Below are positions 1 to 64,000 of a DNA stretch of 64,000 nt, piece by piece (positions within the stretch are counted from its first letter, which is position 1; each line of letters starts with the position of its first letter). A program made the position numbers and the translations under genes. This DNA comes from Prochloron sp. SulCav_FS08_3_32_3330 (GTDB lineage: Bacteria; Cyanobacteriota; Cyanobacteriia; Cyanobacteriales; DYNF01). The notes beneath the pieces are model-generated. The model was given only the letters and a program-made list of their open reading frames with translations, made no database searches and was not told where the DNA came from. Location of the stretch: positions 1,241 to 65,240 of the forward strand of contig DYNF01000007.1 in NCBI GenBank assembly GCA_020721205.1, given 5' to 3'.

Positions 1-5
1 AACAA

Positions 6-704
6 ATGAATCATTTTAATTGGTTAACATCAAGTCATTTTATTATTTTTGGATTGTTGACAGGATTTGCGATCGCCCATAGTGGTTTAGCGGCTTTACG
101 TCCTTGGGGAGAGGAAAAAATCGGTGCTAGATTTTACCGAGTATTATTTGCGATCGTTAGTATTCCTTTTGCCACAATTATTATTATTTATTTCTTAAAT
201 CATCGCTATGATGGGTTAATTTTATGGCAATTATACAATTTTTCTTGGCTTAAACCGATTGTCTGGATCTTATCTGCTATATCTTTTATTTTCCTTTATC
301 CTGCTACTTTTAACCTTTTAGAAATAGCGGCAATCCAAAAACCGGAAGTACATTTGTACGAAACAGGTATTATTCGCATTAGTCGTCATCCTCAAATGGT
401 AGGACAAGTGATCTGGTGTGTGGCACATAGTTTATGGATCGGTAGTACATTTATGTTAGTTACTTGTTTCGGACTGATCGCTCATCATTTATTTTCGGTG
501 TGGCATGGCGATCGCCGTTTAGAAAAGCGTTATGGAGAAGCATTTTTACAAGTAAAAGCCCGAACATCTGTAATCCCCTTTTTAGCCGTATTAGATGGAA
601 GACAAACTTTAAAACTAGAGGAATTTTTACGTCCAGCTTATTTAGGAGTAACAATTTTTGTCTTATTCGTCTGGTATGTCCATCTTTGGCTACAACAAAT
701 GTAA
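6..704 (+). CDS. NnrU-family integral membrane protein (Z-ISO-like)
   Basis: 232-aa ORF with several hydrophobic spans and an 'ISRHPQMVG' motif recalled as typical of the NnrU/Z-ISO family. Confidence 0.5.
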   Translation: MNHFNWLTSSHFIIFGLLTGFAIAHSGLAALRPWGEEKIGARFYRVLFAIVSIPFATIIIIYFLNHRYDGLILWQLYNFSWLKPIVWILSAISFIFLYPATFNLLEIAAIQKPEVHLYETGIIRISRHPQMVGQVIWCVAHSLWIGSTFMLVTCFGLIAHHLFSVWHGDRRLEKRYGEAFLQVKARTSVIPFLAVLDGRQTLKLEEFLRPAYLGVTIFVLFVWYVHLWLQQM

Positions 705-725
705 TATTTTCTGTATTAATTAAAT

Positions 726-2237
726 TTAACCTAAAAATAATTGATAAGCAAGATTATTACTTTCATCCCAATAAAGATAACCTAAATTATCTAAAAATTC
801 CTGCCATTCTTTCATTTCTGAGGGTGGCACTTGTATTCCTACCGCAATCCTGCCATAATCTGCTCCATTATTACGATAATGAAACACACTAATATTCCAA
901 TCTGGACTCAGAGAACTCACAAATTTCATTAAAGCGCCCGGACGTTCAGGAAATTCAAAACGATAAAATAACTCATGATTAGCTAAAGGAGATCTTCCTC
1001 CTACCATGTGTCTTAAATGGAGTTTAGTTAATTCATCATCAGTGAGATCAAGAGTTTTAAAACCACCTTTTTCCCATGTTTGTGCCAGTTGAGTCGCATC
1101 CGCCTTATTTTGAATCTGTACCCCGATAAAAATATGAGCCTCTTTTTCCTCAGCTATTCGATAACTAAATTCCGTTAAATTTCGTCGTCCTAAAAGCTCA
1201 CAAAACTCTCTTAAACTTCCGGGTTTTTCAGGAATAGTAACAGCAAAAATCGCTTCTCGACGCTCCCCTAACTCCGCCCTTTCCGCCACAAAACGGAGGC
1301 GATCGAAATTCATATTTGCACCACAAGCCACCGCCACAAGAGTTTTACCCTCAATTTTTTCCCTTTCAATATAAGCTTTAGCTCCGGCGATCGCCAAAGC
1401 CCCCGCAGGTTCTAAAATAGATCTCGTATCCTCAAAAACGTCTTTAATCGCCGCACAAATGTCGTCTGTATCCACTAAAATCACTTCATCCACATATTCC
1501 TGACATAAACGGAAAGTTTCCTCCCCCACTTCTCGCACCGCCACCCCATCAGCAAATAAGCCCACTTGAGAGAGTTTCACCCGTTTTCCTGCCTCTAAAG
1601 ACTGTTTCATCGCATCAGCGTCTACAGGCTCAACACCGATGATTTTTATATCAGGATATAACCTCTTAATATACGCAGAAATTCCAGCGATTAAACCACC
1701 ACCCCCGATCGCCACAAAAATAGCATGGATCGGTTTTTGATATTGACGTAAAATTTCCATGCCGATCGTACCTTGCCCCGCAATAACGTAGGGATCATCA
1801 AAAGGATGAATAAAAGTTAAGCCCTTTTCCCGCTCCAGTTGACGAGCATAAGCGTAGGCATCATCGTAGGTATCACCGTATAAAACCACATTTCCCCCTC
1901 TCGCCTTCACCGCATATACCTTCATTTGAGGAGTAGTTACGGGCATAACGATAATAGCGATCGTGCCTAAACGACTAGCACCGAGAGCCACTCCTTGAGC
2001 GTGATTACCCGCCGAAGCCGCAATTACTCCTTTTTTCAATAATTCTGGACTTAATTGAGCCATTTTATTATAAGCTCCTCTCAATTTAAAAGAGAAAACA
2101 GACTGCATATCCTCTCGTTTTAAGAGGATTTTATTCTTTAATCTTTTTGAGAGATTAGGAGCGATTTCTAAAGGAGTTTCTTGTGCCACATCATAGACAC
2201 GAGCGGTTAAAATTTGAACAAGGTAATCACAAATCAT
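726..2237 (-). CDS. ilvA: Biosynthetic threonine ammonia-lyase (threonine dehydratase)
   Basis: 503 aa; PLP-lysine motif 'SFKLRGAYN'; 'GGGGL' loop; long C-terminal regulatory region typical of biosynthetic IlvA. Confidence 0.9.
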   Translation of the reverse strand: MICDYLVQILTARVYDVAQETPLEIAPNLSKRLKNKILLKREDMQSVFSFKLRGAYNKMAQLSPELLKKGVIAASAGNHAQGVALGASRLGTIAIIVMPVTTPQMKVYAVKARGGNVVLYGDTYDDAYAYARQLEREKGLTFIHPFDDPYVIAGQGTIGMEILRQYQKPIHAIFVAIGGGGLIAGISAYIKRLYPDIKIIGVEPVDADAMKQSLEAGKRVKLSQVGLFADGVAVREVGEETFRLCQEYVDEVILVDTDDICAAIKDVFEDTRSILEPAGALAIAGAKAYIEREKIEGKTLVAVACGANMNFDRLRFVAERAELGERREAIFAVTIPEKPGSLREFCELLGRRNLTEFSYRIAEEKEAHIFIGVQIQNKADATQLAQTWEKGGFKTLDLTDDELTKLHLRHMVGGRSPLANHELFYRFEFPERPGALMKFVSSLSPDWNISVFHYRNNGADYGRIAVGIQVPPSEMKEWQEFLDNLGYLYWDESNNLAYQLFLG

Positions 2238-2301
2238 GGTTTAGGGTTATTATTGTGCGAATAAAATTATTTAGTTAATTTATCATATTTGTTTGTAAAA
2301 A

Positions 2302-2631
2302 TCAAAATTGAGGTTTAATATTTGCTGTCCAAGTTATCTTAATTTTTTCGCCATCTTCATCAGAAATTATCCCTATTTTAGCAATAAATAGAGATTTTTC
2401 CAAACAATCTAAACGAGATAATCTAACAGTAGAAGCCACTTTTAAACCACTATTTTCCCAATTTTCTAAAGCTATATCAGTGACAGTGCGAGGTTTTGCA
2501 GACGTTACCACAGCACAAACAGCATCATCTCCATCTAACCATAATACTAAAACTGGTCTTTTTTTCGTACTTTTTAATGTCGTAAATGGTAGATTAACAA
2601 CCCAAAATTCACCCGCTTTAATATTCATCAT
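2302..2631 (-). CDS. PemK/MazF-family toxin
   Basis: 'MNIKAGEFWVVNLPF...KKRPVLVL' matches the MazF/PemK N-terminal pattern. Likely start at an internal Met (2631/2628), overlapping the stop of the upstream small ORF. Confidence 0.65.
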   Translation of the reverse strand: MMNIKAGEFWVVNLPFTTLKSTKKRPVLVLWLDGDDAVCAVVTSAKPRTVTDIALENWENSGLKVASTVRLSRLDCLEKSLFIAKIGIISDEDGEKIKITWTANIKPQF

Positions 2632-2818
2632 ATAAGCCCTCATCTTCTTCATTATAACCATTGAAAAAGGCACTATGATCTCGAATTTCTTGAGTTTTGA
2701 TAATAATAACTTTTATCTGATCATCAGTATTAAATTCATTTTGGTATTTTTCAGGTAATAAAATTAAACCTTTTTCTTCAATTTTTGTATTAAATTCTAT
2801 ACAAGATAACATAAGCAA
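2618..2818 (-). CDS. Putative antitoxin partner of the MazF-like toxin
   Basis: 66-aa acidic-tailed ORF directly upstream of, and overlapping, the MazF-like gene. Family not recognised. Confidence 0.4.
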   Translation of the reverse strand: MLMLSCIEFNTKIEEKGLILLPEKYQNEFNTDDQIKVIIIKTQEIRDHSAFFNGYNEEDEGLYDEY

Positions 2819-2878
2819 TTACCTCAAATGTTGATTTAGTTAACTCAATAGTAATTATATCACAAAAGTTAAATTATT

Positions 2879-3368
2879 GTAGGGGCATGGCATCGTTAAT
2901 TTATGATCATAATAATTAACTTTAAAAATTGCCATGCCCAACCAACCATTTAATTTAAAATTAAAGAAAATTAAGATTTATTTTTGATGGTTATTGATGG
3001 GATTGGGCATGACAAAATATAATGTAATCGTTATTGACAAATGTTATTGATGGGATTGGGCATGACAAAATATAATTTAATGATTATTAACAAATGTTAT
3101 TGATGTCATGCCCCTACAGGTTAAACTTTATCAATAATTTTTATCTCAAAAAATAAAACTTTTGTAGGGGCATGGCATCGTTAATTTGTGATAAGAATAA
3201 TTAACCTAACAAATGCCATGCCCAACCCAACCATTTAATTTAAAATTAAACAAAATTTTGATTTATTTTTGATGGTTATTGATGGGATTGGGCATGACAA
3301 AATATAATGTAATCGTTATTGACAAATGTTATTGATGTCATGCCCCTACAGGTTAAACTTTATCAATA
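2879..3368. repeat. Tandemly duplicated element bounded by TGTAGGGGCATG / CATGCCCCTACA
   Basis: Copy A 2879-3140 and copy B 3164-3368 share the 12-bp terminal inverted repeat and internal hairpins (ggcatggca...tgccatgcc; gggcatgaca...tgtcatgccc). Copy A has an extra internal duplication of about 57 bp. Confidence 0.8.
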
Positions 3369-3629
3369 ATCTTTAATATTTTCTCGACAGCAAATTATAC
3401 CTTGATGACTTTGACCTTCTTTATGTAATTTTAAAAAATCTTTACGATTATAAGTTATTAAAACTCGATTTTGTTCTTTTGCAAATTGTAATTGAAGATC
3501 ATCAGGAATTTTTTGATTATCTCGTTTTGCTTCACGGGAAGTTAAAACATTATACCCTAAAGCGCGTAAAGCATTAATTAAATCTAAACGCAAATTTTCG
3601 TTAGCATATAAATTAGGTTTAATCATCAT
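3363..3629 (-). CDS. DUF5615-like (PIN/Mut7-C-like) putative toxin
   Basis: 88-aa ORF overlapping the stop of a DUF433-like ORF. This pairing is common in cyanobacteria. Family call from memory. Confidence 0.55.
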   Translation of the reverse strand: MMIKPNLYANENLRLDLINALRALGYNVLTSREAKRDNQKIPDDLQLQFAKEQNRVLITYNRKDFLKLHKEGQSHQGIICCRENIKDY

Positions 3630-3873
3630 CCTGTGCTAAAATTTCTTGTTCAATTTCCGTTTGATTTTGTTGATAATAATGCCACATTGCTTCTAAATCT
3701 ATTTGAGTTAAACTAGGATAATTTCTTAATAAATCTTGATCCGTTGCTCCCATTTTTTTTAAAGAAACTAATGTCCAAACTGGAATCCTTGTCTTTCTTA
3801 TACAAGCAGAACCACCACAAACTCCTGTAGTTTTTTGAATTAAATCTGTTGATAAGTTAATAGTTTTTAGCAT
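3619..3873 (-). CDS. DUF433-family protein (putative antitoxin)
   Basis: 84 aa; 'GVCGGSACIRKTRIPVWTLV' matches the DUF433 core. Confidence 0.65.
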   Translation of the reverse strand: MLKTINLSTDLIQKTTGVCGGSACIRKTRIPVWTLVSLKKMGATDQDLLRNYPSLTQIDLEAMWHYYQQNQTEIEQEILAQDDD

Positions 3874-3990
3874 GGTTTTTTATTTGATTTTTGATTAAGG
3901 AATATTTTGATTATAACATAAAAAGTCGGGGATTTTAACTAAATTTAATTATCTAATCTTGAATAACTACAAATTAAACTTTAATCACTA

Positions 3991-4131
3991 TCAAGACCTA
4001 AAAAACTTAATATTGCTTGTAAATACCTTTCTTTGATAACGCTCCATTAATAACAATTTTTGACCGCATTTTTGACAAAAATTATTATTAGTTGGATTTT
4101 GATGTAAACAATCAGGATTAAAACATTTCAT
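3991..4131 (-). pseudogene. Orphan 46-codon ORF encoding a 4-Cys zinc-ribbon 'prefix' (likely remnant of a larger gene)
   Basis: My translation: MKCFNPDCLHQNPTNNNFCQKCGQKLLLMERYQRKVFTSNIKFFRS*. The CxxC...CxxC...LLL..RY pattern normally precedes cyanobacterial kinase domains. Not in the ORF track because it is under 60 aa. Confidence 0.35.
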
Positions 4132-4166
4132 AGAATTAAGAAAAATTATTCATTGATATTATTAGA

Positions 4167-4943
4167 TTAATTTGAAAAGAAATTTTTTACCAAAACCATT
4201 AATATTATAGCACAAATAGCACCGATTAAAGTATTAATAATATTAACAATTTCATTGGTTAACCATGTAAATTTTGTTTGTAAAGTTGCCCCGATTAAAC
4301 TTTCAATAGTGGTAGCAATAAAAGCGGAAATTACTGATATAATTACCCCCTGAATATTAATTAAATTAACAGCAAATGCTAGTAAAGAAATTACTAAAGA
4401 AGCGAAAATTCCTGCTAATGTTCCCTCTAAACTAACTGCTCCTTCCGTACCTCTAGGCACAGGTTTTAAAGTAGTAATTAAAAAGGTACTTTTTCCGTAA
4501 GCTTTACCGATTTCACTGGCAGTAGTATCGGATAATTTTGTGCTAAAATTTGCTACATATCCTAATATTAATAAAGATTGAATATAAACATCTTTAAAAA
4601 TTAAAATTCCTAAAGCACAAAAAGCGGCTATTAAAGCAGATCCCCACACATTTTCCGCTCCTCTAGCACCCGATCTTTTTTCTGCGATACCTTCAGCTTC
4701 TTTTTCCTTAATTTTAATGCGAGTTACCCCCGATCCTACTAGGAAATAAAAGCCGACAATCGTATAACCTTGCCATCCTAAAGTTCCCCAAATTAAAACA
4801 CCTAAAATCCAAGCATTAATAATACCATTTAAGGTTAATAATTTTTTCGGGGCGATCCAAACTAAAGTTAAGAAAAATGTATTTAAAATTATGGCAATTA
4901 ACCAAGGATTTAAAGTTGTGAAAATATTTGTTAATTCTATCAT
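4167..4943 (-). CDS. DUF92/TIGR00297-family membrane protein (VTE6-like)
   Basis: 258 aa, polytopic, with a 'AEKRSGARGAENVWGSA' loop. Family call from memory. Confidence 0.55.
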   Translation of the reverse strand: MIELTNIFTTLNPWLIAIILNTFFLTLVWIAPKKLLTLNGIINAWILGVLIWGTLGWQGYTIVGFYFLVGSGVTRIKIKEKEAEGIAEKRSGARGAENVWGSALIAAFCALGILIFKDVYIQSLLILGYVANFSTKLSDTTASEIGKAYGKSTFLITTLKPVPRGTEGAVSLEGTLAGIFASLVISLLAFAVNLINIQGVIISVISAFIATTIESLIGATLQTKFTWLTNEIVNIINTLIGAICAIILMVLVKNFFSN

Positions 4944-4961
4944 GTTAAGACTCCTTAATAA

Positions 4962-5022
4962 AAAGTTTGTAATAGGGCTTAAGCCCTACAAAGTTTGTAA
5001 TAGGGCTTAAGCCCTACTACGA
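4962..5022. repeat. Two tandem REP-like palindromic units (TAGGGCTTAAGCCCTAC)
   Basis: 'agtttgtaatagggcttaagccctac' occurs twice. The second copy ends '...ctactacgaac', like the dispersed REP-like family. Lies between ggt and the DUF92 gene and probably also terminates transcription. Confidence 0.7.
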
Positions 5023-5027
5023 ACATA

Positions 5028-6590
5028 TTAATTACTTAAAAATACACCACAACGGCGCAGATCTCCAGCCCCTTTCATGAGACTTTGATCTGTTTTTATT
5101 ACCCCATGTACACCGCCAAAAAACATATTTTGTTCTTGCCAAAAAACGGTATTTGTTTCTGGTGGTAAATTCAGATTTTCTAATAAAATTGATTCTTGAT
5201 CCGGTTCAATACTAAAGGTTTTATTTTCCCAATGTACCCTCGGTAAATTAATTGCTTCATTAATCGGTAAATTAAAATCAATTATATTAGAAATTACCTG
5301 AAAAATTGCTGTTCTAATCCGATTTGATCCTCCCGATCCTAACACAATTTTAGGTTTACCATTTTTTAAAACCATTGTGGGCGACATCATGGAAGATATA
5401 CGTTGATTACATTGCCATTGATGAAAACCAAACGGGTTTAAATCTTCTTCCCCTAACATATTATTTAACATAATACCAGTATTAGGAATAATATAACCCG
5501 ATCCTTCTCCGTTTGAAGTGGTAACACTGGCGGCATTTCCATCTTCATCTAAAACACTAATATGGGTGGTACTACCTAACTTATTAACGGTATTTATTAA
5601 TTGATTTTGATAGCATCTTAAATGTTTTTCTCCTAAAAATTCCTCAATAATATCAGGACGATAAATGTGGGCATCATAGCCATCTTTTCGGGCTTCATTA
5701 GTTAAACTCATTACCATAGCTAATATTTCTAAATGTTCTTGACTTCGCCATTTAATCTTATCTAAATTTAAACTAGCTAACAGTTTTAAAGAAAAGGCGA
5801 TTAAAGCTCCTCCTGAGCTTGGCGGAGGATTAGTTAATAACTCATAACCTCGATAATTTATTTGTAAAGGTTTTCTCATAATTACTTGATAATTTTTTAA
5901 ATCTTCTAAGGTTAAATATCCTCCTTCTTTCAGATCTTTTACTAATAAATTAGCTATTTCTCCTCGATAAAATTCCTCAAAACCTTCTTCGATTAAATAA
6001 CTTAAAGTATCAGCTAATTGGGGTATAGTATAAATATCATTTTCTTGTAATAATTTACCTTTCTTTTCATAAATATTTTTTCCTGCCTGTTTTTCGGTTA
6101 AAATTGGTTTTAAAATTTCCATACAAAAAGCCTGAAATTTATTAACTTCAATGCCATTTTTAGCGTAATTAATCGCAGGTTCAGCCAAAATTTTTAAGGG
6201 TAATTTCCCTAATTTTTGATGAACTTTTAATAATCCTGCTAAATTTCCCGGCACAGCGATCGAGGCTTTTCCGATATGAAATTTCTGACTTTCTTCCCCC
6301 CCAAAATTAACATTTACCGGGTAAAAATCTAGTTCAGAAATTGGTTTTTTCTTGAGAGGAGTTTGACAGAAAAAATCAAATAAAATATTATCCCCTTTCT
6401 GAGTATGTGCCAATAAAAAACCACTCCCCCCAATAGAAGTTAACATCGGTTCTACCGCAAAAGCCGTTAATACTGAGGCGATCGCCGCATCAAAAGCGTT
6501 TCCCCCTTGATTTAAAATTTCGATCCCAGCCTCGGCGGTTTTTTGATGCCCGGCGGCTATTACCCCTTTTGTTTTTTTTGTCATAATCAA
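5028..6590 (-). CDS. ggt: Gamma-glutamyltransferase
   Basis: 520 aa; autoprocessing/nucleophile region 'GSTTHISVLD'; 'GSGGSNRI' near the C-terminus. Confidence 0.85.
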   Translation of the reverse strand: MIMTKKTKGVIAAGHQKTAEAGIEILNQGGNAFDAAIASVLTAFAVEPMLTSIGGSGFLLAHTQKGDNILFDFFCQTPLKKKPISELDFYPVNVNFGGEESQKFHIGKASIAVPGNLAGLLKVHQKLGKLPLKILAEPAINYAKNGIEVNKFQAFCMEILKPILTEKQAGKNIYEKKGKLLQENDIYTIPQLADTLSYLIEEGFEEFYRGEIANLLVKDLKEGGYLTLEDLKNYQVIMRKPLQINYRGYELLTNPPPSSGGALIAFSLKLLASLNLDKIKWRSQEHLEILAMVMSLTNEARKDGYDAHIYRPDIIEEFLGEKHLRCYQNQLINTVNKLGSTTHISVLDEDGNAASVTTSNGEGSGYIIPNTGIMLNNMLGEEDLNPFGFHQWQCNQRISSMMSPTMVLKNGKPKIVLGSGGSNRIRTAIFQVISNIIDFNLPINEAINLPRVHWENKTFSIEPDQESILLENLNLPPETNTVFWQEQNMFFGGVHGVIKTDQSLMKGAGDLRRCGVFLSN

Positions 6591-6630
6591 TTAATATTAA
6601 ATAAAAATAATTGCTAATTATCTAAAAATA

Positions 6631-7092
6631 ATGTTACAAGAGTTTCCAGAAATTTTAATTATTGGTTATGGTAATACTTTACGCAGTGATGATGGGATCG
6701 GGCAAAAAGTAGCCGAAGAAGTGGAAAAATGGGGCGATCCAAGGGTGCGATCGCTCTATTTACATCAACTTACCCCTGAGTTAGTTTTAGAGATGGCTAC
6801 GGCAAAAATGGTTATTTTTGTTGATGCGATTCAAATGACAGATCAAATCAGAGAAATTGAATTTAAAACAATAACAGTAAATGAAGATAATAATAATAGT
6901 AATCACTCTAGTAATCCTCAATATTTACTCAATTTAACTCAACAACTTTATAATAAAAAACCTGTAGTTTTCTGGTTATTAATTCCGGTAATTAATTTTG
7001 ATTTTGGAGAGAATTTTTCGCCCATCGCTCTTAAAGGTTTAGAAATAGCTTTAACAAAGATTAAACTATTGAGCCAAATTAATCAAAATTGA
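6631..7092 (+). CDS. hoxW: Hydrogenase maturation endopeptidase
   Basis: 153 aa; N-terminal 'ILIIGYGNTLRSDDGIGQKVAEEV' typical of the HoxW/HybD protease family. Confidence 0.65.
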   Translation: MLQEFPEILIIGYGNTLRSDDGIGQKVAEEVEKWGDPRVRSLYLHQLTPELVLEMATAKMVIFVDAIQMTDQIREIEFKTITVNEDNNNSNHSSNPQYLLNLTQQLYNKKPVVFWLLIPVINFDFGENFSPIALKGLEIALTKIKLLSQINQN

Positions 7093-7217
7093 TTAAAGTT
7101 TTGGATTTTGTTGAAAAAAGGAACTTATAGAAATCGAAAATTTAAAATAGATTGGTAATTATTTGATACAATCTAAAGTTTATGTTTAATCATATTATCT
7201 TTAATTTTTAATCCGTT

Positions 7218-8612
7218 ATGGTAACTCAAAGCACAACACAAGTTAAATCTGGACTTCAATATTTAGCCAAAGCAACGGGAAAACCCTTATCTCCTAATCA
7301 ACATTTACTCCCTTTGACCGCAAAAGTCAATGATCAGGATCACTTGGAAATAGGGGGCTGTGATATTACTACTTTAGTGGCAAGATTTGGCTCACCATTA
7401 TATGTATTAGATGAGTTTACCCTGCGCACAACTTGTCAACAATATCGAGACGCTTTTAAAACCTATTATCCGGGAGAATCTCAAGTTATTTATGCTTCTA
7501 AAGCTTGGAGTTGTTTAGGAGTATGTGCGATCATCGCTAGTGAAGGCTTAGGTTTTGATGTGGTATCAGGAGGCGAACTTTATACTACGATTCAAGCCGG
7601 AGTAAAGGGTGATTTAATTTATCTTCATGGTAATAATAAATCTTTATCTGAGTTAGAATTAGCCATTGATTATGATTGTACAATCATTGTAGATAATTGG
7701 CTAGAGTTAGAAATGCTCAGAGAAATGGGTAAAACTAGAGATAAAATTATCTCAATTATGTTACGTTTAACTCCCGGAATTGAATGTCATACTCATGAAT
7801 ATATCAGAACTGGTCATTTAGATAGTAAGTTTGGCTTTGATCCTAACGAAATTGATCGGGTATTTACCTTCGTTTCTGAAACCCCTAATTTAAAATGTAT
7901 TGGACTTCATGCTCATATTGGTTCACAAATATTTGAGCGTCAACCTCATCAAGATTTGGGAGAAGTGTTAGTAGATTGGCTGGTAAAATCGGAAAATTAC
8001 GGCTTAGAAATCAAACAGATTAATATTGGAGGAGGTTTAGGAATTTGTTATACTGAACAAGATGATCCTCCGAGTATTGATGAATGGGTACAAGCTACTT
8101 GTAACGCCGTTATTAAGGCTTGTGAAGGTCATAATATCCCTTTCCCAAAATTATTAGCTGAACCCGGCAGATCCCTAGTAGGATCTGCCTGTGTTACAGC
8201 TTATACCGTAGGAAGTAGTAAGATTGTACCAGATATTCGTACTTATATCTCAGTAGATGGGGGAATGTCTGATAATCCTCGTCCTATTACCTATCAATCA
8301 GTATATCGCACTTTAATCGCCAATCGAATGTCTGCACCTCTTACTCAAACCGTGACAGTAGCAGGGAAACATTGTGAGTCTGGCGATATTGTAATTAAAG
8401 AGGCACTCTTACCAGACACAGAAACCGGAGATATTTTAGTCGTGATGGCAACGGGTGCTTATAACTATAGTATGGCTTCTAATTATAACCGTTTACCTCG
8501 TCCGGCGGCAATTTTAGTTAATGAGGGTGAAGCGAATTTAATTTTACAAAGGGAAACTTATCAAGATTTAATCCGTCAAGATTTGTTACCCTATAGACTT
8601 TTAAGACATTAA
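7218..8612 (+). CDS. lysA: Diaminopimelate decarboxylase
   Basis: 464 aa; 'YASKAW' PLP-lysine region, 'HIGSQI', 'EPGRSLV', 'CESGD'. Confidence 0.92.
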   Translation: MVTQSTTQVKSGLQYLAKATGKPLSPNQHLLPLTAKVNDQDHLEIGGCDITTLVARFGSPLYVLDEFTLRTTCQQYRDAFKTYYPGESQVIYASKAWSCLGVCAIIASEGLGFDVVSGGELYTTIQAGVKGDLIYLHGNNKSLSELELAIDYDCTIIVDNWLELEMLREMGKTRDKIISIMLRLTPGIECHTHEYIRTGHLDSKFGFDPNEIDRVFTFVSETPNLKCIGLHAHIGSQIFERQPHQDLGEVLVDWLVKSENYGLEIKQINIGGGLGICYTEQDDPPSIDEWVQATCNAVIKACEGHNIPFPKLLAEPGRSLVGSACVTAYTVGSSKIVPDIRTYISVDGGMSDNPRPITYQSVYRTLIANRMSAPLTQTVTVAGKHCESGDIVIKEALLPDTETGDILVVMATGAYNYSMASNYNRLPRPAAILVNEGEANLILQRETYQDLIRQDLLPYRLLRH

Positions 8613-8618
8613 TTAAGT

Positions 8619-8757
8619 TATCGCAATCCGTCAGGGGTTATGACAAAAAAGTTAAGGTTTTTGTCATTTGTCCTTTGTCCTTTGTCATTTGGATCAGTAT
8701 TTAGACCATGTTTTTTATAATAATTGATCTGTTACATCCCCTGACGGATTGCTATAG
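8619..8757. mobile_element. MITE-like element with inverted repeat gcaatccgtcagggg / cccctgacggattgc and tgtcMtt heptamer core
   Basis: Left repeat 8623-8637, right repeat 8737-8751; internal 'ttgtcatttgtcctttgtcctttgtcattt'; ends '...ggattgctatagtt', like the element at 9790-9935. Confidence 0.6.
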
Positions 8758-8838
8758 TTATTTGTTATTAGTTATTAATGTTTACTGATTACTGATTATT
8801 GAATTTCTCCCACCTTATTTAATTTTGAACTTTGAATT

Positions 8839-9735
8839 TTGAATTTTACTTGGTTATCCACTAATTTCCTAACTATTCTTGATTTTGCCCTAGTTCTTTT
8901 TGTTACCTATCTTCTATTTTTAATTATTGGTGAAAGAAGGGTTTTATGGATGGTTAGAGGTTTAGTCATTCTAATTTTTTTTACATTAATTAGTAATTAT
9001 TTTCAACTAATTCTCTTAAGTTTTGTCTTAGAAAAATTGGTTTTAGGGGCGGCTGTAGCGATCGCCATTACATTTCAATCTCAATTACGTCATTTTTTAG
9101 AAAAATTAGGGCGAGGAGAATTTCGTGCCTTATTTCAACAGTCTAAAAGAAGTGTAGATCAATCTGATAATGTAATTGATGAAATTGTAGACGCAGTGAA
9201 AGAATTATCCCAAAATCGTAAAGGAGCATTAATTATTATCGAAACTGTCGGCTCAATAGATGAGCAAGATTTTTCTGTGCCGGGAGTTTTTCTTGATGCG
9301 GAAGTCTCCAAAGAGTTATTACAAACGATTTTTCAGACTACTACCCTTTTACATGACGGGGCGGTATTTATTCGAGGCTCTCGTCTTATTTCCGCCGGAG
9401 TGATTTTACCCTTATCCGATCGCACCGCATCCCGTCAGTTAGGCACAAGACACCGGGCGGCGATGGGGGTGACAGAAAGAATGGGAAACTGTATCTGTGT
9501 AGTGGTTTCAGAAGAAACTGGCTCGATTTCCTTAGCAGAAAGAGGAATTTTAAATCGCCCTTTGACCAGTAGTAAATTAAAAGAACTTTTGTCTGCTAAA
9601 TTATCAAGTATAGTAGAACGGGAAGTAGCGGGTTCTAATTTAAGTCGTTGGAGTCGAAAAATTGGCTCAATCCTACCTAAATTATTCCCACGTCTATTTA
9701 AAAAATCTTCCTTTAATTCACAAGATAAAAAATAG
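8839..9735 (+). CDS. cdaA: Diadenylate cyclase (c-di-AMP synthase)
   Basis: 298 aa; three N-terminal TM helices; DAC domain motifs 'DGAVFI', 'GTRHRAAMGVTE', 'VVVSEETGSISLA'; TTG start in the ORF track. Confidence 0.85.
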   Translation: MNFTWLSTNFLTILDFALVLFVTYLLFLIIGERRVLWMVRGLVILIFFTLISNYFQLILLSFVLEKLVLGAAVAIAITFQSQLRHFLEKLGRGEFRALFQQSKRSVDQSDNVIDEIVDAVKELSQNRKGALIIIETVGSIDEQDFSVPGVFLDAEVSKELLQTIFQTTTLLHDGAVFIRGSRLISAGVILPLSDRTASRQLGTRHRAAMGVTERMGNCICVVVSEETGSISLAERGILNRPLTSSKLKELLSAKLSSIVEREVAGSNLSRWSRKIGSILPKLFPRLFKKSSFNSQDKK

Positions 9736-9789
9736 TGCTTAAAATGTAAATTATAGTTTATTTTTTGAATTTAGATTATATTGTTTATT

Positions 9790-9935
9790 TTAGATCGCAG
9801 TCCTAAATCAGTCATCGCAAATCAAATATTTTTAAAAAGAAGCTTAAAGTCTTGTCATAAAAAACCAATGACCAATGACAAATGACAAAAGCGATCAACC
9901 ATTTGGGACACAAGCTATTTAGGATTGCTATAGTT
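9790..9935. mobile_element. Second copy of the MITE-like inverted-repeat/heptamer element
   Basis: Inverted repeat gcagtcctaaat (9797-9808) / atttaggattgc (9917-9928); core 'ccaatgaccaatgacaaatgacaaaag' (TTGGTCA/TTGTCAT heptamers); same 'ggattgctatagtt' terminus as 8619-8757. Confidence 0.55.
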
Positions 9936-9970
9936 TGTTGTTATAAATTTAAGATTATTAAATCATTTTT

Positions 9971-10741
9971 TTGGGTAAGATTCTATTATTTATGCTGTCA
10001 AAAGTTAACTTATTAAAAGAGCTTCCTCCCGATTTAGATCAAAGCCGTTTACCACGTCATGTAGCGGTGATTATGGATGGAAATGGACGTTGGGCAAAAA
10101 ATCGAGGAAAAGCCCGTATTTTTGGGCATCAAAAAGGCGTAGATGTGTTAAAAGATTTGTTACGTTGTTGTCAAGATTGGGGAATTTCTGCCCTCACTGC
10201 TTATGCTTTTTCCACAGAAAATTGGGGTAGACCTCAACCCGAAGTAGAGTTTTTAATGACTTTATTTGAGAGGGTTTTAAGAAAAGAATTAGACGAAATG
10301 GTAGCAAAAGATGTATGTATTCGCTTTATTGGGGATTTAACGAATTTACCTCACTCTTTACAAGAGGAGATTAAGAGGGGAATGGAAGCTACAAAAGAGA
10401 ATAAAGGAGTTAAATTTAATATTGCCACAAATTACGGCGGTAGACAAGAAATAATCCAAGCTTGTGTAGCGATCGCCTCAAATGTGGAAAAAGGCTTAAT
10501 CAAAGTAGAAGAAATTGACGAAAAACTATTTGAAAATCATTTATATACGACTGGAATTATCTCACCAGATTTATTAATTCGTACTAGTGGAGAAATGAGA
10601 ATTAGTAATTTTTTATTATGGCAAATGGCTTATACAGAAATTTATGTGACATCTACATTGTGGCCCGATTTTAATAGAGAGAAATTTCATCAAGCTTTAT
10701 TAAATTATCAACAAAGAGATCGGCGTTTTGGTAAAGTTTAA
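9971..10741 (+). CDS. uppS: Isoprenyl transferase (undecaprenyl-diphosphate synthase)
   Basis: '[13 protein letters not shown]', 'FSTENW', '[15 protein letters not shown]'. True start may be the internal Met (MLSKV...). Confidence 0.9.
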
Positions 10742-10756
10742 AAGCTGAAAAAATAT

Positions 10757-10782
10757 GCCCGTTGTTGCGCTTTAGCGCTACA
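10757..10782. repeat. Single REP-like unit (cgttgttgcgctttagcgct)
   Basis: Member of the dispersed GTTGTTG-NGCTTTAGCN family, just after the uppS stop. Confidence 0.6.
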
Positions 10783-10812
10783 ATTATATATAACTTACCC
10801 GATTTAGGTTTA

Positions 10813-11547
10813 CTACAGAAAAAACCTAAATTCTATACTAATTCTATCATTTTTCATTGTAGAATTAACATAAGTTTGATGTAAAGTACCATTTAAAAAA
10901 ATCACAGCATCCCCTCTATTTAATTCAGGAGTATAAAAATCTTCAAAACTAAATTTTTCTCTTAATATTTCTTCTTTTAAATAATTAAAATGTAAAGGTT
11001 TTTTAAGATATTTTGTAATAAATTGTAAGCCGGGACGATCCATCCCACAATCTGTTAAAGGTAGCCATAAAGTGATTAAATTAGTTAAAGGAATATCTAC
11101 ATATTGATCCTCAGAAATTAAAGGAAATTTTAACCCTAAAGCCCCATCTTGATGCCACCTGTGGGGCTGATGTAAATTATGATAGTTAGAGGGAGCATAT
11201 TGTTTTCTTAACCAACATTGATCTAATTTAATTTTTAAATTTTCTCCCATAATTTGTACTAATATTTGTTGAATTAAAGAATTTTTAATTAAACTTAAAA
11301 TATCTGTTATAATTTGACTATCATAATCATTTAAAGCTGAAATATTTAAGGAAGTAACATGAGGTAAAAAATTATAACTTGAAGGTAAATAATTGTTTAC
11401 TTGATTAATCCCTTTTTCTTTAATTAATATTTCAATATCATTAAAACATTTTTCCGTTACTTGTCTTAACTGGAATAATTGTTCAAAATTAAAAATATTT
11501 TTTAAGACAATTACCCCTTTTTGTTGTAAAGTTAAAAGATGAGACAT
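10813..11547 (-). CDS. Putative Fe(II)/2-oxoglutarate dioxygenase (PhyH-like)
   Basis: 244 aa; 'HRWHQDG' resembles the HxD iron-binding motif of phytanoyl-CoA dioxygenase-like enzymes, with a distal 'LHQT'. Weak motif-only call. Confidence 0.35.
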   Translation of the reverse strand: MSHLLTLQQKGVIVLKNIFNFEQLFQLRQVTEKCFNDIEILIKEKGINQVNNYLPSSYNFLPHVTSLNISALNDYDSQIITDILSLIKNSLIQQILVQIMGENLKIKLDQCWLRKQYAPSNYHNLHQPHRWHQDGALGLKFPLISEDQYVDIPLTNLITLWLPLTDCGMDRPGLQFITKYLKKPLHFNYLKEEILREKFSFEDFYTPELNRGDAVIFLNGTLHQTYVNSTMKNDRISIEFRFFL

Positions 11548-11643
11548 AAAACTAAATTTTTAATAAAAAATAAACTTGTAGGCTAGACAATTTTTAAGTT
11601 ATAATTATTTATAAAAAAATTGTCATTCTTAGGATAAGAAGTT

Positions 11644-13803
11644 ATGAAAAATAATAAGAAAAAGAAACAATCTATCTGGATTGAAGGTACAACTCAAACG
11701 GGAAAAACTACCCGTTTAACTAAGTTATTTTCTCTATGGGTAAATCAACAATTTAAAAAGCAAAATTCTGAACAAGAAAAACTTAAACCTGTTACACCTT
11801 CAACTTTAATTTTAGCAGGAAATGATGAGAATAAAAAACTTTTAGGTGCGCAACTTTCTCTGTCAGTTAAAGGTAGTTATCCTGTCATTTGTAAAACTCC
11901 TTTAGGCTTTTTTTCCGATGAGGTAATTTTATTTTTTCCTTTAATTTCTACACAATTAAATCTAAAAGCTCAATTTCCTCTGAGATTACGTCCAGAAACT
12001 GAGCAAGATTTAGCGACTAGACTCTGGCGAGATCAACTAGAGGAAGATGATATCGCTTTATTTGGCAATGAATATCGCTTTGTGCGTCGCACCTTGGATC
12101 TCTTACAGTTGGCGGGTGCTAGTGGTATCCCTACGGAAAGAATTAGTGATATTTTAGAGAAAAGTAAAGTTTTAACTCTCCTACAAAATACTACGAATAT
12201 TACTCATAATTCTTTAACTCGAAAAATTGGTAAATTATTAATCCAGTGGCGAGATTACTGTTTAGAAAGAGGTTTATTAAGTTATGGTTTAATTTATGAG
12301 CTTTATTGGCAATATTTATTACCTGATCCCGGATATCAAGAGCATTTATTTAAACGATATCAGGCAATATTTGCTGATAATATTGACGATTATCCGGCGA
12401 TCGCTAAGGATTTGTTTGATGTCCTCTTAGATCAAGGTGTTTATGGCGTTTTTACCTATAATCCTGATGGTCAGATCCGCAAAGGCTTAAACGCTGATCC
12501 TGATTATTTAATGATGTTAAAAGAAAGATGTAAAATTGAAGATTTAAGCCCGAAAGACTATCTAGGTAAAGCATTAACGGATATTATTATTCCTTGTATC
12601 ACAGAAAATAGTGTAATATCTCAATTTCCTGAGTCAATTAAATCTATTCAAACAGTTTCTAGGGCTGAATTATTGCGTCAAACTACGGATTATATTATTC
12701 ATTTAGTGAAAAATGAAAAGATCGATCCTGCTGATATCGCTATTATTGCCCCGGGTTTAGATGAGATCGCCCGTTATAGTTTTTTAGAGATATTTTCTGC
12801 TCATAATATTCCCATTGAGCCTTTAAATGAGCAACGTCCTCTGATTAGTTCTGCTTTAATTCGTGGTTTATTAACTCTTTTATGTCTAATTTATCCCCAT
12901 TTAGGCAGATTAGCCGATCGGGATGCTGTGGCGGAAATGCTTGTTATCTTAAGTCAAAAACCTGTTAATTCTAATGATCAAATCCGCCGTTTACAGGCTG
13001 AGATTGATCCGGTTAGGGCAGGATTATTAGCTGAGTATTGTTACTATTTGGCAGAGCAGAATCCTCACTTATTACCCTACGAAAATTATACTCGTTGGGA
13101 TCGTCTCGGCTATCATGCTACGACGGCTTATAGTGATATTTGTCACAAAATCGAGAACCTGAAAAACCTTGTAAAACAAGGAGAAAATGCTTCTCCTCTG
13201 GTAATATTAGATCAAGCAATCGAAGATTTTTTTGCTAATGGTAATATCTTACCTTTTGAGCAACTTTCAGCGTTACGGGAGTTGATGGAAACGGCACAAC
13301 ACTTCTGGGAAGTGGATCTCAGACTAAGACAAAATGGTGATATTGTAGCGGATGAAACGGCAACGATTGCTCAATTTATTTATTTATTACGACGGGGAAC
13401 AATTACCGCAAATCCCCGTCCTATGAAGCTTTTTGGGCATAAAAAATCTAATATTACTTTAGCAAATATCTTTCAATATCGTTCTTTGCGTTCACGTCAT
13501 AAATATCAATTTTGGTTAGATGCGGGATCAATATTATGGACAAAAGGAGGGGCTTCTGATTTATTTGGGGCGCAATTTTTCTTAAGAAATAGATTAGGAA
13601 AACCTTTAACAACTAATGAGGAAAATGAAGAAGATCAGGCACGTTTACAACGTATTTTAAGGGATTTATTGGGTAGAGTGGAAACAAAAGTTTATCTATG
13701 TCATAGTGATTTAAGTGTTACTGGTACGGAGCAAAATGGGGCTTTATTAATATTAGTTCATAGTTCGTTGTTGTGCTTTAGCACCACTTTATCACAATAT
13801 TAG
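11644..13803 (+). CDS. P-loop NTPase, degenerate UvrD/AddB-like helicase-nuclease family protein
   Basis: 719 aa; Walker A 'GTTQTGKTT'; 'IFADNIDDY' resembles helicase motif II. The last ~14 codons are encoded by REP-like repeats. Confidence 0.4.
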   Translation: MKNNKKKKQSIWIEGTTQTGKTTRLTKLFSLWVNQQFKKQNSEQEKLKPVTPSTLILAGNDENKKLLGAQLSLSVKGSYPVICKTPLGFFSDEVILFFPLISTQLNLKAQFPLRLRPETEQDLATRLWRDQLEEDDIALFGNEYRFVRRTLDLLQLAGASGIPTERISDILEKSKVLTLLQNTTNITHNSLTRKIGKLLIQWRDYCLERGLLSYGLIYELYWQYLLPDPGYQEHLFKRYQAIFADNIDDYPAIAKDLFDVLLDQGVYGVFTYNPDGQIRKGLNADPDYLMMLKERCKIEDLSPKDYLGKALTDIIIPCITENSVISQFPESIKSIQTVSRAELLRQTTDYIIHLVKNEKIDPADIAIIAPGLDEIARYSFLEIFSAHNIPIEPLNEQRPLISSALIRGLLTLLCLIYPHLGRLADRDAVAEMLVILSQKPVNSNDQIRRLQAEIDPVRAGLLAEYCYYLAEQNPHLLPYENYTRWDRLGYHATTAYSDICHKIENLKNLVKQGENASPLVILDQAIEDFFANGNILPFEQLSALRELMETAQHFWEVDLRLRQNGDIVADETATIAQFIYLLRRGTITANPRPMKLFGHKKSNITLANIFQYRSLRSRHKYQFWLDAGSILWTKGGASDLFGAQFFLRNRLGKPLTTNEENEEDQARLQRILRDLLGRVETKVYLCHSDLSVTGTEQNGALLILVHSSLLCFSTTLSQY

Positions 13804-13980
13804 TTAATCGTTCGTTGTTGTGCTTTAGCACCACCTTTTAGTGCTGAAGCGCAACAACGAGCCTTTTAGCGCTGAAGCGCAACAACGAGCCTTTTAGTGC
13901 TGAAGCGCAACAACGAGCCTTTTAGCGCTGAAGCGCAACAACGAGCCTGTAGCGCTGAAGCGCAACAACGAGCCTTTTAG
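13763..13980. repeat. REP-like repeat array: 2 forward units plus 5 inverted units in 28-bp tandem
   Basis: 'gttcgttgttgtgctttagcaccac' twice, then 'ccttttagYgctgaagcgcaacaacgag' five times with a 28-bp period. Overlaps the 3' ends of both convergent genes. Confidence 0.9.
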
Positions 13981-15455
13981 CTTAAGATCCAGTTAACTAA
14001 AGTCCGCACAGGATACCCCGTTGCCCCTTGATTATTAATCCCACTTTCTTTATCCGCCCACACTGGACCCGCAATATCTATATGCGCCCAAGGGGTTTTT
14101 TCGATAAATTGTTTTAAAAATAAAGCGGCGGTAATCGCCCCTCCTGAGCGACTTCCTGTGTTTTTCATATCGGCGATCGGGGATTTCATTAACTCAAAAT
14201 AGTTCTCTTTCAGAGGCATTTCCCACATTGGTTCACCAGAGGCTTCTGAGGCTTGTTTGAGTTCTTTAGTTAGGTTTTCATCCGTTGACCAGAAACCCGC
14301 AATATCATCCCCTAAAGCCACCACACAAGCCCCTGTTAAAGTAGCTAAATCTACGATCGCATCTAACTCTAATTTTTCCGTATAAACTAGAGCATCAGCG
14401 AGGGTTAAACGCCCTTCAGCGTCGGTGTTATTCACCTCGATCGTTTTACCATTGGAAGCCGTTAAAATATCCCCCGGACGCAAAGCACGACCACTGATCA
14501 TATTTTCCGTAACGGCGGAAATAAAATGTACTTCCACATCAGGTTTAAGTTGAGCGATCGCTTTTGCCGCACCGAAAGTCGCCCCAGCACCCCCCATATC
14601 TACTTTCATACTCTCAATCCCACTACCGCTAACTTTTAAGTTTAAACCGCCCGAATCAAAAGTTAAGCCTTTCCCGACGATCGCCACTTTACGGCGAGGA
14701 GTACCGGAAGGATTATAAATTAAATGAATAAATTTAGGAGGTAATTCAGAGGCTTTTGCCACTCCTAAAAAAGAACCCATCCCTAATTTTTCACAGTCTT
14801 CTTGTTCCAGAATTTCCAGTTTTAACCCGTAATTATGAGCTAATTCTTTGGCTGTTTCTGCCATTGTGACAGGAGTTAACACATTAGCCGGAGCATTAAC
14901 CAATTCTTTTGCTAAAATTACCCCTGAGCAAATTTGCTCCGTGCGAGTAATTACGGTTTCAATCGCACTAAAACCAAGTAAATCAACTGTTTCCAGTTTT
15001 AAATCTTGATCTTGAGGATCCGATTTAAAACGATTATCCTGATGGAGAGCGAGGATCAGTCCCTCAGCGATCGCTCCGGCTGAACCCTCTTTATCCTCAT
15101 TAAAGTTTGGTAATTGTAGGGCAAGAGTTTTAATTTTTTCCTTTTTAGCGATTCGGGCGATCGCCGCCCCAGTTTTACGCAGAGTATTTAAACTAAAATC
15201 AGAGGATTTGCCCAATCCCACAATCATAATTTTACGGATAGGGGTATTACTGCCCACACGAGTGAGACAGATACATCCTGTTTTCCCTTTACACTCTTTT
15301 TCCTGAATCAACTCAGAAATTGTCCCTAAAAGTTTTTGATCAAGTTGAGTCATTTCGTCATTGAGGGTAAGAATTTCCTCTCTTTCAAAAAAGCCCACTG
15401 CTAAAGCATCTCCAGTCCAGTCTAAAACTGATATTTCTTTGCCGTAAATTTTCAT
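13977..15455 (-). CDS. pepA: Leucyl aminopeptidase (M17)
   Basis: 492 aa; '[14 protein letters not shown]' and '[11 protein letters not shown]' M17 signatures. Confidence 0.9.
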
Positions 15456-15513
15456 TGTTTATTAAAAACCTCTTATAGAAAGAATCCTGTTGGCATCAAA
15501 AAATTAGGTTTAT

Positions 15514-15667
15514 TCATTCTTTTTGTTTCCAACAGATTAAAATCTGTTGCTACCTAGACAAAACCCGTGAAGACGGGTTTTATGATTAAATATTAACTAA
15601 ATATTTAAAAAAATCAACCTGCGTAGGCAGGTTTTGTTTATGTAGCAACAGATTTTAATCTGTTGCC
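15514..15667 (+). mobile_element. Four-hairpin MITE, copy 1 (divergent, lacks a clear right terminal repeat)
   Basis: Same architecture as the copies at 19.7, 28.7, 37.3 and 59.5 kb. Hairpins 1 and 4 read caacagatt...aatctgttg (compensated changes). Hairpin 2 is flipped (cccgtgaagacggg). Confidence 0.75.
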
Positions 15668-15677
15668 TAAATGTATT

Positions 15678-16718
15678 TTATCTGTAAGGAGTATCAACAA
15701 ATCCTAAATCATAAAGCTGTTGATAAGCCTGTCTTCCTAAATCACCGCTAGGAGACTGAGAGCCAATCACTTGAATCAGTAAAGGAATAGCCAGAGGAGC
15801 TTGATTTTGTTGACGATGAATCAATGCCATTTGATAGGTACTTTCATCCCGTTTTTGTCCCGTTTCAAACGCTCTTTTTCTTTGATCTGCGTAAATATCG
15901 GGGTTAATACCTTGAAAAACATCTGCTAATCTGAGATGAAGACTCGATAATTGTTGAAACATTTGACGAGCTTCTTGTAATTTAGCGATCGCACCCTCAT
16001 AATCTTGTTGATCAATTTTTTCTTGAGCCTGTATCATTAAATTTTGTCCAACAGTAAAACTGAAAATATCATTTTCCGAGGCGATCGGTTGATTTACCAG
16101 AGTTTCAGGAGTTTCGCTATTATTTTCCTCTGGATTAGTTTCAGGAGTTTCAGGAGTTTCAGGAGTTGATAAAGGAATATTCGTAAAACCAAAAGCCAGA
16201 AGACGTTGATAAGCTTGTTTTCCTAGATCACTGGTAGGTAACTGAGACTCTAAAACTTGAATCAATAAAGGGAGGGCTAAAGGAGCTTCTCCCGCTTCCT
16301 CATGGGTAACAGCTAATAAATAAGTCACTTCATCCCGTTTTTGTCCAGCATCTAAAGCACTTCTACGTCTAGCATTATAAATATTATTATTAACTCCCTG
16401 AAATTGATTTGCTAGTTGCAAATGAAAATTAGAAAGTTGATTAAAAACTTGACGAGATTCCTGTAACTTTTCAATCGCTAAGGAATAATTTTGAGCAGAA
16501 ATAGCTGTAGTGGCTTCTGTGTGTAATCTTTCGCCCCCCGCCATACTAAAAAGATTATCTTGGGATAAAGGGCGCACAATCGTAACACCAGAGTTATTAA
16601 TATTTTCTTCAGGAATAGGAGTTTGAGCATTAACATTAATTTTTGGGGTTAATACTAGAATTAATAACAGAGAAAATAGACTTTTAGAGAATAAAAAAAG
16701 TGACTTAAAGCGAAACAT
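15678..16718 (-). CDS. Secreted protein with an internal ~150-aa duplication and TPE linker
   Basis: 346 aa; signal-peptide-like N-terminus. Two homologous halves ('LQESRQVFNQLSNFHLQLANQFQG...' and 'LQEARQMFQQLSSLHLRLADVFQG...') joined by 'TPETPETPET'. Confidence 0.5.
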   Translation of the reverse strand: MFRFKSLFLFSKSLFSLLLILVLTPKINVNAQTPIPEENINNSGVTIVRPLSQDNLFSMAGGERLHTEATTAISAQNYSLAIEKLQESRQVFNQLSNFHLQLANQFQGVNNNIYNARRRSALDAGQKRDEVTYLLAVTHEEAGEAPLALPLLIQVLESQLPTSDLGKQAYQRLLAFGFTNIPLSTPETPETPETNPEENNSETPETLVNQPIASENDIFSFTVGQNLMIQAQEKIDQQDYEGAIAKLQEARQMFQQLSSLHLRLADVFQGINPDIYADQRKRAFETGQKRDESTYQMALIHRQQNQAPLAIPLLIQVIGSQSPSGDLGRQAYQQLYDLGFVDTPYR

Positions 16719-16823
16719 AAAATTAAAGTAATAACTCAGCTAAATTTAATAAAATTTATTTATTTACATATCTTAACATTTATAATTCAAAATTCCCCAT
16801 TCAAAAAAGGTTTTCTAACAACA

Positions 16824-16853
16824 AGTATAGACGTGCCATGGCACGTCTATACT
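16824..16853 (-). terminator. Perfect 30-bp palindrome downstream of the S41 protease gene
   Basis: agtatagacgtgccatggcacgtctatact is self-complementary and lies 14 bp after the stop of the 16867-18189 gene, with a distal U-rich tract on the minus strand. Confidence 0.5.
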
Positions 16854-16866
16854 TCAAATTTTCTGT

Positions 16867-18189
16867 TTAAGGACGGGCTTGACGAGTAGAAGAATTTTGT
16901 GCTGTAATTTCATCACTTAGTACATCCCAAGCTTTCACAAATTGAGGATCATCAAAAGTACCGATTAAATTACGATCACGAGAAAGAGTTTGTCTTTCTT
17001 CATCACTCAATTCAGAAATTATATCAGGATGGATCCCTTCCTTATTAATATCACGACCATTAGGAGTTAAATATTTAGCAATAGTCACCGCCATTCCCGC
17101 TTGACTATGGTTTAATTCTTTCACAGATTGAACCAAACCCTTGCCAAAAGTTTTTGTTCCCACTAACTTAGCACGATGATGATCTTGAAGCGCACCAGAA
17201 AGAATTTCACTAGCACTAGCGGATCCACCATCTACTAAAACCACTAAAGGTTTATCACTTAAAGCACGATGATTAGCCGATTCCACATCCACCGTCCCTT
17301 GACGATTAACAGTAGACACAATTGTGCCATCATCAATCCACATTCTCGCAATTTCAATACTAGCGCTTAAAAGACCCCCCGGATTAGACCTTAAGTCTAA
17401 AACATAACCTTTTACCCCTTGATCTTCTAAGTCAGCAATCGCATCATCCATTTCCCCTGAAGCTTGAGCGCTAAACTGATTAAGACGAATATAACCAATT
17501 TTACCAAGATCAGAATTATGATCAATTACTTTAAAACTGACAGGATGAATTTGAATAATATCTCGGATAATAGGAAAATCTTTAATTTCTTCCTTAATCT
17601 CCTCCCCTTCTTTATTTTCCCGAAGGATCGTTAAAATAACTTCTGTACCCCGTATCCCTCTAATTTTACTTACCGCTTCTTCCAGAGTCATTCCCTCCGT
17701 AGTAATACCATCAATTTTAATAATTGTATCCCCACCATAAATTCCAGCCCGAAAAGCTGGACTACCTTCAATCGGTGATTCCACAAAGATTTTACCCGTT
17801 TCTTCATCCTGTCGAATCTGGATCCCCACCCCAGTTAATTCGCCCGAAGTATCAATTTTCATATTTTGAAACTGCTCGGGATCCATAAATCTTGTATAGG
17901 GATCATCAAGATTTTTTAACATTTCTCGGATCGCTTCGTAAGCTTCTTCATCAGTGTTATAGGTCCGTCCTAAATATTCTTGACGAATTGCTCTCCAATC
18001 TTTACCATTAAATGTGCCATCCACATATTCTCGATAGACAATTTGCCATACTTCATCCACCAGTTCTTTAGAACTGTCTGAATATAAAGATTGACTATGG
18101 GAAAGGTGGATCCCTGCCCCAATCACGGCAACGGTCGTAACTGCCATTGCCGTGCATCCGAGAATTAGTCCTCGTTTTGAAATAATCAT
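16867..18189 (-). CDS. Carboxyl-terminal processing protease (S41, Ctp family)
   Basis: 440 aa; N-terminal TM/signal; PDZ region 'GVGIQI...SPIEGSPAFRAGI'; 'RSNPGGLL', 'GSASASEI', 'TFGKG'. Confidence 0.88.
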   Translation of the reverse strand: MIISKRGLILGCTAMAVTTVAVIGAGIHLSHSQSLYSDSSKELVDEVWQIVYREYVDGTFNGKDWRAIRQEYLGRTYNTDEEAYEAIREMLKNLDDPYTRFMDPEQFQNMKIDTSGELTGVGIQIRQDEETGKIFVESPIEGSPAFRAGIYGGDTIIKIDGITTEGMTLEEAVSKIRGIRGTEVILTILRENKEGEEIKEEIKDFPIIRDIIQIHPVSFKVIDHNSDLGKIGYIRLNQFSAQASGEMDDAIADLEDQGVKGYVLDLRSNPGGLLSASIEIARMWIDDGTIVSTVNRQGTVDVESANHRALSDKPLVVLVDGGSASASEILSGALQDHHRAKLVGTKTFGKGLVQSVKELNHSQAGMAVTIAKYLTPNGRDINKEGIHPDIISELSDEERQTLSRDRNLIGTFDDPQFVKAWDVLSDEITAQNSSTRQARP

Positions 18190-18463
18190 AAGCGAATTAA
18201 TTAAGATAGGTGAATTAATATTAAGATGATCTACTATATATTTAAAATTTTAGCTTTAAATTTCGGAATTTACTTGAAGCAATTGATGTTAATATATCCC
18301 ATTGCCTTCAATTATAACAACAGCTAAACAGGAAACCTATTTTCCGAATAGATTTGTTAAATGCGAGGGCGACGATCGCTTCTACTAACTTCTATTATAT
18401 CTAATCTTGAAAAGAATTTTTGATCTACTATAATTAAACGGGGATCAATGGAGTAACAAATCA

Positions 18464-19309
18464 ATGACAAGTATTGTATCAGTTTCTTCTGAACAACTAA
18501 GAGAACGCAGAAAACAACTTAGACGAGAAAAAAAAATCTTTTTTTGGCAGGGTTTATGGCGTTTTACCTTAATTACGGCGATCACAGGCGGGTTAACTTG
18601 GATTATTACTCGTCCTAACTGGATTATTTACGAAAATACCCAAATTGAGATTGAAGGGAATCAATTTTTATCTCAAGATGCCATTCGAGCTTTATTACCT
18701 TTATCTTACCCTCAATCTTTATTACAAATTCAACCTCAAGAATTAGTCAATCAATTAGAGTCTACCGGACCCATTGCCGAGGCGGTGGTTTCTCGTCAGG
18801 TATTTCCCCCCAGTTTGACGATTGAAGTAAGGGAAAGAAAACCTGTAGCGATCGCCCCTTCTCCTTTTGATAATGAACCCGGATTTTTAGATGCCCAAGG
18901 AATTTGGATGCCCCAAAGCAGTTATACTCAAATTAAAGAGAAATTAGATTTACCAAAATTAAGGGTTTTAGGTTTTCAAGAAGAATTAAGATCCCATTGG
19001 CAAACTCTTTATCCTTTAATTCAGCGTTCTGTGGTAAAAATTACCGTAGTAGATTGGCACAATCCCAATAATTTAGTTTTAGTGACAGAATTAGGAAAAG
19101 TCCATTGTGGTGGGACGGATGCTTTTCTGAATGAACAGTTAAGGGTATTAACAAAAATGCGAGAATTACCCAATCAGATTGCGATTACAGAGATTGAATA
19201 TATAGATTTAACTAATCCCCAATATCCCACGATTCAATTAGTTAGGGATCCCAAAAGTCCTTCAGGAGGGGCTACTTTTTCATCATCGGAAATTGCCCAA
19301 AGGCTTTAG
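18464..19309 (+). CDS. ftsQ: Cell division protein FtsQ
   Basis: 281 aa; basic N-terminus, single TM helix, POTRA-like 'IEIEGNQFLSQDAIRALL'. Size and architecture of cyanobacterial FtsQ. Confidence 0.7.
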   Translation: MTSIVSVSSEQLRERRKQLRREKKIFFWQGLWRFTLITAITGGLTWIITRPNWIIYENTQIEIEGNQFLSQDAIRALLPLSYPQSLLQIQPQELVNQLESTGPIAEAVVSRQVFPPSLTIEVRERKPVAIAPSPFDNEPGFLDAQGIWMPQSSYTQIKEKLDLPKLRVLGFQEELRSHWQTLYPLIQRSVVKITVVDWHNPNNLVLVTELGKVHCGGTDAFLNEQLRVLTKMRELPNQIAITEIEYIDLTNPQYPTIQLVRDPKSPSGGATFSSSEIAQRL

Positions 19310-19394
19310 TCTGACAAAATTTCACTGACAATATAAAATTATCTTGAACATACAGCCCTTTGCGTAACGGTTAGGTACAATTTATTTTCCCCCT

Positions 19395-19717
19395 CTCCTG
19401 TGGGCAGGGTGTTTTCATTCTCAAATTTTGTGATCTTTATAACCTTTTTCTGATCAAGTTTTTAGCTTGTTTTTGATATTAATTAGTCAAATATTATTAA
19501 AAAACCTGATCATTGTTAACAGAAATTTAGTTCAATTTATTGAACGATTTTTATTAGCAATGAAATTCATTTCATTGCGGTATCAATACTTTCAGGGATA
19601 ACTGTGTGTAATTAACCCGCTTTGAAATAGAATTTCAAAGCTAATAGCGATCGTTCAATAAATTGAACTAAGAAAACGCAATTTACCCCCGAGAATGAAA
19701 ACGCCCTGCTCCTGTGG
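19395..19717 (+). mobile_element. MITE variant A: same terminal repeats as the four-hairpin MITE, different interior
   Basis: Left terminal repeat gcagggtgttttcattc (19404-19420), right repeat gaatgaaaacgccctg (19693-19708), flanked by the 9-bp direct repeat ctcctgtgg (19395-19403 and 19709-19717). Confidence 0.8.
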
Positions 19718-20040
19718 GCAGGGCGTTTTCATTCTTTTTTTTCCAACGGGTTAAAACCCGTTGCTACCCAAACAAAACCCGTCTTCACGGGTTTCGAGAT
19801 TAAATATTAACTAATATTAAAAAAATTCAACCTGCGTAGGCAGGTTTTGCTTATGTAGCAACGGGTTTCAACCCGTTGCTTTTTGAGATCAGTTTTTTAG
19901 CTTGTTTTTGATATTAATTAATCAAAAATTATGAAAAAACGGATCAAAATTTAAAATTCAAGTCGCTTTAGCAGACTTTTGCTATTAGCTGTGAAATTTA
20001 TTTCAAAGCGGTTTTATTATTTATTCCTTTAACTTTGTTT
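19718..20040 (+). mobile_element. Four-hairpin MITE copy 2 fused to a rearranged variant-A-like tail
   Basis: The left terminal repeat starts directly after variant A's right duplication. The core ends near 19879. It is followed by a 'tttttagcttgtttttgatattaatta' module (also at 19451-19480) and an inverted copy of the 'gctttgaaat...caaagctaatagc' module. No right terminal repeat. Confidence 0.7.
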
Positions 20041-20048
20041 AATAAAAA

Positions 20049-22364
20049 TTAATAACATTTCATCACAGAATCAGGAAATTTTTGCTTTAAAAAATTAATA
20101 ATTGGACAGGGATCTTGTGTTTGTAAATTAGTTTTATCTTTCCCACGAAAAATACTCCAACTAAACGGTGCTTTGTTAGAAGCTGACATCCAAAGTAATT
20201 TTTTTGCCCTCGTCATTGCCACATAAAGTAAACGATAAGATTCTGCTTTTTGTAATAAAATTGCTTCTTGCCAAGCCTCATGAGGTAAGGGAATTTGTAC
20301 ATTATTATTATGCTCTAAATATTGACTATGTAAAACACTTCTAATCTGTACTCTTGCCACTTCAGCTAAAGTGAAATTACCCAAAAATTTAGTCGAATTT
20401 GGCACCCAAGGATCACCCGGAAGGGTTTTTTCATGCAAAAATGGCAAGAAAACATAATCCCAATCTAATCCTTTAGCTTTGTGCATAGTAATAATTGTTA
20501 GTTGTTTCGGACGCACATATTTATTTTCCGTTTCTTCTTCTACCCCTTCAAACTGTTCAGAATTAACAATTTCTGTTAAGGTAGAAATAATATTTTTTAA
20601 GGAACTTTTCCCGATAATTTGTTGATTAATTCTTTCCGATAATTTTTGAATTGTGGCTAATTCTGCCCCTTGACATTGTAAAGTCATACCCAAAAAAGAA
20701 ATTAATTGATAATGAGGTAATTCTAATCTCGCTTTGAGTAAATTACAACAATATTGACGGGCATTTTTAACCATTTCTTTTTGAGGGGGATCAAGAGGAG
20801 TTGGATATAAAAATATTTCGGGATTTGTTGCCAATAAATTTAAGTCTTGAGTAGCAATTAATTGACGAATTTCTAATACTTCTAAAGCGGATTTTAATAA
20901 CTCACAAGAATGGGGGCGATCAATAAATTGTAATAATTTTAAAATTTCTTCAGGAATATGAGAATGACGATCACTTTCACTAACTTCATAAACTTTAATC
21001 CCATATTCTTGATATAAATGACTCAATTCTTTAGCAATAAAACGTCCTTGACGATTTTCTCTTACTAAAATTGCCCCACTATGATCGGGATTATTTGTTA
21101 ATAATTCAATTACTCTTTTTTCCATTAATTTAACAGTATGAAATATATCTTCAGGAGTATAAATTTCTAAGCCTTTTCCTTCAGGATTAGGATTAGCATT
21201 AAGTTGAGGATCATTAATATCAACAGGCTGAATATTTTGACGACGAAAAGGATATTTATTTACCAATTTTTGAGCATTAAGTTGTTCCGTTTTATCCCAT
21301 ACATCACAAATCCAATTTAACATAAAATTAGAAGCCTCTAAAATAATTTGACTACTTCTTCCTGCTTGATCCATTGTTGCTAATTTACCTTGATTTTGAC
21401 AAGTTTCACAAAACCAATTAAAATACATAGGATCCGCAGGGGTAAAAGTAGAATTAATGGCTTGATTAGGGTCTCCTACTCTAACTAAATTACTTTCATT
21501 TTGGTCAAAATCCTGTGCCAAAATTGTAATTAATCTCTCTTGTAATGGGCTAGAATCTTGTGCTTCATCTTCAAAAACTGCAAATATTTGATGTTGCCAA
21601 ATTTGTCGAATTTCTGGATTTTCTAATACTTTTAATGCTCCTAAAATCATATCATCATAATCAATAAAATTATTCTCTTTCATCACTTTTTGATATTCTG
21701 CAAATAACCCGGCTGATACCGCTAAAATTTCATACTCATCCCTCGATTTTTCACTCATTTCCCATAAATTTTCGGGTAATAATCCTGAACTTTTTGCTTC
21801 CCTAATTACTTGATGAGCTAAATTTGGTAAAATTTCTGTTCTTAAAGCAGATTGACGACGTAATTTTTCTGTTTCTTCTCTATCAAATTTGTGTTTTTCT
21901 CCCTCTAATAATCTATTATATCTTTTTTTATCATTTAATATCCATTTTTCTACTGCTGTCCTCATAATTCTGTGACTAGGAGTAGGAATAACAAGGGTTG
22001 AATCTTGGGAATTTAAGCCGGATAACTCAGGATGACTATTAGCAATATTTAAAGCTAAACCGTGTAAAGTATTCACCATAAAGCCTCCGGGGGGATAGGA
22101 AAGCTCTTTTAATCTGTCTCTAATCTTACTTTTAATACTAGCGGCGGCAGAACGGGTATAAGTCACGATCAACAGTTGACGACGGGAATGTAGCTGATTT
22201 TTAATAATAGCGATCGCCGCCGCTACGGAGAGACTATGGGATTTTCCCGCCCCCGGCACGGCAGAAACCGCCATCTGACCGCCTTCCCATTCTGCTAAAC
22301 TTTTTTGTCCTGATCTGAGGCTTTGTTTAAGAGTTTTTAAATGAGGAATTACTGAGGCTATCAT
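20049..22364 (-). CDS. UvrD/Rep-family ATP-dependent DNA helicase
   Basis: 771 aa; motif I 'AVPGAGKSH', motif II 'FEDEAQD', 'TMHKAKGLDWDYVFLP', 'LLYVAMTRAKKLL'. Confidence 0.8.
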   Translation of the reverse strand: MIASVIPHLKTLKQSLRSGQKSLAEWEGGQMAVSAVPGAGKSHSLSVAAAIAIIKNQLHSRRQLLIVTYTRSAAASIKSKIRDRLKELSYPPGGFMVNTLHGLALNIANSHPELSGLNSQDSTLVIPTPSHRIMRTAVEKWILNDKKRYNRLLEGEKHKFDREETEKLRRQSALRTEILPNLAHQVIREAKSSGLLPENLWEMSEKSRDEYEILAVSAGLFAEYQKVMKENNFIDYDDMILGALKVLENPEIRQIWQHQIFAVFEDEAQDSSPLQERLITILAQDFDQNESNLVRVGDPNQAINSTFTPADPMYFNWFCETCQNQGKLATMDQAGRSSQIILEASNFMLNWICDVWDKTEQLNAQKLVNKYPFRRQNIQPVDINDPQLNANPNPEGKGLEIYTPEDIFHTVKLMEKRVIELLTNNPDHSGAILVRENRQGRFIAKELSHLYQEYGIKVYEVSESDRHSHIPEEILKLLQFIDRPHSCELLKSALEVLEIRQLIATQDLNLLATNPEIFLYPTPLDPPQKEMVKNARQYCCNLLKARLELPHYQLISFLGMTLQCQGAELATIQKLSERINQQIIGKSSLKNIISTLTEIVNSEQFEGVEEETENKYVRPKQLTIITMHKAKGLDWDYVFLPFLHEKTLPGDPWVPNSTKFLGNFTLAEVARVQIRSVLHSQYLEHNNNVQIPLPHEAWQEAILLQKAESYRLLYVAMTRAKKLLWMSASNKAPFSWSIFRGKDKTNLQTQDPCPIINFLKQKFPDSVMKCY

Positions 22365-22490
22365 TATTAGTGGGTTTTTGATTTATAATTAAGATTAATT
22401 TAACATTTTAAAGATTATGATCAATTTATTACGAAAGATTGTGTAAAAATGTAAGTAGTTATAATATTTATTTGATCGTTTTAAGGTAAT

Positions 22491-22547
22491 GGTTTGTTGT
22501 TGTGCTTTAGCACCACCGATTAATAGTGCTAAAGTGCAACAACGAAC
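22491..22547. repeat. Inverted pair of REP-like units forming a long hairpin
   Basis: ggtttgttgttgtgctttagcaccac ... tagtgctaaagtgcaacaacgaac. Confidence 0.8.
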
Positions 22548-22558
22548 TTTTGATTTAT

Positions 22559-23587
22559 TTATTGATCAAATTTTACATAAATTTTTTGGGCATCATAAAG
22601 ATGACAATTATTAATGATATTTTTCATTAAATCCCAAGAAAAATTACATTCTTGATAGAGATAATCTTGCCAATTTTCTTTGATACTTTGATGAGCAGAA
22701 CGTAAATTATACCAAGGGATTCCTGGTGAAAGATGATGGGGTACATGAACATTAATATCATGACACATAATTTCTACCCAACGAGGATAATTACAATGTA
22801 CACTTCCTCTAAGTTGTGCTTCTACTTCATTCCATTTGTCTTCCGTTTTAAAGGGAATATCGGGCATGGTGTGATGAATAAGGGTAAAGGTACTCATCCA
22901 AAAGTGATAACATAACCAAGGTAATACCCAAAATTTGACAAAGCCCCAAATTCCTGTATAAAAGATTAGGAGGGGGAAGAAGATTACGGCAAAAGCAATA
23001 ACGGCAAAAATCGAAAATTTAACTCGATCGCGCTGTTTTCCTTCAAATTGTTGCCAATTGAAATGAAACATTGCCCAATGTCCGATCGAGCCTAACCACC
23101 AAAAGTTACCACGAATTTCACGATTTACGAATTTCATAAAAGGAGAACATTGGGCGTAAAATTCTGGAGTTAAAGCGTCCCAAGCGTTATCAATACCGAG
23201 TTTATTGGTATGTTTATGATGGTGATCATGATGATATCGCCAAGCATGAAAAGGATAAATTAAGGGTAGTAAAAGTAACTGTCCTAAGGTATTATTTAGC
23301 CAATTGTTATTAGAGAAAGAGCGATGTCCACAGTCATGGGCGATCACAAATAAACCTGTTAAAGCTGTGCCTGTAAAAAACCAGAAAAAGGGAAGTAAAT
23401 ATTCTGGTGCGATCGCAATACCAATATATCCTAAAATTACACAAGTAAGACTAAAAACAAGAGTAGACCACGCTTTGAAGGAATTTTTGACAAATACTTC
23501 TGGGGGCAAAGTTTTTATTACATCTTTGAGGCGTAAATTTTGATCTATAGATAAGGGGGGTTTTTCTTGAGAAATAGATAAATTCAT
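22559..23587 (-). CDS. Membrane acyl-lipid fatty-acid desaturase (DesA/DesB type)
   Basis: 342 aa; three His boxes 'HDCGH', 'HHDHHH', 'HVPHH'; hydrophobic spans. Regiospecificity not determinable by eye. Confidence 0.8.
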   Translation of the reverse strand: MNLSISQEKPPLSIDQNLRLKDVIKTLPPEVFVKNSFKAWSTLVFSLTCVILGYIGIAIAPEYLLPFFWFFTGTALTGLFVIAHDCGHRSFSNNNWLNNTLGQLLLLPLIYPFHAWRYHHDHHHKHTNKLGIDNAWDALTPEFYAQCSPFMKFVNREIRGNFWWLGSIGHWAMFHFNWQQFEGKQRDRVKFSIFAVIAFAVIFFPLLIFYTGIWGFVKFWVLPWLCYHFWMSTFTLIHHTMPDIPFKTEDKWNEVEAQLRGSVHCNYPRWVEIMCHDINVHVPHHLSPGIPWYNLRSAHQSIKENWQDYLYQECNFSWDLMKNIINNCHLYDAQKIYVKFDQ

Positions 23588-23835
23588 GAAAAATGATAAA
23601 ATGATAAAAAGGGCTATAACTTTGGACTAGGTAACTTAAGATAGAAGAAAATACCAAAATTGTTGAGTTAATTTTAATAAATCCCCATTTGACTTAATTA
23701 AATCATAAGCTAATTTTATCAATAAATCAAGATATTTTTAGTCAAAATTTTTCTTTCTTTTTTTAAGATTTTTTGTTAACTAAACTTTATTTATGATCAA
23801 AGTTTATATTTTTTTACTATTATTAATCATTTATT

Positions 23836-25248
23836 GTGTCTAATTATTCTTTCTTTGATTATCAAGAGAAATCTGTAAATTTTGCTAGTCCAAAAATTTG
23901 GACTTTATTACAAATAGCCATTTTTGTGTTACCAATTATTCCAGCATTGGGAACTATTTTAATTTTTATTGTTACTATTTCCACATGGATTAAATATAGC
24001 AAAATAGCCTGTCAAAGTATTTTAAATAAGCTTTTAGGTATTTTAACTTTATGGTTAATTTTCACTGCTTTTTTAGCACCTTATCCGGGGGAAGCTTTCT
24101 TAGGTTTAGCTAATTATTTACCTTTCTTTTTGGCATTTTCTTCTATTCATTTATTATTTAATAATCCTAGTCAACTAAGACAAATTGCATGGTTAATTGT
24201 AATTTCTTCTTTTTTAGTTGTTATTTTAGGTTTGGGACAATTATTTTTAAATTGGCATATTCCCTATATTTTAGGCTGGGATTTAGTAACAGGAGGAGTG
24301 CCAAAAGGAAGGATGAACTCTGTCTTTATTTATGCTAATTTTTTAGCTATTTATTTACAAATTGTTTTGATTTTAGGGTTAGGATTAGGGTTAGAATTTT
24401 ATCAAAATTTACGAGAGAAAAAACCCGTTTTCAAATCTCTTTTTGATCCTCATTTCCCTTTTCTCTTTACAGAAAGAATTAAAAATAAATCTAATAATAC
24501 TGTATCCCCTAATCAAAACGTCTCAGAACAGCTTATTTTTAAGCTTAATTCTTATCAAAATCAAGTTTTTGGCTTTTTAATCCTAACTTTAATTTTAGAT
24601 AGTATAGGCTTAATTTTAACCAGTTCTCGTAATAGTTGGTTAATCAGTTTTATCGCCGTAATTTGCTTTTTATTTAATCGAGGTTGGCATAAAATAATTT
24701 TAGCATTAAGTACCATGATTTTAACTATTATTTGGTCAGCGATCGGGGCTGATCCTGTGAAAACATGGTTAAGACAAATAATTCCTATGTCTATTTGGGG
24801 GAGACTTTCCGATGAAATTTATCCCGATCGCACGGTAGAAAGTTTAAGAATAACTCAATGGAAATTTACGATAGAATTAATCAAAAAACATCCTTTAACG
24901 GGTTGGGGATTGCGTAATTTTACGCCTCTTTATGAAGAAAAATGGAATTTATGGTTGGGGCATCCCCACAATTTATTTTTAATGTTTACGGCGGAAACTG
25001 GTTTTATCGGAATGATTTTATTAGGAAGTTTTGTGGGTTTAATTCTCTCCAAAAATATGTTATTATTAAAACAATTATCCATAAAACATCAAGATCATTT
25101 AATCATTTTTACTTATATAATTGCTTTTGGAAGTTGTATATTATTTAATTGTTTTGATGTCAGTTTATTTGATTTAAGAGTAAATATTTTAACATGGATT
25201 TTATTATTTGCTTTAGGGGGAATTACCAAATTTTTAAAATTAAAATAA
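23836..25248 (+). CDS. O-antigen ligase (Wzy_C) domain membrane protein, IctB-like
   Basis: 470 aa, highly polytopic; 'TSSRNSWL' loop typical of Wzy_C proteins. Size and architecture like cyanobacterial IctB. GTG start. Confidence 0.55.
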   Translation: MSNYSFFDYQEKSVNFASPKIWTLLQIAIFVLPIIPALGTILIFIVTISTWIKYSKIACQSILNKLLGILTLWLIFTAFLAPYPGEAFLGLANYLPFFLAFSSIHLLFNNPSQLRQIAWLIVISSFLVVILGLGQLFLNWHIPYILGWDLVTGGVPKGRMNSVFIYANFLAIYLQIVLILGLGLGLEFYQNLREKKPVFKSLFDPHFPFLFTERIKNKSNNTVSPNQNVSEQLIFKLNSYQNQVFGFLILTLILDSIGLILTSSRNSWLISFIAVICFLFNRGWHKIILALSTMILTIIWSAIGADPVKTWLRQIIPMSIWGRLSDEIYPDRTVESLRITQWKFTIELIKKHPLTGWGLRNFTPLYEEKWNLWLGHPHNLFLMFTAETGFIGMILLGSFVGLILSKNMLLLKQLSIKHQDHLIIFTYIIAFGSCILFNCFDVSLFDLRVNILTWILLFALGGITKFLKLK

Positions 25249-25250
25249 TA

Positions 25251-25276
25251 GGCTCGATGTGGGGCTTTAGCACCAT
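25251..25276. repeat. Single degenerate REP-like unit
   Basis: ggctcgatgtggggctttagcaccat. Confidence 0.5.
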
Positions 25277-25304
25277 AAAATCATTTAAGTAAAAAGGGGA
25301 TTAA

Positions 25305-25598
25305 TTAATTCAATATAATATCTTCACTTTTAATACCTGCTTTAATCAGAGAATAGGTTAAACCTTCTTCAAAATTATCCTCCTCAATCACAATTTTACT
25401 ATTATCAACTAAACGGGCATGAAATAAAATATTATTAATCCATTTTTTTTGATCAATACCTGTAGCTAAAACCAAAAAATTACCTGAATCACTATCACAA
25501 ACAGGATAAATTTTAATAGTTTGTAAACTAGGTTGATTCAAAGTAGCTTCTTGCAATGTTTTTTTTATAATTTCTGTGTAATTTAATGAGTTAGCCAT
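25305..25598 (-). CDS. xisI: XisI-family protein
   Basis: 97 aa, overlapping the stop of the XisH ORF by 16 nt. Sequence pattern and pairing typical of XisI. Confidence 0.7.
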   Translation of the reverse strand: MANSLNYTEIIKKTLQEATLNQPSLQTIKIYPVCDSDSGNFLVLATGIDQKKWINNILFHARLVDNSKIVIEEDNFEEGLTYSLIKAGIKSEDIILN

Positions 25599-26002
25599 TG
25601 TGTAATAACCTCCTGTTCAGGTTCATAAACTAATAAATTAATTTTAGTACGGGTGAGTGCTAATTGAAAAATGGGTTTTTGAAAGTGTCTGATATAAATA
25701 TCTTGATTGATGGCTAAAAATAGTTGACGTTCAGGCTCTTGTGTTTCTAAAGCCCATTGATAAAGTTGAATTTGTCCCATAGTTTTTTCCAGTTCACTAA
25801 TGACAGATGGACTATCAAAATCTTTAATTTCTACTGCGATTTTACGTCCTTCTTTCTCAGCTATAAAAAATTTTTCAGCCCCCAGATCTGCCCTTAAAAG
25901 TGTTTCTTCTAGGATTAAAATTAAAGGATCATTAGTAATTTTCCAGCCATCTTTTTCCAGTGTGCGACACAGGGAATAATGTAAATTATCTCGCCTAGAC
26001 AT
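25583..26002 (-). CDS. xisH: XisH-family protein
   Basis: 139 aa; N-terminal 'RRDNLHYSLCRTLEKDGWKITNDPL' closely follows the XisH consensus as I recall it. Confidence 0.75.
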   Translation of the reverse strand: MSRRDNLHYSLCRTLEKDGWKITNDPLILILEETLLRADLGAEKFFIAEKEGRKIAVEIKDFDSPSVISELEKTMGQIQLYQWALETQEPERQLFLAINQDIYIRHFQKPIFQLALTRTKINLLVYEPEQEVITQWLTH

Positions 26003-26183
26003 AATTAATATAATAAAATTGTCAAAAAGAACTTATCTTGATTATATCATCAAAAGTTACTCAACTTTGCTATAATATAATTGAAAAATATTTTACCTCA
26101 AGTATAAAAATATCCACAGGAACAAAATTTATGTTAAAAATAGATTTAGAAACTATCTAAACTTTAAATAAGGAGAAATAATT

Positions 26184-26435
26184 ATGCTTAATATTCAACA
26201 AAAAATTAATCAAACAATGGAAAAATTATCCAATAATGAATTACAACAAGTTTTTGATTTTGTTTTACAATTAAAAAACGACAAGAATCAAATAAATTCG
26301 GAAATAACAGATAATAATAATTTAGATATGATCAAAAATGTTGATGGAGTTTTAGTTATTAAAAGTAGTAAAAATAAGCAACTATTGACTATAGAAGAAA
26401 TTAACAACATGAATCCCAAAAGTCGGGGATTTTGA
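26184..26435 (+). CDS. Hypothetical small protein (DUF2281-like N-terminus?)
   Basis: 83-aa ORF preceded by 'aaggag'. 'LSNNELQQVFDFVLQLK' resembles antitoxin-like DUF2281. No partner gene seen. Confidence 0.3.
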   Translation: MLNIQQKINQTMEKLSNNELQQVFDFVLQLKNDKNQINSEITDNNNLDMIKNVDGVLVIKSSKNKQLLTIEEINNMNPKSRGF

Positions 26436-26450
26436 AAATCCCTGACTTTT
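26418..26450 (+). terminator. Hairpin plus T-run terminator
   Basis: aaaagtcgggga-tttt-gaaaa-tccctgactttt overlapping the stop codon. The same 'agtcggggatttt' arm recurs at 62.5 kb. Confidence 0.55.
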
Positions 26451-26467
26451 AAATAATCATTTACATT

Positions 26468-26738
26468 GACTGCTCCCCGACCTAAAGGTACGGGGATTCA
26501 GATTTAGTAATTACTTACTAAAACCTACTCTCTTACGAGGTTTACTAGGCTGAGCGTGAAACCACTACTCATATATCCATCTGGGAAACCCAGACACCTT
26601 GCCGATTCAAGGTTAGTCGTCACTTCGTCGGGGACTCCGACTAGGTAGCATATTTGCTACTCTTTCATTCTAACACAAAGCCGTCCTAGAAGGCGATGCA
26701 CAGAAGCTCCTCGAAGTGACGGGGTTTTAAACCCATTT
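26468..26738. ncRNA. Candidate structured RNA of unknown class (strand unresolved)
   Basis: Visibly GC-richer ~270-nt stretch with no ORF in a convergent intergenic gap. At least 6 local hairpins (26475-26495, 26580-26594, 26597-26612, 26627-26641, 26646-26661, and ttagtaa..ttactaa near 26505-26522). A 10-bp long-range helix pairs cgtcacttcg (26618-26627) with cgaagtgacg (26712-26721). Confidence 0.35.
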
Positions 26739-26764
26739 TTTCTGATAATCAAGATTATTAATCT

Positions 26765-28378
26765 TTAAAAACCAGAACCCACAGGCGCACTAGAATTTAA
26801 TTTTAAATCAGGATGATCTGATCTTACTTGGTTTAAATTCCACTCATTTTTAAACAATAAAACAGGGCGATCCCAGTTATCTTTTACCGTTAAAGTATTA
26901 AATAATTTACCCACTTTATCTAATACTTCCCAACCTCCGGCGACCCAACGTGCTACACTGTAACCTAAAGGCTCTAAGGTGGTTTCAACTCCATATTCGT
27001 TTAACATCCGAAATTGTACTACATCAAATTGTAACTGCCCTACGGCGGCTAAAATAGGCTCTCTTTTAAAATCATTAGTAGAATACATAATTTGAATTGC
27101 TCCTTCCTCTCTTAACTCAGTAATTCCTTTTTGAAATTGTTTAAATTTAGAAGGATTCGGATTTTTTAGATAGGCAAATATTTCCGGTGAAAAACAGGGA
27201 ATACCCTCATATTCTAATTTTTGTCCTTGATAAATTGTATCCCCGATCGCAAATACCCCCGGATTATTTAAACCGATCACATCCCCCGGATAAGCTTCCT
27301 CAATAGATTCCCGCCCTTGAGCGAATAACTTTTGTGGACGAGATAAACGAACCGTTTTACCTGTGCGCGCATGGGAAACACTCATATCTTTCTCAAATTT
27401 ACCTGTGCATATCCTCACAAAAGCTACTCTATCTCGGTGTTTAGGGTCCATATTAGCTTGTAATTTAAAGACAAAACCACTAAAATCGGGAGTAGTAGGA
27501 GGTAATTTACCAAGAGAGGATAAGCGAGGCTCAGGTTTTAAAGCATAATCTAAAAAGGTTTTTAAGAATAATTCTACGCCAAAATTAGTCATTGCACTCC
27601 CAAAAAATACCGGAGTCATTTGTCCTTGATGGATTAATTCTAAATCAAAATCCTCACCTATTTCATCTAAAATTTCTAATTCCTCTTTCAACTGTTCATA
27701 AAGCTCAGTGTCTAAATATTGTTCAAGTTTCGGATTATTCAGAGTTAACACCGTATCCAGAGCCTCTTGTGAGCCATGCGCTTGACGTTCAAATAGATGA
27801 ATTTCCTTTTCACGACGGTCAAAAATCCCTTTAAAGCGATCGCCTGAACCAATTGCCCAATTAATAGGGTAGGTTTTTAAGCCTAATTCCTGTTCAATTT
27901 CATCTAATAATTCCAGAGGATGTCGTCCGGGACGATCCATTTTATTAATAAAAGTAAAAATAGGTAAACCCCGCAGTTGACAGACTTCAAACAGTTTTCT
28001 TGTTTGAGTTTCTAACCCTTTAGCTGAGTCAATTAACATTACCGCATTATCCGCCGCCGCTAAAGTACGGTAAGTATCCTCACTAAAATCTTGGTGTCCG
28101 GGAGTATCTAATAAATTAATTTGAAAATTATTATATTCAAATTGTAAAACAGTAGAGGTAATTGAGATGCCCCTCTGTTTTTCCATTTCCATCCAATCAG
28201 AAGTCGCTTTACGTTGATCACGCCTAGCTTTAACAGCCCCTGCTTGATGAATCGCCCCTCCATAAAGTAACAATTTTTCCGTTAAAGTAGTTTTTCCCGC
28301 ATCGGGGTGAGAAATAATCGCAAAATTACGACGACAACTAACGGCAGTTTCTAATTCATTTAAAAGTTCTAGGTACAT
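26765..28378 (-). CDS. prfC: Peptide chain release factor 3
   Basis: 537 aa; '[22 protein letters not shown]', 'DTPGHQDF', 'NKMDR' GTPase motifs and RF3 length. Confidence 0.92.
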
Positions 28379-28628
28379 GATTTACTGAAAAAAATAGAGA
28401 TGTGAATTAACTCATCTCTATTTAACATCAAAACTGTCTTAATAGCAAAAAGCTCTATATATTGATCACAATAGTTAAGAAATTCATAAATATCTTCACG
28501 TTTTACTTTCATTTTCGACTTTCCCAATATTTTGTATTTTTTATTTCTAAAGTAGCTAGGCGCAATTAAATATAAAACAATTGTAGGATATGCCCTGCCC
28601 CGAATGGTTTTATGGTAATTCTTTTAAG

Positions 28629-28829
28629 CTTTTGTAGCAGGGCGTTTTCATTCTTTTTTTTTCAACGGGTTAAAACCCGTTGCTACCCAAACAAAACCCG
28701 TCTTCACGGGTTTTCTGATTAAATATTAACTAATATTAAAAAATTAAACCTGCGTAGGCAGGTTTTGTTTATGTAGCAAGGGGTTTCAACCCTTTGCCTC
28801 CCGAGAATGAAAACGCCCTGCTTTTGTAG
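28629..28829 (+). mobile_element. Four-hairpin MITE copy 3 (complete, with target-site duplication)
   Basis: Perfect 16-bp terminal repeats cagggcgttttcattc (28638-28653) / gaatgaaaacgccctg (28805-28820), flanked by the 9-bp direct repeat cttttgtag (28629-28637, 28821-28829). Confidence 0.9.
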
Positions 28830-28875
28830 GGCAGGGCATACCGATCATTTAATTATGCCGACTTACTTAATTATT

Positions 28876-29574
28876 TTAAGGAGTAACATTAGTATTATTA
28901 GGAGAAGGATTAGTATTAGGATTTAATAAAGGACGCATCACAATAAAACCCGCTCCAAAAGCCGTTAAAACAATTAATAAAATTGCTAAAAATAATAACC
29001 AACCATTTAAACTATTAGGATTATTAGCATCGGATTCATCCTCGTGTTCTTCAAACTGTAATTTTTCTTTTTTAACCGGAGGTTTTGCCCGTTTTTTTCT
29101 AACTTTTAAGGCTGAAGAACTAGCAGGTTTAATCTCACTGGAAGAAGGTGTAGCTATGGGCATAATTTCTTCCTCCTTTAGATTAGAATTAAGATTAGAT
29201 TCGGCTTCAACAGGTGGATTTAAAGGTGTTTCTTTGACAGAACTAGGCACATTAAAATTACTTGGTGTAGGGGTTTTATTAACCGGAGAAACTTGAGGAA
29301 TATTTAATTTTATTACATTTTGTTGCACCTGTTCCGCCGCTTGTAATATATAAATAATTTCTTGACGCAATTGTTGATTTTGTGTCACTAATTCTTGATT
29401 AATTTGTTTAATCTGTTCTAATTGTTCTTGAGTATTATGTAAATTTTCAACTAATTGCTGATAAACAAAAATAGGTACAGCCGAGCGAGAATTTTTGCCA
29501 ATAAAATTGTTTTCTATAGGCTCACTATCCTTAAAAGATTGATTTTCAGAATTGATGGGGAAGTTACTGGTCAT
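28876..29574 (-). CDS. Hypothetical coiled-coil, Pro/Asn-rich, C-terminally membrane-anchored protein
   Basis: 232 aa; Q-rich heptad segment 'QQLVENLHNTQEQLEQIKQINQELVTQNQQLRQEI'; TM helix 'WLLFLAILLIVLTAFGAGFIVM'. Lies directly downstream of ftsZ on the same strand. Confidence 0.5.
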   Translation of the reverse strand: MTSNFPINSENQSFKDSEPIENNFIGKNSRSAVPIFVYQQLVENLHNTQEQLEQIKQINQELVTQNQQLRQEIIYILQAAEQVQQNVIKLNIPQVSPVNKTPTPSNFNVPSSVKETPLNPPVEAESNLNSNLKEEEIMPIATPSSSEIKPASSSALKVRKKRAKPPVKKEKLQFEEHEDESDANNPNSLNGWLLFLAILLIVLTAFGAGFIVMRPLLNPNTNPSPNNTNVTP

Positions 29575-29665
29575 TTGTTATTTATTATTAGTTATTTTCA
29601 AGCTTTTAGGTCAGGACTTACGCAAAAGTGCGTCATTGCGACGAGAGGGAGAAATCTCAAAGCTT

Positions 29666-29698
29666 AATTTTGAATTTTGAATTTTGAATTTTGAATTT
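29666..29698. repeat. Heptamer tandem repeat (ATTTTGA)n
   Basis: aattttgaattttgaattttgaattttgaattt. A similar tract lies at 8819-8848. Preceded by a 'gtcaggacttacgcaaaagtgcgtcattgcgac' motif. Confidence 0.8.
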
Positions 29699-29701
29699 GT
29701 T

Positions 29702-31048
29702 TTAACGACGGGGAAAACGACGACGTTGCAGAAAATCAGGAATATCTAAGCCACCATTTTTTTTCGGAGGATTTTCCACCGGAGGAATAGGCGCTGGAGG
29801 TAGATTTTGAGCGATCGGCGGAGGTGATGGATTTTGAGCGATCGGTGGGGGAGAAATCGTTTGATTTACGGGATTTTGACGTATAGGATTAGCCATTGCC
29901 ACTCTTGTGGGAGTAATAGAGGCTGTTTCCGGGGAAAAACCCGTAGCAATGACCGTAATTTTTATTTCTCCCTGCATTTTTTCATCAATCACAGCCCCAA
30001 AAATAATATTAGCATTAGGATCCACCACTTCATAAATAGTTTCGGCGGCAGTATTAACCTCATGTAAAGTTAAATCATGACCTCCCGTAATATTTAAAAC
30101 CACTCCTTTTGCCCCATCAATAGAAGCTTCTAATAAAGGAGACGAAATAGCCGCCACAGCCGCCTCTCTCGCACGAGATTTACCCGATCCGATCCCAATG
30201 CCCATTAAAGCGGATCCCGCATCAGCCATGACCGCTCTAACATCAGCAAAATCCACATTTACTAAGCCCGGAATCGTAATAATATCAGAAATGCCTTGAA
30301 CCCCTTGACGCAATATATCATCTGCTACTCGAAAAGCCTCTTGTACAGGAGTTTCAGCCGGAATTACCTGTAAAAGTTGATTATTAGGAATCACAATTAA
30401 AGTATCTACTTGACTTTGAAAAGCATTTATGCCATCTTCAGCTTGATTAGTGCGTCGTCGCCCTTCAAACGTAAAAGGACGGGTTACTACCCCCACCGTT
30501 AAACAGCCCATTTCCTTAGCGATTTCTGCCACAATGGGAGCGGCTCCCGTGCCAGTTCCTCCGCCCATTCCAGCAGTAATAAAGACTAAATCCGTATGTT
30601 CTAAAGCGTGGGCGATTTCATCTCTTGATTCTTCTGCCGCTTTTTGTCCGATCGCCGGATTACCTCCCGCCCCCAGCCCTCTCGTTAATTTTTGTCCAAT
30701 TTGCAGACGACGGGGGGCTTGGGATTGTGCTAAAGCTTGGGCATCGGTATTAATCGCCCAAAATTCAATCCCGCTTACACCACTGATGATCATGCGGTTG
30801 ACCCCATTACAGCCTCCACCACCAACACCAATCACTTTAATTCGTGCCAGAGTTGATGGGGTTATATTATCTTGACGAGACTCCTCTTTCGGAATATCTG
30901 AGGAACTATTAGAATCAGGATTATAGGGTAATCCTGAAGAATTAAAGGGGTGATGATTTTCCACTGTTTTTGATGATAATGATAAACTAGGGGATTCAGT
31001 CTGATTACTGGGAGAAGAATTTAATAATGATAATGAATTAGGTGTCAT
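29702..31048 (-). CDS. ftsZ: Cell division GTPase FtsZ
   Basis: 448 aa; '[13 protein letters not shown]', tubulin signature '[10 protein letters not shown]', 'NTDAQAL'; Pro-rich C-terminal linker and conserved '[10 protein letters not shown]' tail. Confidence 0.95.
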
Positions 31049-31338
31049 CTGGACAAGTTAAAATATAATGGTTATTAAATAAGGGCTTTAAATTTAATCT
31101 CTTACAATAAAATTTACAAGTTTAAGGGATTATGTCAACTATTATGTCTTTTAACGGGATTTTTGGCACAAAAATATATTTTAGTTTTATGATACAACTT
31201 AATAAGGCGTATCGGGTGTTAAGGTTTCAGAAATCTCATTTTTTCCTAGAATTGTCAGGAGGGGATTAGGGGATATCACCACCACCAATGTTTAGAGGGT
31301 TTTAAACTGGTTCAATAATACATAATTTGATTCTTGTG

Positions 31339-31578
31339 TCATATTCCCAATTTTGCTTTAGCATCTTCCCAACTAATAGTTTCTTCTCGTTGCATTTGCA
31401 AAATACTTTCTTGTAATTTATCCGTAATTAAACGCTGTCTCCACTCACTTAACACCGAAAAATCAAAACCTTGATCCGTTAATGCTACTCTTTCCGTTTC
31501 CGATGGAATTTTCCATTGTGCTTGAGGGTGCATGGTCATGATTAAACTCTCCAAATTCTCTATATTTAACAGATACAC
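31339..31578 (-). CDS. Hypothetical small protein
   Basis: 79-aa ORF (shorter if an internal Met is used). C-terminal 'ISWEDAKAKL' resembles addiction-module-type tails. No partner seen. Confidence 0.25.
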   Translation of the reverse strand: MYLLNIENLESLIMTMHPQAQWKIPSETERVALTDQGFDFSVLSEWRQRLITDKLQESILQMQREETISWEDAKAKLGI

Positions 31579-31743
31579 AAATTATTAGTTTTGTCAAGTT
31601 TTATGTTAAGATTTGTTTCGCCAACAGGATCATAAATTTCATTGCGATCTTTTCTATAGTATAAAGACAAAAAAAGTCGGGTTTTTTTTGATTATTAATG
31701 GATTTTTATAAAATTTCCGACTTTTATGATCATTAAGTAGTTT

Positions 31744-31767
31744 TAGTGCTAAAGCACAACAACGAAC
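31744..31767. repeat. Single REP-like unit (inverted orientation)
   Basis: tagtgctaaagcacaacaacgaac, immediately after the stop of the 31777-32544 gene. Confidence 0.65.
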
Positions 31768-31776
31768 TTTTAATTA

Positions 31777-32544
31777 TTAAGCCGTTTTAAAAAACCGGAT
31801 AATTTCTCTCACATGATCTAAAAATTGACCATCTTCTGTTAATTGAGAAATCGCACTTTTTGCTTCTTGAGATAATCTTTGATGTGCTACTTCATTATCA
31901 GCTTTAGACTGATCTAAAGTGGCTTTTAATATGTTTAATTCTTTTCTCGTATTAGTTAATTGATTTTGTTGTTTTGCTAATAAAGAATCAGGTTTTTCTA
32001 AATCAATTTCTGTTAATAAATGTTTAACATTTTCTTCTAATTTATTAACTTTTCCTCTTAATTCAATTACGTCCTCCCTTGGGTATTTAATTTGTTGACG
32101 AATCATCGCTAAACGAGTCGCTAAATATTTATAAGTACGCACAGCAGGACGCAAAAATGTTAATAATAAAGTAGCGATTGAACTAATATAACCAACGGCA
32201 CTAATCCCTGTTACAGCAAGAAAATAAAGCCCTAATGCTGATAAAAAATGTAAAGATAAAGCGACAATAATCGAAATTTTTGAAACCTTATTTACATAGT
32301 TTAATTGTTTTTGATCAACCTGAATATTTTTCTCTTGAGAAATATTAGCTTCGGCAATTACTTCCCTTGCATCAAAATAGATATTCCAAGGTACAGTAAC
32401 GATAATTAATAACCATGAAAAACTAGCAATACCAATAAACCAATCTACAAAATTTCCCGCCGGAATATGTAACCATTGTAAAATAGCATAAGCAATTAAT
32501 GCTAAAATTACAAAAATAAAACTAAACCCATAATAGCCAAACAT
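31777..32544 (-). CDS. Hypothetical membrane protein with C-terminal coiled coil
   Basis: 255 aa; four hydrophobic spans, then a heptad-rich tail ('LEENVKHLLTEIDLEKPDSLLAKQQNQLTNTRKELNILKATL'). Confidence 0.45.
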   Translation of the reverse strand: MFGYYGFSFIFVILALIAYAILQWLHIPAGNFVDWFIGIASFSWLLIIVTVPWNIYFDAREVIAEANISQEKNIQVDQKQLNYVNKVSKISIIVALSLHFLSALGLYFLAVTGISAVGYISSIATLLLTFLRPAVRTYKYLATRLAMIRQQIKYPREDVIELRGKVNKLEENVKHLLTEIDLEKPDSLLAKQQNQLTNTRKELNILKATLDQSKADNEVAHQRLSQEAKSAISQLTEDGQFLDHVREIIRFFKTA

Positions 32545-32809
32545 AATCTTTTCTCCTTGTAAATTTTTAACTAAAAAATATAATCTATATATTGATCATG
32601 AAAGATAAATATTTAAAATAGAAAAACCTTGTGATGCTTTAATAATTTACACAATTGTTATGAATAAAAATAATATTTTATCGAAGTCTTTTGACAATTT
32701 TCTTAATAAAAGTTAAAATCTAAATGTGACAATTTTAAATTTGTCTTTAAATAAGAAAAAACCAAGTCTTGAATAACTTGGTTTTTTCCTTAATCTGATT
32801 GACTTATTT

Positions 32810-33763
32810 TTAATTTAAGTCATCTCTAAATTTTGTTAATAATTCTTCTCGACTCAGAGTAATTAATAAACGGGTTAAATCTTCTGTTGGTAATTGTAAC
32901 ATCAGAGGAATAATTGCTTTTAATTCTTGATCTAAATTTTGAAATCTTACTTTTAAAAGATTTTCAATTAATTCTCTTTTTGCCTTAAATTCCCCTTCAA
33001 TTATTCCCTCAAGTTTACCCTCAAGTTTACCCTCAAGTTTACCCTCAAGTTTACCCTCAAGTAGCCATTGTTCTCGATCTTGTAAATAAGCTGGTGATAA
33101 GTTCATAATGACCTCCTGATCATTTTTATTTTTATTATCTCTCAATTCTAAATTTTTGCGCCAATTTGCTAATAATTCGAGTAAATTAGTCTTTAAAGAA
33201 TCTTCTATTGGCAATGCAACTAATTCTTCAATTGCTATTTTTTGTGTTTTGCCCCTCCCTAATATTCTTAACCATAATGTGTTATTATTTACTGGTAATT
33301 GATGAATAACAATGATTGCCCCACAAAAAAAATCAGGGAAAAAATAAATTCCTTCCTCTCCTTTTTCTACTAATTTTGCACCAAAATTATTTAAAATTCT
33401 TTGAGAACAAGTTGGTGTTAATATCCATAAAAATGGAAATTTAATAGTTGATAAAAGGACTTTTTCTTGTTTTTTCGTTCTTAAAATATGCTCATGAATA
33501 CTATATAATTTAGCTAAACAACTTCTAATTTCTCTTTCCGTACAAGGATTGTGGAATGGTTCAATTAAACAGCTTGTTTTCGCTAGATTTTGTAATAAAC
33601 CAAGGGAATTAAGATTAGTTTGATTTTCAGAATTAGGCGTAAATATTAGGTCTATTTCTCGACGTTCACTAATAAGAGGATATCCTGTTTCTACTAAACC
33701 AAATGGTTTTAATAATTCTTCTAAATATGCCTTGGTAAATTCATCATGAAGTTGTCTTGTCAT
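32810..33763 (-). CDS. Rpn/YhgA-like PD-(D/E)XK family protein with DUF4351-like C-terminus and KLEG repeats
   Basis: 317 aa; N-terminal 'HDEFTKAYLEELL' pattern; C-terminal 'LLKVRFQNLDQELKAIIPLMLQLPTEDLTRLL' resembles DUF4351; (KLEG)x4 encoded by a 12-bp tandem repeat (cctcaagtttac) at about 33008-33062. Confidence 0.5.
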   Translation of the reverse strand: MTRQLHDEFTKAYLEELLKPFGLVETGYPLISERREIDLIFTPNSENQTNLNSLGLLQNLAKTSCLIEPFHNPCTEREIRSCLAKLYSIHEHILRTKKQEKVLLSTIKFPFLWILTPTCSQRILNNFGAKLVEKGEEGIYFFPDFFCGAIIVIHQLPVNNNTLWLRILGRGKTQKIAIEELVALPIEDSLKTNLLELLANWRKNLELRDNKNKNDQEVIMNLSPAYLQDREQWLLEGKLEGKLEGKLEGKLEGIIEGEFKAKRELIENLLKVRFQNLDQELKAIIPLMLQLPTEDLTRLLITLSREELLTKFRDDLN

Positions 33764-33880
33764 AATTTTAAATTTCCTTTACTATTACTATTATATAATA
33801 AATAGATAAATCTTGATCAAAAAATGATCTATTTTTACTAGATTTATATTATTATTAAACCTAAACATTGAGGAGGTAGT

Positions 33881-34828
33881 GTGTTTTTTAGTATTGTTAT
33901 TCCTACTTATAACCGAAAACCGATTTTAGAAAAGTGTTTGAGGGCTTTAGAAAATCAGGTTTTTCCATCGGAAATTATTACAAATTATGAAATTATTGTG
34001 GTAGATGATGGCTCTACTGATGGTACATTATCATGGTTAGGGGATCAGACTCAGGATTTTCCTCATGTTACCCTCTGTTCACAAGATCATCAAGGAGCGG
34101 CGATCGCCCGAAATTTGGGCGTGACAAAAGCCCACGGTGATTTTATTATCTTTATTGATAGTGATCTAGTCGTTACAGAGTGCTTTTTACAGGCTCATAG
34201 TTCAGCTTTACTAGCAGGAGAAAAGCAGTTAAACAGCGATCGCATTTTTACTTATGGTGCGGTAATTAATACCTGTAATTTTGACGATCCTACCTCAGAA
34301 AAGTATAAAATAACTGATTTTTCTGCCGCTTATTTTGCCACAGGAAACGTAGCAATTGCTAAAAAATGGTTAGAAAAAGTTGGATTATTTGATACCCAAT
34401 TTCAACTTTATGGTTGGGAAGATCTAGAGTTAGGAGTAAGATTAAAACAAATTGGTTTAAAATTGATAAAATGTCCAAAAGCGGTAGGTTTTCATTGGCA
34501 TCCTCCCTTTAATTTAACCCAAATTCCTCACCTAATTGATCAGGAAATTCAAAGAGGAAAAATGGGAATTTTATTTTATCAAAAACATCCCACTTTTGAT
34601 GTTAAAATGATGATTCAAATGACTATTTTTCATCGTTTATTATGGGGAATATTATCCTTAAATGGATTATTAAATGAAAAAACTTTATCTCCTCTTTTGC
34701 AGTGGTTAATTAATCAAGGAAAACCACAATTAGCATTAGAAATTGCCCGGATTTTTCTTAATTGGTATAATGTAAAAGGTGTCTATCAAGCTTATGATGA
34801 ATTACAAAAACAAAGCGATCTTAAATAA
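33881..34828 (+). CDS. Family 2 glycosyltransferase
   Basis: 'FSIVIPTYNR', 'VVDDGSTDGT', 'IIFIDSD' (DxD). Confidence 0.8.
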   Translation: MFFSIVIPTYNRKPILEKCLRALENQVFPSEIITNYEIIVVDDGSTDGTLSWLGDQTQDFPHVTLCSQDHQGAAIARNLGVTKAHGDFIIFIDSDLVVTECFLQAHSSALLAGEKQLNSDRIFTYGAVINTCNFDDPTSEKYKITDFSAAYFATGNVAIAKKWLEKVGLFDTQFQLYGWEDLELGVRLKQIGLKLIKCPKAVGFHWHPPFNLTQIPHLIDQEIQRGKMGILFYQKHPTFDVKMMIQMTIFHRLLWGILSLNGLLNEKTLSPLLQWLINQGKPQLALEIARIFLNWYNVKGVYQAYDELQKQSDLK

Positions 34829-37172
34829 ATCTGAAGTTGGGATAAATTCAGAACAAATTAAAGCAAAATCACCGAAAAAAAATACGGTTCAAACAATAAC
34901 AAAATCCTCAAGAAAAAGTTTTTTTGGCTTTAGTTATTTGACAGTATTTTTAACAGCGATCAGCACAATTTTATTAAGTTCATGGATCGGTTATATTTTA
35001 ATTTTAGATCCTAATGCTGTGCTGTGGATAAATCGCTTTTTACCCCAAAGTTTACAAATACCAATGGCGTTACAAACTGCCCCCCAAACTTTAGCAGTTA
35101 TTACAAAAGAAGCCCAAACAGAAAACTTAATTATGGGGGCTAGTATCCCTTTAGGAAATGAAATTTTAATCCCTTTTTCTCAAACTTTGAAAAGTTGTAC
35201 CGAACATTGTCAAACCATTGTAGAATTAAGGGTTTATACCCCGATTTATTTAAACAATCAAGAGTTAAAATATAGTTTAATAGATATTCTAACTATTGGA
35301 GACTTAAATGGTACATTTTCTGAGGAATTTAAAGAATTTTCAGAAAGTCTAAAATTAACTAATTTAGAATTAATTAAAAATGCCCCTAATACTGATGGAA
35401 TGTGGTTTAATCTTTCAGGAGAAACGAAAGATCAAACTTCTTTTTATGGCGAAATTTTATATTATGATCCTATTCAAAAAAATCTAAGTTTAATTTTACC
35501 TTGGCAAAGTAAAGCAAAAAAAATCCCTCAATGGCAAGAAATTACCGGGCAAAAATATCCAGAATTATTAATTGATCAAAGTCAATTATTTAGTCCTTTA
35601 TTTCAGATTTATACGATTAAAATTAATCCCGAATATAACAAATTTGAACAAGATCAGGAAGCAAAAAAACCTTATTTATTTTTGGAAGAAATATCCTTAG
35701 AAAAACCTGCTATTTTTTTACCTGAATATACAGAAATTATGCCCCAAATTAAAGAAGGTTTATGGAATTTAGCCTTACAACATTTAAACGCTTTAAAAAA
35801 GGAAATTCATCCTTCTATTTGGACAGAAACAGCGACTCTACAAAAAGATGCTATTGCTTATCATGCTCAACTTTTTGAAAAACAATGTTCTAATGAACAA
35901 GATACAATGGAAAATCAAATAACTGCTTGTTTATATAATAGTAATGGCACGGTAGCATTAGAACATTTTAAAGCCCTTTTAATGGCAAAGAAAAAAAGAA
36001 AATTAGAAGGAATTTTAACTTGGTTAAAAGAAGATAATTTGAACTTTAAACAGCGTTTAGAAAAAACGATTAAATTAAATCAATTTAATGAAGATTTAAA
36101 AATTTGGCAAGGTTTAATTATCTATAGTCAAGAAGGGAAAGAAAAAGCAATTAACTGGTTAAAAAAATTAGATAATACCAGTATAGAAACTATGACTAAA
36201 TTTGAGACTATTTTAACAGAAATTGATCTAACTTTAACCGAAAATACTGATTATACAGGGCATAATAGTCGGATTATTGGTACTGCTATTCTAGGAGAAA
36301 ATATCGAACTTTATCAATGGCAAAATCCCACTTCTAGGGAAGCCTTAAAACCGATTAAATCCCCTCAAAAATGGTATATTATAGATATTAATTCTTTTTA
36401 TGATGGACAAGAATGGAATCATTTTCCTTTTGAATATCTCAAACTTGATCAATATTCTACTTCTATTTTACCTTTATGGAAAATGTTAGGATTAGAGGGT
36501 AATTCTCCCTTAAAAATTATTACGAAAAAAGCCCAAGGATCCGAAGAAATTACTTTAGCAAATATTAAAGGAATTAAACTTAATAATAATAAAATTCAAC
36601 TGTTAGCTGTGGGTATTCCTTTGGACGAAAATCAATCTATTCCTGCTCAACCTTTACCCTTAGCATATAGTGAATCTGCTTTTAATCTGATGAATTTAGG
36701 AAAAGCAAGTTTATTAGATTTATATCAAATTCAACCCGAATTAATGACTAAAGTTTTACCAAAATTATGGCAAATTTTACCCGCTAAAATGAAAGATTCT
36801 AATGTTAATAATACGGAAGCAATTTTAACTAAAATTGGACATTGGAAAGTTAGTTTTACGGATCTAACGAGTAATAATCAACCGGAAAGTATTTTAACTT
36901 TATATACTGATAAAAAAGGGAATATAGATGCTAATCCTTTTCCGAAAAATGAAGTAAATATATCTTCAGAAATAGATCAACATACAGTTATTTTTTCAGA
37001 TCAAGGAGATATTATTTATAATGAATTAAAGGAAAATTCGGCTGAATTTATGATGAGTATTGCTGATTTACAAAATGATCAGTCTCCAGTATTATTAATT
37101 GATAATGGAGAGGGAAACTATATTATGAAAATATGGTCATCTTCTCAACAAAAATTTATTCAATTGGAATAA
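34779..37172 (+). CDS. Large hypothetical protein with N-terminal membrane anchor
   Basis: 797-aa uninterrupted ORF; TM 'FGFSYLTVFLTAISTILLSSWIGYILIL'. No recognisable motif. The start probably lies downstream of the 50-bp overlap with the GT2 gene. Confidence 0.5.
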   Translation: MSIKLMMNYKNKAILNKSEVGINSEQIKAKSPKKNTVQTITKSSRKSFFGFSYLTVFLTAISTILLSSWIGYILILDPNAVLWINRFLPQSLQIPMALQTAPQTLAVITKEAQTENLIMGASIPLGNEILIPFSQTLKSCTEHCQTIVELRVYTPIYLNNQELKYSLIDILTIGDLNGTFSEEFKEFSESLKLTNLELIKNAPNTDGMWFNLSGETKDQTSFYGEILYYDPIQKNLSLILPWQSKAKKIPQWQEITGQKYPELLIDQSQLFSPLFQIYTIKINPEYNKFEQDQEAKKPYLFLEEISLEKPAIFLPEYTEIMPQIKEGLWNLALQHLNALKKEIHPSIWTETATLQKDAIAYHAQLFEKQCSNEQDTMENQITACLYNSNGTVALEHFKALLMAKKKRKLEGILTWLKEDNLNFKQRLEKTIKLNQFNEDLKIWQGLIIYSQEGKEKAINWLKKLDNTSIETMTKFETILTEIDLTLTENTDYTGHNSRIIGTAILGENIELYQWQNPTSREALKPIKSPQKWYIIDINSFYDGQEWNHFPFEYLKLDQYSTSILPLWKMLGLEGNSPLKIITKKAQGSEEITLANIKGIKLNNNKIQLLAVGIPLDENQSIPAQPLPLAYSESAFNLMNLGKASLLDLYQIQPELMTKVLPKLWQILPAKMKDSNVNNTEAILTKIGHWKVSFTDLTSNNQPESILTLYTDKKGNIDANPFPKNEVNISSEIDQHTVIFSDQGDIIYNELKENSAEFMMSIADLQNDQSPVLLIDNGEGNYIMKIWSSSQQKFIQLE

Positions 37173-37210
37173 TATCTAACATAAATTAAAACAATTGTAG
37201 GGTATGCCCT

Positions 37211-37411
37211 GCTACAGCATGGCGTTTTCATTCTTTTTTTTCCAACGGGTTAAAACCCGTTGCTACCCAAACAAAACCCGTCTTCACGGGTTTTCTGATT
37301 AAATATTAACTAATATTAAAAAATTAAACCTGCGTAGGCAGGTTTTGTTTATGTAGCAAGGGGTTTCAACCCCTTGCCTCCCGAGAATGAAAACACCCTG
37401 CTGCTACAGAG
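37211..37411 (+). mobile_element. Four-hairpin MITE copy 4 (complete, with target-site duplication)
   Basis: Terminal repeats catggcgttttcattc (37220-37235) / gaatgaaaacaccctg (37387-37402), flanked by the 9-bp direct repeat ctgctacag (37211-37219, 37403-37411). Confidence 0.88.
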
Positions 37412-37423
37412 GCTAGGGATCAA

Positions 37424-38017
37424 TTAAGACTCTCTTAATGCTTTTTGATAAGCAATAACAGCTTGAGTTTGACTAGCATAATTCATAAATTGACTTAATA
37501 AAGAAAAATCTAATTCGGGTAAAAATTGACTGCGATTAATTTGTTGATATTTGTCATTAATTAAACGATAAATTAAAAACTTATTATTTTGCCAAAACCA
37601 AACTTCAGGCACACCTAAACCTTGATAAACTTTAAGTTTATCAATACCACCACTGGTTAAAGCAATTTCTAAAGCAATATCAGGAAATTGATGAAATGAA
37701 CCTAAATAATAACATTCATCGGGTTCTAAACCTCTTTCATTTGCTTGTTTACGAAAGGTTGTATTGCCATAACCATTAAGTTCAATTTGTTTTTCGACGG
37801 CGAATATTTCAATTAAACGGGCTGTGATTTTTTTCAATCTTTCGTGTTCAGAGGAAGTTCCCATAATTTCTAAAGCTCCTTCTAAATAAATCATTCTTAA
37901 ACTAGGAAATTGATCAATAAATAAATTAACAAGGGTATCATATTGTTCCCAAGTTACACCATAAAGTAAAATGCGATTTTCATTGGTTAAAGTGTTAATT
38001 TCATTTAAAAGTTGCAT
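37424..38017 (-). CDS. Uma2-family (DUF820) endonuclease
   Basis: 197 aa; 'YLEGALEIMGTSSEHE', 'EPDECYYLG', 'PDIALEI' fit the Uma2 PD-(D/E)XK pattern. Confidence 0.7.
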   Translation of the reverse strand: MQLLNEINTLTNENRILLYGVTWEQYDTLVNLFIDQFPSLRMIYLEGALEIMGTSSEHERLKKITARLIEIFAVEKQIELNGYGNTTFRKQANERGLEPDECYYLGSFHQFPDIALEIALTSGGIDKLKVYQGLGVPEVWFWQNNKFLIYRLINDKYQQINRSQFLPELDFSLLSQFMNYASQTQAVIAYQKALRES

Positions 38018-38044
38018 AATAATTAAATCTCCTTTTTTAGATTA

Positions 38045-39523
38045 TTATTTAATATTCATTAGGGGTAAAAAGATGGTTAAAACTTCTCCAGAATTAGGTT
38101 TTTGACGCACAATTAATTTACCTCCTAAAGCTTGAAATAAATTTTTTGTGACATCAATATTTAATGTTAAACTACCTGTAGCTGGTTGAAACATTAACAA
38201 ATTTCCTAACGATTTTAAGGGATTATTTTCATAAGTACATTGAGATAACATTTGTAATTTTAATTGATTTCCCGCCGTAGTAATTTGGACTTTTATATGT
38301 CCTCCATTGGGCGCACTACGGGTAAATTTTTCCATTAATCCTGTTAAAATTTGGTCTAACATTGCCGGATCACTAACAATATTTGGTAATTGTTTTGGCA
38401 CAATTACATCTAATAAAACATTGCGTCTTTGTGCTTGTTTTTTCCAGCGTGGAATACTTTGTTGAAATACTTGTTCTAAGGAAATTTGAGTTAAACTAAC
38501 TTTTTGATAATTAGAGGATTTACTTTCAAATTCTGCCGCTTTAAATATTAACTCCATTCTGTTAATTTGTTCGGTACATTCTTGATCAATTACTTCTAAA
38601 TGTTTTAAGACTTTTTCATTCAAATCTTTTCTTTTTAATAACAATTTTGTTAAGGTGCGAATTGTGGTTAAAGGCGTACGAATTTCGTGCGTTAATGCTT
38701 GTAATAATTCTAAATCTGAACCGTTACCAGAGGTTTCACAGGTTTTAAGAGGCTCTAAATTGACTTTTTCCGAAATCTTATTTTCTCCTTGAGATTCCAC
38801 AATCGTTTTTTCGGTTAGAGGAGAATGAGAAGGTAAAATTTGTAACAGATAATTGCTAAATTCTGTAACTAGCCGATAATCAGGATCAGGGGGAGTAAAT
38901 TGACTTACCCACTGATCTAATTGATTTAATTGAGGATGACGGGTGAAAATTAAGCGCGATCGCAAAATTTCCCAACTTTGTGCCAATAATTGAGGATCAA
39001 AGGAAAAATAAAACTGAGGATTTCCCCGTTGATCTTGTCCTAATACCATTAATAAACCGAAATAAGGCGTAAAAATAAGACTAAATTGTTCTTGTGCTAG
39101 GGGATCCGTCGGGAATAATGGTAATTGAGTAATAGCAGGATAAACAGAGTAAGATTGAGAATTAAGGGAGGCTGGAAGTTGAAAAGGAGAATTATTAAAA
39201 TATTGATAAGCTTCGGAGGTAAAAATTCCCGTTTGAAATTGAGAAATTAAAACGTCTTTACTGAGGATAGGAGCAGGACTTGATAAAATTAATCCTTGAG
39301 TTAAATGAGTTTTTTGTGAAATTAGTTTTAATAAAAGTTCTTCTAAAGCGATAATTCCACAACGCCATTTCGAGATCGCCCCTAGCCATTCCGCCGTCGC
39401 TTTAATTTTGCCACTGGTGATCGGATTCGGATTTACTTCAATCGTCGGATTAAGAGGTAAAGCAATGGTTTGAGAGTCATGGAATAAATGACTGAGAGTT
39501 TGCAAAAGTAAATTTTCTTTCAT
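38045..39523 (-). CDS. Sensor histidine kinase
   Basis: 492 aa; H-box 'HEIRTPLTTIRTL'; C-terminal HATPase region ('GGHIKV...', 'GGKLIV'). N-terminal sensor domain unassigned. Confidence 0.8.
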   Translation of the reverse strand: MKENLLLQTLSHLFHDSQTIALPLNPTIEVNPNPITSGKIKATAEWLGAISKWRCGIIALEELLLKLISQKTHLTQGLILSSPAPILSKDVLISQFQTGIFTSEAYQYFNNSPFQLPASLNSQSYSVYPAITQLPLFPTDPLAQEQFSLIFTPYFGLLMVLGQDQRGNPQFYFSFDPQLLAQSWEILRSRLIFTRHPQLNQLDQWVSQFTPPDPDYRLVTEFSNYLLQILPSHSPLTEKTIVESQGENKISEKVNLEPLKTCETSGNGSDLELLQALTHEIRTPLTTIRTLTKLLLKRKDLNEKVLKHLEVIDQECTEQINRMELIFKAAEFESKSSNYQKVSLTQISLEQVFQQSIPRWKKQAQRRNVLLDVIVPKQLPNIVSDPAMLDQILTGLMEKFTRSAPNGGHIKVQITTAGNQLKLQMLSQCTYENNPLKSLGNLLMFQPATGSLTLNIDVTKNLFQALGGKLIVRQKPNSGEVLTIFLPLMNIK

Positions 39524-39685
39524 TGTTAAATTATGTTAAAAGATCACCAGAAATGAGAATAATTATAATTTTTATTATGACCATAATTCTAGCTTAATTA
39601 ATAAACATATTACCACCGATATAACCGAACTTTTTGATTCGCAATTTCCGGTCTAAATTAATCAAAATCCTCGATTTTTAACTAA

Positions 39686-42124
39686 TTATTTAATCTCTTT
39701 AAAACCTGTTAAAACGCCATAAATAGCCCAGATTGCCATAGCCCTTAAATAATGACTGGCACGGAATGTACCCCTAGGGGTAATAGCTTCAGGAGTGCGA
39801 AACTGTAAACCATTTTCATAAATTTGTTTTACCACTGTTTCAGCTATTTTTAAACCTTCTTCTTTCATCTCATTTTTAATCATAAAGGCGGCTAAACCAA
39901 AATTAATTCCGATCCATACTTCTAAGGGATGAGTCGCATCTGGTTTCTCCGGTGATCCGTCAATTTTAACTCCATTTGCCACTCCATATTTTCCATTATG
40001 AAACTTTAAGAAACAAGCTGAATAAATGGTTTTTAAAGTGGTTTCTACATACTCTTTTTCCACCACATTTGGTAAGTTTAATAATTGGGCATAAAACTCT
40101 CCACTAAGTTGATCTGCCATTACTACATCCGATTTACTTTCACTATCTAAATTATAATAATTCCCATTCCATAAAGTATCATGATAAATTGATCTAGCTT
40201 GTTGTAACCAAGCTTGATAACTTGTTATTTTATCCTTAATATCTTCGGGATCAAAATCATCTATTCTTTCAGGATAAAAACTAGGATTTTCGATTAAAAT
40301 TTCCCCAATTTTAATCGCCGCTTCTAAGGCAGAAATCCATAAACCGCCACAATAGGCACTAATACCTTCTAAACGCCAATCATCAAAAGTTTGATCCGGC
40401 GCCCCTGAATTTTCGGGAATGCCATCTTCATCTTGATCAAAGGTTTTTAAATAGGTTAAAGTTTCTGTAATTCCATCCCAACAATCCCATAAAAATTCTG
40501 TGTCTTTTGCTCCTGTTAAAACATAATCCCGATATACTTGCAAAACAAAATCACAGGGTAAATCCTTCCATTGGTTACAATCCTGATAAGAGGTATAATT
40601 TGTTTTTTCCCAAGGATGTTCATTCGGCGCTCCTAAATCGTGGGGAGTAGCCCCGATCCTTTTTCTGACTGCCATAGTCAGGTTATAACCGATTAAACGA
40701 GGGGTATTATTTCCCTCAGAAATCGCCCTCGCAAATGCCTGTAATACTGATTTATCTAATTTAGACCAACCCATTAATAAGCCAAATGATCCGTACAACC
40801 TCACATCCAAACTCTCATACCACCGATAATCAAGACATTCTAACACTCCAAATTGTCCGATAGGATCATCTTCTGAGGCTGATGTCCATAATGTACCACC
40901 ATCTGCTAATAAATAAAGTTCGTTAAACAGAGCCATTTTCAGCCATGAAGGGAGATCCGCCCTTCCCAAAATCGGTTTTTGCCATGCCTCTATTTTTTCT
41001 TTCCACAGATCCCCATGTTTTAAAGCGGTGCGCACGATCGTCCAAGCATTTTTACCACTACGTCCAAAAAAGTCAGTATAACGACGATAATAGTTAACAT
41101 TCTGAGCAAATTCTGTAATCGGAAAATCCCAAGCTAAAATAAAAGGAATTTTACGAGTTTTACCCGGAGGAATAGTGAATCTAATCGCCATAGCCGTGGC
41201 AATTTGTTCCCCGGGTTCAGAGGGAGTTTCATCCTCATAATCTCTTAAACTACCATTGTGAGCAAAATCATCCCAGAGATCACTTCCGTCTCCTGTGGCA
41301 TCCCAACGAGTCTGATAAAAAACTTCCATAAATGGGCTAGTTACACTGGCGATCGCAAATTGTCCTTCACTCTCTCTAATTTCATCATAAAGACGCACCC
41401 GATCCATCAAACAGCCCACTCGATGATAATCTTTAATCCATTGGTTATAATTCCCCGTACTATTACCCAACCGAGGTTGATACTCATAAACAGGACTACC
41501 ATCATCCCTCATTGTAATTTCTGAGCTTTTCGCCCCATTAGTAAACCAGCCTACCATATTTTGCCATGTGAGCATAATACTAACAGTAATCGGTTTATCC
41601 GTAGGATTATGAGCAGTCCACTCAAATAATGCGACGGGATAACTACTTTCTTGATAATTTTCAGCCCAAATGGGGGAGAATTGCTCACAAATTAATTTTG
41701 AGTGAAAAACGCCCTCATATTCATACCAACTCATAGGATAAAGAGCGCTATAAGTACCTTTTTCCTTGGGATACCATGCCCAACGGGAAAGACTACCATC
41801 CTTCGGCGCTTGGGTAGCCATAGCATAAACTTGGGGCGTTTCTCCTTCCTTATGCTCAAAAACGCTAAACTGACAAGCTGGAATCGAGCGAAAAATATGT
41901 TCTCCGCCGTCTATATGCCATAAATTAAAATCCCCAGAAGTTGAGCGCCCGATCGCCCCGGCACCAAAACCACCGAGGGGCATTCCGTGATCAGCACCAT
42001 CATCTAAATTACTTTGAGTTCTAACTGTGTAGGGGTTTTCCCACTGTTTACCAATGGGATGAGACCAAGCGATTTCGGGAATTGTGGGTAATGAGATTTG
42101 TAGTTTCATGGAAAAATTAGACAA
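39686..42124 (-). CDS. GH116-family beta-glucosidase (GBA2-type glucosylceramidase-like)
   Basis: 812 aa; N-terminal 'PLGGFGAGAIGRSTSGDFNLWHI', characteristic of the GBA2-type domain, and a large (alpha/alpha)6-type C-terminal region. Confidence 0.75.
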   Translation of the reverse strand: MSNFSMKLQISLPTIPEIAWSHPIGKQWENPYTVRTQSNLDDGADHGMPLGGFGAGAIGRSTSGDFNLWHIDGGEHIFRSIPACQFSVFEHKEGETPQVYAMATQAPKDGSLSRWAWYPKEKGTYSALYPMSWYEYEGVFHSKLICEQFSPIWAENYQESSYPVALFEWTAHNPTDKPITVSIMLTWQNMVGWFTNGAKSSEITMRDDGSPVYEYQPRLGNSTGNYNQWIKDYHRVGCLMDRVRLYDEIRESEGQFAIASVTSPFMEVFYQTRWDATGDGSDLWDDFAHNGSLRDYEDETPSEPGEQIATAMAIRFTIPPGKTRKIPFILAWDFPITEFAQNVNYYRRYTDFFGRSGKNAWTIVRTALKHGDLWKEKIEAWQKPILGRADLPSWLKMALFNELYLLADGGTLWTSASEDDPIGQFGVLECLDYRWYESLDVRLYGSFGLLMGWSKLDKSVLQAFARAISEGNNTPRLIGYNLTMAVRKRIGATPHDLGAPNEHPWEKTNYTSYQDCNQWKDLPCDFVLQVYRDYVLTGAKDTEFLWDCWDGITETLTYLKTFDQDEDGIPENSGAPDQTFDDWRLEGISAYCGGLWISALEAAIKIGEILIENPSFYPERIDDFDPEDIKDKITSYQAWLQQARSIYHDTLWNGNYYNLDSESKSDVVMADQLSGEFYAQLLNLPNVVEKEYVETTLKTIYSACFLKFHNGKYGVANGVKIDGSPEKPDATHPLEVWIGINFGLAAFMIKNEMKEEGLKIAETVVKQIYENGLQFRTPEAITPRGTFRASHYLRAMAIWAIYGVLTGFKEIK

Positions 42125-42251
42125 GTTTATGATATTTTACCTAATAAAAATTAAAATAACACAAATTTGCCCTGAATCCCGCATTTCTCACAAAAAGAGT
42201 GAATTGGGTAGAGTTATAAAGCGATCGCAGTGATCGCCCTTTTAATTATCA

Positions 42252-42453
42252 ACGGAGTTAATCGCTGATTTACGGGATGAGCCTGTGCCTACCACATCAC
42301 CGACATAAGCCACAGGATAGCCATTTTCTTTCAATTTAGCGATGGTTTCTAAGCCTTCGGGCATTTTTGATTCTAACATCGCTAAAGCGTGTAAGGGAAT
42401 GTCCGGGCGTGTGGTAGCGTGGGGTGCTGGAGATAAATCATCGGTATTGGTTT
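42252..42453 (-). pseudogene. Internal fragment of acnB (direct repeat of 50245-50446)
   Basis: 202 bp aligning colinearly with intact acnB, with 11 mismatches and no gaps by hand alignment. No flanking acnB sequence on either side. Confidence 0.85.
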
Positions 42454-42546
42454 TTTAAACTGATTTTAGGTTATGATAATTTTGAGCAAATTTTAGGCTA
42501 TGATAAAATCATCTTTACCAATCAAGATTATATGGAGGTAGGTATT

Positions 42547-42843
42547 ATGTTAGCAACTGAAAATAAACAAAAATCAATCCTTAAGAGAATTGAGCAAGTT
42601 GTATCTGTCATTATGGAAGAAAATCCTTTATTTAAAGAGGATCTGAATTATTCAGAAATGGTAAAACTTTTAGTTAATCTTGCTCAAGAAAATTTGACTT
42701 TTGAAGATTTTAACAGTATGCCAGATACAGAATTAAAAAAACATTGTGATGGCGTAATGGCAATAGAGATATTGTCAAAAATTGGTCGAGATTTTACTCC
42801 TGAACAAATGGTAATTTTTGAAGATGCAATTAAACGTAAATAG
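42547..42843 (+). CDS. Putative antitoxin of the adjacent VapC
   Basis: The track ORF 42424-42843 starts inside the acnB fragment. A GGAGG box precedes the ATG at 42547 (MLATENKQ...). The stop lies 7 nt before the vapC start. Family not recognised. Confidence 0.4.
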   Translation: MLATENKQKSILKRIEQVVSVIMEENPLFKEDLNYSEMVKLLVNLAQENLTFEDFNSMPDTELKKHCDGVMAIEILSKIGRDFTPEQMVIFEDAIKRK

Positions 42844-42850
42844 AAGATTT

Positions 42851-43255
42851 ATGAGTTATTTATTAGATACTAATATTGTCTCTTTAGCTGTTAGAGATAA
42901 TTTAAAAATCAAAGCTAAACTACAATCAATTGAATTTCGAGGTATAGATATTTATATTAGCTGTATTACTTATTTTGAAATTAGACGAGGTTTTTTAGCT
43001 GTTGATGCTCCTAAACAAAGGGAAAGATTTGAGGATTTTTGTCAAAAATATCCGATTCTTTTCTTAGATGATTTGGCAATATTAGAAAAAGCCGCCGAAA
43101 TTCATGCTAATCTGAGATTAAGGGGTTTACCTATTCAAACTGAAGATATTTTAATTGCGGCTACTGCTATGATTAAAGATTTAATTGTGGTTTCTAATGA
43201 TACTGATTTAGCTAGAGTTGAAGGTTTAAGTTTAGAGAATTGGGTAGAATTGTAA
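42851..43255 (+). CDS. vapC: PIN-domain toxin VapC
   Basis: 'MSYLLDTNIVS' with the first PIN Asp; later 'TEDILIAATA' and 'VVSNDTDL' acidic motifs. Confidence 0.8.
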   Translation: MSYLLDTNIVSLAVRDNLKIKAKLQSIEFRGIDIYISCITYFEIRRGFLAVDAPKQRERFEDFCQKYPILFLDDLAILEKAAEIHANLRLRGLPIQTEDILIAATAMIKDLIVVSNDTDLARVEGLSLENWVEL

Positions 43256-43350
43256 GATTTGTAAATATCTTAATTAATTGATTGATTGATCATTCTTATT
43301 CTAGGTTATAATTATGATTATCTTTAAAATAAATCAGGAGGTTAAATTGA

Positions 43351-43701
43351 TTGTTGTTTGATAAGTTGACTTCACCTAGTTATTTTGAAATTCCTTTAGC
43401 TAAAGCTCAATATCTTTTTAGTCGTGGTAATGGTCAAGGTGGAGATAAACAAAAATTTTGGCGAGAAATTATGGGTTTTACTTCTCCAGAAGCCATTAAA
43501 GAAGCTATTTTAAAAGAGGTAAGTCTCGATTTATTAGAACCCCAAAATCAAAATGAATTTGGACAATTATATCGGGCTTATATTAATATTACTGGTGAAT
43601 CTGGTTTAACTCGAAGAATTAGAACGGTTTGGATTGTTTTATTTTATGATAATGTCGCTAAATTGGTGACAGCATTTCCTGATAGATTAGGAGGTTTATA
43701 A
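43351..43701 (+). CDS. DUF6883-like protein
   Basis: 116 aa (TTG start); 'KAQYLFS...GGDKQKFW...GFTSPEA...RTVWIV...LVTAFP' follows the DUF6883 pattern as I recall it. Confidence 0.45.
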   Translation: MLFDKLTSPSYFEIPLAKAQYLFSRGNGQGGDKQKFWREIMGFTSPEAIKEAILKEVSLDLLEPQNQNEFGQLYRAYINITGESGLTRRIRTVWIVLFYDNVAKLVTAFPDRLGGL

Positions 43702-44099
43702 TGACTCGATTTCAATTATTTGATAATGTTAAATTAACTGAAAATATCCCTTTAAATGATGGCGGAATTGCACATCAAGAAACTAGAGGAACAATTGTTG
43801 AAGTTTTTAATAATGGTGAAGCTTATTTAGTTGAATTATTTGGTGATTGGATTAAATATGATGCTGAGGGAAATTTTATCACAGCAAATAAAGATGAAAA
43901 AGATGCTTTTATGCAAACTTTAGGAGTAGAAACGGTTTATGATCATCAAATGGTTTTAACAGTTTCAGCAAGAGAAATTATGGGAGTTAAAGAACATTTA
44001 AACGCTTTATTAGAAACTTTACCTGATAATTTGGTTTTACAAGTTAGAGATTTTGCTGAATTTTTACAACAAAGACAACAATTAACTGTTAAAAATTAA
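43701..44099 (+). CDS. DUF4926-like protein
   Basis: 132 aa; the start overlaps the upstream stop (ATAATG). N-terminal 'FQLFDNVKLTENIPLNDGGIAHQETRGTIVEVFNNGEAYLVELF' fits the DUF4926 SH3-like pattern. Confidence 0.55.
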   Translation: MTRFQLFDNVKLTENIPLNDGGIAHQETRGTIVEVFNNGEAYLVELFGDWIKYDAEGNFITANKDEKDAFMQTLGVETVYDHQMVLTVSAREIMGVKEHLNALLETLPDNLVLQVRDFAEFLQQRQQLTVKN

Positions 44100-44194
44100 A
44101 TCATCATGGTTATATTAATTTAGAGGATAAAAATGAATTTATCAAACCAGCTTTTAGTGATTTAAAGGTGTTAGTTTAATTTTCATTAAGTTTT

Positions 44195-45067
44195 TTATAA
44201 TATTAAATAACCCCTATCTAATCCTTGTTCTAATCCTTTTTCCCAATCAGATGTTAAATGTTTTCTAACTATTTCAAATAAATGAATAACAACATCATCA
44301 TAAATTGGATTCTTAACATAACTTTCAAGATAACGAAATTCTCGATCTGTATTTTTCTGTTTTCTTAATATATAAATTTGATCAACTTTGAATTTTTGTA
44401 AATTGATTGAACTGGTTAATTTAAGCCATTCAGCAACAATAATATAAATAGCATTAGGATTGCGTAACTTTAACTGTTCTGCTGCGGTCGAAGCACCCTC
44501 TAACATGGTTTTATCTAAATAGGTTTTACATTCAATTACCACTGCTGGTAGTTGAAACTGATAAGTTTCAATTTCTTCACTACCAATACAATTAAAATCG
44601 GCTTTAATATCTGTACCAATAACAAAATCATGATCCTTTGTTTCTAATCTTACGTTAGGTTTTGTTACCATTTCTTGATAAGAACTAGGACGGAAAAATA
44701 TATCTTTAAATGTGTTTGCTTTTCCTAATAAAGCAGATTGAGATATATCATAAACTAAATCTCTAAATAAGTAAAAAATAAATTCTTCTAACACTGAAGA
44801 ATGCAAATTTGAACGAGAATCAAATTTTTCAGCATATTTTTGTTGATCTAAAAAATTTTTATAGATATTAAGTAATTTAACTCTACGTTTGATAATTTTA
44901 GTATCCTGATCTGTTGATTGTGCAAAAGCTCCTCTTAATTTCTCATTAATTCTTCTCCATTGATCATATTGTATACGAATTTCTTGAAGAAATTGCCGAG
45001 ATTCAGGATCAGTATATTTAGTTTTGTGTAATTCTTTTTGTCTTAAATTATCACCATGAACATACAT
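44195..45067 (-). CDS. Type II restriction endonuclease (specificity unknown)
   Basis: 290-aa ORF 12 bp downstream of the m5C methyltransferase gene on the same strand. PD-(D/E)XK-like 'DFVIGTD ... VVIECK'. Confidence 0.55.
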   Translation of the reverse strand: MYVHGDNLRQKELHKTKYTDPESRQFLQEIRIQYDQWRRINEKLRGAFAQSTDQDTKIIKRRVKLLNIYKNFLDQQKYAEKFDSRSNLHSSVLEEFIFYLFRDLVYDISQSALLGKANTFKDIFFRPSSYQEMVTKPNVRLETKDHDFVIGTDIKADFNCIGSEEIETYQFQLPAVVIECKTYLDKTMLEGASTAAEQLKLRNPNAIYIIVAEWLKLTSSINLQKFKVDQIYILRKQKNTDREFRYLESYVKNPIYDDVVIHLFEIVRKHLTSDWEKGLEQGLDRGYLIL

Positions 45068-45079
45068 AATTAATACCTC

Positions 45080-46279
45080 TTAAATTGATATTTGTTGTAA
45101 TAAATTTTCAGCGATCGCTTTAGCTAATAAAGGAGGAACAGCATTACCAATTTGATTATATTGACATAGGTGTTTTTCATCAAATCTTCCTTCTCTTTGT
45201 AATAATTTTTGACTAACTACTGTGGGTTTACCTTTAAAAATATACCAATCTGGAAAAGATTGGATTCTAGCACCTTCTCTAGCGGTAAAATTTCTATGTT
45301 GATAGGGATGAACAAAGTTAGCATAAAAGGAAGCAGGTATAGTATGACATGGTTTATCGGGGTGCATTCTCCTACTATTTTGATCATAAATTTTATCGGA
45401 AATTATTCCTTGATTATTTCTTTTAAATGGTTTTAAATGTTGGGGAATATTGGCTAAAGAATCACCATGAGACATTAAAGAAAAACGCTCTACTGTACGT
45501 TTAGAATGTTTCATAGCCACATGATTATAAACCGTTGGCGAACCTAAACGCATTTGTATTTGATATTCGTGATCAGAAGGTTTTGTGTAATCCATTTCTT
45601 CTGCTCCTTCTCTAGCAGAAATTTCGGGTAAATCTGCGATCGCTTCCCATAATGTAGGACATTTTTTCAACATAGTTTTAAAAATTGGTAATACTTCTGA
45701 ATCAAGATAATGGGTAGGTTGAGGAAATGGTTGTTTCAAGGGATGAATTGAACCAATAATAAATAGTCTTTTTCTAATTTGAGGAATGCCATAATCTGTT
45801 GCTTCTAAAATATCGTAATATACATAATAGCCTAATTCTTGTAAATTTTGACAAATCAGATAAATAATTAATTGATTATCGTGATTTTTAGCTTTTAATA
45901 AGTTAGGTACATTTTCAATAATTAAATATTCGGGTTTAAATAATTTAATAATTCTAATAAATTGAAAAAATAAAGAATTACGATGATCATTTGGATCACC
46001 TGCATTTTTATTACAAATTGAAAAACCTTGACAGGGAAGACCACCTAAAATAATATTAGGTGATTGATGATTAAATGTTTCTATTAAATTATCATCAGTA
46101 ATATTTTCTATTTTATCAGTAATTACTGTTGCCATTGTATGATTATAAACAAAAGTTTCTGATGCCCACTTGTCTTGTTCAATAGCACCAATAATATCAC
46201 ATCCTGCTAGTTTAAAGCCTAAACTAAAGCCTCCTGCTCCGGCAAATATATCTAAAACTTTAAGGTTGTTATTGGTCAT
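45080..46279 (-). CDS. DNA (cytosine-5)-methyltransferase
   Basis: 399 aa; motif I 'DIFAGAGGFSLGF', IV 'GGLPCQGFS', VI 'ENVPNL', VIII 'QIRKRLFIIG', X 'GNAVPPLL'. Confidence 0.92.
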   Translation of the reverse strand: MTNNNLKVLDIFAGAGGFSLGFKLAGCDIIGAIEQDKWASETFVYNHTMATVITDKIENITDDNLIETFNHQSPNIILGGLPCQGFSICNKNAGDPNDHRNSLFFQFIRIIKLFKPEYLIIENVPNLLKAKNHDNQLIIYLICQNLQELGYYVYYDILEATDYGIPQIRKRLFIIGSIHPLKQPFPQPTHYLDSEVLPIFKTMLKKCPTLWEAIADLPEISAREGAEEMDYTKPSDHEYQIQMRLGSPTVYNHVAMKHSKRTVERFSLMSHGDSLANIPQHLKPFKRNNQGIISDKIYDQNSRRMHPDKPCHTIPASFYANFVHPYQHRNFTAREGARIQSFPDWYIFKGKPTVVSQKLLQREGRFDEKHLCQYNQIGNAVPPLLAKAIAENLLQQISI

Positions 46280-46354
46280 TATTTATCAATTAATATAGGG
46301 TTAATTTTTAGATGTTTACTGTTTAATAATATTATTATAAGGCAAAAATGAATA

Positions 46355-46790
46355 TATTTAGCAGCGATCGCACCCCAATCTCCCCTACAAAGCGATCGCA
46401 CCTTAAACTCCCCTAAAAAGCGATCGCACCCCAAACTCCCCCACAAAGCGATCGCACCCCAAACTTCCCCAAAGAGCGATCGCACCTTAAACTCCCCTAC
46501 AAAGCGATCGCACCTCAAACTCCCCAAAGAGCGATCGCACCCCAAACTTCCCCAAAGAGCGATCGCACCCCAAACTTCCCCAAAGAGCGATCGCACCCCA
46601 AACTTCCCCAAAGAGCGATCGCACCTCAAACTCCCCTAAAAAGCGATCGCATATCTAACTCCCCTCAAAAAGCGATCGCACCTCAAACTCCCCTAAAAAG
46701 CGATCGCACCACCAACTCCAACAACAAGCGATCGCATCCCAAACTCCCCTAACAAGCGATCACATCTCAATCTCTCCTTACAGGAGATAA
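46355..46790 (-). repeat. 28-bp HIP1-containing minisatellite, 15 units
   Basis: GCGATCGC at 46364, 46392, 46420, 46448, 46476, 46504, 46531, 46559, 46587, 46615, 46643, 46672, 46700 and 46728, plus a degenerate gcgatcac at 46756. Unit approximately AAAGCGATCGCACCYCAAACTYCCCYAA. No unique spacers. Confidence 0.95.
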
Positions 46791-46864
46791 ATTTATTAAA
46801 TGGTGTACTCAAGATTGCTCAAATTCAATAACGTAGACAAGAATTATAGCGTTTGCAATCTATT

Positions 46865-47887
46865 TTAGTAGAATAGCAAAGGTTTAATTCTTCTTTTTCG
46901 TTCATATAATTCTGTAATAAGCAATTCTTTATTATAATGAAATTGTCTAAGATATTCAATAAATAAATCAATAGTTGTTTCATATATAGTACCACCATTA
47001 AAATGAACATGAAAATCATCATGAATTTTATAAGTGATTGTAATTAAATTATCAATATTAGCAGCAAGATAAGGATAGTGAGATTCATCATATAAGTGAT
47101 GAACTCTTAAATTGACCTGATAACGATTATATTGATTTTTTTGAATACCAGTAACTTGACAAGTATTATTATCTCTTTTAAGAGCTTTTTCCTTCATATA
47201 ATTGATCAGATTTCTATCTGGTTGATGAGGGAGTGATTTAGTTCTTTGTTCTAAAATAGGAAGACCTATATTTAAAAATTCACTATAATAATTTTTTTGC
47301 TCTGGTATTGTTTTTGATAATTCTTGACTAAATTTAGCTAAACCAGAAAATGAATAATATCTTTGTGTTTCAATAGTACAAAAATCTTCATCAATAATTA
47401 AGCTATCTGGAGGACGAAACCTTCTTAATTTAAGAAAAAGTTGATCAAGCTGTTCTGATGTTGTTTGCAATATATTGATTGTATCAATTTTACTTAAAAA
47501 ATGACGATTATTTACTTTTGTCAGAGAAGTACAGTTTTGATTAATGACTTCTGTTACTTTATATCTTAATAATTGTTGTTCTTTTTTTGTTATTAATTGA
47601 TTAATAAAATTTTTATTTTTATCGCCAATCAGAGCTACAAAATCTTGAATTTCGGAATCAGAAATTAGACCTCTAGTATCAAGATAATTAGCGATGATAA
47701 AAGCACCTTGTTTTGAAAACAATTTTTCTTGATATGTCTTGTTACAAATTCTAAAATGATCATTTTCAGTCAATTTATTATTTGAAATAAGTTGTTTTAT
47801 TATTGCAGTTAATTGATCTCTTTGTATATATAGAGATTTTGCAATTTCTTCTTCATCAAATAAAAAAGTTGTATTATCAATATACAT
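46865..47887 (-). CDS. HNH-endonuclease-domain protein with unassigned N-terminal region
   Basis: 340 aa; C-terminal 'CQVTGIQ...LRVHHLYDESHYPYLAANIDNLITITYKIHDDFH' HNH motif. GGAGG lies 11 nt upstream of the ATG, inside the end of the J-domain gene. Confidence 0.7.
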   Translation of the reverse strand: MYIDNTTFLFDEEEIAKSLYIQRDQLTAIIKQLISNNKLTENDHFRICNKTYQEKLFSKQGAFIIANYLDTRGLISDSEIQDFVALIGDKNKNFINQLITKKEQQLLRYKVTEVINQNCTSLTKVNNRHFLSKIDTINILQTTSEQLDQLFLKLRRFRPPDSLIIDEDFCTIETQRYYSFSGLAKFSQELSKTIPEQKNYYSEFLNIGLPILEQRTKSLPHQPDRNLINYMKEKALKRDNNTCQVTGIQKNQYNRYQVNLRVHHLYDESHYPYLAANIDNLITITYKIHDDFHVHFNGGTIYETTIDLFIEYLRQFHYNKELLITELYERKRRIKPLLFY

Positions 47888-47893
47888 TATTGA

Positions 47894-48310
47894 TTAAGCC
47901 TCCGCAGTAATAGTTCTATACATTTGATTGATTCTATTAAAAATTTTAGAATCACCAGTTTCTATGACATCAGGATGGTAAATTTTGCTTAATCTATAGT
48001 AAGCTGTCTTTATGTCTTGATCCGTAGCAGTATCAGGATTTAATTCAAATACTGTCCAAGGATCAAAATAATCAAATATATTAATTCCATTAATACAACC
48101 ATAACCATTCTGATTTTCTTCAGAAGGAAGAACACCTACAAATTTACGATATAATAGTTCCCACGTTTTTTTATATCGAAAATCTAATTTGTCCATGCCA
48201 TCAATTGAAAGTTTAAATAAACCAGATTTCTTTAATTCTGATGTATTTTTAACATTGAATTTAATATAAACTTTTTCTTTTAGTTTTTTAATTGTTAAAG
48301 TTGATCTCAT
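47894..48310 (-). CDS. Small J-domain (DnaJ-like) protein
   Basis: C-terminal 'DQDIKTAYYRLSKIYHPDVIETGDSKIFNRINQMYRTI' with the HPD tripeptide. Likely start is Met33 of the track ORF (48310), because the longer ORF overlaps the acnB 3' end. The N-terminal ~85 aa are unassigned. Confidence 0.75.
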   Translation of the reverse strand: MRSTLTIKKLKEKVYIKFNVKNTSELKKSGLFKLSIDGMDKLDFRYKKTWELLYRKFVGVLPSEENQNGYGCINGINIFDYFDPWTVFELNPDTATDQDIKTAYYRLSKIYHPDVIETGDSKIFNRINQMYRTITAEA

Positions 48311-48386
48311 TTCATACTCAATACTATGTAAAAGATTACTTATTATAAGGTGAGTCCTAAAATTAAGACCCACCCTAAAAATTATA

Positions 48387-50975
48387 CTACACCAAAACAT
48401 CCTCAAACTTAGGCATTTTCTCCACAGGAATTACCCGCCCGAAATCCTCAAAACCCGCAATCTCATCAAAATTGAGATAACGGTATAAATCACCCTTAAA
48501 CGGGTCAACTTTTTGAGCCACAATACTCATATATTCCTCAACAGTAGGAATCTTACCTAATAACGCACATACCGCCGCCAACTCCGCACTACCGAGATAC
48601 ACCCTTGCACCCTTACCCATGCGATTATTAAAATTACGGGTAGAAGTAGAGAAAACAGTAGCATTATCCTCAACTCTTGCCTGATTTCCCATACAGAGGG
48701 AACATCCGGGCATTTCTGTCCTTGCACCCGAAGCTACAAAGATATCATAAACCCCTTCCTCTTGTAACATTTGTTCATCCATGCGGGTGGGTGGACATAT
48801 CCATAAACGCCCTTTAACCGTACCTGCACCCTCAAGAATCTTAGCCGCAGCCCGATAATGTCCGATATTGGTCATACATGAACCAATAAACACCTCATCT
48901 ACCTTGTCTCCGGCACATTCGCTCATTAATTTTACATTATCAGGGTCATTGGGTGCGGCGACAATGGGTTCTTTTATCTCACTTAAGTTTACCTCAATGG
49001 TATCCACATATTCTGCATCCGCATCGGCAGACATTAAACTCGGATTTTGCAACCATGCTTCCATTTTGGCAATACGGCGTAACAAGGTACGAGCATCTTG
49101 ATATCCCCTTGCGATCATATTTTTCATTAAGACGATATTAGAACGCAAGTATTCCGCTACAGTCTCCTCACTGAGTTTAATGGTACTACCAGAACAACTA
49201 CGCTCTGCTGTAGCATCGGTTAATTCAAAAGCCTGTTCTACCTTTAAATCGGGTAATCCTTCCATTTCCATAATGCGACCATTGAAAACATTGATTTTGT
49301 TCTCTTTGCCGTAGGTAAGTTTACCCTGTTGCATGGCTACCCAGGGAATAGCGTTAACGATATCTCGTAATGTTACCCCTGGTTGTAATTCCCCTGTAAA
49401 CTTGACTAAGACCGATTCTGGCATATCTAAAGGCATTACCCCTAAAGCCGCCGCAAAAGCGACTAAACCTGAACCTGCGGGAAATGATATTCCTAAAGGG
49501 AAACGGGTATGAGAGTCGCCCCCTGTACCCACTGTATCGGGTAATAACATCCGATTTAACCAAGAGTGAATGATACCATCTCCCGGACGTAAAGCCACTC
49601 CCCCTCTCGTTGAGAAAAAGTCGGGTAATGATTTGTGGGTTTTGATGTCAACGGGTTTGGGGTAAGCGGCGGTATGACAGAAGGTTTGTAAGGTTAAATC
49701 AGCATTGAAACCTAAACAGGCTAACTCTTTTAACTCGTCTCTGGTCATAGGTCCTGTGGTATCCTGAGAGCCTACGGTGGTCATTATCGGTTCGCAGGAT
49801 GTACCCGGACGAATACCAGTAACTCCACAGGCTTTACCTACCATTTTCTGAGCTAACGTATAGCCTTTACCCGTGTCTTCTGGAGGTATAGGACGTACAA
49901 ATAGGGTAGAAGTCTCTAATCCTAAAGCATGACGGGCTTTATCGGTTAAGGTGCGTCCAATTAAAAGAGGAATACGTCCACCCGCACGAACTTCATCTAA
50001 AATCGTATCGGGTTTGAGGGTAAAGGTGGTAATGGTTTCGCCGTTTTGATTGGTAATCTTACCCAGATAGGGGTGTATTGTGATTACATCACCCGTATTC
50101 AGTTGAGTTACATCGCATTCTATGGGTAATGCGCCTGAATCTTCGGCAGTATTAAAGAAAATGGGAGCGATTTTCCCCCCTAGAATGTAACCACCTGCCC
50201 GTTTATTGGGTACAAAGGGAATATCGTTACCAATATGCCATAATACGGAGTTAATCGCTGATTTACGGGATGAGCCTGTGCCTACCACATCACCGACATA
50301 AGCCACAGGATAGCCGTTTTCTTTCAATTTGGCGATGGTTTCTATGCCTTCGGGCATTTTTGACTCTAACATCGCTAAGGCGTGTAAGGGTATATCGGGG
50401 CGGGTGGTGGCGTGGGGTGCTGGGGATAAATCATCGGTATTGGTTTCCCCTGGCACTTTAAACACGGTGACGGTGATTTCTTTGGCAACTTTCGGTTTAC
50501 TGATAAACCATGCACCGTTAGCCCAAGCATCCATCACCTGTTTAGCGTAGGGGTTGGTATCGCATCCATGCAATACATCGTTAAACGCATCAAAGACTAA
50601 CAGGGTTTTACTTAGTGCGATCGCTGCTTCTGAAGCAATATTACTATCTTGAGACTTGAGCAGTTCGATCAGGGATTGCACATTATAGCCTCCCATCATT
50701 GTACCGAGTAAGTCCACCGCACCTTGAGGACTGATCAAAGGACATTTAATTTCACCTTTAGCAACACCTGTTAAAAATCCGGCTTTGACGTAGGCGGCTT
50801 CGTCAACTCCGGGGGGTATGCGATCCCTGAGTAACATCATCAGGGTTTCGGCTTCGCCTTCGGGGGGATTTTTCAGTAACTCGCACAGTTGGGAGGTTTG
50901 TTCGGCATTGAGGGGTAAGGGGGGAATGCCTAATTTTGCCCGTTCTTCGGCGTGTTTCCGGTATTCTTGTAACAT
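48387..50975 (-). CDS. acnB: Aconitate hydratase B (bifunctional aconitase 2 / 2-methylisocitrate dehydratase)
   Basis: 862 aa; N-terminal '[22 protein letters not shown]', typical of AcnB; Fe-S ligand regions 'IGSCMTN' and '[12 protein letters not shown]'. Confidence 0.93.
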
Positions 50976-51114
50976 TTGGGTTGGTTCTCCTATATTTGTT
51001 TGTTTTCTGTTATTGTATTGTAAAGGAATTGTTACAAGAGTTACTGGTAAACGGATTGATCAGAAAAGATGATTTATAGATTATGATCAAGAATAGAATC
51101 TTTATTTTAGGTAG

Positions 51115-51336
51115 GTGACTATGGTTACAAAACAAATAGTTCAAGAAAAATTAGACAATTTAACAGAAGAACAACTTAATCAAGTTTATGGAATCATTGA
51201 ACAATTAAGTAACGTAGAAAAACCTGTTAAAAAGCCTAGTTTAATGTCTCAATTACAGGAAATTTCTATTGATGCTCCTGAAGATTTCTCTGTTCAAATG
51301 GCTATTCGTTTTGGGAGAGATGTCAGTGAGGACTAA
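51115..51336 (+). CDS. Putative VapB-type antitoxin
   Basis: About 71-73 aa, overlapping the PIN gene start by 17 nt. 'LDNLTEEQLNQVYGIIEQL' is an antitoxin-like helix. Confidence 0.5.
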   Translation: MTMVTKQIVQEKLDNLTEEQLNQVYGIIEQLSNVEKPVKKPSLMSQLQEISIDAPEDFSVQMAIRFGRDVSED

Positions 51337-51730
51337 AATTTTTGTTGATACTTGGTTTATTGTTGCTTTAATTAATAAGCGAGATCAATATCATTCAAAA
51401 GCTTTACAATTAGCTAAACAATTTGAAAAGTATCCTTTAATTACAACAGATGCAATTTTCTTAGAAGTTGGTAATGCTTTATCAAGTAATTACAAAAATG
51501 AAGCAGTAGAATTAATAGAAAGATTTTTAGCATCTGATGAAGCTGAAGTTATCCGTTTAACTCCTAAATTATTTGATGAAGCGTTAAGCTTATATAAAAA
51601 ACATCAAGATAAATCTTGGGGTTTAGTTGACTGTGTTTCTTTTGTGGTAATGAAACAAAATAATATTACTCAAGCATTAACTTTTGATAAACATTTTATT
51701 CAAGCTGGTTTTCAAGCATTGATGAAATGA
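51320..51730 (+). CDS. vapC: PIN-domain toxin VapC
   Basis: In-frame ATG at 51320 (MSVRTKIFVDTWF...); 'FVDT', 'TTDAIFLEV', 'LVDCVSF', 'LTFDKHF' give the PIN acidic residues. Confidence 0.75.
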   Translation: MSVRTKIFVDTWFIVALINKRDQYHSKALQLAKQFEKYPLITTDAIFLEVGNALSSNYKNEAVELIERFLASDEAEVIRLTPKLFDEALSLYKKHQDKSWGLVDCVSFVVMKQNNITQALTFDKHFIQAGFQALMK

Positions 51731-51765
51731 TTTTTCATTTTTTAATTTTTTTAAGGAGGTTTATT

Positions 51766-52629
51766 ATGGCTTGGTCAAGAGGCTATAGATTAAATAATGG
51801 TAAATATACCATTAGTCAAGTATTAGGTGAAGGTGGTTTTGGAATTAGCTATCTTGCTACAGATTATCAGGGAAAAAATGTGGTAATTAAAACTTGTAAT
51901 GATAGTGTTAGACGAGAGCCAAATTTTGCGAAATTTCAACAAGATTTTGTCAATGAAGCTCTTAGACTAAGAGGATGTCAGCATCCTCATATTGTTCAAG
52001 TTTATGAGTTAATTCAAGAAGGTTCATTGTGGTGTATGGTTATGGAGTATATATCAGGTAAAAGTTTGTGGGATTCAGTTAAAAGTTCTGGATATTTAAC
52101 AGAAGGAGAAGCGTTAATAAATATTCAGTTTATTGGAGAAGCCCTTAAAGTTGTGCATCGAAATGGTTTATTACATCGAGATTTAAACCCTAAAAATATT
52201 ATGATAGACCGATTATTTGGAGCAACATTAATTGATTTTGGTTTAGCTCGTGAATTTGTCACTAATCGAACTAAAACTCATACGGTAGCTGCTTTTCCTG
52301 GATTTGCTCCTATTGAACAGTATGGTACAAGAAATAAACGAGGAGCTTATACTGATGTTTATGGTTTAGCCGCCTCATCCTACTACGCTTTAACAGGTCA
52401 AATTCCTACATCTGCTCCTGATCGAGTTTCAGGAATTAGATTAGAGTCACCACAATGGTTAAATCCACAGATTAGTAATCGGATCAATCAAGCTATTTTA
52501 GATGGTATGGAATTATATCCAGAAAATCGTCCTCAATCAGTGCAGGAATGGTTAAATGGTTTGACAAACAGTCCTCCTCCGGTTGATTTTAAGCAATTTG
52601 CAAATCTCGTTGATCCTCAAGGGTTTTAG
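51766..52629 (+). CDS. Stand-alone Hanks-type Ser/Thr protein kinase (catalytic domain only)
   Basis: AAGGAGG lies 8 nt upstream of the ATG at 51766. 'GEGGFGISYLA' G-loop, 'VVIKT', 'HRDLNPKNIM', 'DFGLA', 'APIEQ'. No sensor or repeat domain. Confidence 0.85.
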   Translation: MAWSRGYRLNNGKYTISQVLGEGGFGISYLATDYQGKNVVIKTCNDSVRREPNFAKFQQDFVNEALRLRGCQHPHIVQVYELIQEGSLWCMVMEYISGKSLWDSVKSSGYLTEGEALINIQFIGEALKVVHRNGLLHRDLNPKNIMIDRLFGATLIDFGLAREFVTNRTKTHTVAAFPGFAPIEQYGTRNKRGAYTDVYGLAASSYYALTGQIPTSAPDRVSGIRLESPQWLNPQISNRINQAILDGMELYPENRPQSVQEWLNGLTNSPPPVDFKQFANLVDPQGF

Positions 52630-52772
52630 AGGAGTTTTGAGGTGCGATCGCTTTGGTAAGGGAGTTTTGAGGTGCGATCGCTTTTTAAGGGAGTTTGAAG
52701 TGCGATCGCTCTTTAGGGTAGTTTGAGGTGCGATCGCTTTTAGTGGTAGTTTGGGGTGCGATCGCTTTTAAG
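52630..52772 (+). repeat. Cluster of 5 units of the 28-bp HIP1 repeat (GGGAGTTTGAGGTGCGATCGCTTTT)
   Basis: HIP1 at 52644, 52674, 52702, 52730 and 52758. Starts at the kinase stop codon. Reverse-complement orientation relative to the 46.3-46.8 kb array. Confidence 0.9.
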
Positions 52773-52835
52773 GACAAATCAGTAATTATAGATTATGATT
52801 ATAATAGTTTATTGTTAATTTTGAGGAATTTACTA

Positions 52836-53111
52836 ATGATTACAGTTAATCAAAATCTAAATAATAATGACCTTTTAGCATTAGTTAAAAAAGTCGAAAC
52901 TGAAGGCGAAAGAATCATTATTGAAACGGAAAATAAAGGAAAAGTCGCTATTATTAATTATGCAGATTTGCAACAATTAGAAGATGCTAGAGATTGTGCA
53001 GAATTACGTCAAGCTATAGCAGAAAGTAGTGGTGAATTTTATACACTTGATCAAGTTTTAGCTGAAAGAGGTTTAACTTTAGAAGATATTATGAGTGAGG
53101 AAGATGAGTAA
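52836..53111 (+). CDS. Phd/YefM-like antitoxin
   Basis: In-frame ATG at 52836 (MITVNQNL...). The upstream part of the track ORF is repeat-encoded. 'GKVAIINYADLQQLEDARD' resembles a Phd/YefM core. Confidence 0.55.
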   Translation: MITVNQNLNNNDLLALVKKVETEGERIIIETENKGKVAIINYADLQQLEDARDCAELRQAIAESSGEFYTLDQVLAERGLTLEDIMSEEDE

Positions 53112-53373
53112 AGTATATTTATTATTGGTGGAGAAATCAGTTTTAAAAACTTTAAATGATCTTCCTCTTAAGCAGTATAAGCAAGTGACAATGAAATTAT
53201 TTTCACTGCAAAGAAATCCTTTTCCTCAAGATTCTAAAAAGTTAAAAGGTTTTGAGGACAGTTATCGAGTAGATCAAGGTGAATATCGAATTTTATACAC
53301 GGTTGAGGATGATAAAATTAGGGTGTTTAAAACTGGTAAACGTAATGATGATGAAGTTTATCAAAATTTGTAA
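53095..53373 (+). CDS. RelE/ParE-family toxin
   Basis: 92 aa, overlaps the antitoxin stop; 'SYRVDQGEYRILYTVEDDKIRVFKTGKR'. Confidence 0.7.
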   Translation: MRKMSKVYLLLVEKSVLKTLNDLPLKQYKQVTMKLFSLQRNPFPQDSKKLKGFEDSYRVDQGEYRILYTVEDDKIRVFKTGKRNDDEVYQNL

Positions 53374-53382
53374 ATTGATTAT

Positions 53383-53453
53383 GGTGTGATCTCTTTTAAG
53401 CGGAGTTTAAAGGGTGATCGCTTTGTGGGAGTTAGCGGTGCGATCGCTTTTTA
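53383..53453 (+). repeat. About 3 degenerate units of the 28-bp repeat
   Basis: tggtgtgatctcttttaag / cggagtttaaagggtgatcgctttgt / gggagttagcggtgcgatcgcttttta. Confidence 0.7.
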
Positions 53454-53469
53454 TGAATTATAATGTTAA

Positions 53470-53566
53470 CTAGAATCTTTATTTTAGGTAGATGACTATG
53501 GTAACTACAAATAATTCAAGAAAAATTAGACAATTTAACATTCGTTTTGGGAGAGGTGTTACTTAA
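53470..53566 (+). pseudogene. Internally deleted copy of the 51115-51336 antitoxin cassette head
   Basis: 'tagaatctttattttaggtagatgactatggtaac...aaaaattagacaatttaaca' matches 51094-51163 and joins directly to 'ttcgttttgggagag', which matches 51306-51320. About 140 bp are missing. Confidence 0.65.
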
Positions 53567-53571
53567 AAATA

Positions 53572-53841
53572 ATGACTGGTATTAATTATCCTATTGAATT
53601 AGATATAAAACACATCGCCAAACATTTACCTAATACTCCTCAAATGAGACGACTTTTAAGAAAAGGACTTTCAGCACATATTTTTAAAGATATTGAAACT
53701 TTAGAAAGAGTTACTCAAGCTATTATTGAAAGAGGAGAATATACAGGTAAAATAAGAAAATATGAACGATATGGTTTATATTTTAGTGACGTAATTGGTT
53801 ATAGAATTGATCCTGATGGCACACAATTAAACCTTTATTAG
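53572..53841 (+). CDS. Hypothetical 89-aa protein (toxin-like, unassigned)
   Basis: ORF beginning 5 nt after the remnant's stop. No motif recognised. First gene of a tight two-gene module. Confidence 0.35.
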   Translation: MTGINYPIELDIKHIAKHLPNTPQMRRLLRKGLSAHIFKDIETLERVTQAIIERGEYTGKIRKYERYGLYFSDVIGYRIDPDGTQLNLY

Positions 53842-53857
53842 GTCGAAATGAAAATCA

Positions 53858-54130
53858 ATGACAGCAACAAATATCATGTTATCCCTAGAACAAGCCCAAG
53901 TAGAGAATAATTGGCAATTTACAGAGGTTTGGATTGATCCGATGTTAACACCTCCTTATCTACTTTTATTATTAGTTGATAGTGAAGGAAAATGTCATAT
54001 TTATGATCCTGCTAAAGATTATCAAGTAATATTTTCTAGTAATGATTATGAAACAGCTAAATTATGGTTATTAGAGGATGAATATGAACCAATTGAGGGT
54101 AGATTATCTTTAGATGAATTGCTTGTTTGA
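53858..54130 (+). CDS. Hypothetical 90-aa acidic protein (immunity/antitoxin-like, unassigned)
   Basis: ORF 16 nt downstream of 53572-53841. Acidic ('LLEDEYEPIEGRLSLDELL'). No motif recognised. Confidence 0.35.
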   Translation: MTATNIMLSLEQAQVENNWQFTEVWIDPMLTPPYLLLLLVDSEGKCHIYDPAKDYQVIFSSNDYETAKLWLLEDEYEPIEGRLSLDELLV

Positions 54131-54243
54131 AGGGTGGTTTGAGGTGCGATCTCTTTGATGGGGGTTTAAGGCGCGATCTCTTTTGTAAGGGAGTTAGTGA
54201 TGAGATCGCTTGTTGGGGAGTTTAAGATGCGATCTCTTTTAAC
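54131..54243 (+). repeat. 4 units of the 28-bp repeat (gcgatctc variant)
   Basis: gggtggtttgaggtgcgatctc / ggggtttaaggcgcgatctc / gggagttagtgatgagatcgc / gggagtttaagatgcgatctc. Confidence 0.8.
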
Positions 54244-54306
54244 CACAAATTGGTAATTATAGATTATGATCGCATTAGTTCATTCTTGATATTGAGGAAA
54301 TTACTA

Positions 54307-54597
54307 ATGATTACAGTTAATCAAAATCTAAATAATAATGACCTTTTAGCATTAGTTAAAAAAGTCGAAACTGAAGGCGAAAGAATCATTATTGAAACGG
54401 AAAATAAGGGAAAAGTAGCTCTTATTAATTATCAAGATTTACAATTGTTAGAAGATTTAGAAGATGCTAGAGATTGTGCTGAATTACGTCAAGCAATAGA
54501 AGAAAGTAAGGGGCAACCTAGTATTACCTTTAATGAGTTATTAGACGAATTAGGTTTAACAATTGAAGATTTAACATCTGGAGATGAAAATGAGTAA
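54307..54597 (+). CDS. Phd/YefM-like antitoxin (paralog of 52836-53111)
   Basis: The first ~40 codons are identical at the protein level to 52836-53111. The C-terminus diverges, with an extra 'LEDLED'. Confidence 0.55.
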   Translation: MITVNQNLNNNDLLALVKKVETEGERIIIETENKGKVALINYQDLQLLEDLEDARDCAELRQAIEESKGQPSITFNELLDELGLTIEDLTSGDENE

Positions 54598-54859
54598 AGA
54601 ATATTCTTTAATTATTGAACATTCGGCTAGAAAAAGTTTAAAAAATCTTCAACCCAAATTTATAAAACAGATTGTTTTTAAGATATTTACTTTACAAGAT
54701 AATCCTTTTCCTCAAGACTCTACAAAATTAAAGGGTTTTGAGGACAGTTATCGAGTAGATCAAGGTGAATATCGTATTTTATATACCGTTGAGGATGATA
54801 AAATTAGGGTATTTAAAATTGGTAAACGTAATGATGACGAAGTTTATCAAAATTTATAA
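54584..54859 (+). CDS. RelE/ParE-family toxin (paralog of 53095-53373)
   Basis: The C-terminal ~45 aa are nearly identical to 53095-53373 ('NPFPQDS.KLKGFEDSYRVDQGEYRILYTVEDDKIRVFK.GKRNDDEVYQNL'). The N-terminal third diverges. Confidence 0.7.
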   Translation: MKMSKEYSLIIEHSARKSLKNLQPKFIKQIVFKIFTLQDNPFPQDSTKLKGFEDSYRVDQGEYRILYTVEDDKIRVFKIGKRNDDEVYQNL

Positions 54860-54861
54860 GT

Positions 54862-54948
54862 AGGGTAGTTTGGGATGCGATCTCTTTTTGAAGGGAGATT
54901 GAGGTGCGATCTCTTGTTAGGTGGATTGAGGTGCGATCTCTTTTAATG
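54862..54948 (+). repeat. 3 units of the 28-bp repeat (gcgatctc variant)
   Basis: gggtagtttgggatgcgatctc / gggagattgaggtgcgatctc / gtggattgaggtgcgatctc. Confidence 0.8.
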
Positions 54949-55025
54949 ATAATTGCTATTATTGATAGCTTGTTGTTATAATCAAATTGATCGCTTTTTA
55001 TTAAAGTATCAAGGAAAATAAACTT

Positions 55026-55277
55026 ATGACTATTACTATTAATCTGCGTCCAGAAATAGAAACACAACTAACCGAAAAAGCAACAAAACAAGGTAAAGAT
55101 ATTTCAGAAATTGTAACTGAAATTATTACAAATGCGATAGAATTAGAATTACAAGATTATCAAGAAACTATCAAAGGGATTGCTAAAGGATTAGAAGATT
55201 TTGAAACAGGTAATTTTCGTTCTTTTGAAGATTTTACTAATGAACAATGTCGTAAATATAATTTATCTTTAGAATAA
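55026..55277 (+). CDS. RHH/ParD-like antitoxin
   Basis: 83 aa; 'MTITINLRPEIETQL' beta-strand start and 'GLEDFETGNFRSFEDF' tail, typical of antitoxins paired with ParE/RelE. Confidence 0.55.
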   Translation: MTITINLRPEIETQLTEKATKQGKDISEIVTEIITNAIELELQDYQETIKGIAKGLEDFETGNFRSFEDFTNEQCRKYNLSLE

Positions 55278-55345
55278 TGAAATATAAAATAGAAATCTCT
55301 AGTTTAGCAGAATCTGAAGCAGTTAAAGCTTTTTTATCGCTTTAA
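55277..55345 (+). pseudogene. Truncated ParE/RelE toxin gene (22 codons)
   Basis: The ATG overlaps the antitoxin stop (TAATG). 'MKYKIEISSLAESEAVKAFLSL*' is the usual ParE N-terminus cut short 4 bp before the oppositely oriented vapC. Confidence 0.6.
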
Positions 55346-55349
55346 TATT

Positions 55350-55754
55350 TTATAAATCAGGCTTTTTAACAGTTGAATTAGATAAATTTTGAGATTTTCT
55401 AATAAATTTCTCATCAAAAGTATAAAATTCTAAACAATGATTACTAGAAGCTAAATGAAAAGCATCTGCAAAATCTACACCTTTTTCATGCCATTCAATC
55501 ACTTGTAAAATCAACCTTTCATCAGTTAAATAAACATTAGGTAATCCAAAAACTTTTCTCAAAGCTTGACCAATTTCTACAGGTTTAAATTTATAAGCAA
55601 AACGTAATACCCATTCAGTTTCTAAGATAACAGTCTCAGCAATAAAAATATTTTTATTTTCAAACAATCTTAAGCTTTGCTGATATTGTAGTTTATCATC
55701 TTGAGTAATTAATCTAACAAGAATATTAGTATCAATAGCAATTATTGATTCCAT
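55350..55754 (-). CDS. vapC: PIN-domain toxin VapC
   Basis: 134 aa; 'IIAIDTNILVRL', 'ETVILETEWVL', 'DFADAFHL', 'YTFDEKF'. Confidence 0.8.
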   Translation of the reverse strand: MESIIAIDTNILVRLITQDDKLQYQQSLRLFENKNIFIAETVILETEWVLRFAYKFKPVEIGQALRKVFGLPNVYLTDERLILQVIEWHEKGVDFADAFHLASSNHCLEFYTFDEKFIRKSQNLSNSTVKKPDL

Positions 55755-55999
55755 GATTTTTCTATTCCCTGAGCAATAGCTTGATCCATTTCTTCAATTG
55801 TTTTTGCTTTTCCTTGATACTTCAAACACCCTGCAACATCAGCTAATTTAGTTTCAGGAAAAACTTTTTTAGGCTTTAATAAAATACCATCACCAAAATT
55901 AATTATAATTAATTCTTGACCATCTTCCCAATGAAACTGATCCCTTAAGATTTTGGGAATAGTAACTTGACCTTGACTTGATAATTTAGTAATTTCCAT
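55742..55999 (-). CDS. vapB: AbrB/MazE/SpoVT-family antitoxin (VapB)
   Basis: 85 aa; 'KLSSQGQVTIPKILRDQF' looped-hinge-helix motif; overlaps the vapC start by 13 nt. Confidence 0.75.
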   Translation of the reverse strand: MEITKLSSQGQVTIPKILRDQFHWEDGQELIIINFGDGILLKPKKVFPETKLADVAGCLKYQGKAKTIEEMDQAIAQGIEKSWNQ

Positions 56000-56092
56000 T
56001 GATAAATATTACTTCTATTTTTTCTATCTAAGTCTAACATAAATTACTGTCTGTGTAAAACTGATCACTGTGCGATCGCTTGTTTATATTAA

Positions 56093-56377
56093 TTATTCGT
56101 AAACTTTACTTCGATGAGCAATTAAAATTATTGTCACCAGAATTAAATTATCATTAATTTCATAAACAACTCGATAATCACCAACTCGATAACGATAATA
56201 ACCAGAATATTCACCTTTTAAAGGTTTAATATTTGGATGATAACGAGGATTGATTTTCAATTGTTCAAAACAACGATCTAATTTCTTTTGTAAAGAAGCA
56301 GGAGATGCTTCAAAAAACTTCTGAGCATCAACTTCAATAACAATATGATAATTAATATTTTCGCTTGAGTTGCTCAA
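56093..56377 (-). CDS. RelE/ParE-family toxin
   Basis: 94 aa; 'GYYRYRVGDYRVVYEINDNLILVTIILIAHRSKVY'. Confidence 0.7.
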   Translation of the reverse strand: MSNSSENINYHIVIEVDAQKFFEASPASLQKKLDRCFEQLKINPRYHPNIKPLKGEYSGYYRYRVGDYRVVYEINDNLILVTIILIAHRSKVYE

Positions 56378-56582
56378 CAGGTATCACCTTCCCTTGTTCA
56401 ACATTTTGCTTGGCTTTTTCAAAAGACTCTTTGAAACCATTAATTTTTAATAATTCTTCAGTGGGATCATCTTCCTCTTTTTCAGCTAAATAAGCCAAAA
56501 AATCTACTGCAACTAAAAGCTTTTGTGTTGATAGTTGCTCAACATAATCTTGAATTTGACTACGAAGTTGTATTGCGTCCAT
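56352..56582 (-). CDS. Putative antitoxin of the adjacent RelE/ParE toxin
   Basis: 76-aa ORF upstream of, and overlapping, the toxin gene. Helical, with an acidic middle. Confidence 0.5.
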   Translation of the reverse strand: MDAIQLRSQIQDYVEQLSTQKLLVAVDFLAYLAEKEEDDPTEELLKINGFKESFEKAKQNVEQGKVIPVEQLKRKY

Positions 56583-56651
56583 AAAAATAGCATTAACACA
56601 ATTAATTTATGTAAAAGTATAACATTTTTTTTGTTTTTTGACTAAAAAACT

Positions 56652-56748
56652 ATGCGATCGCTTGGTAGGGGAGTTGGTGGTGCGATCGCTCTTTGGTGGA
56701 GTTTGAGGTGCGATCGCTTGGTAGGGGAGTTGGTGGTGCGATCATTTA
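56652..56748 (+). repeat. 4 units of the 28-bp HIP1 repeat
   Basis: ctatgcgatcgc / ggggagttggtggtgcgatcgc / ggtggagtttgaggtgcgatcgc / ggggagttggtggtgcgatca. The last two overlap the 5' end of the BrnT ORF. Confidence 0.85.
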
Positions 56749-57001
56749 TGATAAAGTTATTTTATTATTATCAAAACATGGTATTTCATTTGAAGAAGCT
56801 CAAACTGTTTTTGATGATCCGTTATATGTAGATTTTTATGATCCTGACCACTCAGAAGATGAAGATCGTTATATTATTGTAGGAGAATCATCAAACAGTC
56901 GTGTTTTGTTAGTCTCTTATACGGAAAGATGCGATAAAATTAGACTTATTAGTGCAAGACAAGTTACCAAACAAGAATTAATTGCTTATCAGGAGGGTTA
57001 A
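56693..57001 (+). CDS. brnT: BrnT-family (DUF497) toxin
   Basis: 'KHGISFEEAQTVFDDPL...DRYIIVGESSNSRVLLVSYTERCDKIRLISARQVTKQE'. The only in-frame starts (TTG/GTG) lie within the repeat cluster. Confidence 0.7.
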   Translation: MVEFEVRSLGRGVGGAIIYDKVILLLSKHGISFEEAQTVFDDPLYVDFYDPDHSEDEDRYIIVGESSNSRVLLVSYTERCDKIRLISARQVTKQELIAYQEG

Positions 57002-57005
57002 AACA

Positions 57006-57209
57006 ATGGAAGATCAACTTAGAGATGAATATGATTTAAAAACTTTAAAAGTCAGGAAAATGGGAGCTAAACGTAAGAAATTTGGTGATAATATTATTAA
57101 ATTAGATTCAGATGTTGCTGAAGTTTTTTCTAGTGCTGAATCTGTTAATTCTGCTTTAAGATTTTTAATTAAAATTACTAAAGAAAATAAAGATCAAGCT
57201 ATATTTTAA
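57006..57209 (+). CDS. brnA: BrnA-family antitoxin
   Basis: In-frame ATG at 57006 (MEDQLRDEYDLKTLKVRKMG...), 5 nt after the brnT stop. The 'EYD...K' start and C-terminal RHH-like 'VNSALRFLI' are typical. Confidence 0.6.
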   Translation: MEDQLRDEYDLKTLKVRKMGAKRKKFGDNIIKLDSDVAEVFSSAESVNSALRFLIKITKENKDQAIF

Positions 57210-57210
57210 T

Positions 57211-57260
57211 TATGATCGCTTGTTTGGGAGATTGGAGTGTGATCGCTTTTAATAATATTG
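57211..57260 (+). repeat. 2 degenerate units of the 28-bp repeat (right edge of the TA island)
   Basis: ttatgatcgcttgtt / tgggagattggagtgtgatcgctttta. Confidence 0.6.
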
Positions 57261-57391
57261 TCTACTCTACAGTTAGGTTGTCTAAATGTCGAGGATTTTA
57301 CGTCAGTTAATTTTAACAAAATAAGTTAAGTAAAATTACCGACTTTGATATAATGATAGGTAATTTTTAAGAGAAATTTAAAGGGAAATAT

Positions 57392-58123
57392 ATGAAAATT
57401 CATCAATTGCAAAGAATTGTGATTAAGCCTGAACAAATACAGGAAAATAAGATTATTTTTACCTCGGATCAAGAGCATTATATTTATCGAGTTTTACGGT
57501 TAAAAGAAGGGAATCAAATTATTGTGATGGATGGCAAAGAAAAAGCATGGTTAGTCAATATTGAAAAAGAATCTAATCTAATTGTAAAACCTTTTGTCCA
57601 AAAAACTGAATTACCTGTTAATATTACTTTAATTTGTGCTTTACCAAAGGGTAATAATTTTGAGGAAATTGTGCGCTGTTGTACGGAGTTAGGTGTTAAT
57701 TCTATTATACCTGTAATTAGTGCAAGAACTTTACTTAAACCCGGTGAAAATAAAGTACAAAGATGGCGTAAAATTGCTTTAGAATCTGCTGAACAATCGG
57801 AACGTCAATTAGTTCCTAGTATAACGGATCCTTTACCTTTTGTTGATATTTTTAAGCACATAAATTTAGATCATAGTAATAATTATATTTGTGTGGCAAG
57901 GGGGGAAAATCCTCATTTGTTATCCTCTTTACAAAAGCAATCTTCACAAGATATCATAATTATGACAGGTACAGAAGGAGGCTGGACTGATTCAGAAATT
58001 GACACAGCAATTAAATTAAATTTTCAACCTATTTCCCTCGGAAAACGTATTTTAAGGGCTGTTACTGCACCGATTATGGCTTTATCCTTAATTTCTAGTT
58101 ATTATGAAATAAAAAAAATTTAG
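57392..58123 (+). CDS. rsmE: 16S rRNA (uracil1498-N3)-methyltransferase
   Basis: 243 aa; 'HYIYRVLRLKEGNQI' PUA-like N-terminus, 'KWRKIALESAEQSER', 'GTEGGW...E'. Confidence 0.85.
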   Translation: MKIHQLQRIVIKPEQIQENKIIFTSDQEHYIYRVLRLKEGNQIIVMDGKEKAWLVNIEKESNLIVKPFVQKTELPVNITLICALPKGNNFEEIVRCCTELGVNSIIPVISARTLLKPGENKVQRWRKIALESAEQSERQLVPSITDPLPFVDIFKHINLDHSNNYICVARGENPHLLSSLQKQSSQDIIIMTGTEGGWTDSEIDTAIKLNFQPISLGKRILRAVTAPIMALSLISSYYEIKKI

Positions 58124-58284
58124 GTTTGTTGGTGCATTTAGCACCATAAATTATAAATTAAAGACAATCTTAGTACAGCAATGAATTTATTTATAAAACA
58201 TTTTAATAAACTAAAATAAGTCTTATTTTTTTTTCGTATTAATCCTAATAATTAGGGTAAATAGTGCTAAATGCAACAACAAAC
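58123..58284. repeat. Inverted pair of REP-like units enclosing ~115 bp
   Basis: ggtttgttggtgcatttagcaccat (58123-58146) and tagtgctaaatgcaacaacaaac (58262-58284). Confidence 0.7.
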
Positions 58285-58320
58285 TTATTAATAACTAATC
58301 GTAAATAACAACTAATAATT

Positions 58321-59421
58321 ATGTTTGAAAATATAGCCGAAGCTATTAAAAATAAAGATTATCAAAACGCAAAAGAATTAATCCAACATTTGCGTAAAGA
58401 GGATCCAGAAAATCCTTGGTTAGATTTTTATACTGCCCATTTATATGAAATAAAAGGTAAAATAAATGAGGCAAAAAATGCTTATACTTATCTTTTAAAA
58501 GATACTATTAATCCTAAATTAATGAGTAAAATTCGTCAAGGAATTGAACGGATTAATCAAGTAGAAAAACAGGAAAAAGAACAAGCATTAATTAAGTTTA
58601 AATCTCAAGCAGGGGCGGAAGAAATGGGTGTATTTATCTTAGAATCAGTGCTAAAAGAGGATAAAACTATTGCGGCTCAAAATTTTGGTAAAATTATGGG
58701 GATGGATGCTTATAGTGCTAGATTACAAATTCCTAGTCGTTCATGGCGTTTATATCGTATTGGTATGATGGGAGAATTATCTTATTATGTTAATAGTTTA
58801 AAAGCGGTTAATATTCCTTGTTTTTGTTTACCAATTAATCAAATTAATCAATTGTCTGTTTATCAAGTTCAATATATTGAAAGTATTAATTCTGAAGTGA
58901 CAGTAATCTGTGAAAATAGCGAAGGTAAAGAAGGAAAATTTAGATTTAATTGGTTAGAAGTTAGTCAAAGAGTTGAAGGTCTAGTACCTATTTTTGAAAA
59001 TTCTTTTAAGTTTAATGCAAAACGGGAAATATATTATAAAAAAGAAATATTAGATTATGCTCAATTTTGTGATTTACATTTTCCTCATCGGAATACAATT
59101 TTAAGAATTTGTGATCAAAGTTATAATTTTAAAAAAGGCATTAATTTAATTAATTCTAATAATGCCCATAATTTACTAAATAAAGAAGTTACGATTAGAA
59201 AAAAATGGTCTAATTTTTTGCAATTTATTAATCAACAAATCCCAAATATTCCTCTTTTGTCTGAATTTACTTTTTTTGGTGAAACGGCTCTTGATTTTAA
59301 GGAATTTCTGTCAGAAATTACACCTCATATTTATTTATTTCGTCAAGAGCCTACTCTTTGGGATCAAGCTTTTCATTTATATAGTAGTTTAATTTTTCTC
59401 AGGTTCGTTGTTGGGCTTTAG
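58321..59421 (+). CDS. Hypothetical protein with TPR-like N-terminus
   Basis: 366-aa ORF; N-terminal 'YQNAKELIQHLRKEDPENPWLDFYTAHLYEIKGKINEAKNAY' is TPR-like. The last codons run into a REP-like unit. Confidence 0.45.
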   Translation: MFENIAEAIKNKDYQNAKELIQHLRKEDPENPWLDFYTAHLYEIKGKINEAKNAYTYLLKDTINPKLMSKIRQGIERINQVEKQEKEQALIKFKSQAGAEEMGVFILESVLKEDKTIAAQNFGKIMGMDAYSARLQIPSRSWRLYRIGMMGELSYYVNSLKAVNIPCFCLPINQINQLSVYQVQYIESINSEVTVICENSEGKEGKFRFNWLEVSQRVEGLVPIFENSFKFNAKREIYYKKEILDYAQFCDLHFPHRNTILRICDQSYNFKKGINLINSNNAHNLLNKEVTIRKKWSNFLQFINQQIPNIPLLSEFTFFGETALDFKEFLSEITPHIYLFRQEPTLWDQAFHLYSSLIFLRFVVGL

Positions 59422-59621
59422 CCCTACGCCGAAAAGTGTTTTCATTCTTTTTTTTCAACGGGTTAAAACCCGTTGCTACCCAAACAAAACCCGTCTTTAC
59501 GGGTTTTCTAATTAAATATTAACTAATATTAAAAAAATTCAACCTGCGTATGCCTGTTTTGCTTATGTAGCAACGGGTTTCAACCTGTTGCTTTTTGGAG
59601 AATGAAAACACCCTACGCCGG
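59422..59621 (+). mobile_element. Four-hairpin MITE copy 5 (degenerate), inserted inside a REP-like cluster
   Basis: Terminal repeats gtgttttcattc / gaatgaaaacac; 'cctacgccg' on both sides (59422-59430, 59612-59620). Hairpin 3 is broken (cctgcgtatgcctg). Confidence 0.8.
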
Positions 59622-59702
59622 AAAGGGCTGAAGCCCAACAACAAACCGGAAAGGGCTGAAGCCCAACTACAAACCGGAAAGGGCTGAAGCCCAACTACAA
59701 AC
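59619..59702. repeat. 3 tandem 28-bp REP-like units (ccggaaagggctgaagcccaacWacaaa)
   Basis: Three consecutive units. They form an inverted pair with ggttcgttgttgggctttagccctac at 59402-59427. Confidence 0.85.
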
Positions 59703-59753
59703 CTGATTATTTTTCTCTTAAAATTGTTTTAATTAATAACAAATAACGAATAA

Positions 59754-60365
59754 CTAAAAGTCAAAATCATCTTCAGGGGAAGATTCTTCTACATTTTGAT
59801 GATAGGGTGGAGTAATTATTCGATAATTAGCATCATAAACATCATCTTTCTTTTTCCGTTGAGATTTTTGAGGAGTAGAAGGTTCTTTTTTCTCATAATT
59901 ATTAGGAGGAGATGAAGTTTGTTGAGGTTGATTTTCTTTAAATGTAAATTCCCTTTCTCTTTGTTTTTCTCTTTCTTCTTGATTGAAAATTTCTGCCCTA
60001 GAAGATTTCTGAAAACGATCTTGAATCGGCGTTTTTTCGACCGGAGGTTCTTCAATATTCCATTCATCTTCGTCTTCTAAATCTTCATCATTTTTGTATT
60101 TATTTACTGGATTAGATCGTTTTGAAGAAGGAGAGGAATAAGTATCAGCAACGGGGATTATTTCTACGGGATTAAGTAATTTTATGATCCCACTTGTTAC
60201 TAATCCTGCTATTATAAAAATTATTACCCAAATTCCTAAAGGTAAAGCTAAAGTTAGAGGACGATTTAAAATTACTATGGTAATTAATTGACGATTTTGG
60301 ATCATAAAAATAACCAGAGTTATTAAACTAATTATTAATAATAATGATTTTAAACTACGTCCCAC
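59754..60365 (-). CDS. LapA-domain (DUF1049) membrane protein with acidic, low-complexity tail
   Basis: 203 aa; two N-terminal TM helices ('LLLIISLITLVIFMIQN...'); long E/K/P-rich C-terminus. Confidence 0.5.
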   Translation of the reverse strand: MGRSLKSLLLIISLITLVIFMIQNRQLITIVILNRPLTLALPLGIWVIIFIIAGLVTSGIIKLLNPVEIIPVADTYSSPSSKRSNPVNKYKNDEDLEDEDEWNIEEPPVEKTPIQDRFQKSSRAEIFNQEEREKQREREFTFKENQPQQTSSPPNNYEKKEPSTPQKSQRKKKDDVYDANYRIITPPYHQNVEESSPEDDFDF

Positions 60366-60536
60366 AATTTAACTCTCCTTTTTCTACAAAAATTCAAAAT
60401 AATCTATAAGTGACAAATCAACATCTTGCCTGTGACAAACATAATCGGCGTTGCATAATTAAGGTATGATGAAATCTCGCAAAGGCGCAAAGACGCAAAG
60501 AATTATTTTTAAATCATACCTCCATTCAGCAATGCT

Positions 60537-61145
60537 TTAATTTCCTTGCCAACGCTTTAAGGGAATACAATCAATATTTAATTGATCAAAAGCCCTTGCA
60601 ATGACAAAATCTACTAAATCATTAATGGTTTGAGGATTATGATACCATGCCGGAATCGCTGGAACAATTTTAACCCCTACTTCTGCTAAACTGGTTAAAT
60701 TCCGCAAATGAATTAAACTTAACGGCGTTTCCCTTGGTACAATGATTAAAGGGCGATTTTCTTTAATTTGTACGTCGGCGGCTCTTTCTAGTAAATCTGT
60801 ACTTAAACCCGTCGCAATTTTCGCTACTGTACTCATACTACAAGGTATGACAATCATTCCTAAAGTGGGAAAAGAACCACTGGCGATCGCTGCCCCTAAA
60901 TCTGACCAACGATGACAAGTTAATTTGCCTAAATCCTTTACCTGTGCCTGTTCTCGCCAAAAATCCTCCTGTTGTTCAGGTTCTAAGGGCATTTTAATCT
61001 GATTTTCACTTTGCCACACCATATAACTACCTTTTGAGGCTACCAGTTGAATCTCAAAATCCGCCTCTAATAGATATTTGATTGCCCTCACCGCATAGAT
61101 GAATCCTGATGCCCCACTAATCCCTAAAATTAAAGGTTTTTTCAT
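60537..61145 (-). CDS. ubiX: Flavin prenyltransferase UbiX
   Basis: 202 aa; 'LILGISGASGFIYAVR', 'IVIPCSMSTVAKIATG', 'VPRETPL'. Confidence 0.88.
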   Translation of the reverse strand: MKKPLILGISGASGFIYAVRAIKYLLEADFEIQLVASKGSYMVWQSENQIKMPLEPEQQEDFWREQAQVKDLGKLTCHRWSDLGAAIASGSFPTLGMIVIPCSMSTVAKIATGLSTDLLERAADVQIKENRPLIIVPRETPLSLIHLRNLTSLAEVGVKIVPAIPAWYHNPQTINDLVDFVIARAFDQLNIDCIPLKRWQGN

Positions 61146-61436
61146 AGTTTTGTCTAATTTTTTACTTTCTGTAATAAACCCCTTAATTTTATGGGGAATA
61201 AAACTTGTTTCAAAATCCTAATTAATATATTCAAAATTTACCCCTTTTGCTATACTGGTAAGTCTGTGTAACTATAACATTAATATACGGAAGTGTCCTA
61301 ATCTAATATACTCACATTTTCCACAGTTTAATTATCAAATAATTAAATTTAGAGTGAGAAACAAAAGATTAGTTTTCCCTTAAAAAAACACATTAACACA
61401 GTAAATTTTAAGGAGATTTTAAAAATAGGAAAAATT

Positions 61437-62465
61437 ATGTCCATGGTCAATCAGACAACAACGAAAACAAAAGAGATTGGGTTTACCCATGAAGACTTTG
61501 CCGCTCTTCTTGATAAATATGACTATCATTTCAGCCCCGGAGACATTGTAGCTGGGACTGTTTTTAGTATTGAACCGAGAGGAGCGCTGATTGACATTGG
61601 AGCAAAAACAGCAGCATACATTCCGATTCAGGAAATGTCTATCAATCGTTTAGAAAATCCTGATGAAGTTTTACAGTCCAACGAAACAAGAGAATTTTTT
61701 ATTTTAACCGATGAAAATGAAGATGGACAGTTAACTCTTTCGATCCGCCGTATTGAATATATGCGCGCTTGGGAAAGAGTTCGTCAACTCCAACAGGAAG
61801 ATGCTACAGTACGCTCCAATGTCTTTGCGACGAATCGAGGTGGTGCCTTAGTTCGCATCGAAGGATTAAGAGGATTTATCCCCGGCTCTCATATCAGTAC
61901 GCGCCAAGCGAAAGAGGATCTAGTCAATCAAGAATTACCTTTAAAATTCTTAGAAGTAGATGAAGATCGTAACCGTCTAGTTTTAAGTCATCGTCGTGCT
62001 TTAGTCGAGCGTAAGATGAATGGTTTAGAAGTAGGAGAAGTCGTGATTGGCTCTGTGCGTGGTATTAAACCTTACGGTGCGTTTATTGATATTGGTGGCG
62101 TAAGCGGATTATTACATATTTCCGAAATTTCTCACGATCATATTGATACTCCTCACAGTGTGTTTAATGTGAATGATGAGTTAAAAGTCATGATCATTGA
62201 TTTAGATGCGGAAAGAGGCAGAATTTCTTTATCTACCAAACAACTTGAACCTACTGCGGGAGATATGCTGAAAAATCGAGCTTTAGTGTTTGAAAAAGCC
62301 GATGAAATGGCGGAAAAATATCGTCAAAAACTCTTAGCAGATGCGACGGGTGTACCTGTGGAGGCGGAAAATATTGAGGATATTCCTCCGGCTACTGAGG
62401 AATATGAAATCCCTCCGGCTGTTGAGGAAGTTGATGAAGCTGAAGTCGTAGCAACGGCTGAATAA
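61437..62465 (+). CDS. rpsA: 30S ribosomal protein S1 (short cyanobacterial form)
   Basis: 342 aa; three S1 domains ('GDIVAGTVFSIEPRGALIDIG', 'RGGALVRIEGLRGFIPGSH', 'GSVRGIKPYGAFIDIGGVSGLLHISE'); acidic tail. Confidence 0.9.
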   Translation: MSMVNQTTTKTKEIGFTHEDFAALLDKYDYHFSPGDIVAGTVFSIEPRGALIDIGAKTAAYIPIQEMSINRLENPDEVLQSNETREFFILTDENEDGQLTLSIRRIEYMRAWERVRQLQQEDATVRSNVFATNRGGALVRIEGLRGFIPGSHISTRQAKEDLVNQELPLKFLEVDEDRNRLVLSHRRALVERKMNGLEVGEVVIGSVRGIKPYGAFIDIGGVSGLLHISEISHDHIDTPHSVFNVNDELKVMIIDLDAERGRISLSTKQLEPTAGDMLKNRALVFEKADEMAEKYRQKLLADATGVPVEAENIEDIPPATEEYEIPPAVEEVDEAEVVATAE

Positions 62466-62491
62466 GTTAATTTAATCATCAACAAATTAAC

Positions 62492-62530
62492 AAATCCCCG
62501 ACTTTTTTGAAAGGAAAAGTCGGGGATTTT
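62492..62530. terminator. Bidirectional hairpin terminator between convergent genes
   Basis: aaatccccgactttt-ttgaaagg-aaaagtcggggattt, with T/A runs on both sides. Confidence 0.65.
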
Positions 62531-64000
62531 AAGAAGTAGATAATTCTAATAATTCATGATATAAGGGTTCTCCATAAGTCATTAATCTTAAAGAGGGAAA
62601 CTGCTCAAAGATATCAGGATCAAATGTTATTTGATAGTTTTTATTTTGAGATTGAACTAACCAGATTTTATTATTTTGTGCAATAAATTCTATTCCTTTA
62701 CTTTTTAAAAATTGAGATTGAGTTAATAATTTTTCAGTCATTTCTGGAGTAATTTTAGTATGAGGAAAAGGCTCTCTAATTTCTTTTAAATCTGATTCCA
62801 CATTCATGGCTACCATAGTTTCAAAATCAGGGCGTAAAGGGGGTGTACTAATCATTTTATCTAATTCTTTTAATAAAACTCCTTCTTCTTCTGGATCCGC
62901 CGCCATAACAGCTTGTTCAATAAAGGTGGGAACTTGTGCTAAAATTGGCTGTAAATTACCGACTACTGTTTCAAAAGCATTAATTCTATTTCGTAATTTT
63001 TGATAAACTTTTGCCTCTACTGTACCATCATAATAAAAGTTGTGAATATAAATTTCTGGATAAATTTGTCCGATCCGATCTAGTCTACCGATTTGTTGTT
63101 CTACTTGCATCGGATTCCAAGGCATAGAATACATTAAAATAACGCCACAAGTTTGTAGATTTAAGCCTTCACTAGCGGATTTTGTTGCTAATAAAATTTT
63201 AATTTTCCTTTCTCTAAATAAATTTTTAATTAATTCTTTTTTGACAATTTTCCATTGATTATTCTCAAATAATTCTCCTCCTCTACCTGAATAACAGGCA
63301 ACTTGATCATGATATAATTTTGTTAAAGTTTCTCTCACATAATCCATTGTATCAGTATATTGAAAGAAAACGATCGCTGTTTCTCTTTTCATTAATTCCT
63401 GTCTTAAAATATCTAAAAATACCGATAATTTTGTATCTTCGCCTGTGTTTTCAAACTGTTTTAATAAGTCTTCTAAATAATTAATTTCTGCCGGATCCGT
63501 AGGGGTAAAATAATTTTCTAAACCCGCTATAATTTGATCATCAGCTTCATCAAGATCTATTAAATCATCCTCCGTAATACTAATACCTTCTAAACGTCTT
63601 TCTAAGGATTTTTTAATCGCATAAAATGAGCTTGTTAAACGTCTTCTGTATAAGGTCATTAAGAAGCCTAGAGCCTTTCTTTGTTCTTTTTGAGCTAAAT
63701 TGTAAAAATGTCTCACATAATCGCTTACAGCACGATATAAAGGCACTTCACGACGTTTTTCAAGGGCGATCGCATTATCAAAAACTTTTCTGGTAGGAAT
63801 GGAACTGTTAATAATTCCTTTTTGATAATATTCCCTTAAAGTATCTCTAGTATGACGAAACATTAAATCTTTTAAAGGAGTATGTAAAGTTAAAAATTGT
63901 CGAGAATGCTCGATAAAATCTGTTTCTTGAATTAATTTTTTACTATTATTAATAGTTTTCCCATTTTGCCAAAGATCTAATAAACGATAATATAAAAGTC
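62529..64000 (-). CDS. SNF2-family helicase, C-terminal part (gene continues past the window edge)
   Basis: 'LLATKSASEGLNLQ' (motif V) and 'MPWNPMQVEQQIGRLDRIGQ' (motif VI). The reading frame stays open upstream of the track Met to position 64000. Confidence 0.8.
   Translation of the reverse strand, partial: LLYYRLLDLWQNGKTINNSKKLIQETDFIEHSRQFLTLHTPLKDLMFRHTRDTLREYYQKGIINSSIPTRKVFDNAIALEKRREVPLYRAVSDYVRHFYNLAQKEQRKALGFLMTLYRRRLTSSFYAIKKSLERRLEGISITEDDLIDLDEADDQIIAGLENYFTPTDPAEINYLEDLLKQFENTGEDTKLSVFLDILRQELMKRETAIVFFQYTDTMDYVRETLTKLYHDQVACYSGRGGELFENNQWKIVKKELIKNLFRERKIKILLATKSASEGLNLQTCGVILMYSMPWNPMQVEQQIGRLDRIGQIYPEIYIHNFYYDGTVEAKVYQKLRNRINAFETVVGNLQPILAQVPTFIEQAVMAADPEEEGVLLKELDKMISTPPLRPDFETMVAMNVESDLKEIREPFPHTKITPEMTEKLLTQSQFLKSKGIEFIAQNNKIWLVQSQNKNYQITFDPDIFEQFPSLRLMTYGEPLYHELLELSTS

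What the first reader, a model, noticed from the sequence alone, without database searches (positions are those of the whole stretch)
51060..57260. Eight toxin-antitoxin-type cassettes separated by clusters of a 28-bp HIP1-containing repeat (integron-like array, no integrase in view)
Eight small two-gene modules fill the 6.2 kb between acnB and rsmE.
- Modules: VapB/VapC (+kinase), Phd/RelE, remnant + an 89/90-aa pair, a Phd/RelE paralog, ParD + truncated ParE, an inverted AbrB-VapB/VapC, an inverted RelE pair, and BrnT/BrnA.
- Repeat clusters: most junctions carry 1-5 tandem units of one 28-bp repeat, consensus roughly GGGAGTTTGAGGTGCGATCGCTTTT. They lie at 52630-52772, 53383-53453, 54131-54243, 54862-54948, about 56068-56082, 56652-56748 and 57211-57260.
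- Orientation: every cluster points the same way, even where the adjacent genes are on the minus strand.
- Shared leader: several plus-strand cassettes follow the repeats with 'tatagattatgat' (51075, 52787, 54258; variant at 53455) about 35 nt before the ATG. This may be a portable -10 region.
- Interpretation: repeat-delimited, promoter-carrying cassettes resemble integron/superintegron organisation, but the repeats are not attC-like and no recombinase is visible. I do not know of a described cyanobacterial cassette system using this repeat.
Basis: partly seen in the sequence, partly recalled or inferred. Interest (0 to 1): 0.8.

Follow-up and report, generated by a model that had tools for sequence, protein, structure and literature searches.

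The report
HIP1-repeat-bounded toxin-antitoxin cassette island
An uncultured cyanobacterium keeps eight small toxin-antitoxin/defence modules in a row, each bounded by short tandem arrays built around the cyanobacterial palindrome GCGATCGC; related strains swap modules exactly at these repeats, so the repeats look like recombination joints that work without any integrase.

Summary
Between acnB and rsmE lie eight self-contained modules. Seven of the nine junctions carry a 28-bp unit, TAGGGGAGTTTGAGGTGCGATCGCTTTT, all in one orientation. The window holds 33 units: 18 in the island and 15 in an overlooked, opposite-oriented array at 46.36-46.79 kb beside a restriction-modification pair. None lies elsewhere.

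It is not an integron. The 64 kb has no recombinase, and the repeats fold only by pairing adjacent GCGATCGC cores, unlike attC. An ~85-90% identical Phd/RelE cassette sits in Crocosphaera, Aphanothece and Geminocystis without the repeats. The 'tatagattatgat' box is that cassette's own promoter region.

The cassette-exchange idea is supported. Short metagenome contigs from closely related genomes (94-99% identical in shared cassettes) carry different modules beside cassettes 4, 7 and 8, and every homology breakpoint falls at a repeat core. Array copy number differs between near-identical assemblies. Similar arrays in Anabaena, Planktothrix and metagenome contigs also flank TA/defence genes (11/37 versus 3/141 controls).

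Best reading: a defence/TA island whose modules are shuffled by short-homology recombination at HIP1-cored minisatellites, related in kind to Elhai's SDR5 repeats. The mechanism is inferred, not shown. This appears to be a new variant of a known kind.

The parts
46360..46790 (-). Array of 15 units (plus one degenerate unit) of the same 28-bp HIP1-cored repeat.
   Evidence: Copy number is one unit lower in the JGI contig L127. MTase: PADLOC. RE_Bpu10I.
51060..52629 (+). Cassette 1: leader with the TATAGATTATGAT box (51075-51087), VapB-like 51121-51336, PIN toxin 51320-51730, and PD-T4-6-like Ser/Thr kinase 51766-52629.
52628..52772 (+). Array A1: 5 units. It starts directly at the kinase stop codon.
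52773..53373 (+). Cassette 2: own leader (box at 52787-52799), Phd 52836-53111, RelE/ParE 53104-53373.
53383..53453 (+). Array A2: three degenerate cores/units.
53454..54130 (+). Cassette 3: remnant of a vapB leader and gene with a 139-bp internal deletion (53454-53566), DUF6972 gene 53572-53841, and 90-aa ORF 53858-54130.
   Evidence: An undeleted version of this relE|unit|vapB layout is seen in L137.
54130..54243 (+). Array A3: 4 units, mostly with the variant core GCGATCTC.
54244..54859 (+). Cassette 4: promoter region, Phd 54307-54597 and RelE 54590-54859. About 85-90% identical at DNA level to cassettes in Crocosphaera, Aphanothece and Geminocystis. That homology starts 0-2 nt after A3 and stops at the stop codon.
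54861..54948 (+). Array A4: 3 units, all with the GCGATCTC core.
55026..55346 (+). Cassette 5: RelB-like antitoxin 55026-55277 (weak NCBIfam hit) and a 22-codon toxin stub 55278-55346. A possible degenerate core (ATCGCTTTAA) sits at its end.
55350..55999 (-). Cassette 6 (inverted): PIN 55350-55754 and MazE/AbrB antitoxin 55742-55999.
56068..56082 (+). A5: a single HIP1 core with a T-rich tail. In L136 the same position carries 3 cores. It is the left homology breakpoint for cassette 7 in L136 and L137.
56093..56582 (-). Cassette 7 (inverted): RelE/ParE 56093-56377 and 76-aa antitoxin 56352-56582.
56652..56749 (+). Array A6: a leading core plus 3 units forming a 56-bp higher-order repeat. It is 56 bp shorter in MAG contig L001. 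It is the homology breakpoint with strain L125.
56708..57209 (+). Cassette 8: brnT, which has lost its 5' end through a ~56-bp deletion so that the ORF now starts inside the array, and a 67-aa brnA-like gene 57006-57209.
57211..57260 (+). Array A7: a leading partial core plus 1 unit, immediately after the brnA stop codon.

Best explanation
This is a chromosomal toxin-antitoxin/defence island in an uncultured low-GC cyanobacterium. Each module is a self-contained, horizontally mobile unit with its own promoter and genes. The spacers between modules are almost wholly occupied by tandem arrays of a 28-bp minisatellite made of the HIP1 palindrome GCGATCGC plus a 20-nt G/T-rich part.

Proposed mechanism:
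- The arrays are unstable. They gain and lose units by slippage or unequal exchange.
- The HIP1 cores act as the joints at which modules are inserted, deleted, duplicated and replaced.
- Recombination uses short homology of about 12-22 bp, either between arrays within the chromosome or with incoming DNA during natural transformation.
- In model strains HIP1 is reported to raise transformation and integration efficiency in a Chi-like, methylation-dependent way.
- Functionally this resembles an integron platform, but the repeat belongs to the host locus rather than the cassette, and no dedicated integrase is involved.

Shown:
- The module content.
- The repeat layout and its restriction to TA/defence junctions.
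- Copy-number variation.
- Alternative module orders with breakpoints at cores.
- Horizontal sharing of cassette 4 without repeats.
- Recurrence of such arrays beside TA/defence genes in other cyanobacteria.

Inferred:
- The recombination pathway.
- The role of transformation and methylation.
- Whether tandem expansion itself is selected.
For: Confinement of the repeat:
- The window holds 33 units, all at 46.36-46.79 kb or 52.6-57.25 kb.
- 8 of 17 intergenic gaps next to TA/defence genes carry it, against 0 of 32 other gaps (p = 5e-5).

Arrays fill the spacers exactly:
- Cassette 4's homology to Geminocystis, Crocosphaera and Aphanothece begins 0-2 nt after A3 and ends at the stop codon, 1 nt before A4.

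Cassette mobility:
- RelE of c4 is 87-90% identical to proteins of three other genera.
- RsmE drops to 55% outside its own clade.

Strain variation with breakpoints at cores:
- L125 is ~99% identical to the window from A6 rightwards and unrelated to its left.
- L136 reads TA-x | array | c4 (99.2%) | one unit | TA-y | array | c7.
- L137 reads relE (94.8%) | unit | vapB-vapC' (94.4%) | array | c7 (99.3%).
- The c7 alleles differ between L136 and L137, so two distinct genomes are involved.

Chimeric assembly is unlikely:
- The longest exact match between different arrays is 12-22 bp.

Array dynamics:
- Differences of 56 bp and 28 bp between near-identical assemblies.
- Three identical consecutive units occur in the 46-kb array.
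- The GCGATCTC variant core is present in 6 of 7 units flanking c4, against 1 of 27 elsewhere (p = 3.5e-5).

Internal history:
- c2 and c4 are paralogues.
- c3 starts with a deleted copy of c1's leader and vapB. This fits a duplication of [c1-A-c2-A].

Generality:
- Anabaena azotica L049 has HicAB | array | BrnTA | arrays | Phd-ParE | array | HNH gene.
- Of 37 ORFs within 400 bp of arrays in 19 foreign loci, 11 have TA domains and 8 have defence or mobile-element domains.
- Only 3 of 141 control ORFs next to single-copy matches have TA domains (p = 2e-6).

Precedent:
- HIP1 in homology arms raises integration up to 7-fold, and more than 100-fold when methylated. The authors describe this as 'reminiscent of Chi' (bioRxiv 10.1101/2024.09.10.611283).
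- HIP1-flanked deletion of smtB is cited in 10.64898/2026.06.24.733823.
Against: - The alternative arrangements rest on three short metagenome contigs (1.5-2.2 kb). No long read spans a variant island.
- Exact homology between arrays (at most 22 bp) is marginal for RecA-dependent recombination.
- Five other TA pairs of the source genome have no arrays: four in the window (about 2.3-4.1 kb and 42.4-44.1 kb) and a HigB pair on MAG contig L130.
- The same Phd/RelE cassette integrates in other genomes without any HIP1 array, so arrays are not needed for cassette acquisition.
- The closest relative with a long contig (RsmE 74%, L124) has neither the island nor synteny, so gain and loss at this locus could not be traced.
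- Neighbour counts are not independent, because several ORFs come from the same locus.
- No experiment links tandem arrays, as opposed to single HIP1 sites, to recombination.
Confidence: 0.55

Rival explanations
1. Passive minisatellite. The 28-bp units are selfish or neutral expansions of pre-existing HIP1 sites (SDR5-like modules or slippage products). They survive only in DNA under weak constraint. TA/defence islands are such DNA, so the co-location is a by-product. The arrays mark junctions but do not promote exchange.
For: - Arrays begin and end with HIP1 cores (n units, n+1 cores), as expected if single sites expanded.
- Copy number varies by whole units.
- Array orientation is unrelated to gene orientation in foreign loci (12 co-oriented, 12 anti-oriented).
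- The same cassette lacks arrays in other genomes.
- Several TA pairs in the source genome lack arrays.
Against: - All six or so homology breakpoints seen between strains fall on cores, although arrays occupy only about 11% of the island.
- A derived core variant is shared by the two arrays flanking c4, which implies exchange between arrays across a cassette.
- 23 HIP1 sites elsewhere in the window, including intergenic ones, show no expansion.
Confidence: 0.25
2. Transcription insulators. Adjacent GCGATCGC cores pair as an 8-bp stem followed by a T-run. On this view the arrays serve mainly as terminators that isolate each autoregulated TA operon from read-through.
For: - In the window, 6 of 8 arrays start 0-10 nt (about 75 nt for the 46-kb array) after the stop codon of a co-oriented gene.
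- Folding pairs adjacent cores, with z-scores of -3.5 to -6.5.
- One unit is flagged as terminator-like.
Against: - The stems have 20-nt loops, which makes them poor intrinsic terminators.
- The terminator scan found no excess (2 found against 1.9 expected).
- Orientation relative to upstream genes is random in 19 foreign loci.
- Arrays beside the inverted cassettes 6 and 7 face the wrong way.
Confidence: 0.08
3. True site-specific system. An unidentified HIP1- or GATC-specific recombinase or nuclease, encoded elsewhere in the genome, cuts and joins at the cores. The array would then be a genuine integron analogue with a trans-acting enzyme.
For: - Breakpoints coincide with the core itself rather than with arbitrary positions in the units.
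- Array edges often carry partial cores (ATGATCGC on the left, GCGATCA on the right).
- Elhai's SDR5 is reported to insert precisely between nt 3 and 4 of HIP1 (PMC4390886).
Against: - No recombinase, transposase or RAYT-like gene lies in the 64 kb or next to arrays in most foreign loci.
- The HNH-type ORFs next to the two largest arrays are unrelated to each other.
- Breakpoints at the most conserved 8-11 bp are equally expected from short-homology recombination.
Confidence: 0.07
4. RNA-based element. The arrays would be type III antitoxin-like repeats or degenerate CRISPR arrays.
For: Tandem repeats of about 28 nt adjacent to toxin genes superficially resemble ToxI repeats or CRISPR repeats.
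Against: - There are no spacers. The period equals the unit length.
- There are no cas genes and no ToxN/AbiQ-type toxins.
- The same unit flanks unrelated toxin families and a restriction-modification system.
- No Rfam match.
Confidence: 0.02

Closest known systems
Chromosomal integrons / Vibrio superintegrons
   Same: A row of small exchangeable cassettes, many of them TA pairs, separated by copies of one repeat in one orientation at a fixed chromosomal locus. Cassette content differs between close strains.
   Different: - No IntI, attI or Pc here.
- attC is a 60-140-nt imperfect palindrome that travels with its cassette and is recombined as folded single-stranded DNA. Here the repeat is a tandem 28-bp unit with only an 8-bp palindrome, and it stays with the host locus.
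- These cassettes bring their own promoters, and two are inverted.
SDR5 and other small dispersed repeats of Nostocaceae (Elhai et al. 2008, Genome Res 18:1484; known here only through citations in PMC4390886, PMC5861425 and 10.64898/2026.06.24.733823)
   Same: A module of about 21 nt associated with HIP1 and said to be inserted between nt 3 and 4 of GCGATCGC. The arrays here are [core]-(20 nt-[core])n, which is what repeated insertion at HIP1 would give. Similar arrays were found in Anabaena azotica.
   Different: - The citing papers state that no SDR-like repeat exists outside Nostocaceae.
- The source here is a separate lineage (RsmE 55% identical to Nostocales), and Planktothrix also has such arrays.
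- The three citing papers read here do not mention any link to TA/defence cassettes or to strain breakpoints.
- The SDR5 consensus could not be compared.
Neisseria minimal mobile elements and DNA-uptake-sequence-rich junctions (from my own knowledge)
   Same: Alternative gene cassettes sit between conserved flanking genes and are exchanged by natural transformation plus homologous recombination, without a dedicated recombinase. Short over-represented uptake/recombination motifs lie at the junctions.
   Different: Exchange there uses the conserved flanking genes as homology. Here the proposed homology is the repeat arrays themselves, and several cassettes are stacked at one locus.
Defence islands / TA islands (e.g. 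Synechocystis pSYSA, pSYSG and chromosomal islands; PMC4963859)
   Same: Type II TA pairs cluster with restriction-modification and other defence genes, and TA loci are inserted or deleted between close strains.
   Different: That description contains no repeat that delimits the modules. 'HIP1' does not occur in that paper.
HIP1 as a Chi-like / uptake-enhancing motif (Kamoku & Nielsen, bioRxiv 10.1101/2024.09.10.611283)
   Same: The same octamer. There is experimental evidence that HIP1 in or near homology arms raises transformation and integration.
   Different: That work tested single or a few sites in engineered plasmids. It concerns neither natural tandem arrays nor accessory cassettes.
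REP/BIME clusters of enterobacteria (from my own knowledge)
   Same: Species-specific short palindromic repeats clustered in intergenic regions just after stop codons, with variable copy number.
   Different: REPs are 20-40-nt hairpins in alternating orientation and are linked to RAYT transposases. Here the units are in direct tandem, contain only an 8-bp palindrome, and no RAYT was seen.

Membership tests
Integron | IntI-type tyrosine recombinase next to the array | tested here: not met
   No Phage_integrase or other recombinase or transposase domain appears in gene calls covering most of the window or in the extra Pfam scans. A few ORFs have no Pfam hit.
Integron | attC sites: imperfect 60-140-nt palindromes that fold as single strands | tested here: not met
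   Single-stranded DNA folds of five arrays pair only adjacent 8-bp GCGATCGC cores with 20-nt loops. No extended bipartite palindrome is formed.
Integron | The recombination site is part of the mobile cassette | tested here: not met
   Orthologous Phd/RelE cassettes in Crocosphaera, Aphanothece, Geminocystis and L141 lack the repeat. Homology stops at the stop codon.
Integron | Cassette content varies between strains, with junctions at the repeat | tested here: met
   L125, L136 and L137 compared with the window. The evidence comes from short contigs only.
Type II toxin-antitoxin modules | Two small adjacent or overlapping genes, one with a recognised toxin domain | tested here: met
   PIN (c1, c6), ParE/RelE (c2, c4, c7) and BrnT (c8), with Phd or MazE antitoxins. 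c3 (DUF6972 pair) and c5 are unproven.
Defence island | Clustering of TA, restriction-modification and other defence genes in a strain-variable region | tested here: met
   A PD-T4-6-like kinase, a type II MTase with a Bpu10I-like RE, and eleven TA-type two-gene modules lie between 42.4 and 57.2 kb.
SDR5 (Elhai 2008) | A module of about 21 nt inserted between nt 3 and 4 of HIP1 | tested here: inconclusive
   Arrays have n units and n+1 cores, and the non-HIP1 part is 20 nt. This is compatible, but the SDR5 consensus was not available because the paper is not held.
SDR5 (Elhai 2008) | Restricted to Nostocaceae | tested here: not met
   The source lineage's RsmE is only 55% identical to Nostocales. 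Arrays are also present in Planktothrix PCC 11201.
CRISPR array | Repeats separated by unique spacers, with cas genes nearby | tested here: not met
   The period of 28 equals the unit, so there are no spacers. There are no cas genes.
Type III TA (ToxIN-like) | Tandem RNA repeats upstream of a ToxN/AbiQ-family toxin | tested here: not met
   Downstream genes are type II pairs or restriction-modification genes. No such toxin was found, and there is no Rfam hit.
REP/BIME | Hairpin-forming 20-40-nt palindromic units in alternating orientation, with a RAYT in the genome | tested here: not met
   The units are in direct tandem, and the only palindrome is 8 bp. A RAYT elsewhere in the genome cannot be tested.

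The most novel reading that the evidence does not exclude
Cyanobacteria possess an integrase-free cassette platform. Tandem arrays of HIP1-cored units are dedicated recombination and uptake joints that capture, shuffle and discard TA and anti-phage modules. This would give the 30-year-old HIP1 puzzle a concrete role in organising the flexible genome, and it would operate in several orders (the source lineage, Nostocales, Oscillatoriales).
Probability: 0.3. Interest if true: 0.85.

Novelty: new variant of a known kind. Interest (0 to 1): 0.66.

Why it matters
- HIP1 is the most over-represented motif in cyanobacterial genomes, and its function is still debated. Recent work points to transformation and Chi-like recombination.
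- Natural loci where HIP1 is amplified into arrays exactly at the joints of exchangeable defence/TA modules provide in-genome evidence that ties the motif to gene flux.
- They also provide a directly testable system: array-flanked markers, excision PCR, and dependence on DmtC and RecA.
- The locus would be an example of integron-like modular exchange achieved without a site-specific recombinase.
- Practically, such arrays could serve as high-efficiency landing pads for cyanobacterial engineering.
- They are also a warning for assemblers and annotators. Spurious 'CDR/AIA' ORFs were called inside the arrays, and contigs tend to break at them.

Tried and rejected
1. GTDB species-representative scan with AGTTTRRGGTGCGATCGC. 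It returned 106 loci, almost all single chance-like hits. The source species is not represented, so no genome-wide map of the source was possible. The hits were reused as a control set.
2. Metagenome scan with a two-unit pattern. It returned only 14 loci, none from the source sample.
3. PLSDB plasmid search with 200 bp of array: no match.
4. Synteny in relatives. The nearest long contig (RsmE 74%, L124) has FtsW upstream of rsmE and no island, so the acnB-rsmE interval cannot be compared beyond the species.
5. An HNH nuclease as array partner. The ORFs upstream of the largest arrays in the window and in Anabaena are unrelated, and the 340-aa ORF has no Pfam, NCBIfam or PADLOC hit.
6. Terminator role. 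Orientation in foreign loci is random, and the terminator scan shows no excess.
7. G-quadruplex idea. Only the 46-kb array has regular G4 runs, and the island arrays do not (read). Not pursued.
8. attC, CRISPR, type III TA and Rfam families: rejected.
9. Elhai 2008 could not be read by DOI or PMC id. Two literature searches returned nothing relevant.
10. GC content does not set the island apart from neighbouring non-conserved genes.

Full report
**What is there**

The 6.2 kb between acnB (48387-50975, minus strand) and rsmE (57392-58123) holds eight compact modules.

| Cassette | Content |
|---|---|
| c1 | PIN toxin with an overlapping 71-aa partner, plus a Ser/Thr kinase that matches the single-gene anti-phage kinase PD-T4-6 over its full length (E 6.5e-48) |
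| c2, c4 | Two Phd + RelE/ParE pairs |
| c3 | A DUF6972 pair |
| c5 | A weak RelB-like gene with a 22-codon stub |
| c6 | Inverted MazE/AbrB + PIN pair |
| c7 | Inverted RelE/ParE + antitoxin pair |
| c8 | BrnT with a 67-aa partner |

- c3 begins with a copy of c1's leader and vapB that has lost 139 bp.
- c2 and c4 are mosaic paralogues. They are identical over the leader and the 5' part of phd and near-identical over the 3' half of relE, but diverged across the presumed toxin-antitoxin interface.

**The repeat**

- The unit is 28 bp with consensus TAGGGGAGTTTGAGGTGCGATCGCTTTT. It consists of the HIP1 octamer plus 20 nt.
- A position-weight scan calibrated on shuffles finds 33 units in the 64 kb.
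- Fifteen more form an array at 46360-46790 on the minus strand. It lies between a 340-aa ORF with no family hit and a C5-methyltransferase/Bpu10I-like endonuclease pair.
- Nothing else in the window scores, although 23 further HIP1 sites exist.
- Arrays usually start and end with a core, so n units come with n+1 cores. They abut stop codons within 0-10 nt.
- Eight of 17 intergenic gaps next to TA/defence genes carry the repeat, against 0 of 32 other gaps (p = 5e-5). The gaps are clustered and therefore not independent.
- Seven of the nine island junctions have at least one core. acnB|c1 has none, and c5|c6 has none that is clear.

**Not an integron**

- Gene calls with Pfam annotation for most of the window, plus extra scans, show no integrase, transposase or other recombinase.
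- Folded as single strands, the arrays only pair neighbouring GCGATCGC cores (8-bp stems, 20-nt loops). Nothing resembles attC.
- There are no spacers, no cas or ToxN-type genes, and no Rfam match.
- The repeat is not part of the cassette:
  - The RelE of c4 has 87-90% identical homologues in Crocosphaera sp. XPORK-15E, Aphanothece sacrum and Geminocystis sp. GBBB08.
  - The housekeeping RsmE falls to 55% outside its own small clade.
  - At DNA level the homology runs from about 65 nt upstream of the phd start to the relE stop codon (also L141).
  - In each of those genomes the pair sits alone between unrelated housekeeping genes, with no HIP1 array.
- The upstream homology includes the 'ACAAAT..TAAT.ATAGATTATGAT' leader.
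  - It occurs exactly three times, all in the island.
  - Two of the three copies are there because c2 and c4 are paralogues.
- In the window, the arrays begin and end within 0-2 nt of the limits of this imported segment.

**Evidence for exchange at the repeats**

The source is an uncultured lineage. It is represented by MAG GCA_973786425.1, JGI metagenome 3300000236 and two Logan runs, which share the window's cassette order. Three other contigs differ.

- **L125** (RsmE 98%) is about 99% identical to the window from array A6 through brnTA and rsmE. Left of the array it carries a copy of a dispersed repeat that the window has at 19.4-19.9 kb. L125 also has an intact brnT, whereas the window has lost about 56 bp including the start codon.
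- **L136** reads TA-x | array | c4 (99.2%) | one unit | TA-y (ParE-like pair) | array | c7.
- **L137** reads relE (94.8% to c4) | one unit | vapB + truncated vapC (94.4% to c1) | array | c7 (99.3%).
- Read base by base, every switch from homology to non-homology lies at a GCGATCGC core.
- Arrays occupy only about 11% of the island, so six breakpoints landing there by chance is very unlikely.
- Assembly chimeras would produce the same pattern. However:
  - The longest exact string shared by different arrays is 12-22 bp, shorter than normal final assembly k-mers.
  - L136 and L137 carry different c7 alleles.
  - Their segments differ in divergence (94-99%).
- These points argue for real genomes, but no long read confirms it.

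**Array dynamics**

- Array A6 is 56 bp (two units, one higher-order repeat) shorter in the MAG.
- The 46-kb array is one unit shorter in the JGI contig.
- Three consecutive identical units occur in the 46-kb array.
- The derived core GCGATCTC is found in 6 of 7 units of the two arrays flanking c4 and in 1 of 27 elsewhere (p = 3.5e-5).
- L136's arrays around the 99%-identical c4 have normal cores. This suggests rapid turnover and exchange between arrays across a cassette.

**Generality**

The two collection scans did not recover the source genome but did turn up similar arrays elsewhere.

- In the Anabaena azotica SJ-1 chromosome, four arrays of a 25-30-bp HIP1 unit separate a HicAB pair, a BrnTA pair, a Phd/ParE pair and an MrcB_N-HNH gene.
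- Planktothrix PCC 11201 has arrays beside a PIN pair and an IS630 transposase.
- Metagenome contig L120 has about 1 kb of arrays around a DUF3800 gene and a HerA-like/methyltransferase system.
- Of 37 ORFs within 400 bp of arrays in 19 such loci:
  - 11 carry TA domains (Phd, PIN, XisH, XisI, BrnT, HicA, HicB, ParE, Unstab_antitox).
  - 8 carry defence or mobile-element domains (MrcB_N, SMEK_N, DUF3800, RVT_1, DUF87, NucS_C, DO-GTPase, DDE_3).
- Among 141 ORFs next to single-copy matches of the unit in 84 HIP1-rich loci, only 3 have TA domains.
- Fisher's exact test gives p = 2e-6 for TA domains and 9e-11 for TA plus defence. The ORFs are not independent within loci, and the sample is small.
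- Array orientation shows no relation to neighbouring gene orientation in these loci.

**Interpretation**

The best-supported reading is a defence/TA island whose modules are joined through HIP1-cored minisatellites that serve as recombination joints.

- The pathway is inferred. One option is short-homology or RecA-mediated exchange between directly oriented arrays, giving duplication, deletion and circle re-insertion. The c1-c2 // c3-c4 pattern fits a segmental duplication.
- The other option is replacement by incoming DNA during natural transformation.
- Published work supports a recombination role for HIP1:
  - HIP1 in homology arms raises integration in Synechococcus PCC 7002, more than 100-fold when methylated, and the authors call this 'reminiscent of Chi' (10.1101/2024.09.10.611283).
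  - HIP1-flanked deletions are described, and a phylum-wide link to DNA-uptake genes is reported (10.64898/2026.06.24.733823).
- The main rival is that the arrays are passive expansions of HIP1 sites in poorly constrained DNA.
  - This cannot be excluded.
  - It fits the lack of arrays around other TA pairs of the same genome.
  - It also fits the lack of arrays around the same cassette elsewhere.

**Relation to the literature**

- The closest described element is SDR5 of Nostocaceae (Elhai 2008). It is cited as a 21-nt module inserted between nt 3 and 4 of HIP1 and as absent outside Nostocaceae (PMC4390886, PMC5861425).
- I could not read that paper, so identity is untested.
- Neither those citing papers nor a review of Synechocystis TA systems (PMC4963859) mentions HIP1 arrays at TA/defence junctions.
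- I rate the finding as a new variant of known kinds (defence island, HIP1-associated small repeat), with a moderately probable and more novel reading as an integrase-free cassette platform.

Noticed in passing
window 42252-42453 (minus strand): A 202-bp internal fragment of acnB (aa 177-244), 94.5% identical to 50245-50446. It sits about 6 kb beyond the 3' end of the intact acnB gene (48387), between GH116 and a PIN TA pair. This suggests an old rearrangement or duplication that moved the TA/R-M block next to acnB.
   Followed up: partly
window 13834-13981, 59618-59703, 4962-5017: Three other tandem-repeat families also have a 28-bp period but different sequences. Each is centred on a small hairpin (GCGCTGAAGCGC, GGGCTGAAGCCC, GGGCTTAAGCCC). 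The shared period with the HIP1 unit is unexplained.
   Followed up: no
window 56740-56775 versus L125 170-260: brnT has lost about 56 bp, including its start codon, in the window, L001 and L003, but is intact (MKFEWDKQ...) in strain L125. The window ORF now initiates inside the repeat array, so it is a possible pseudogene or chimeric N-terminus.
   Followed up: yes
window 19310-20048; L128 17667-22160; L130 1-3800: A repeat-rich intergenic region after ftsQ contains hairpin repeats and two copies of the dispersed element found left of the array in L125. The MAG contigs diverge from the window here (MinCDE instead of a UvrD-like helicase) and again near 37.3 kb (COX2/HigB instead of Uma2/HisKA). 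This indicates further strain rearrangements or MAG mis-joins.
   Followed up: partly
window 51766-52629: The kinase attached to the VapBC pair matches the PD-T4-6 anti-phage kinase family over its full length (PADLOC E 6.5e-48). Cassette 1 may therefore be a defence gene with a TA addiction pair.
   Followed up: partly
window 52836-53373 versus 54307-54859: The Phd/RelE paralogues are near-identical in the Phd N-terminus and RelE C-terminus but about 60% identical across the Phd C-terminus and RelE N-terminus. This is the pattern expected for diversification of the toxin-antitoxin interface, or for a recombinant mosaic.
   Followed up: no
window 2238-4166; L128/L129 940-1720: Two further TA pairs (PemK + 64 aa; DUF433 + DUF5615) have no HIP1 arrays. 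A 53-bp tandem repeat lies at 2990-3105, and the spacer between the pairs differs by 285 bp between the MAG and the JGI contig.
   Followed up: no
window 54130-54948: The arrays on both sides of cassette 4 share the mutated core GCGATCTC, which destroys both HIP1 and the CGATCG methylation site. L136's arrays around the same cassette keep GCGATCGC.
   Followed up: partly
L049 (Anabaena azotica SJ-1, NZ_CP178454.1 5720001-5728000) 900-5000: Four HIP1-unit arrays separate HicAB, BrnTA, Phd/ParE and an MrcB_N-HNH gene, and the block is flanked by two Uma2-family genes. This is the same architecture in a complete Nostocales genome and would make a good experimental model.
   Followed up: partly
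window 46279-46629, 52583-52726, 56652-56831; many foreign loci: The arrays generate spurious ORFs rich in CDR, AIA and RSL motifs. Some were called as genes in public annotations, for example the 82-aa call in L127 and the 127-aa call in L001.
   Followed up: no
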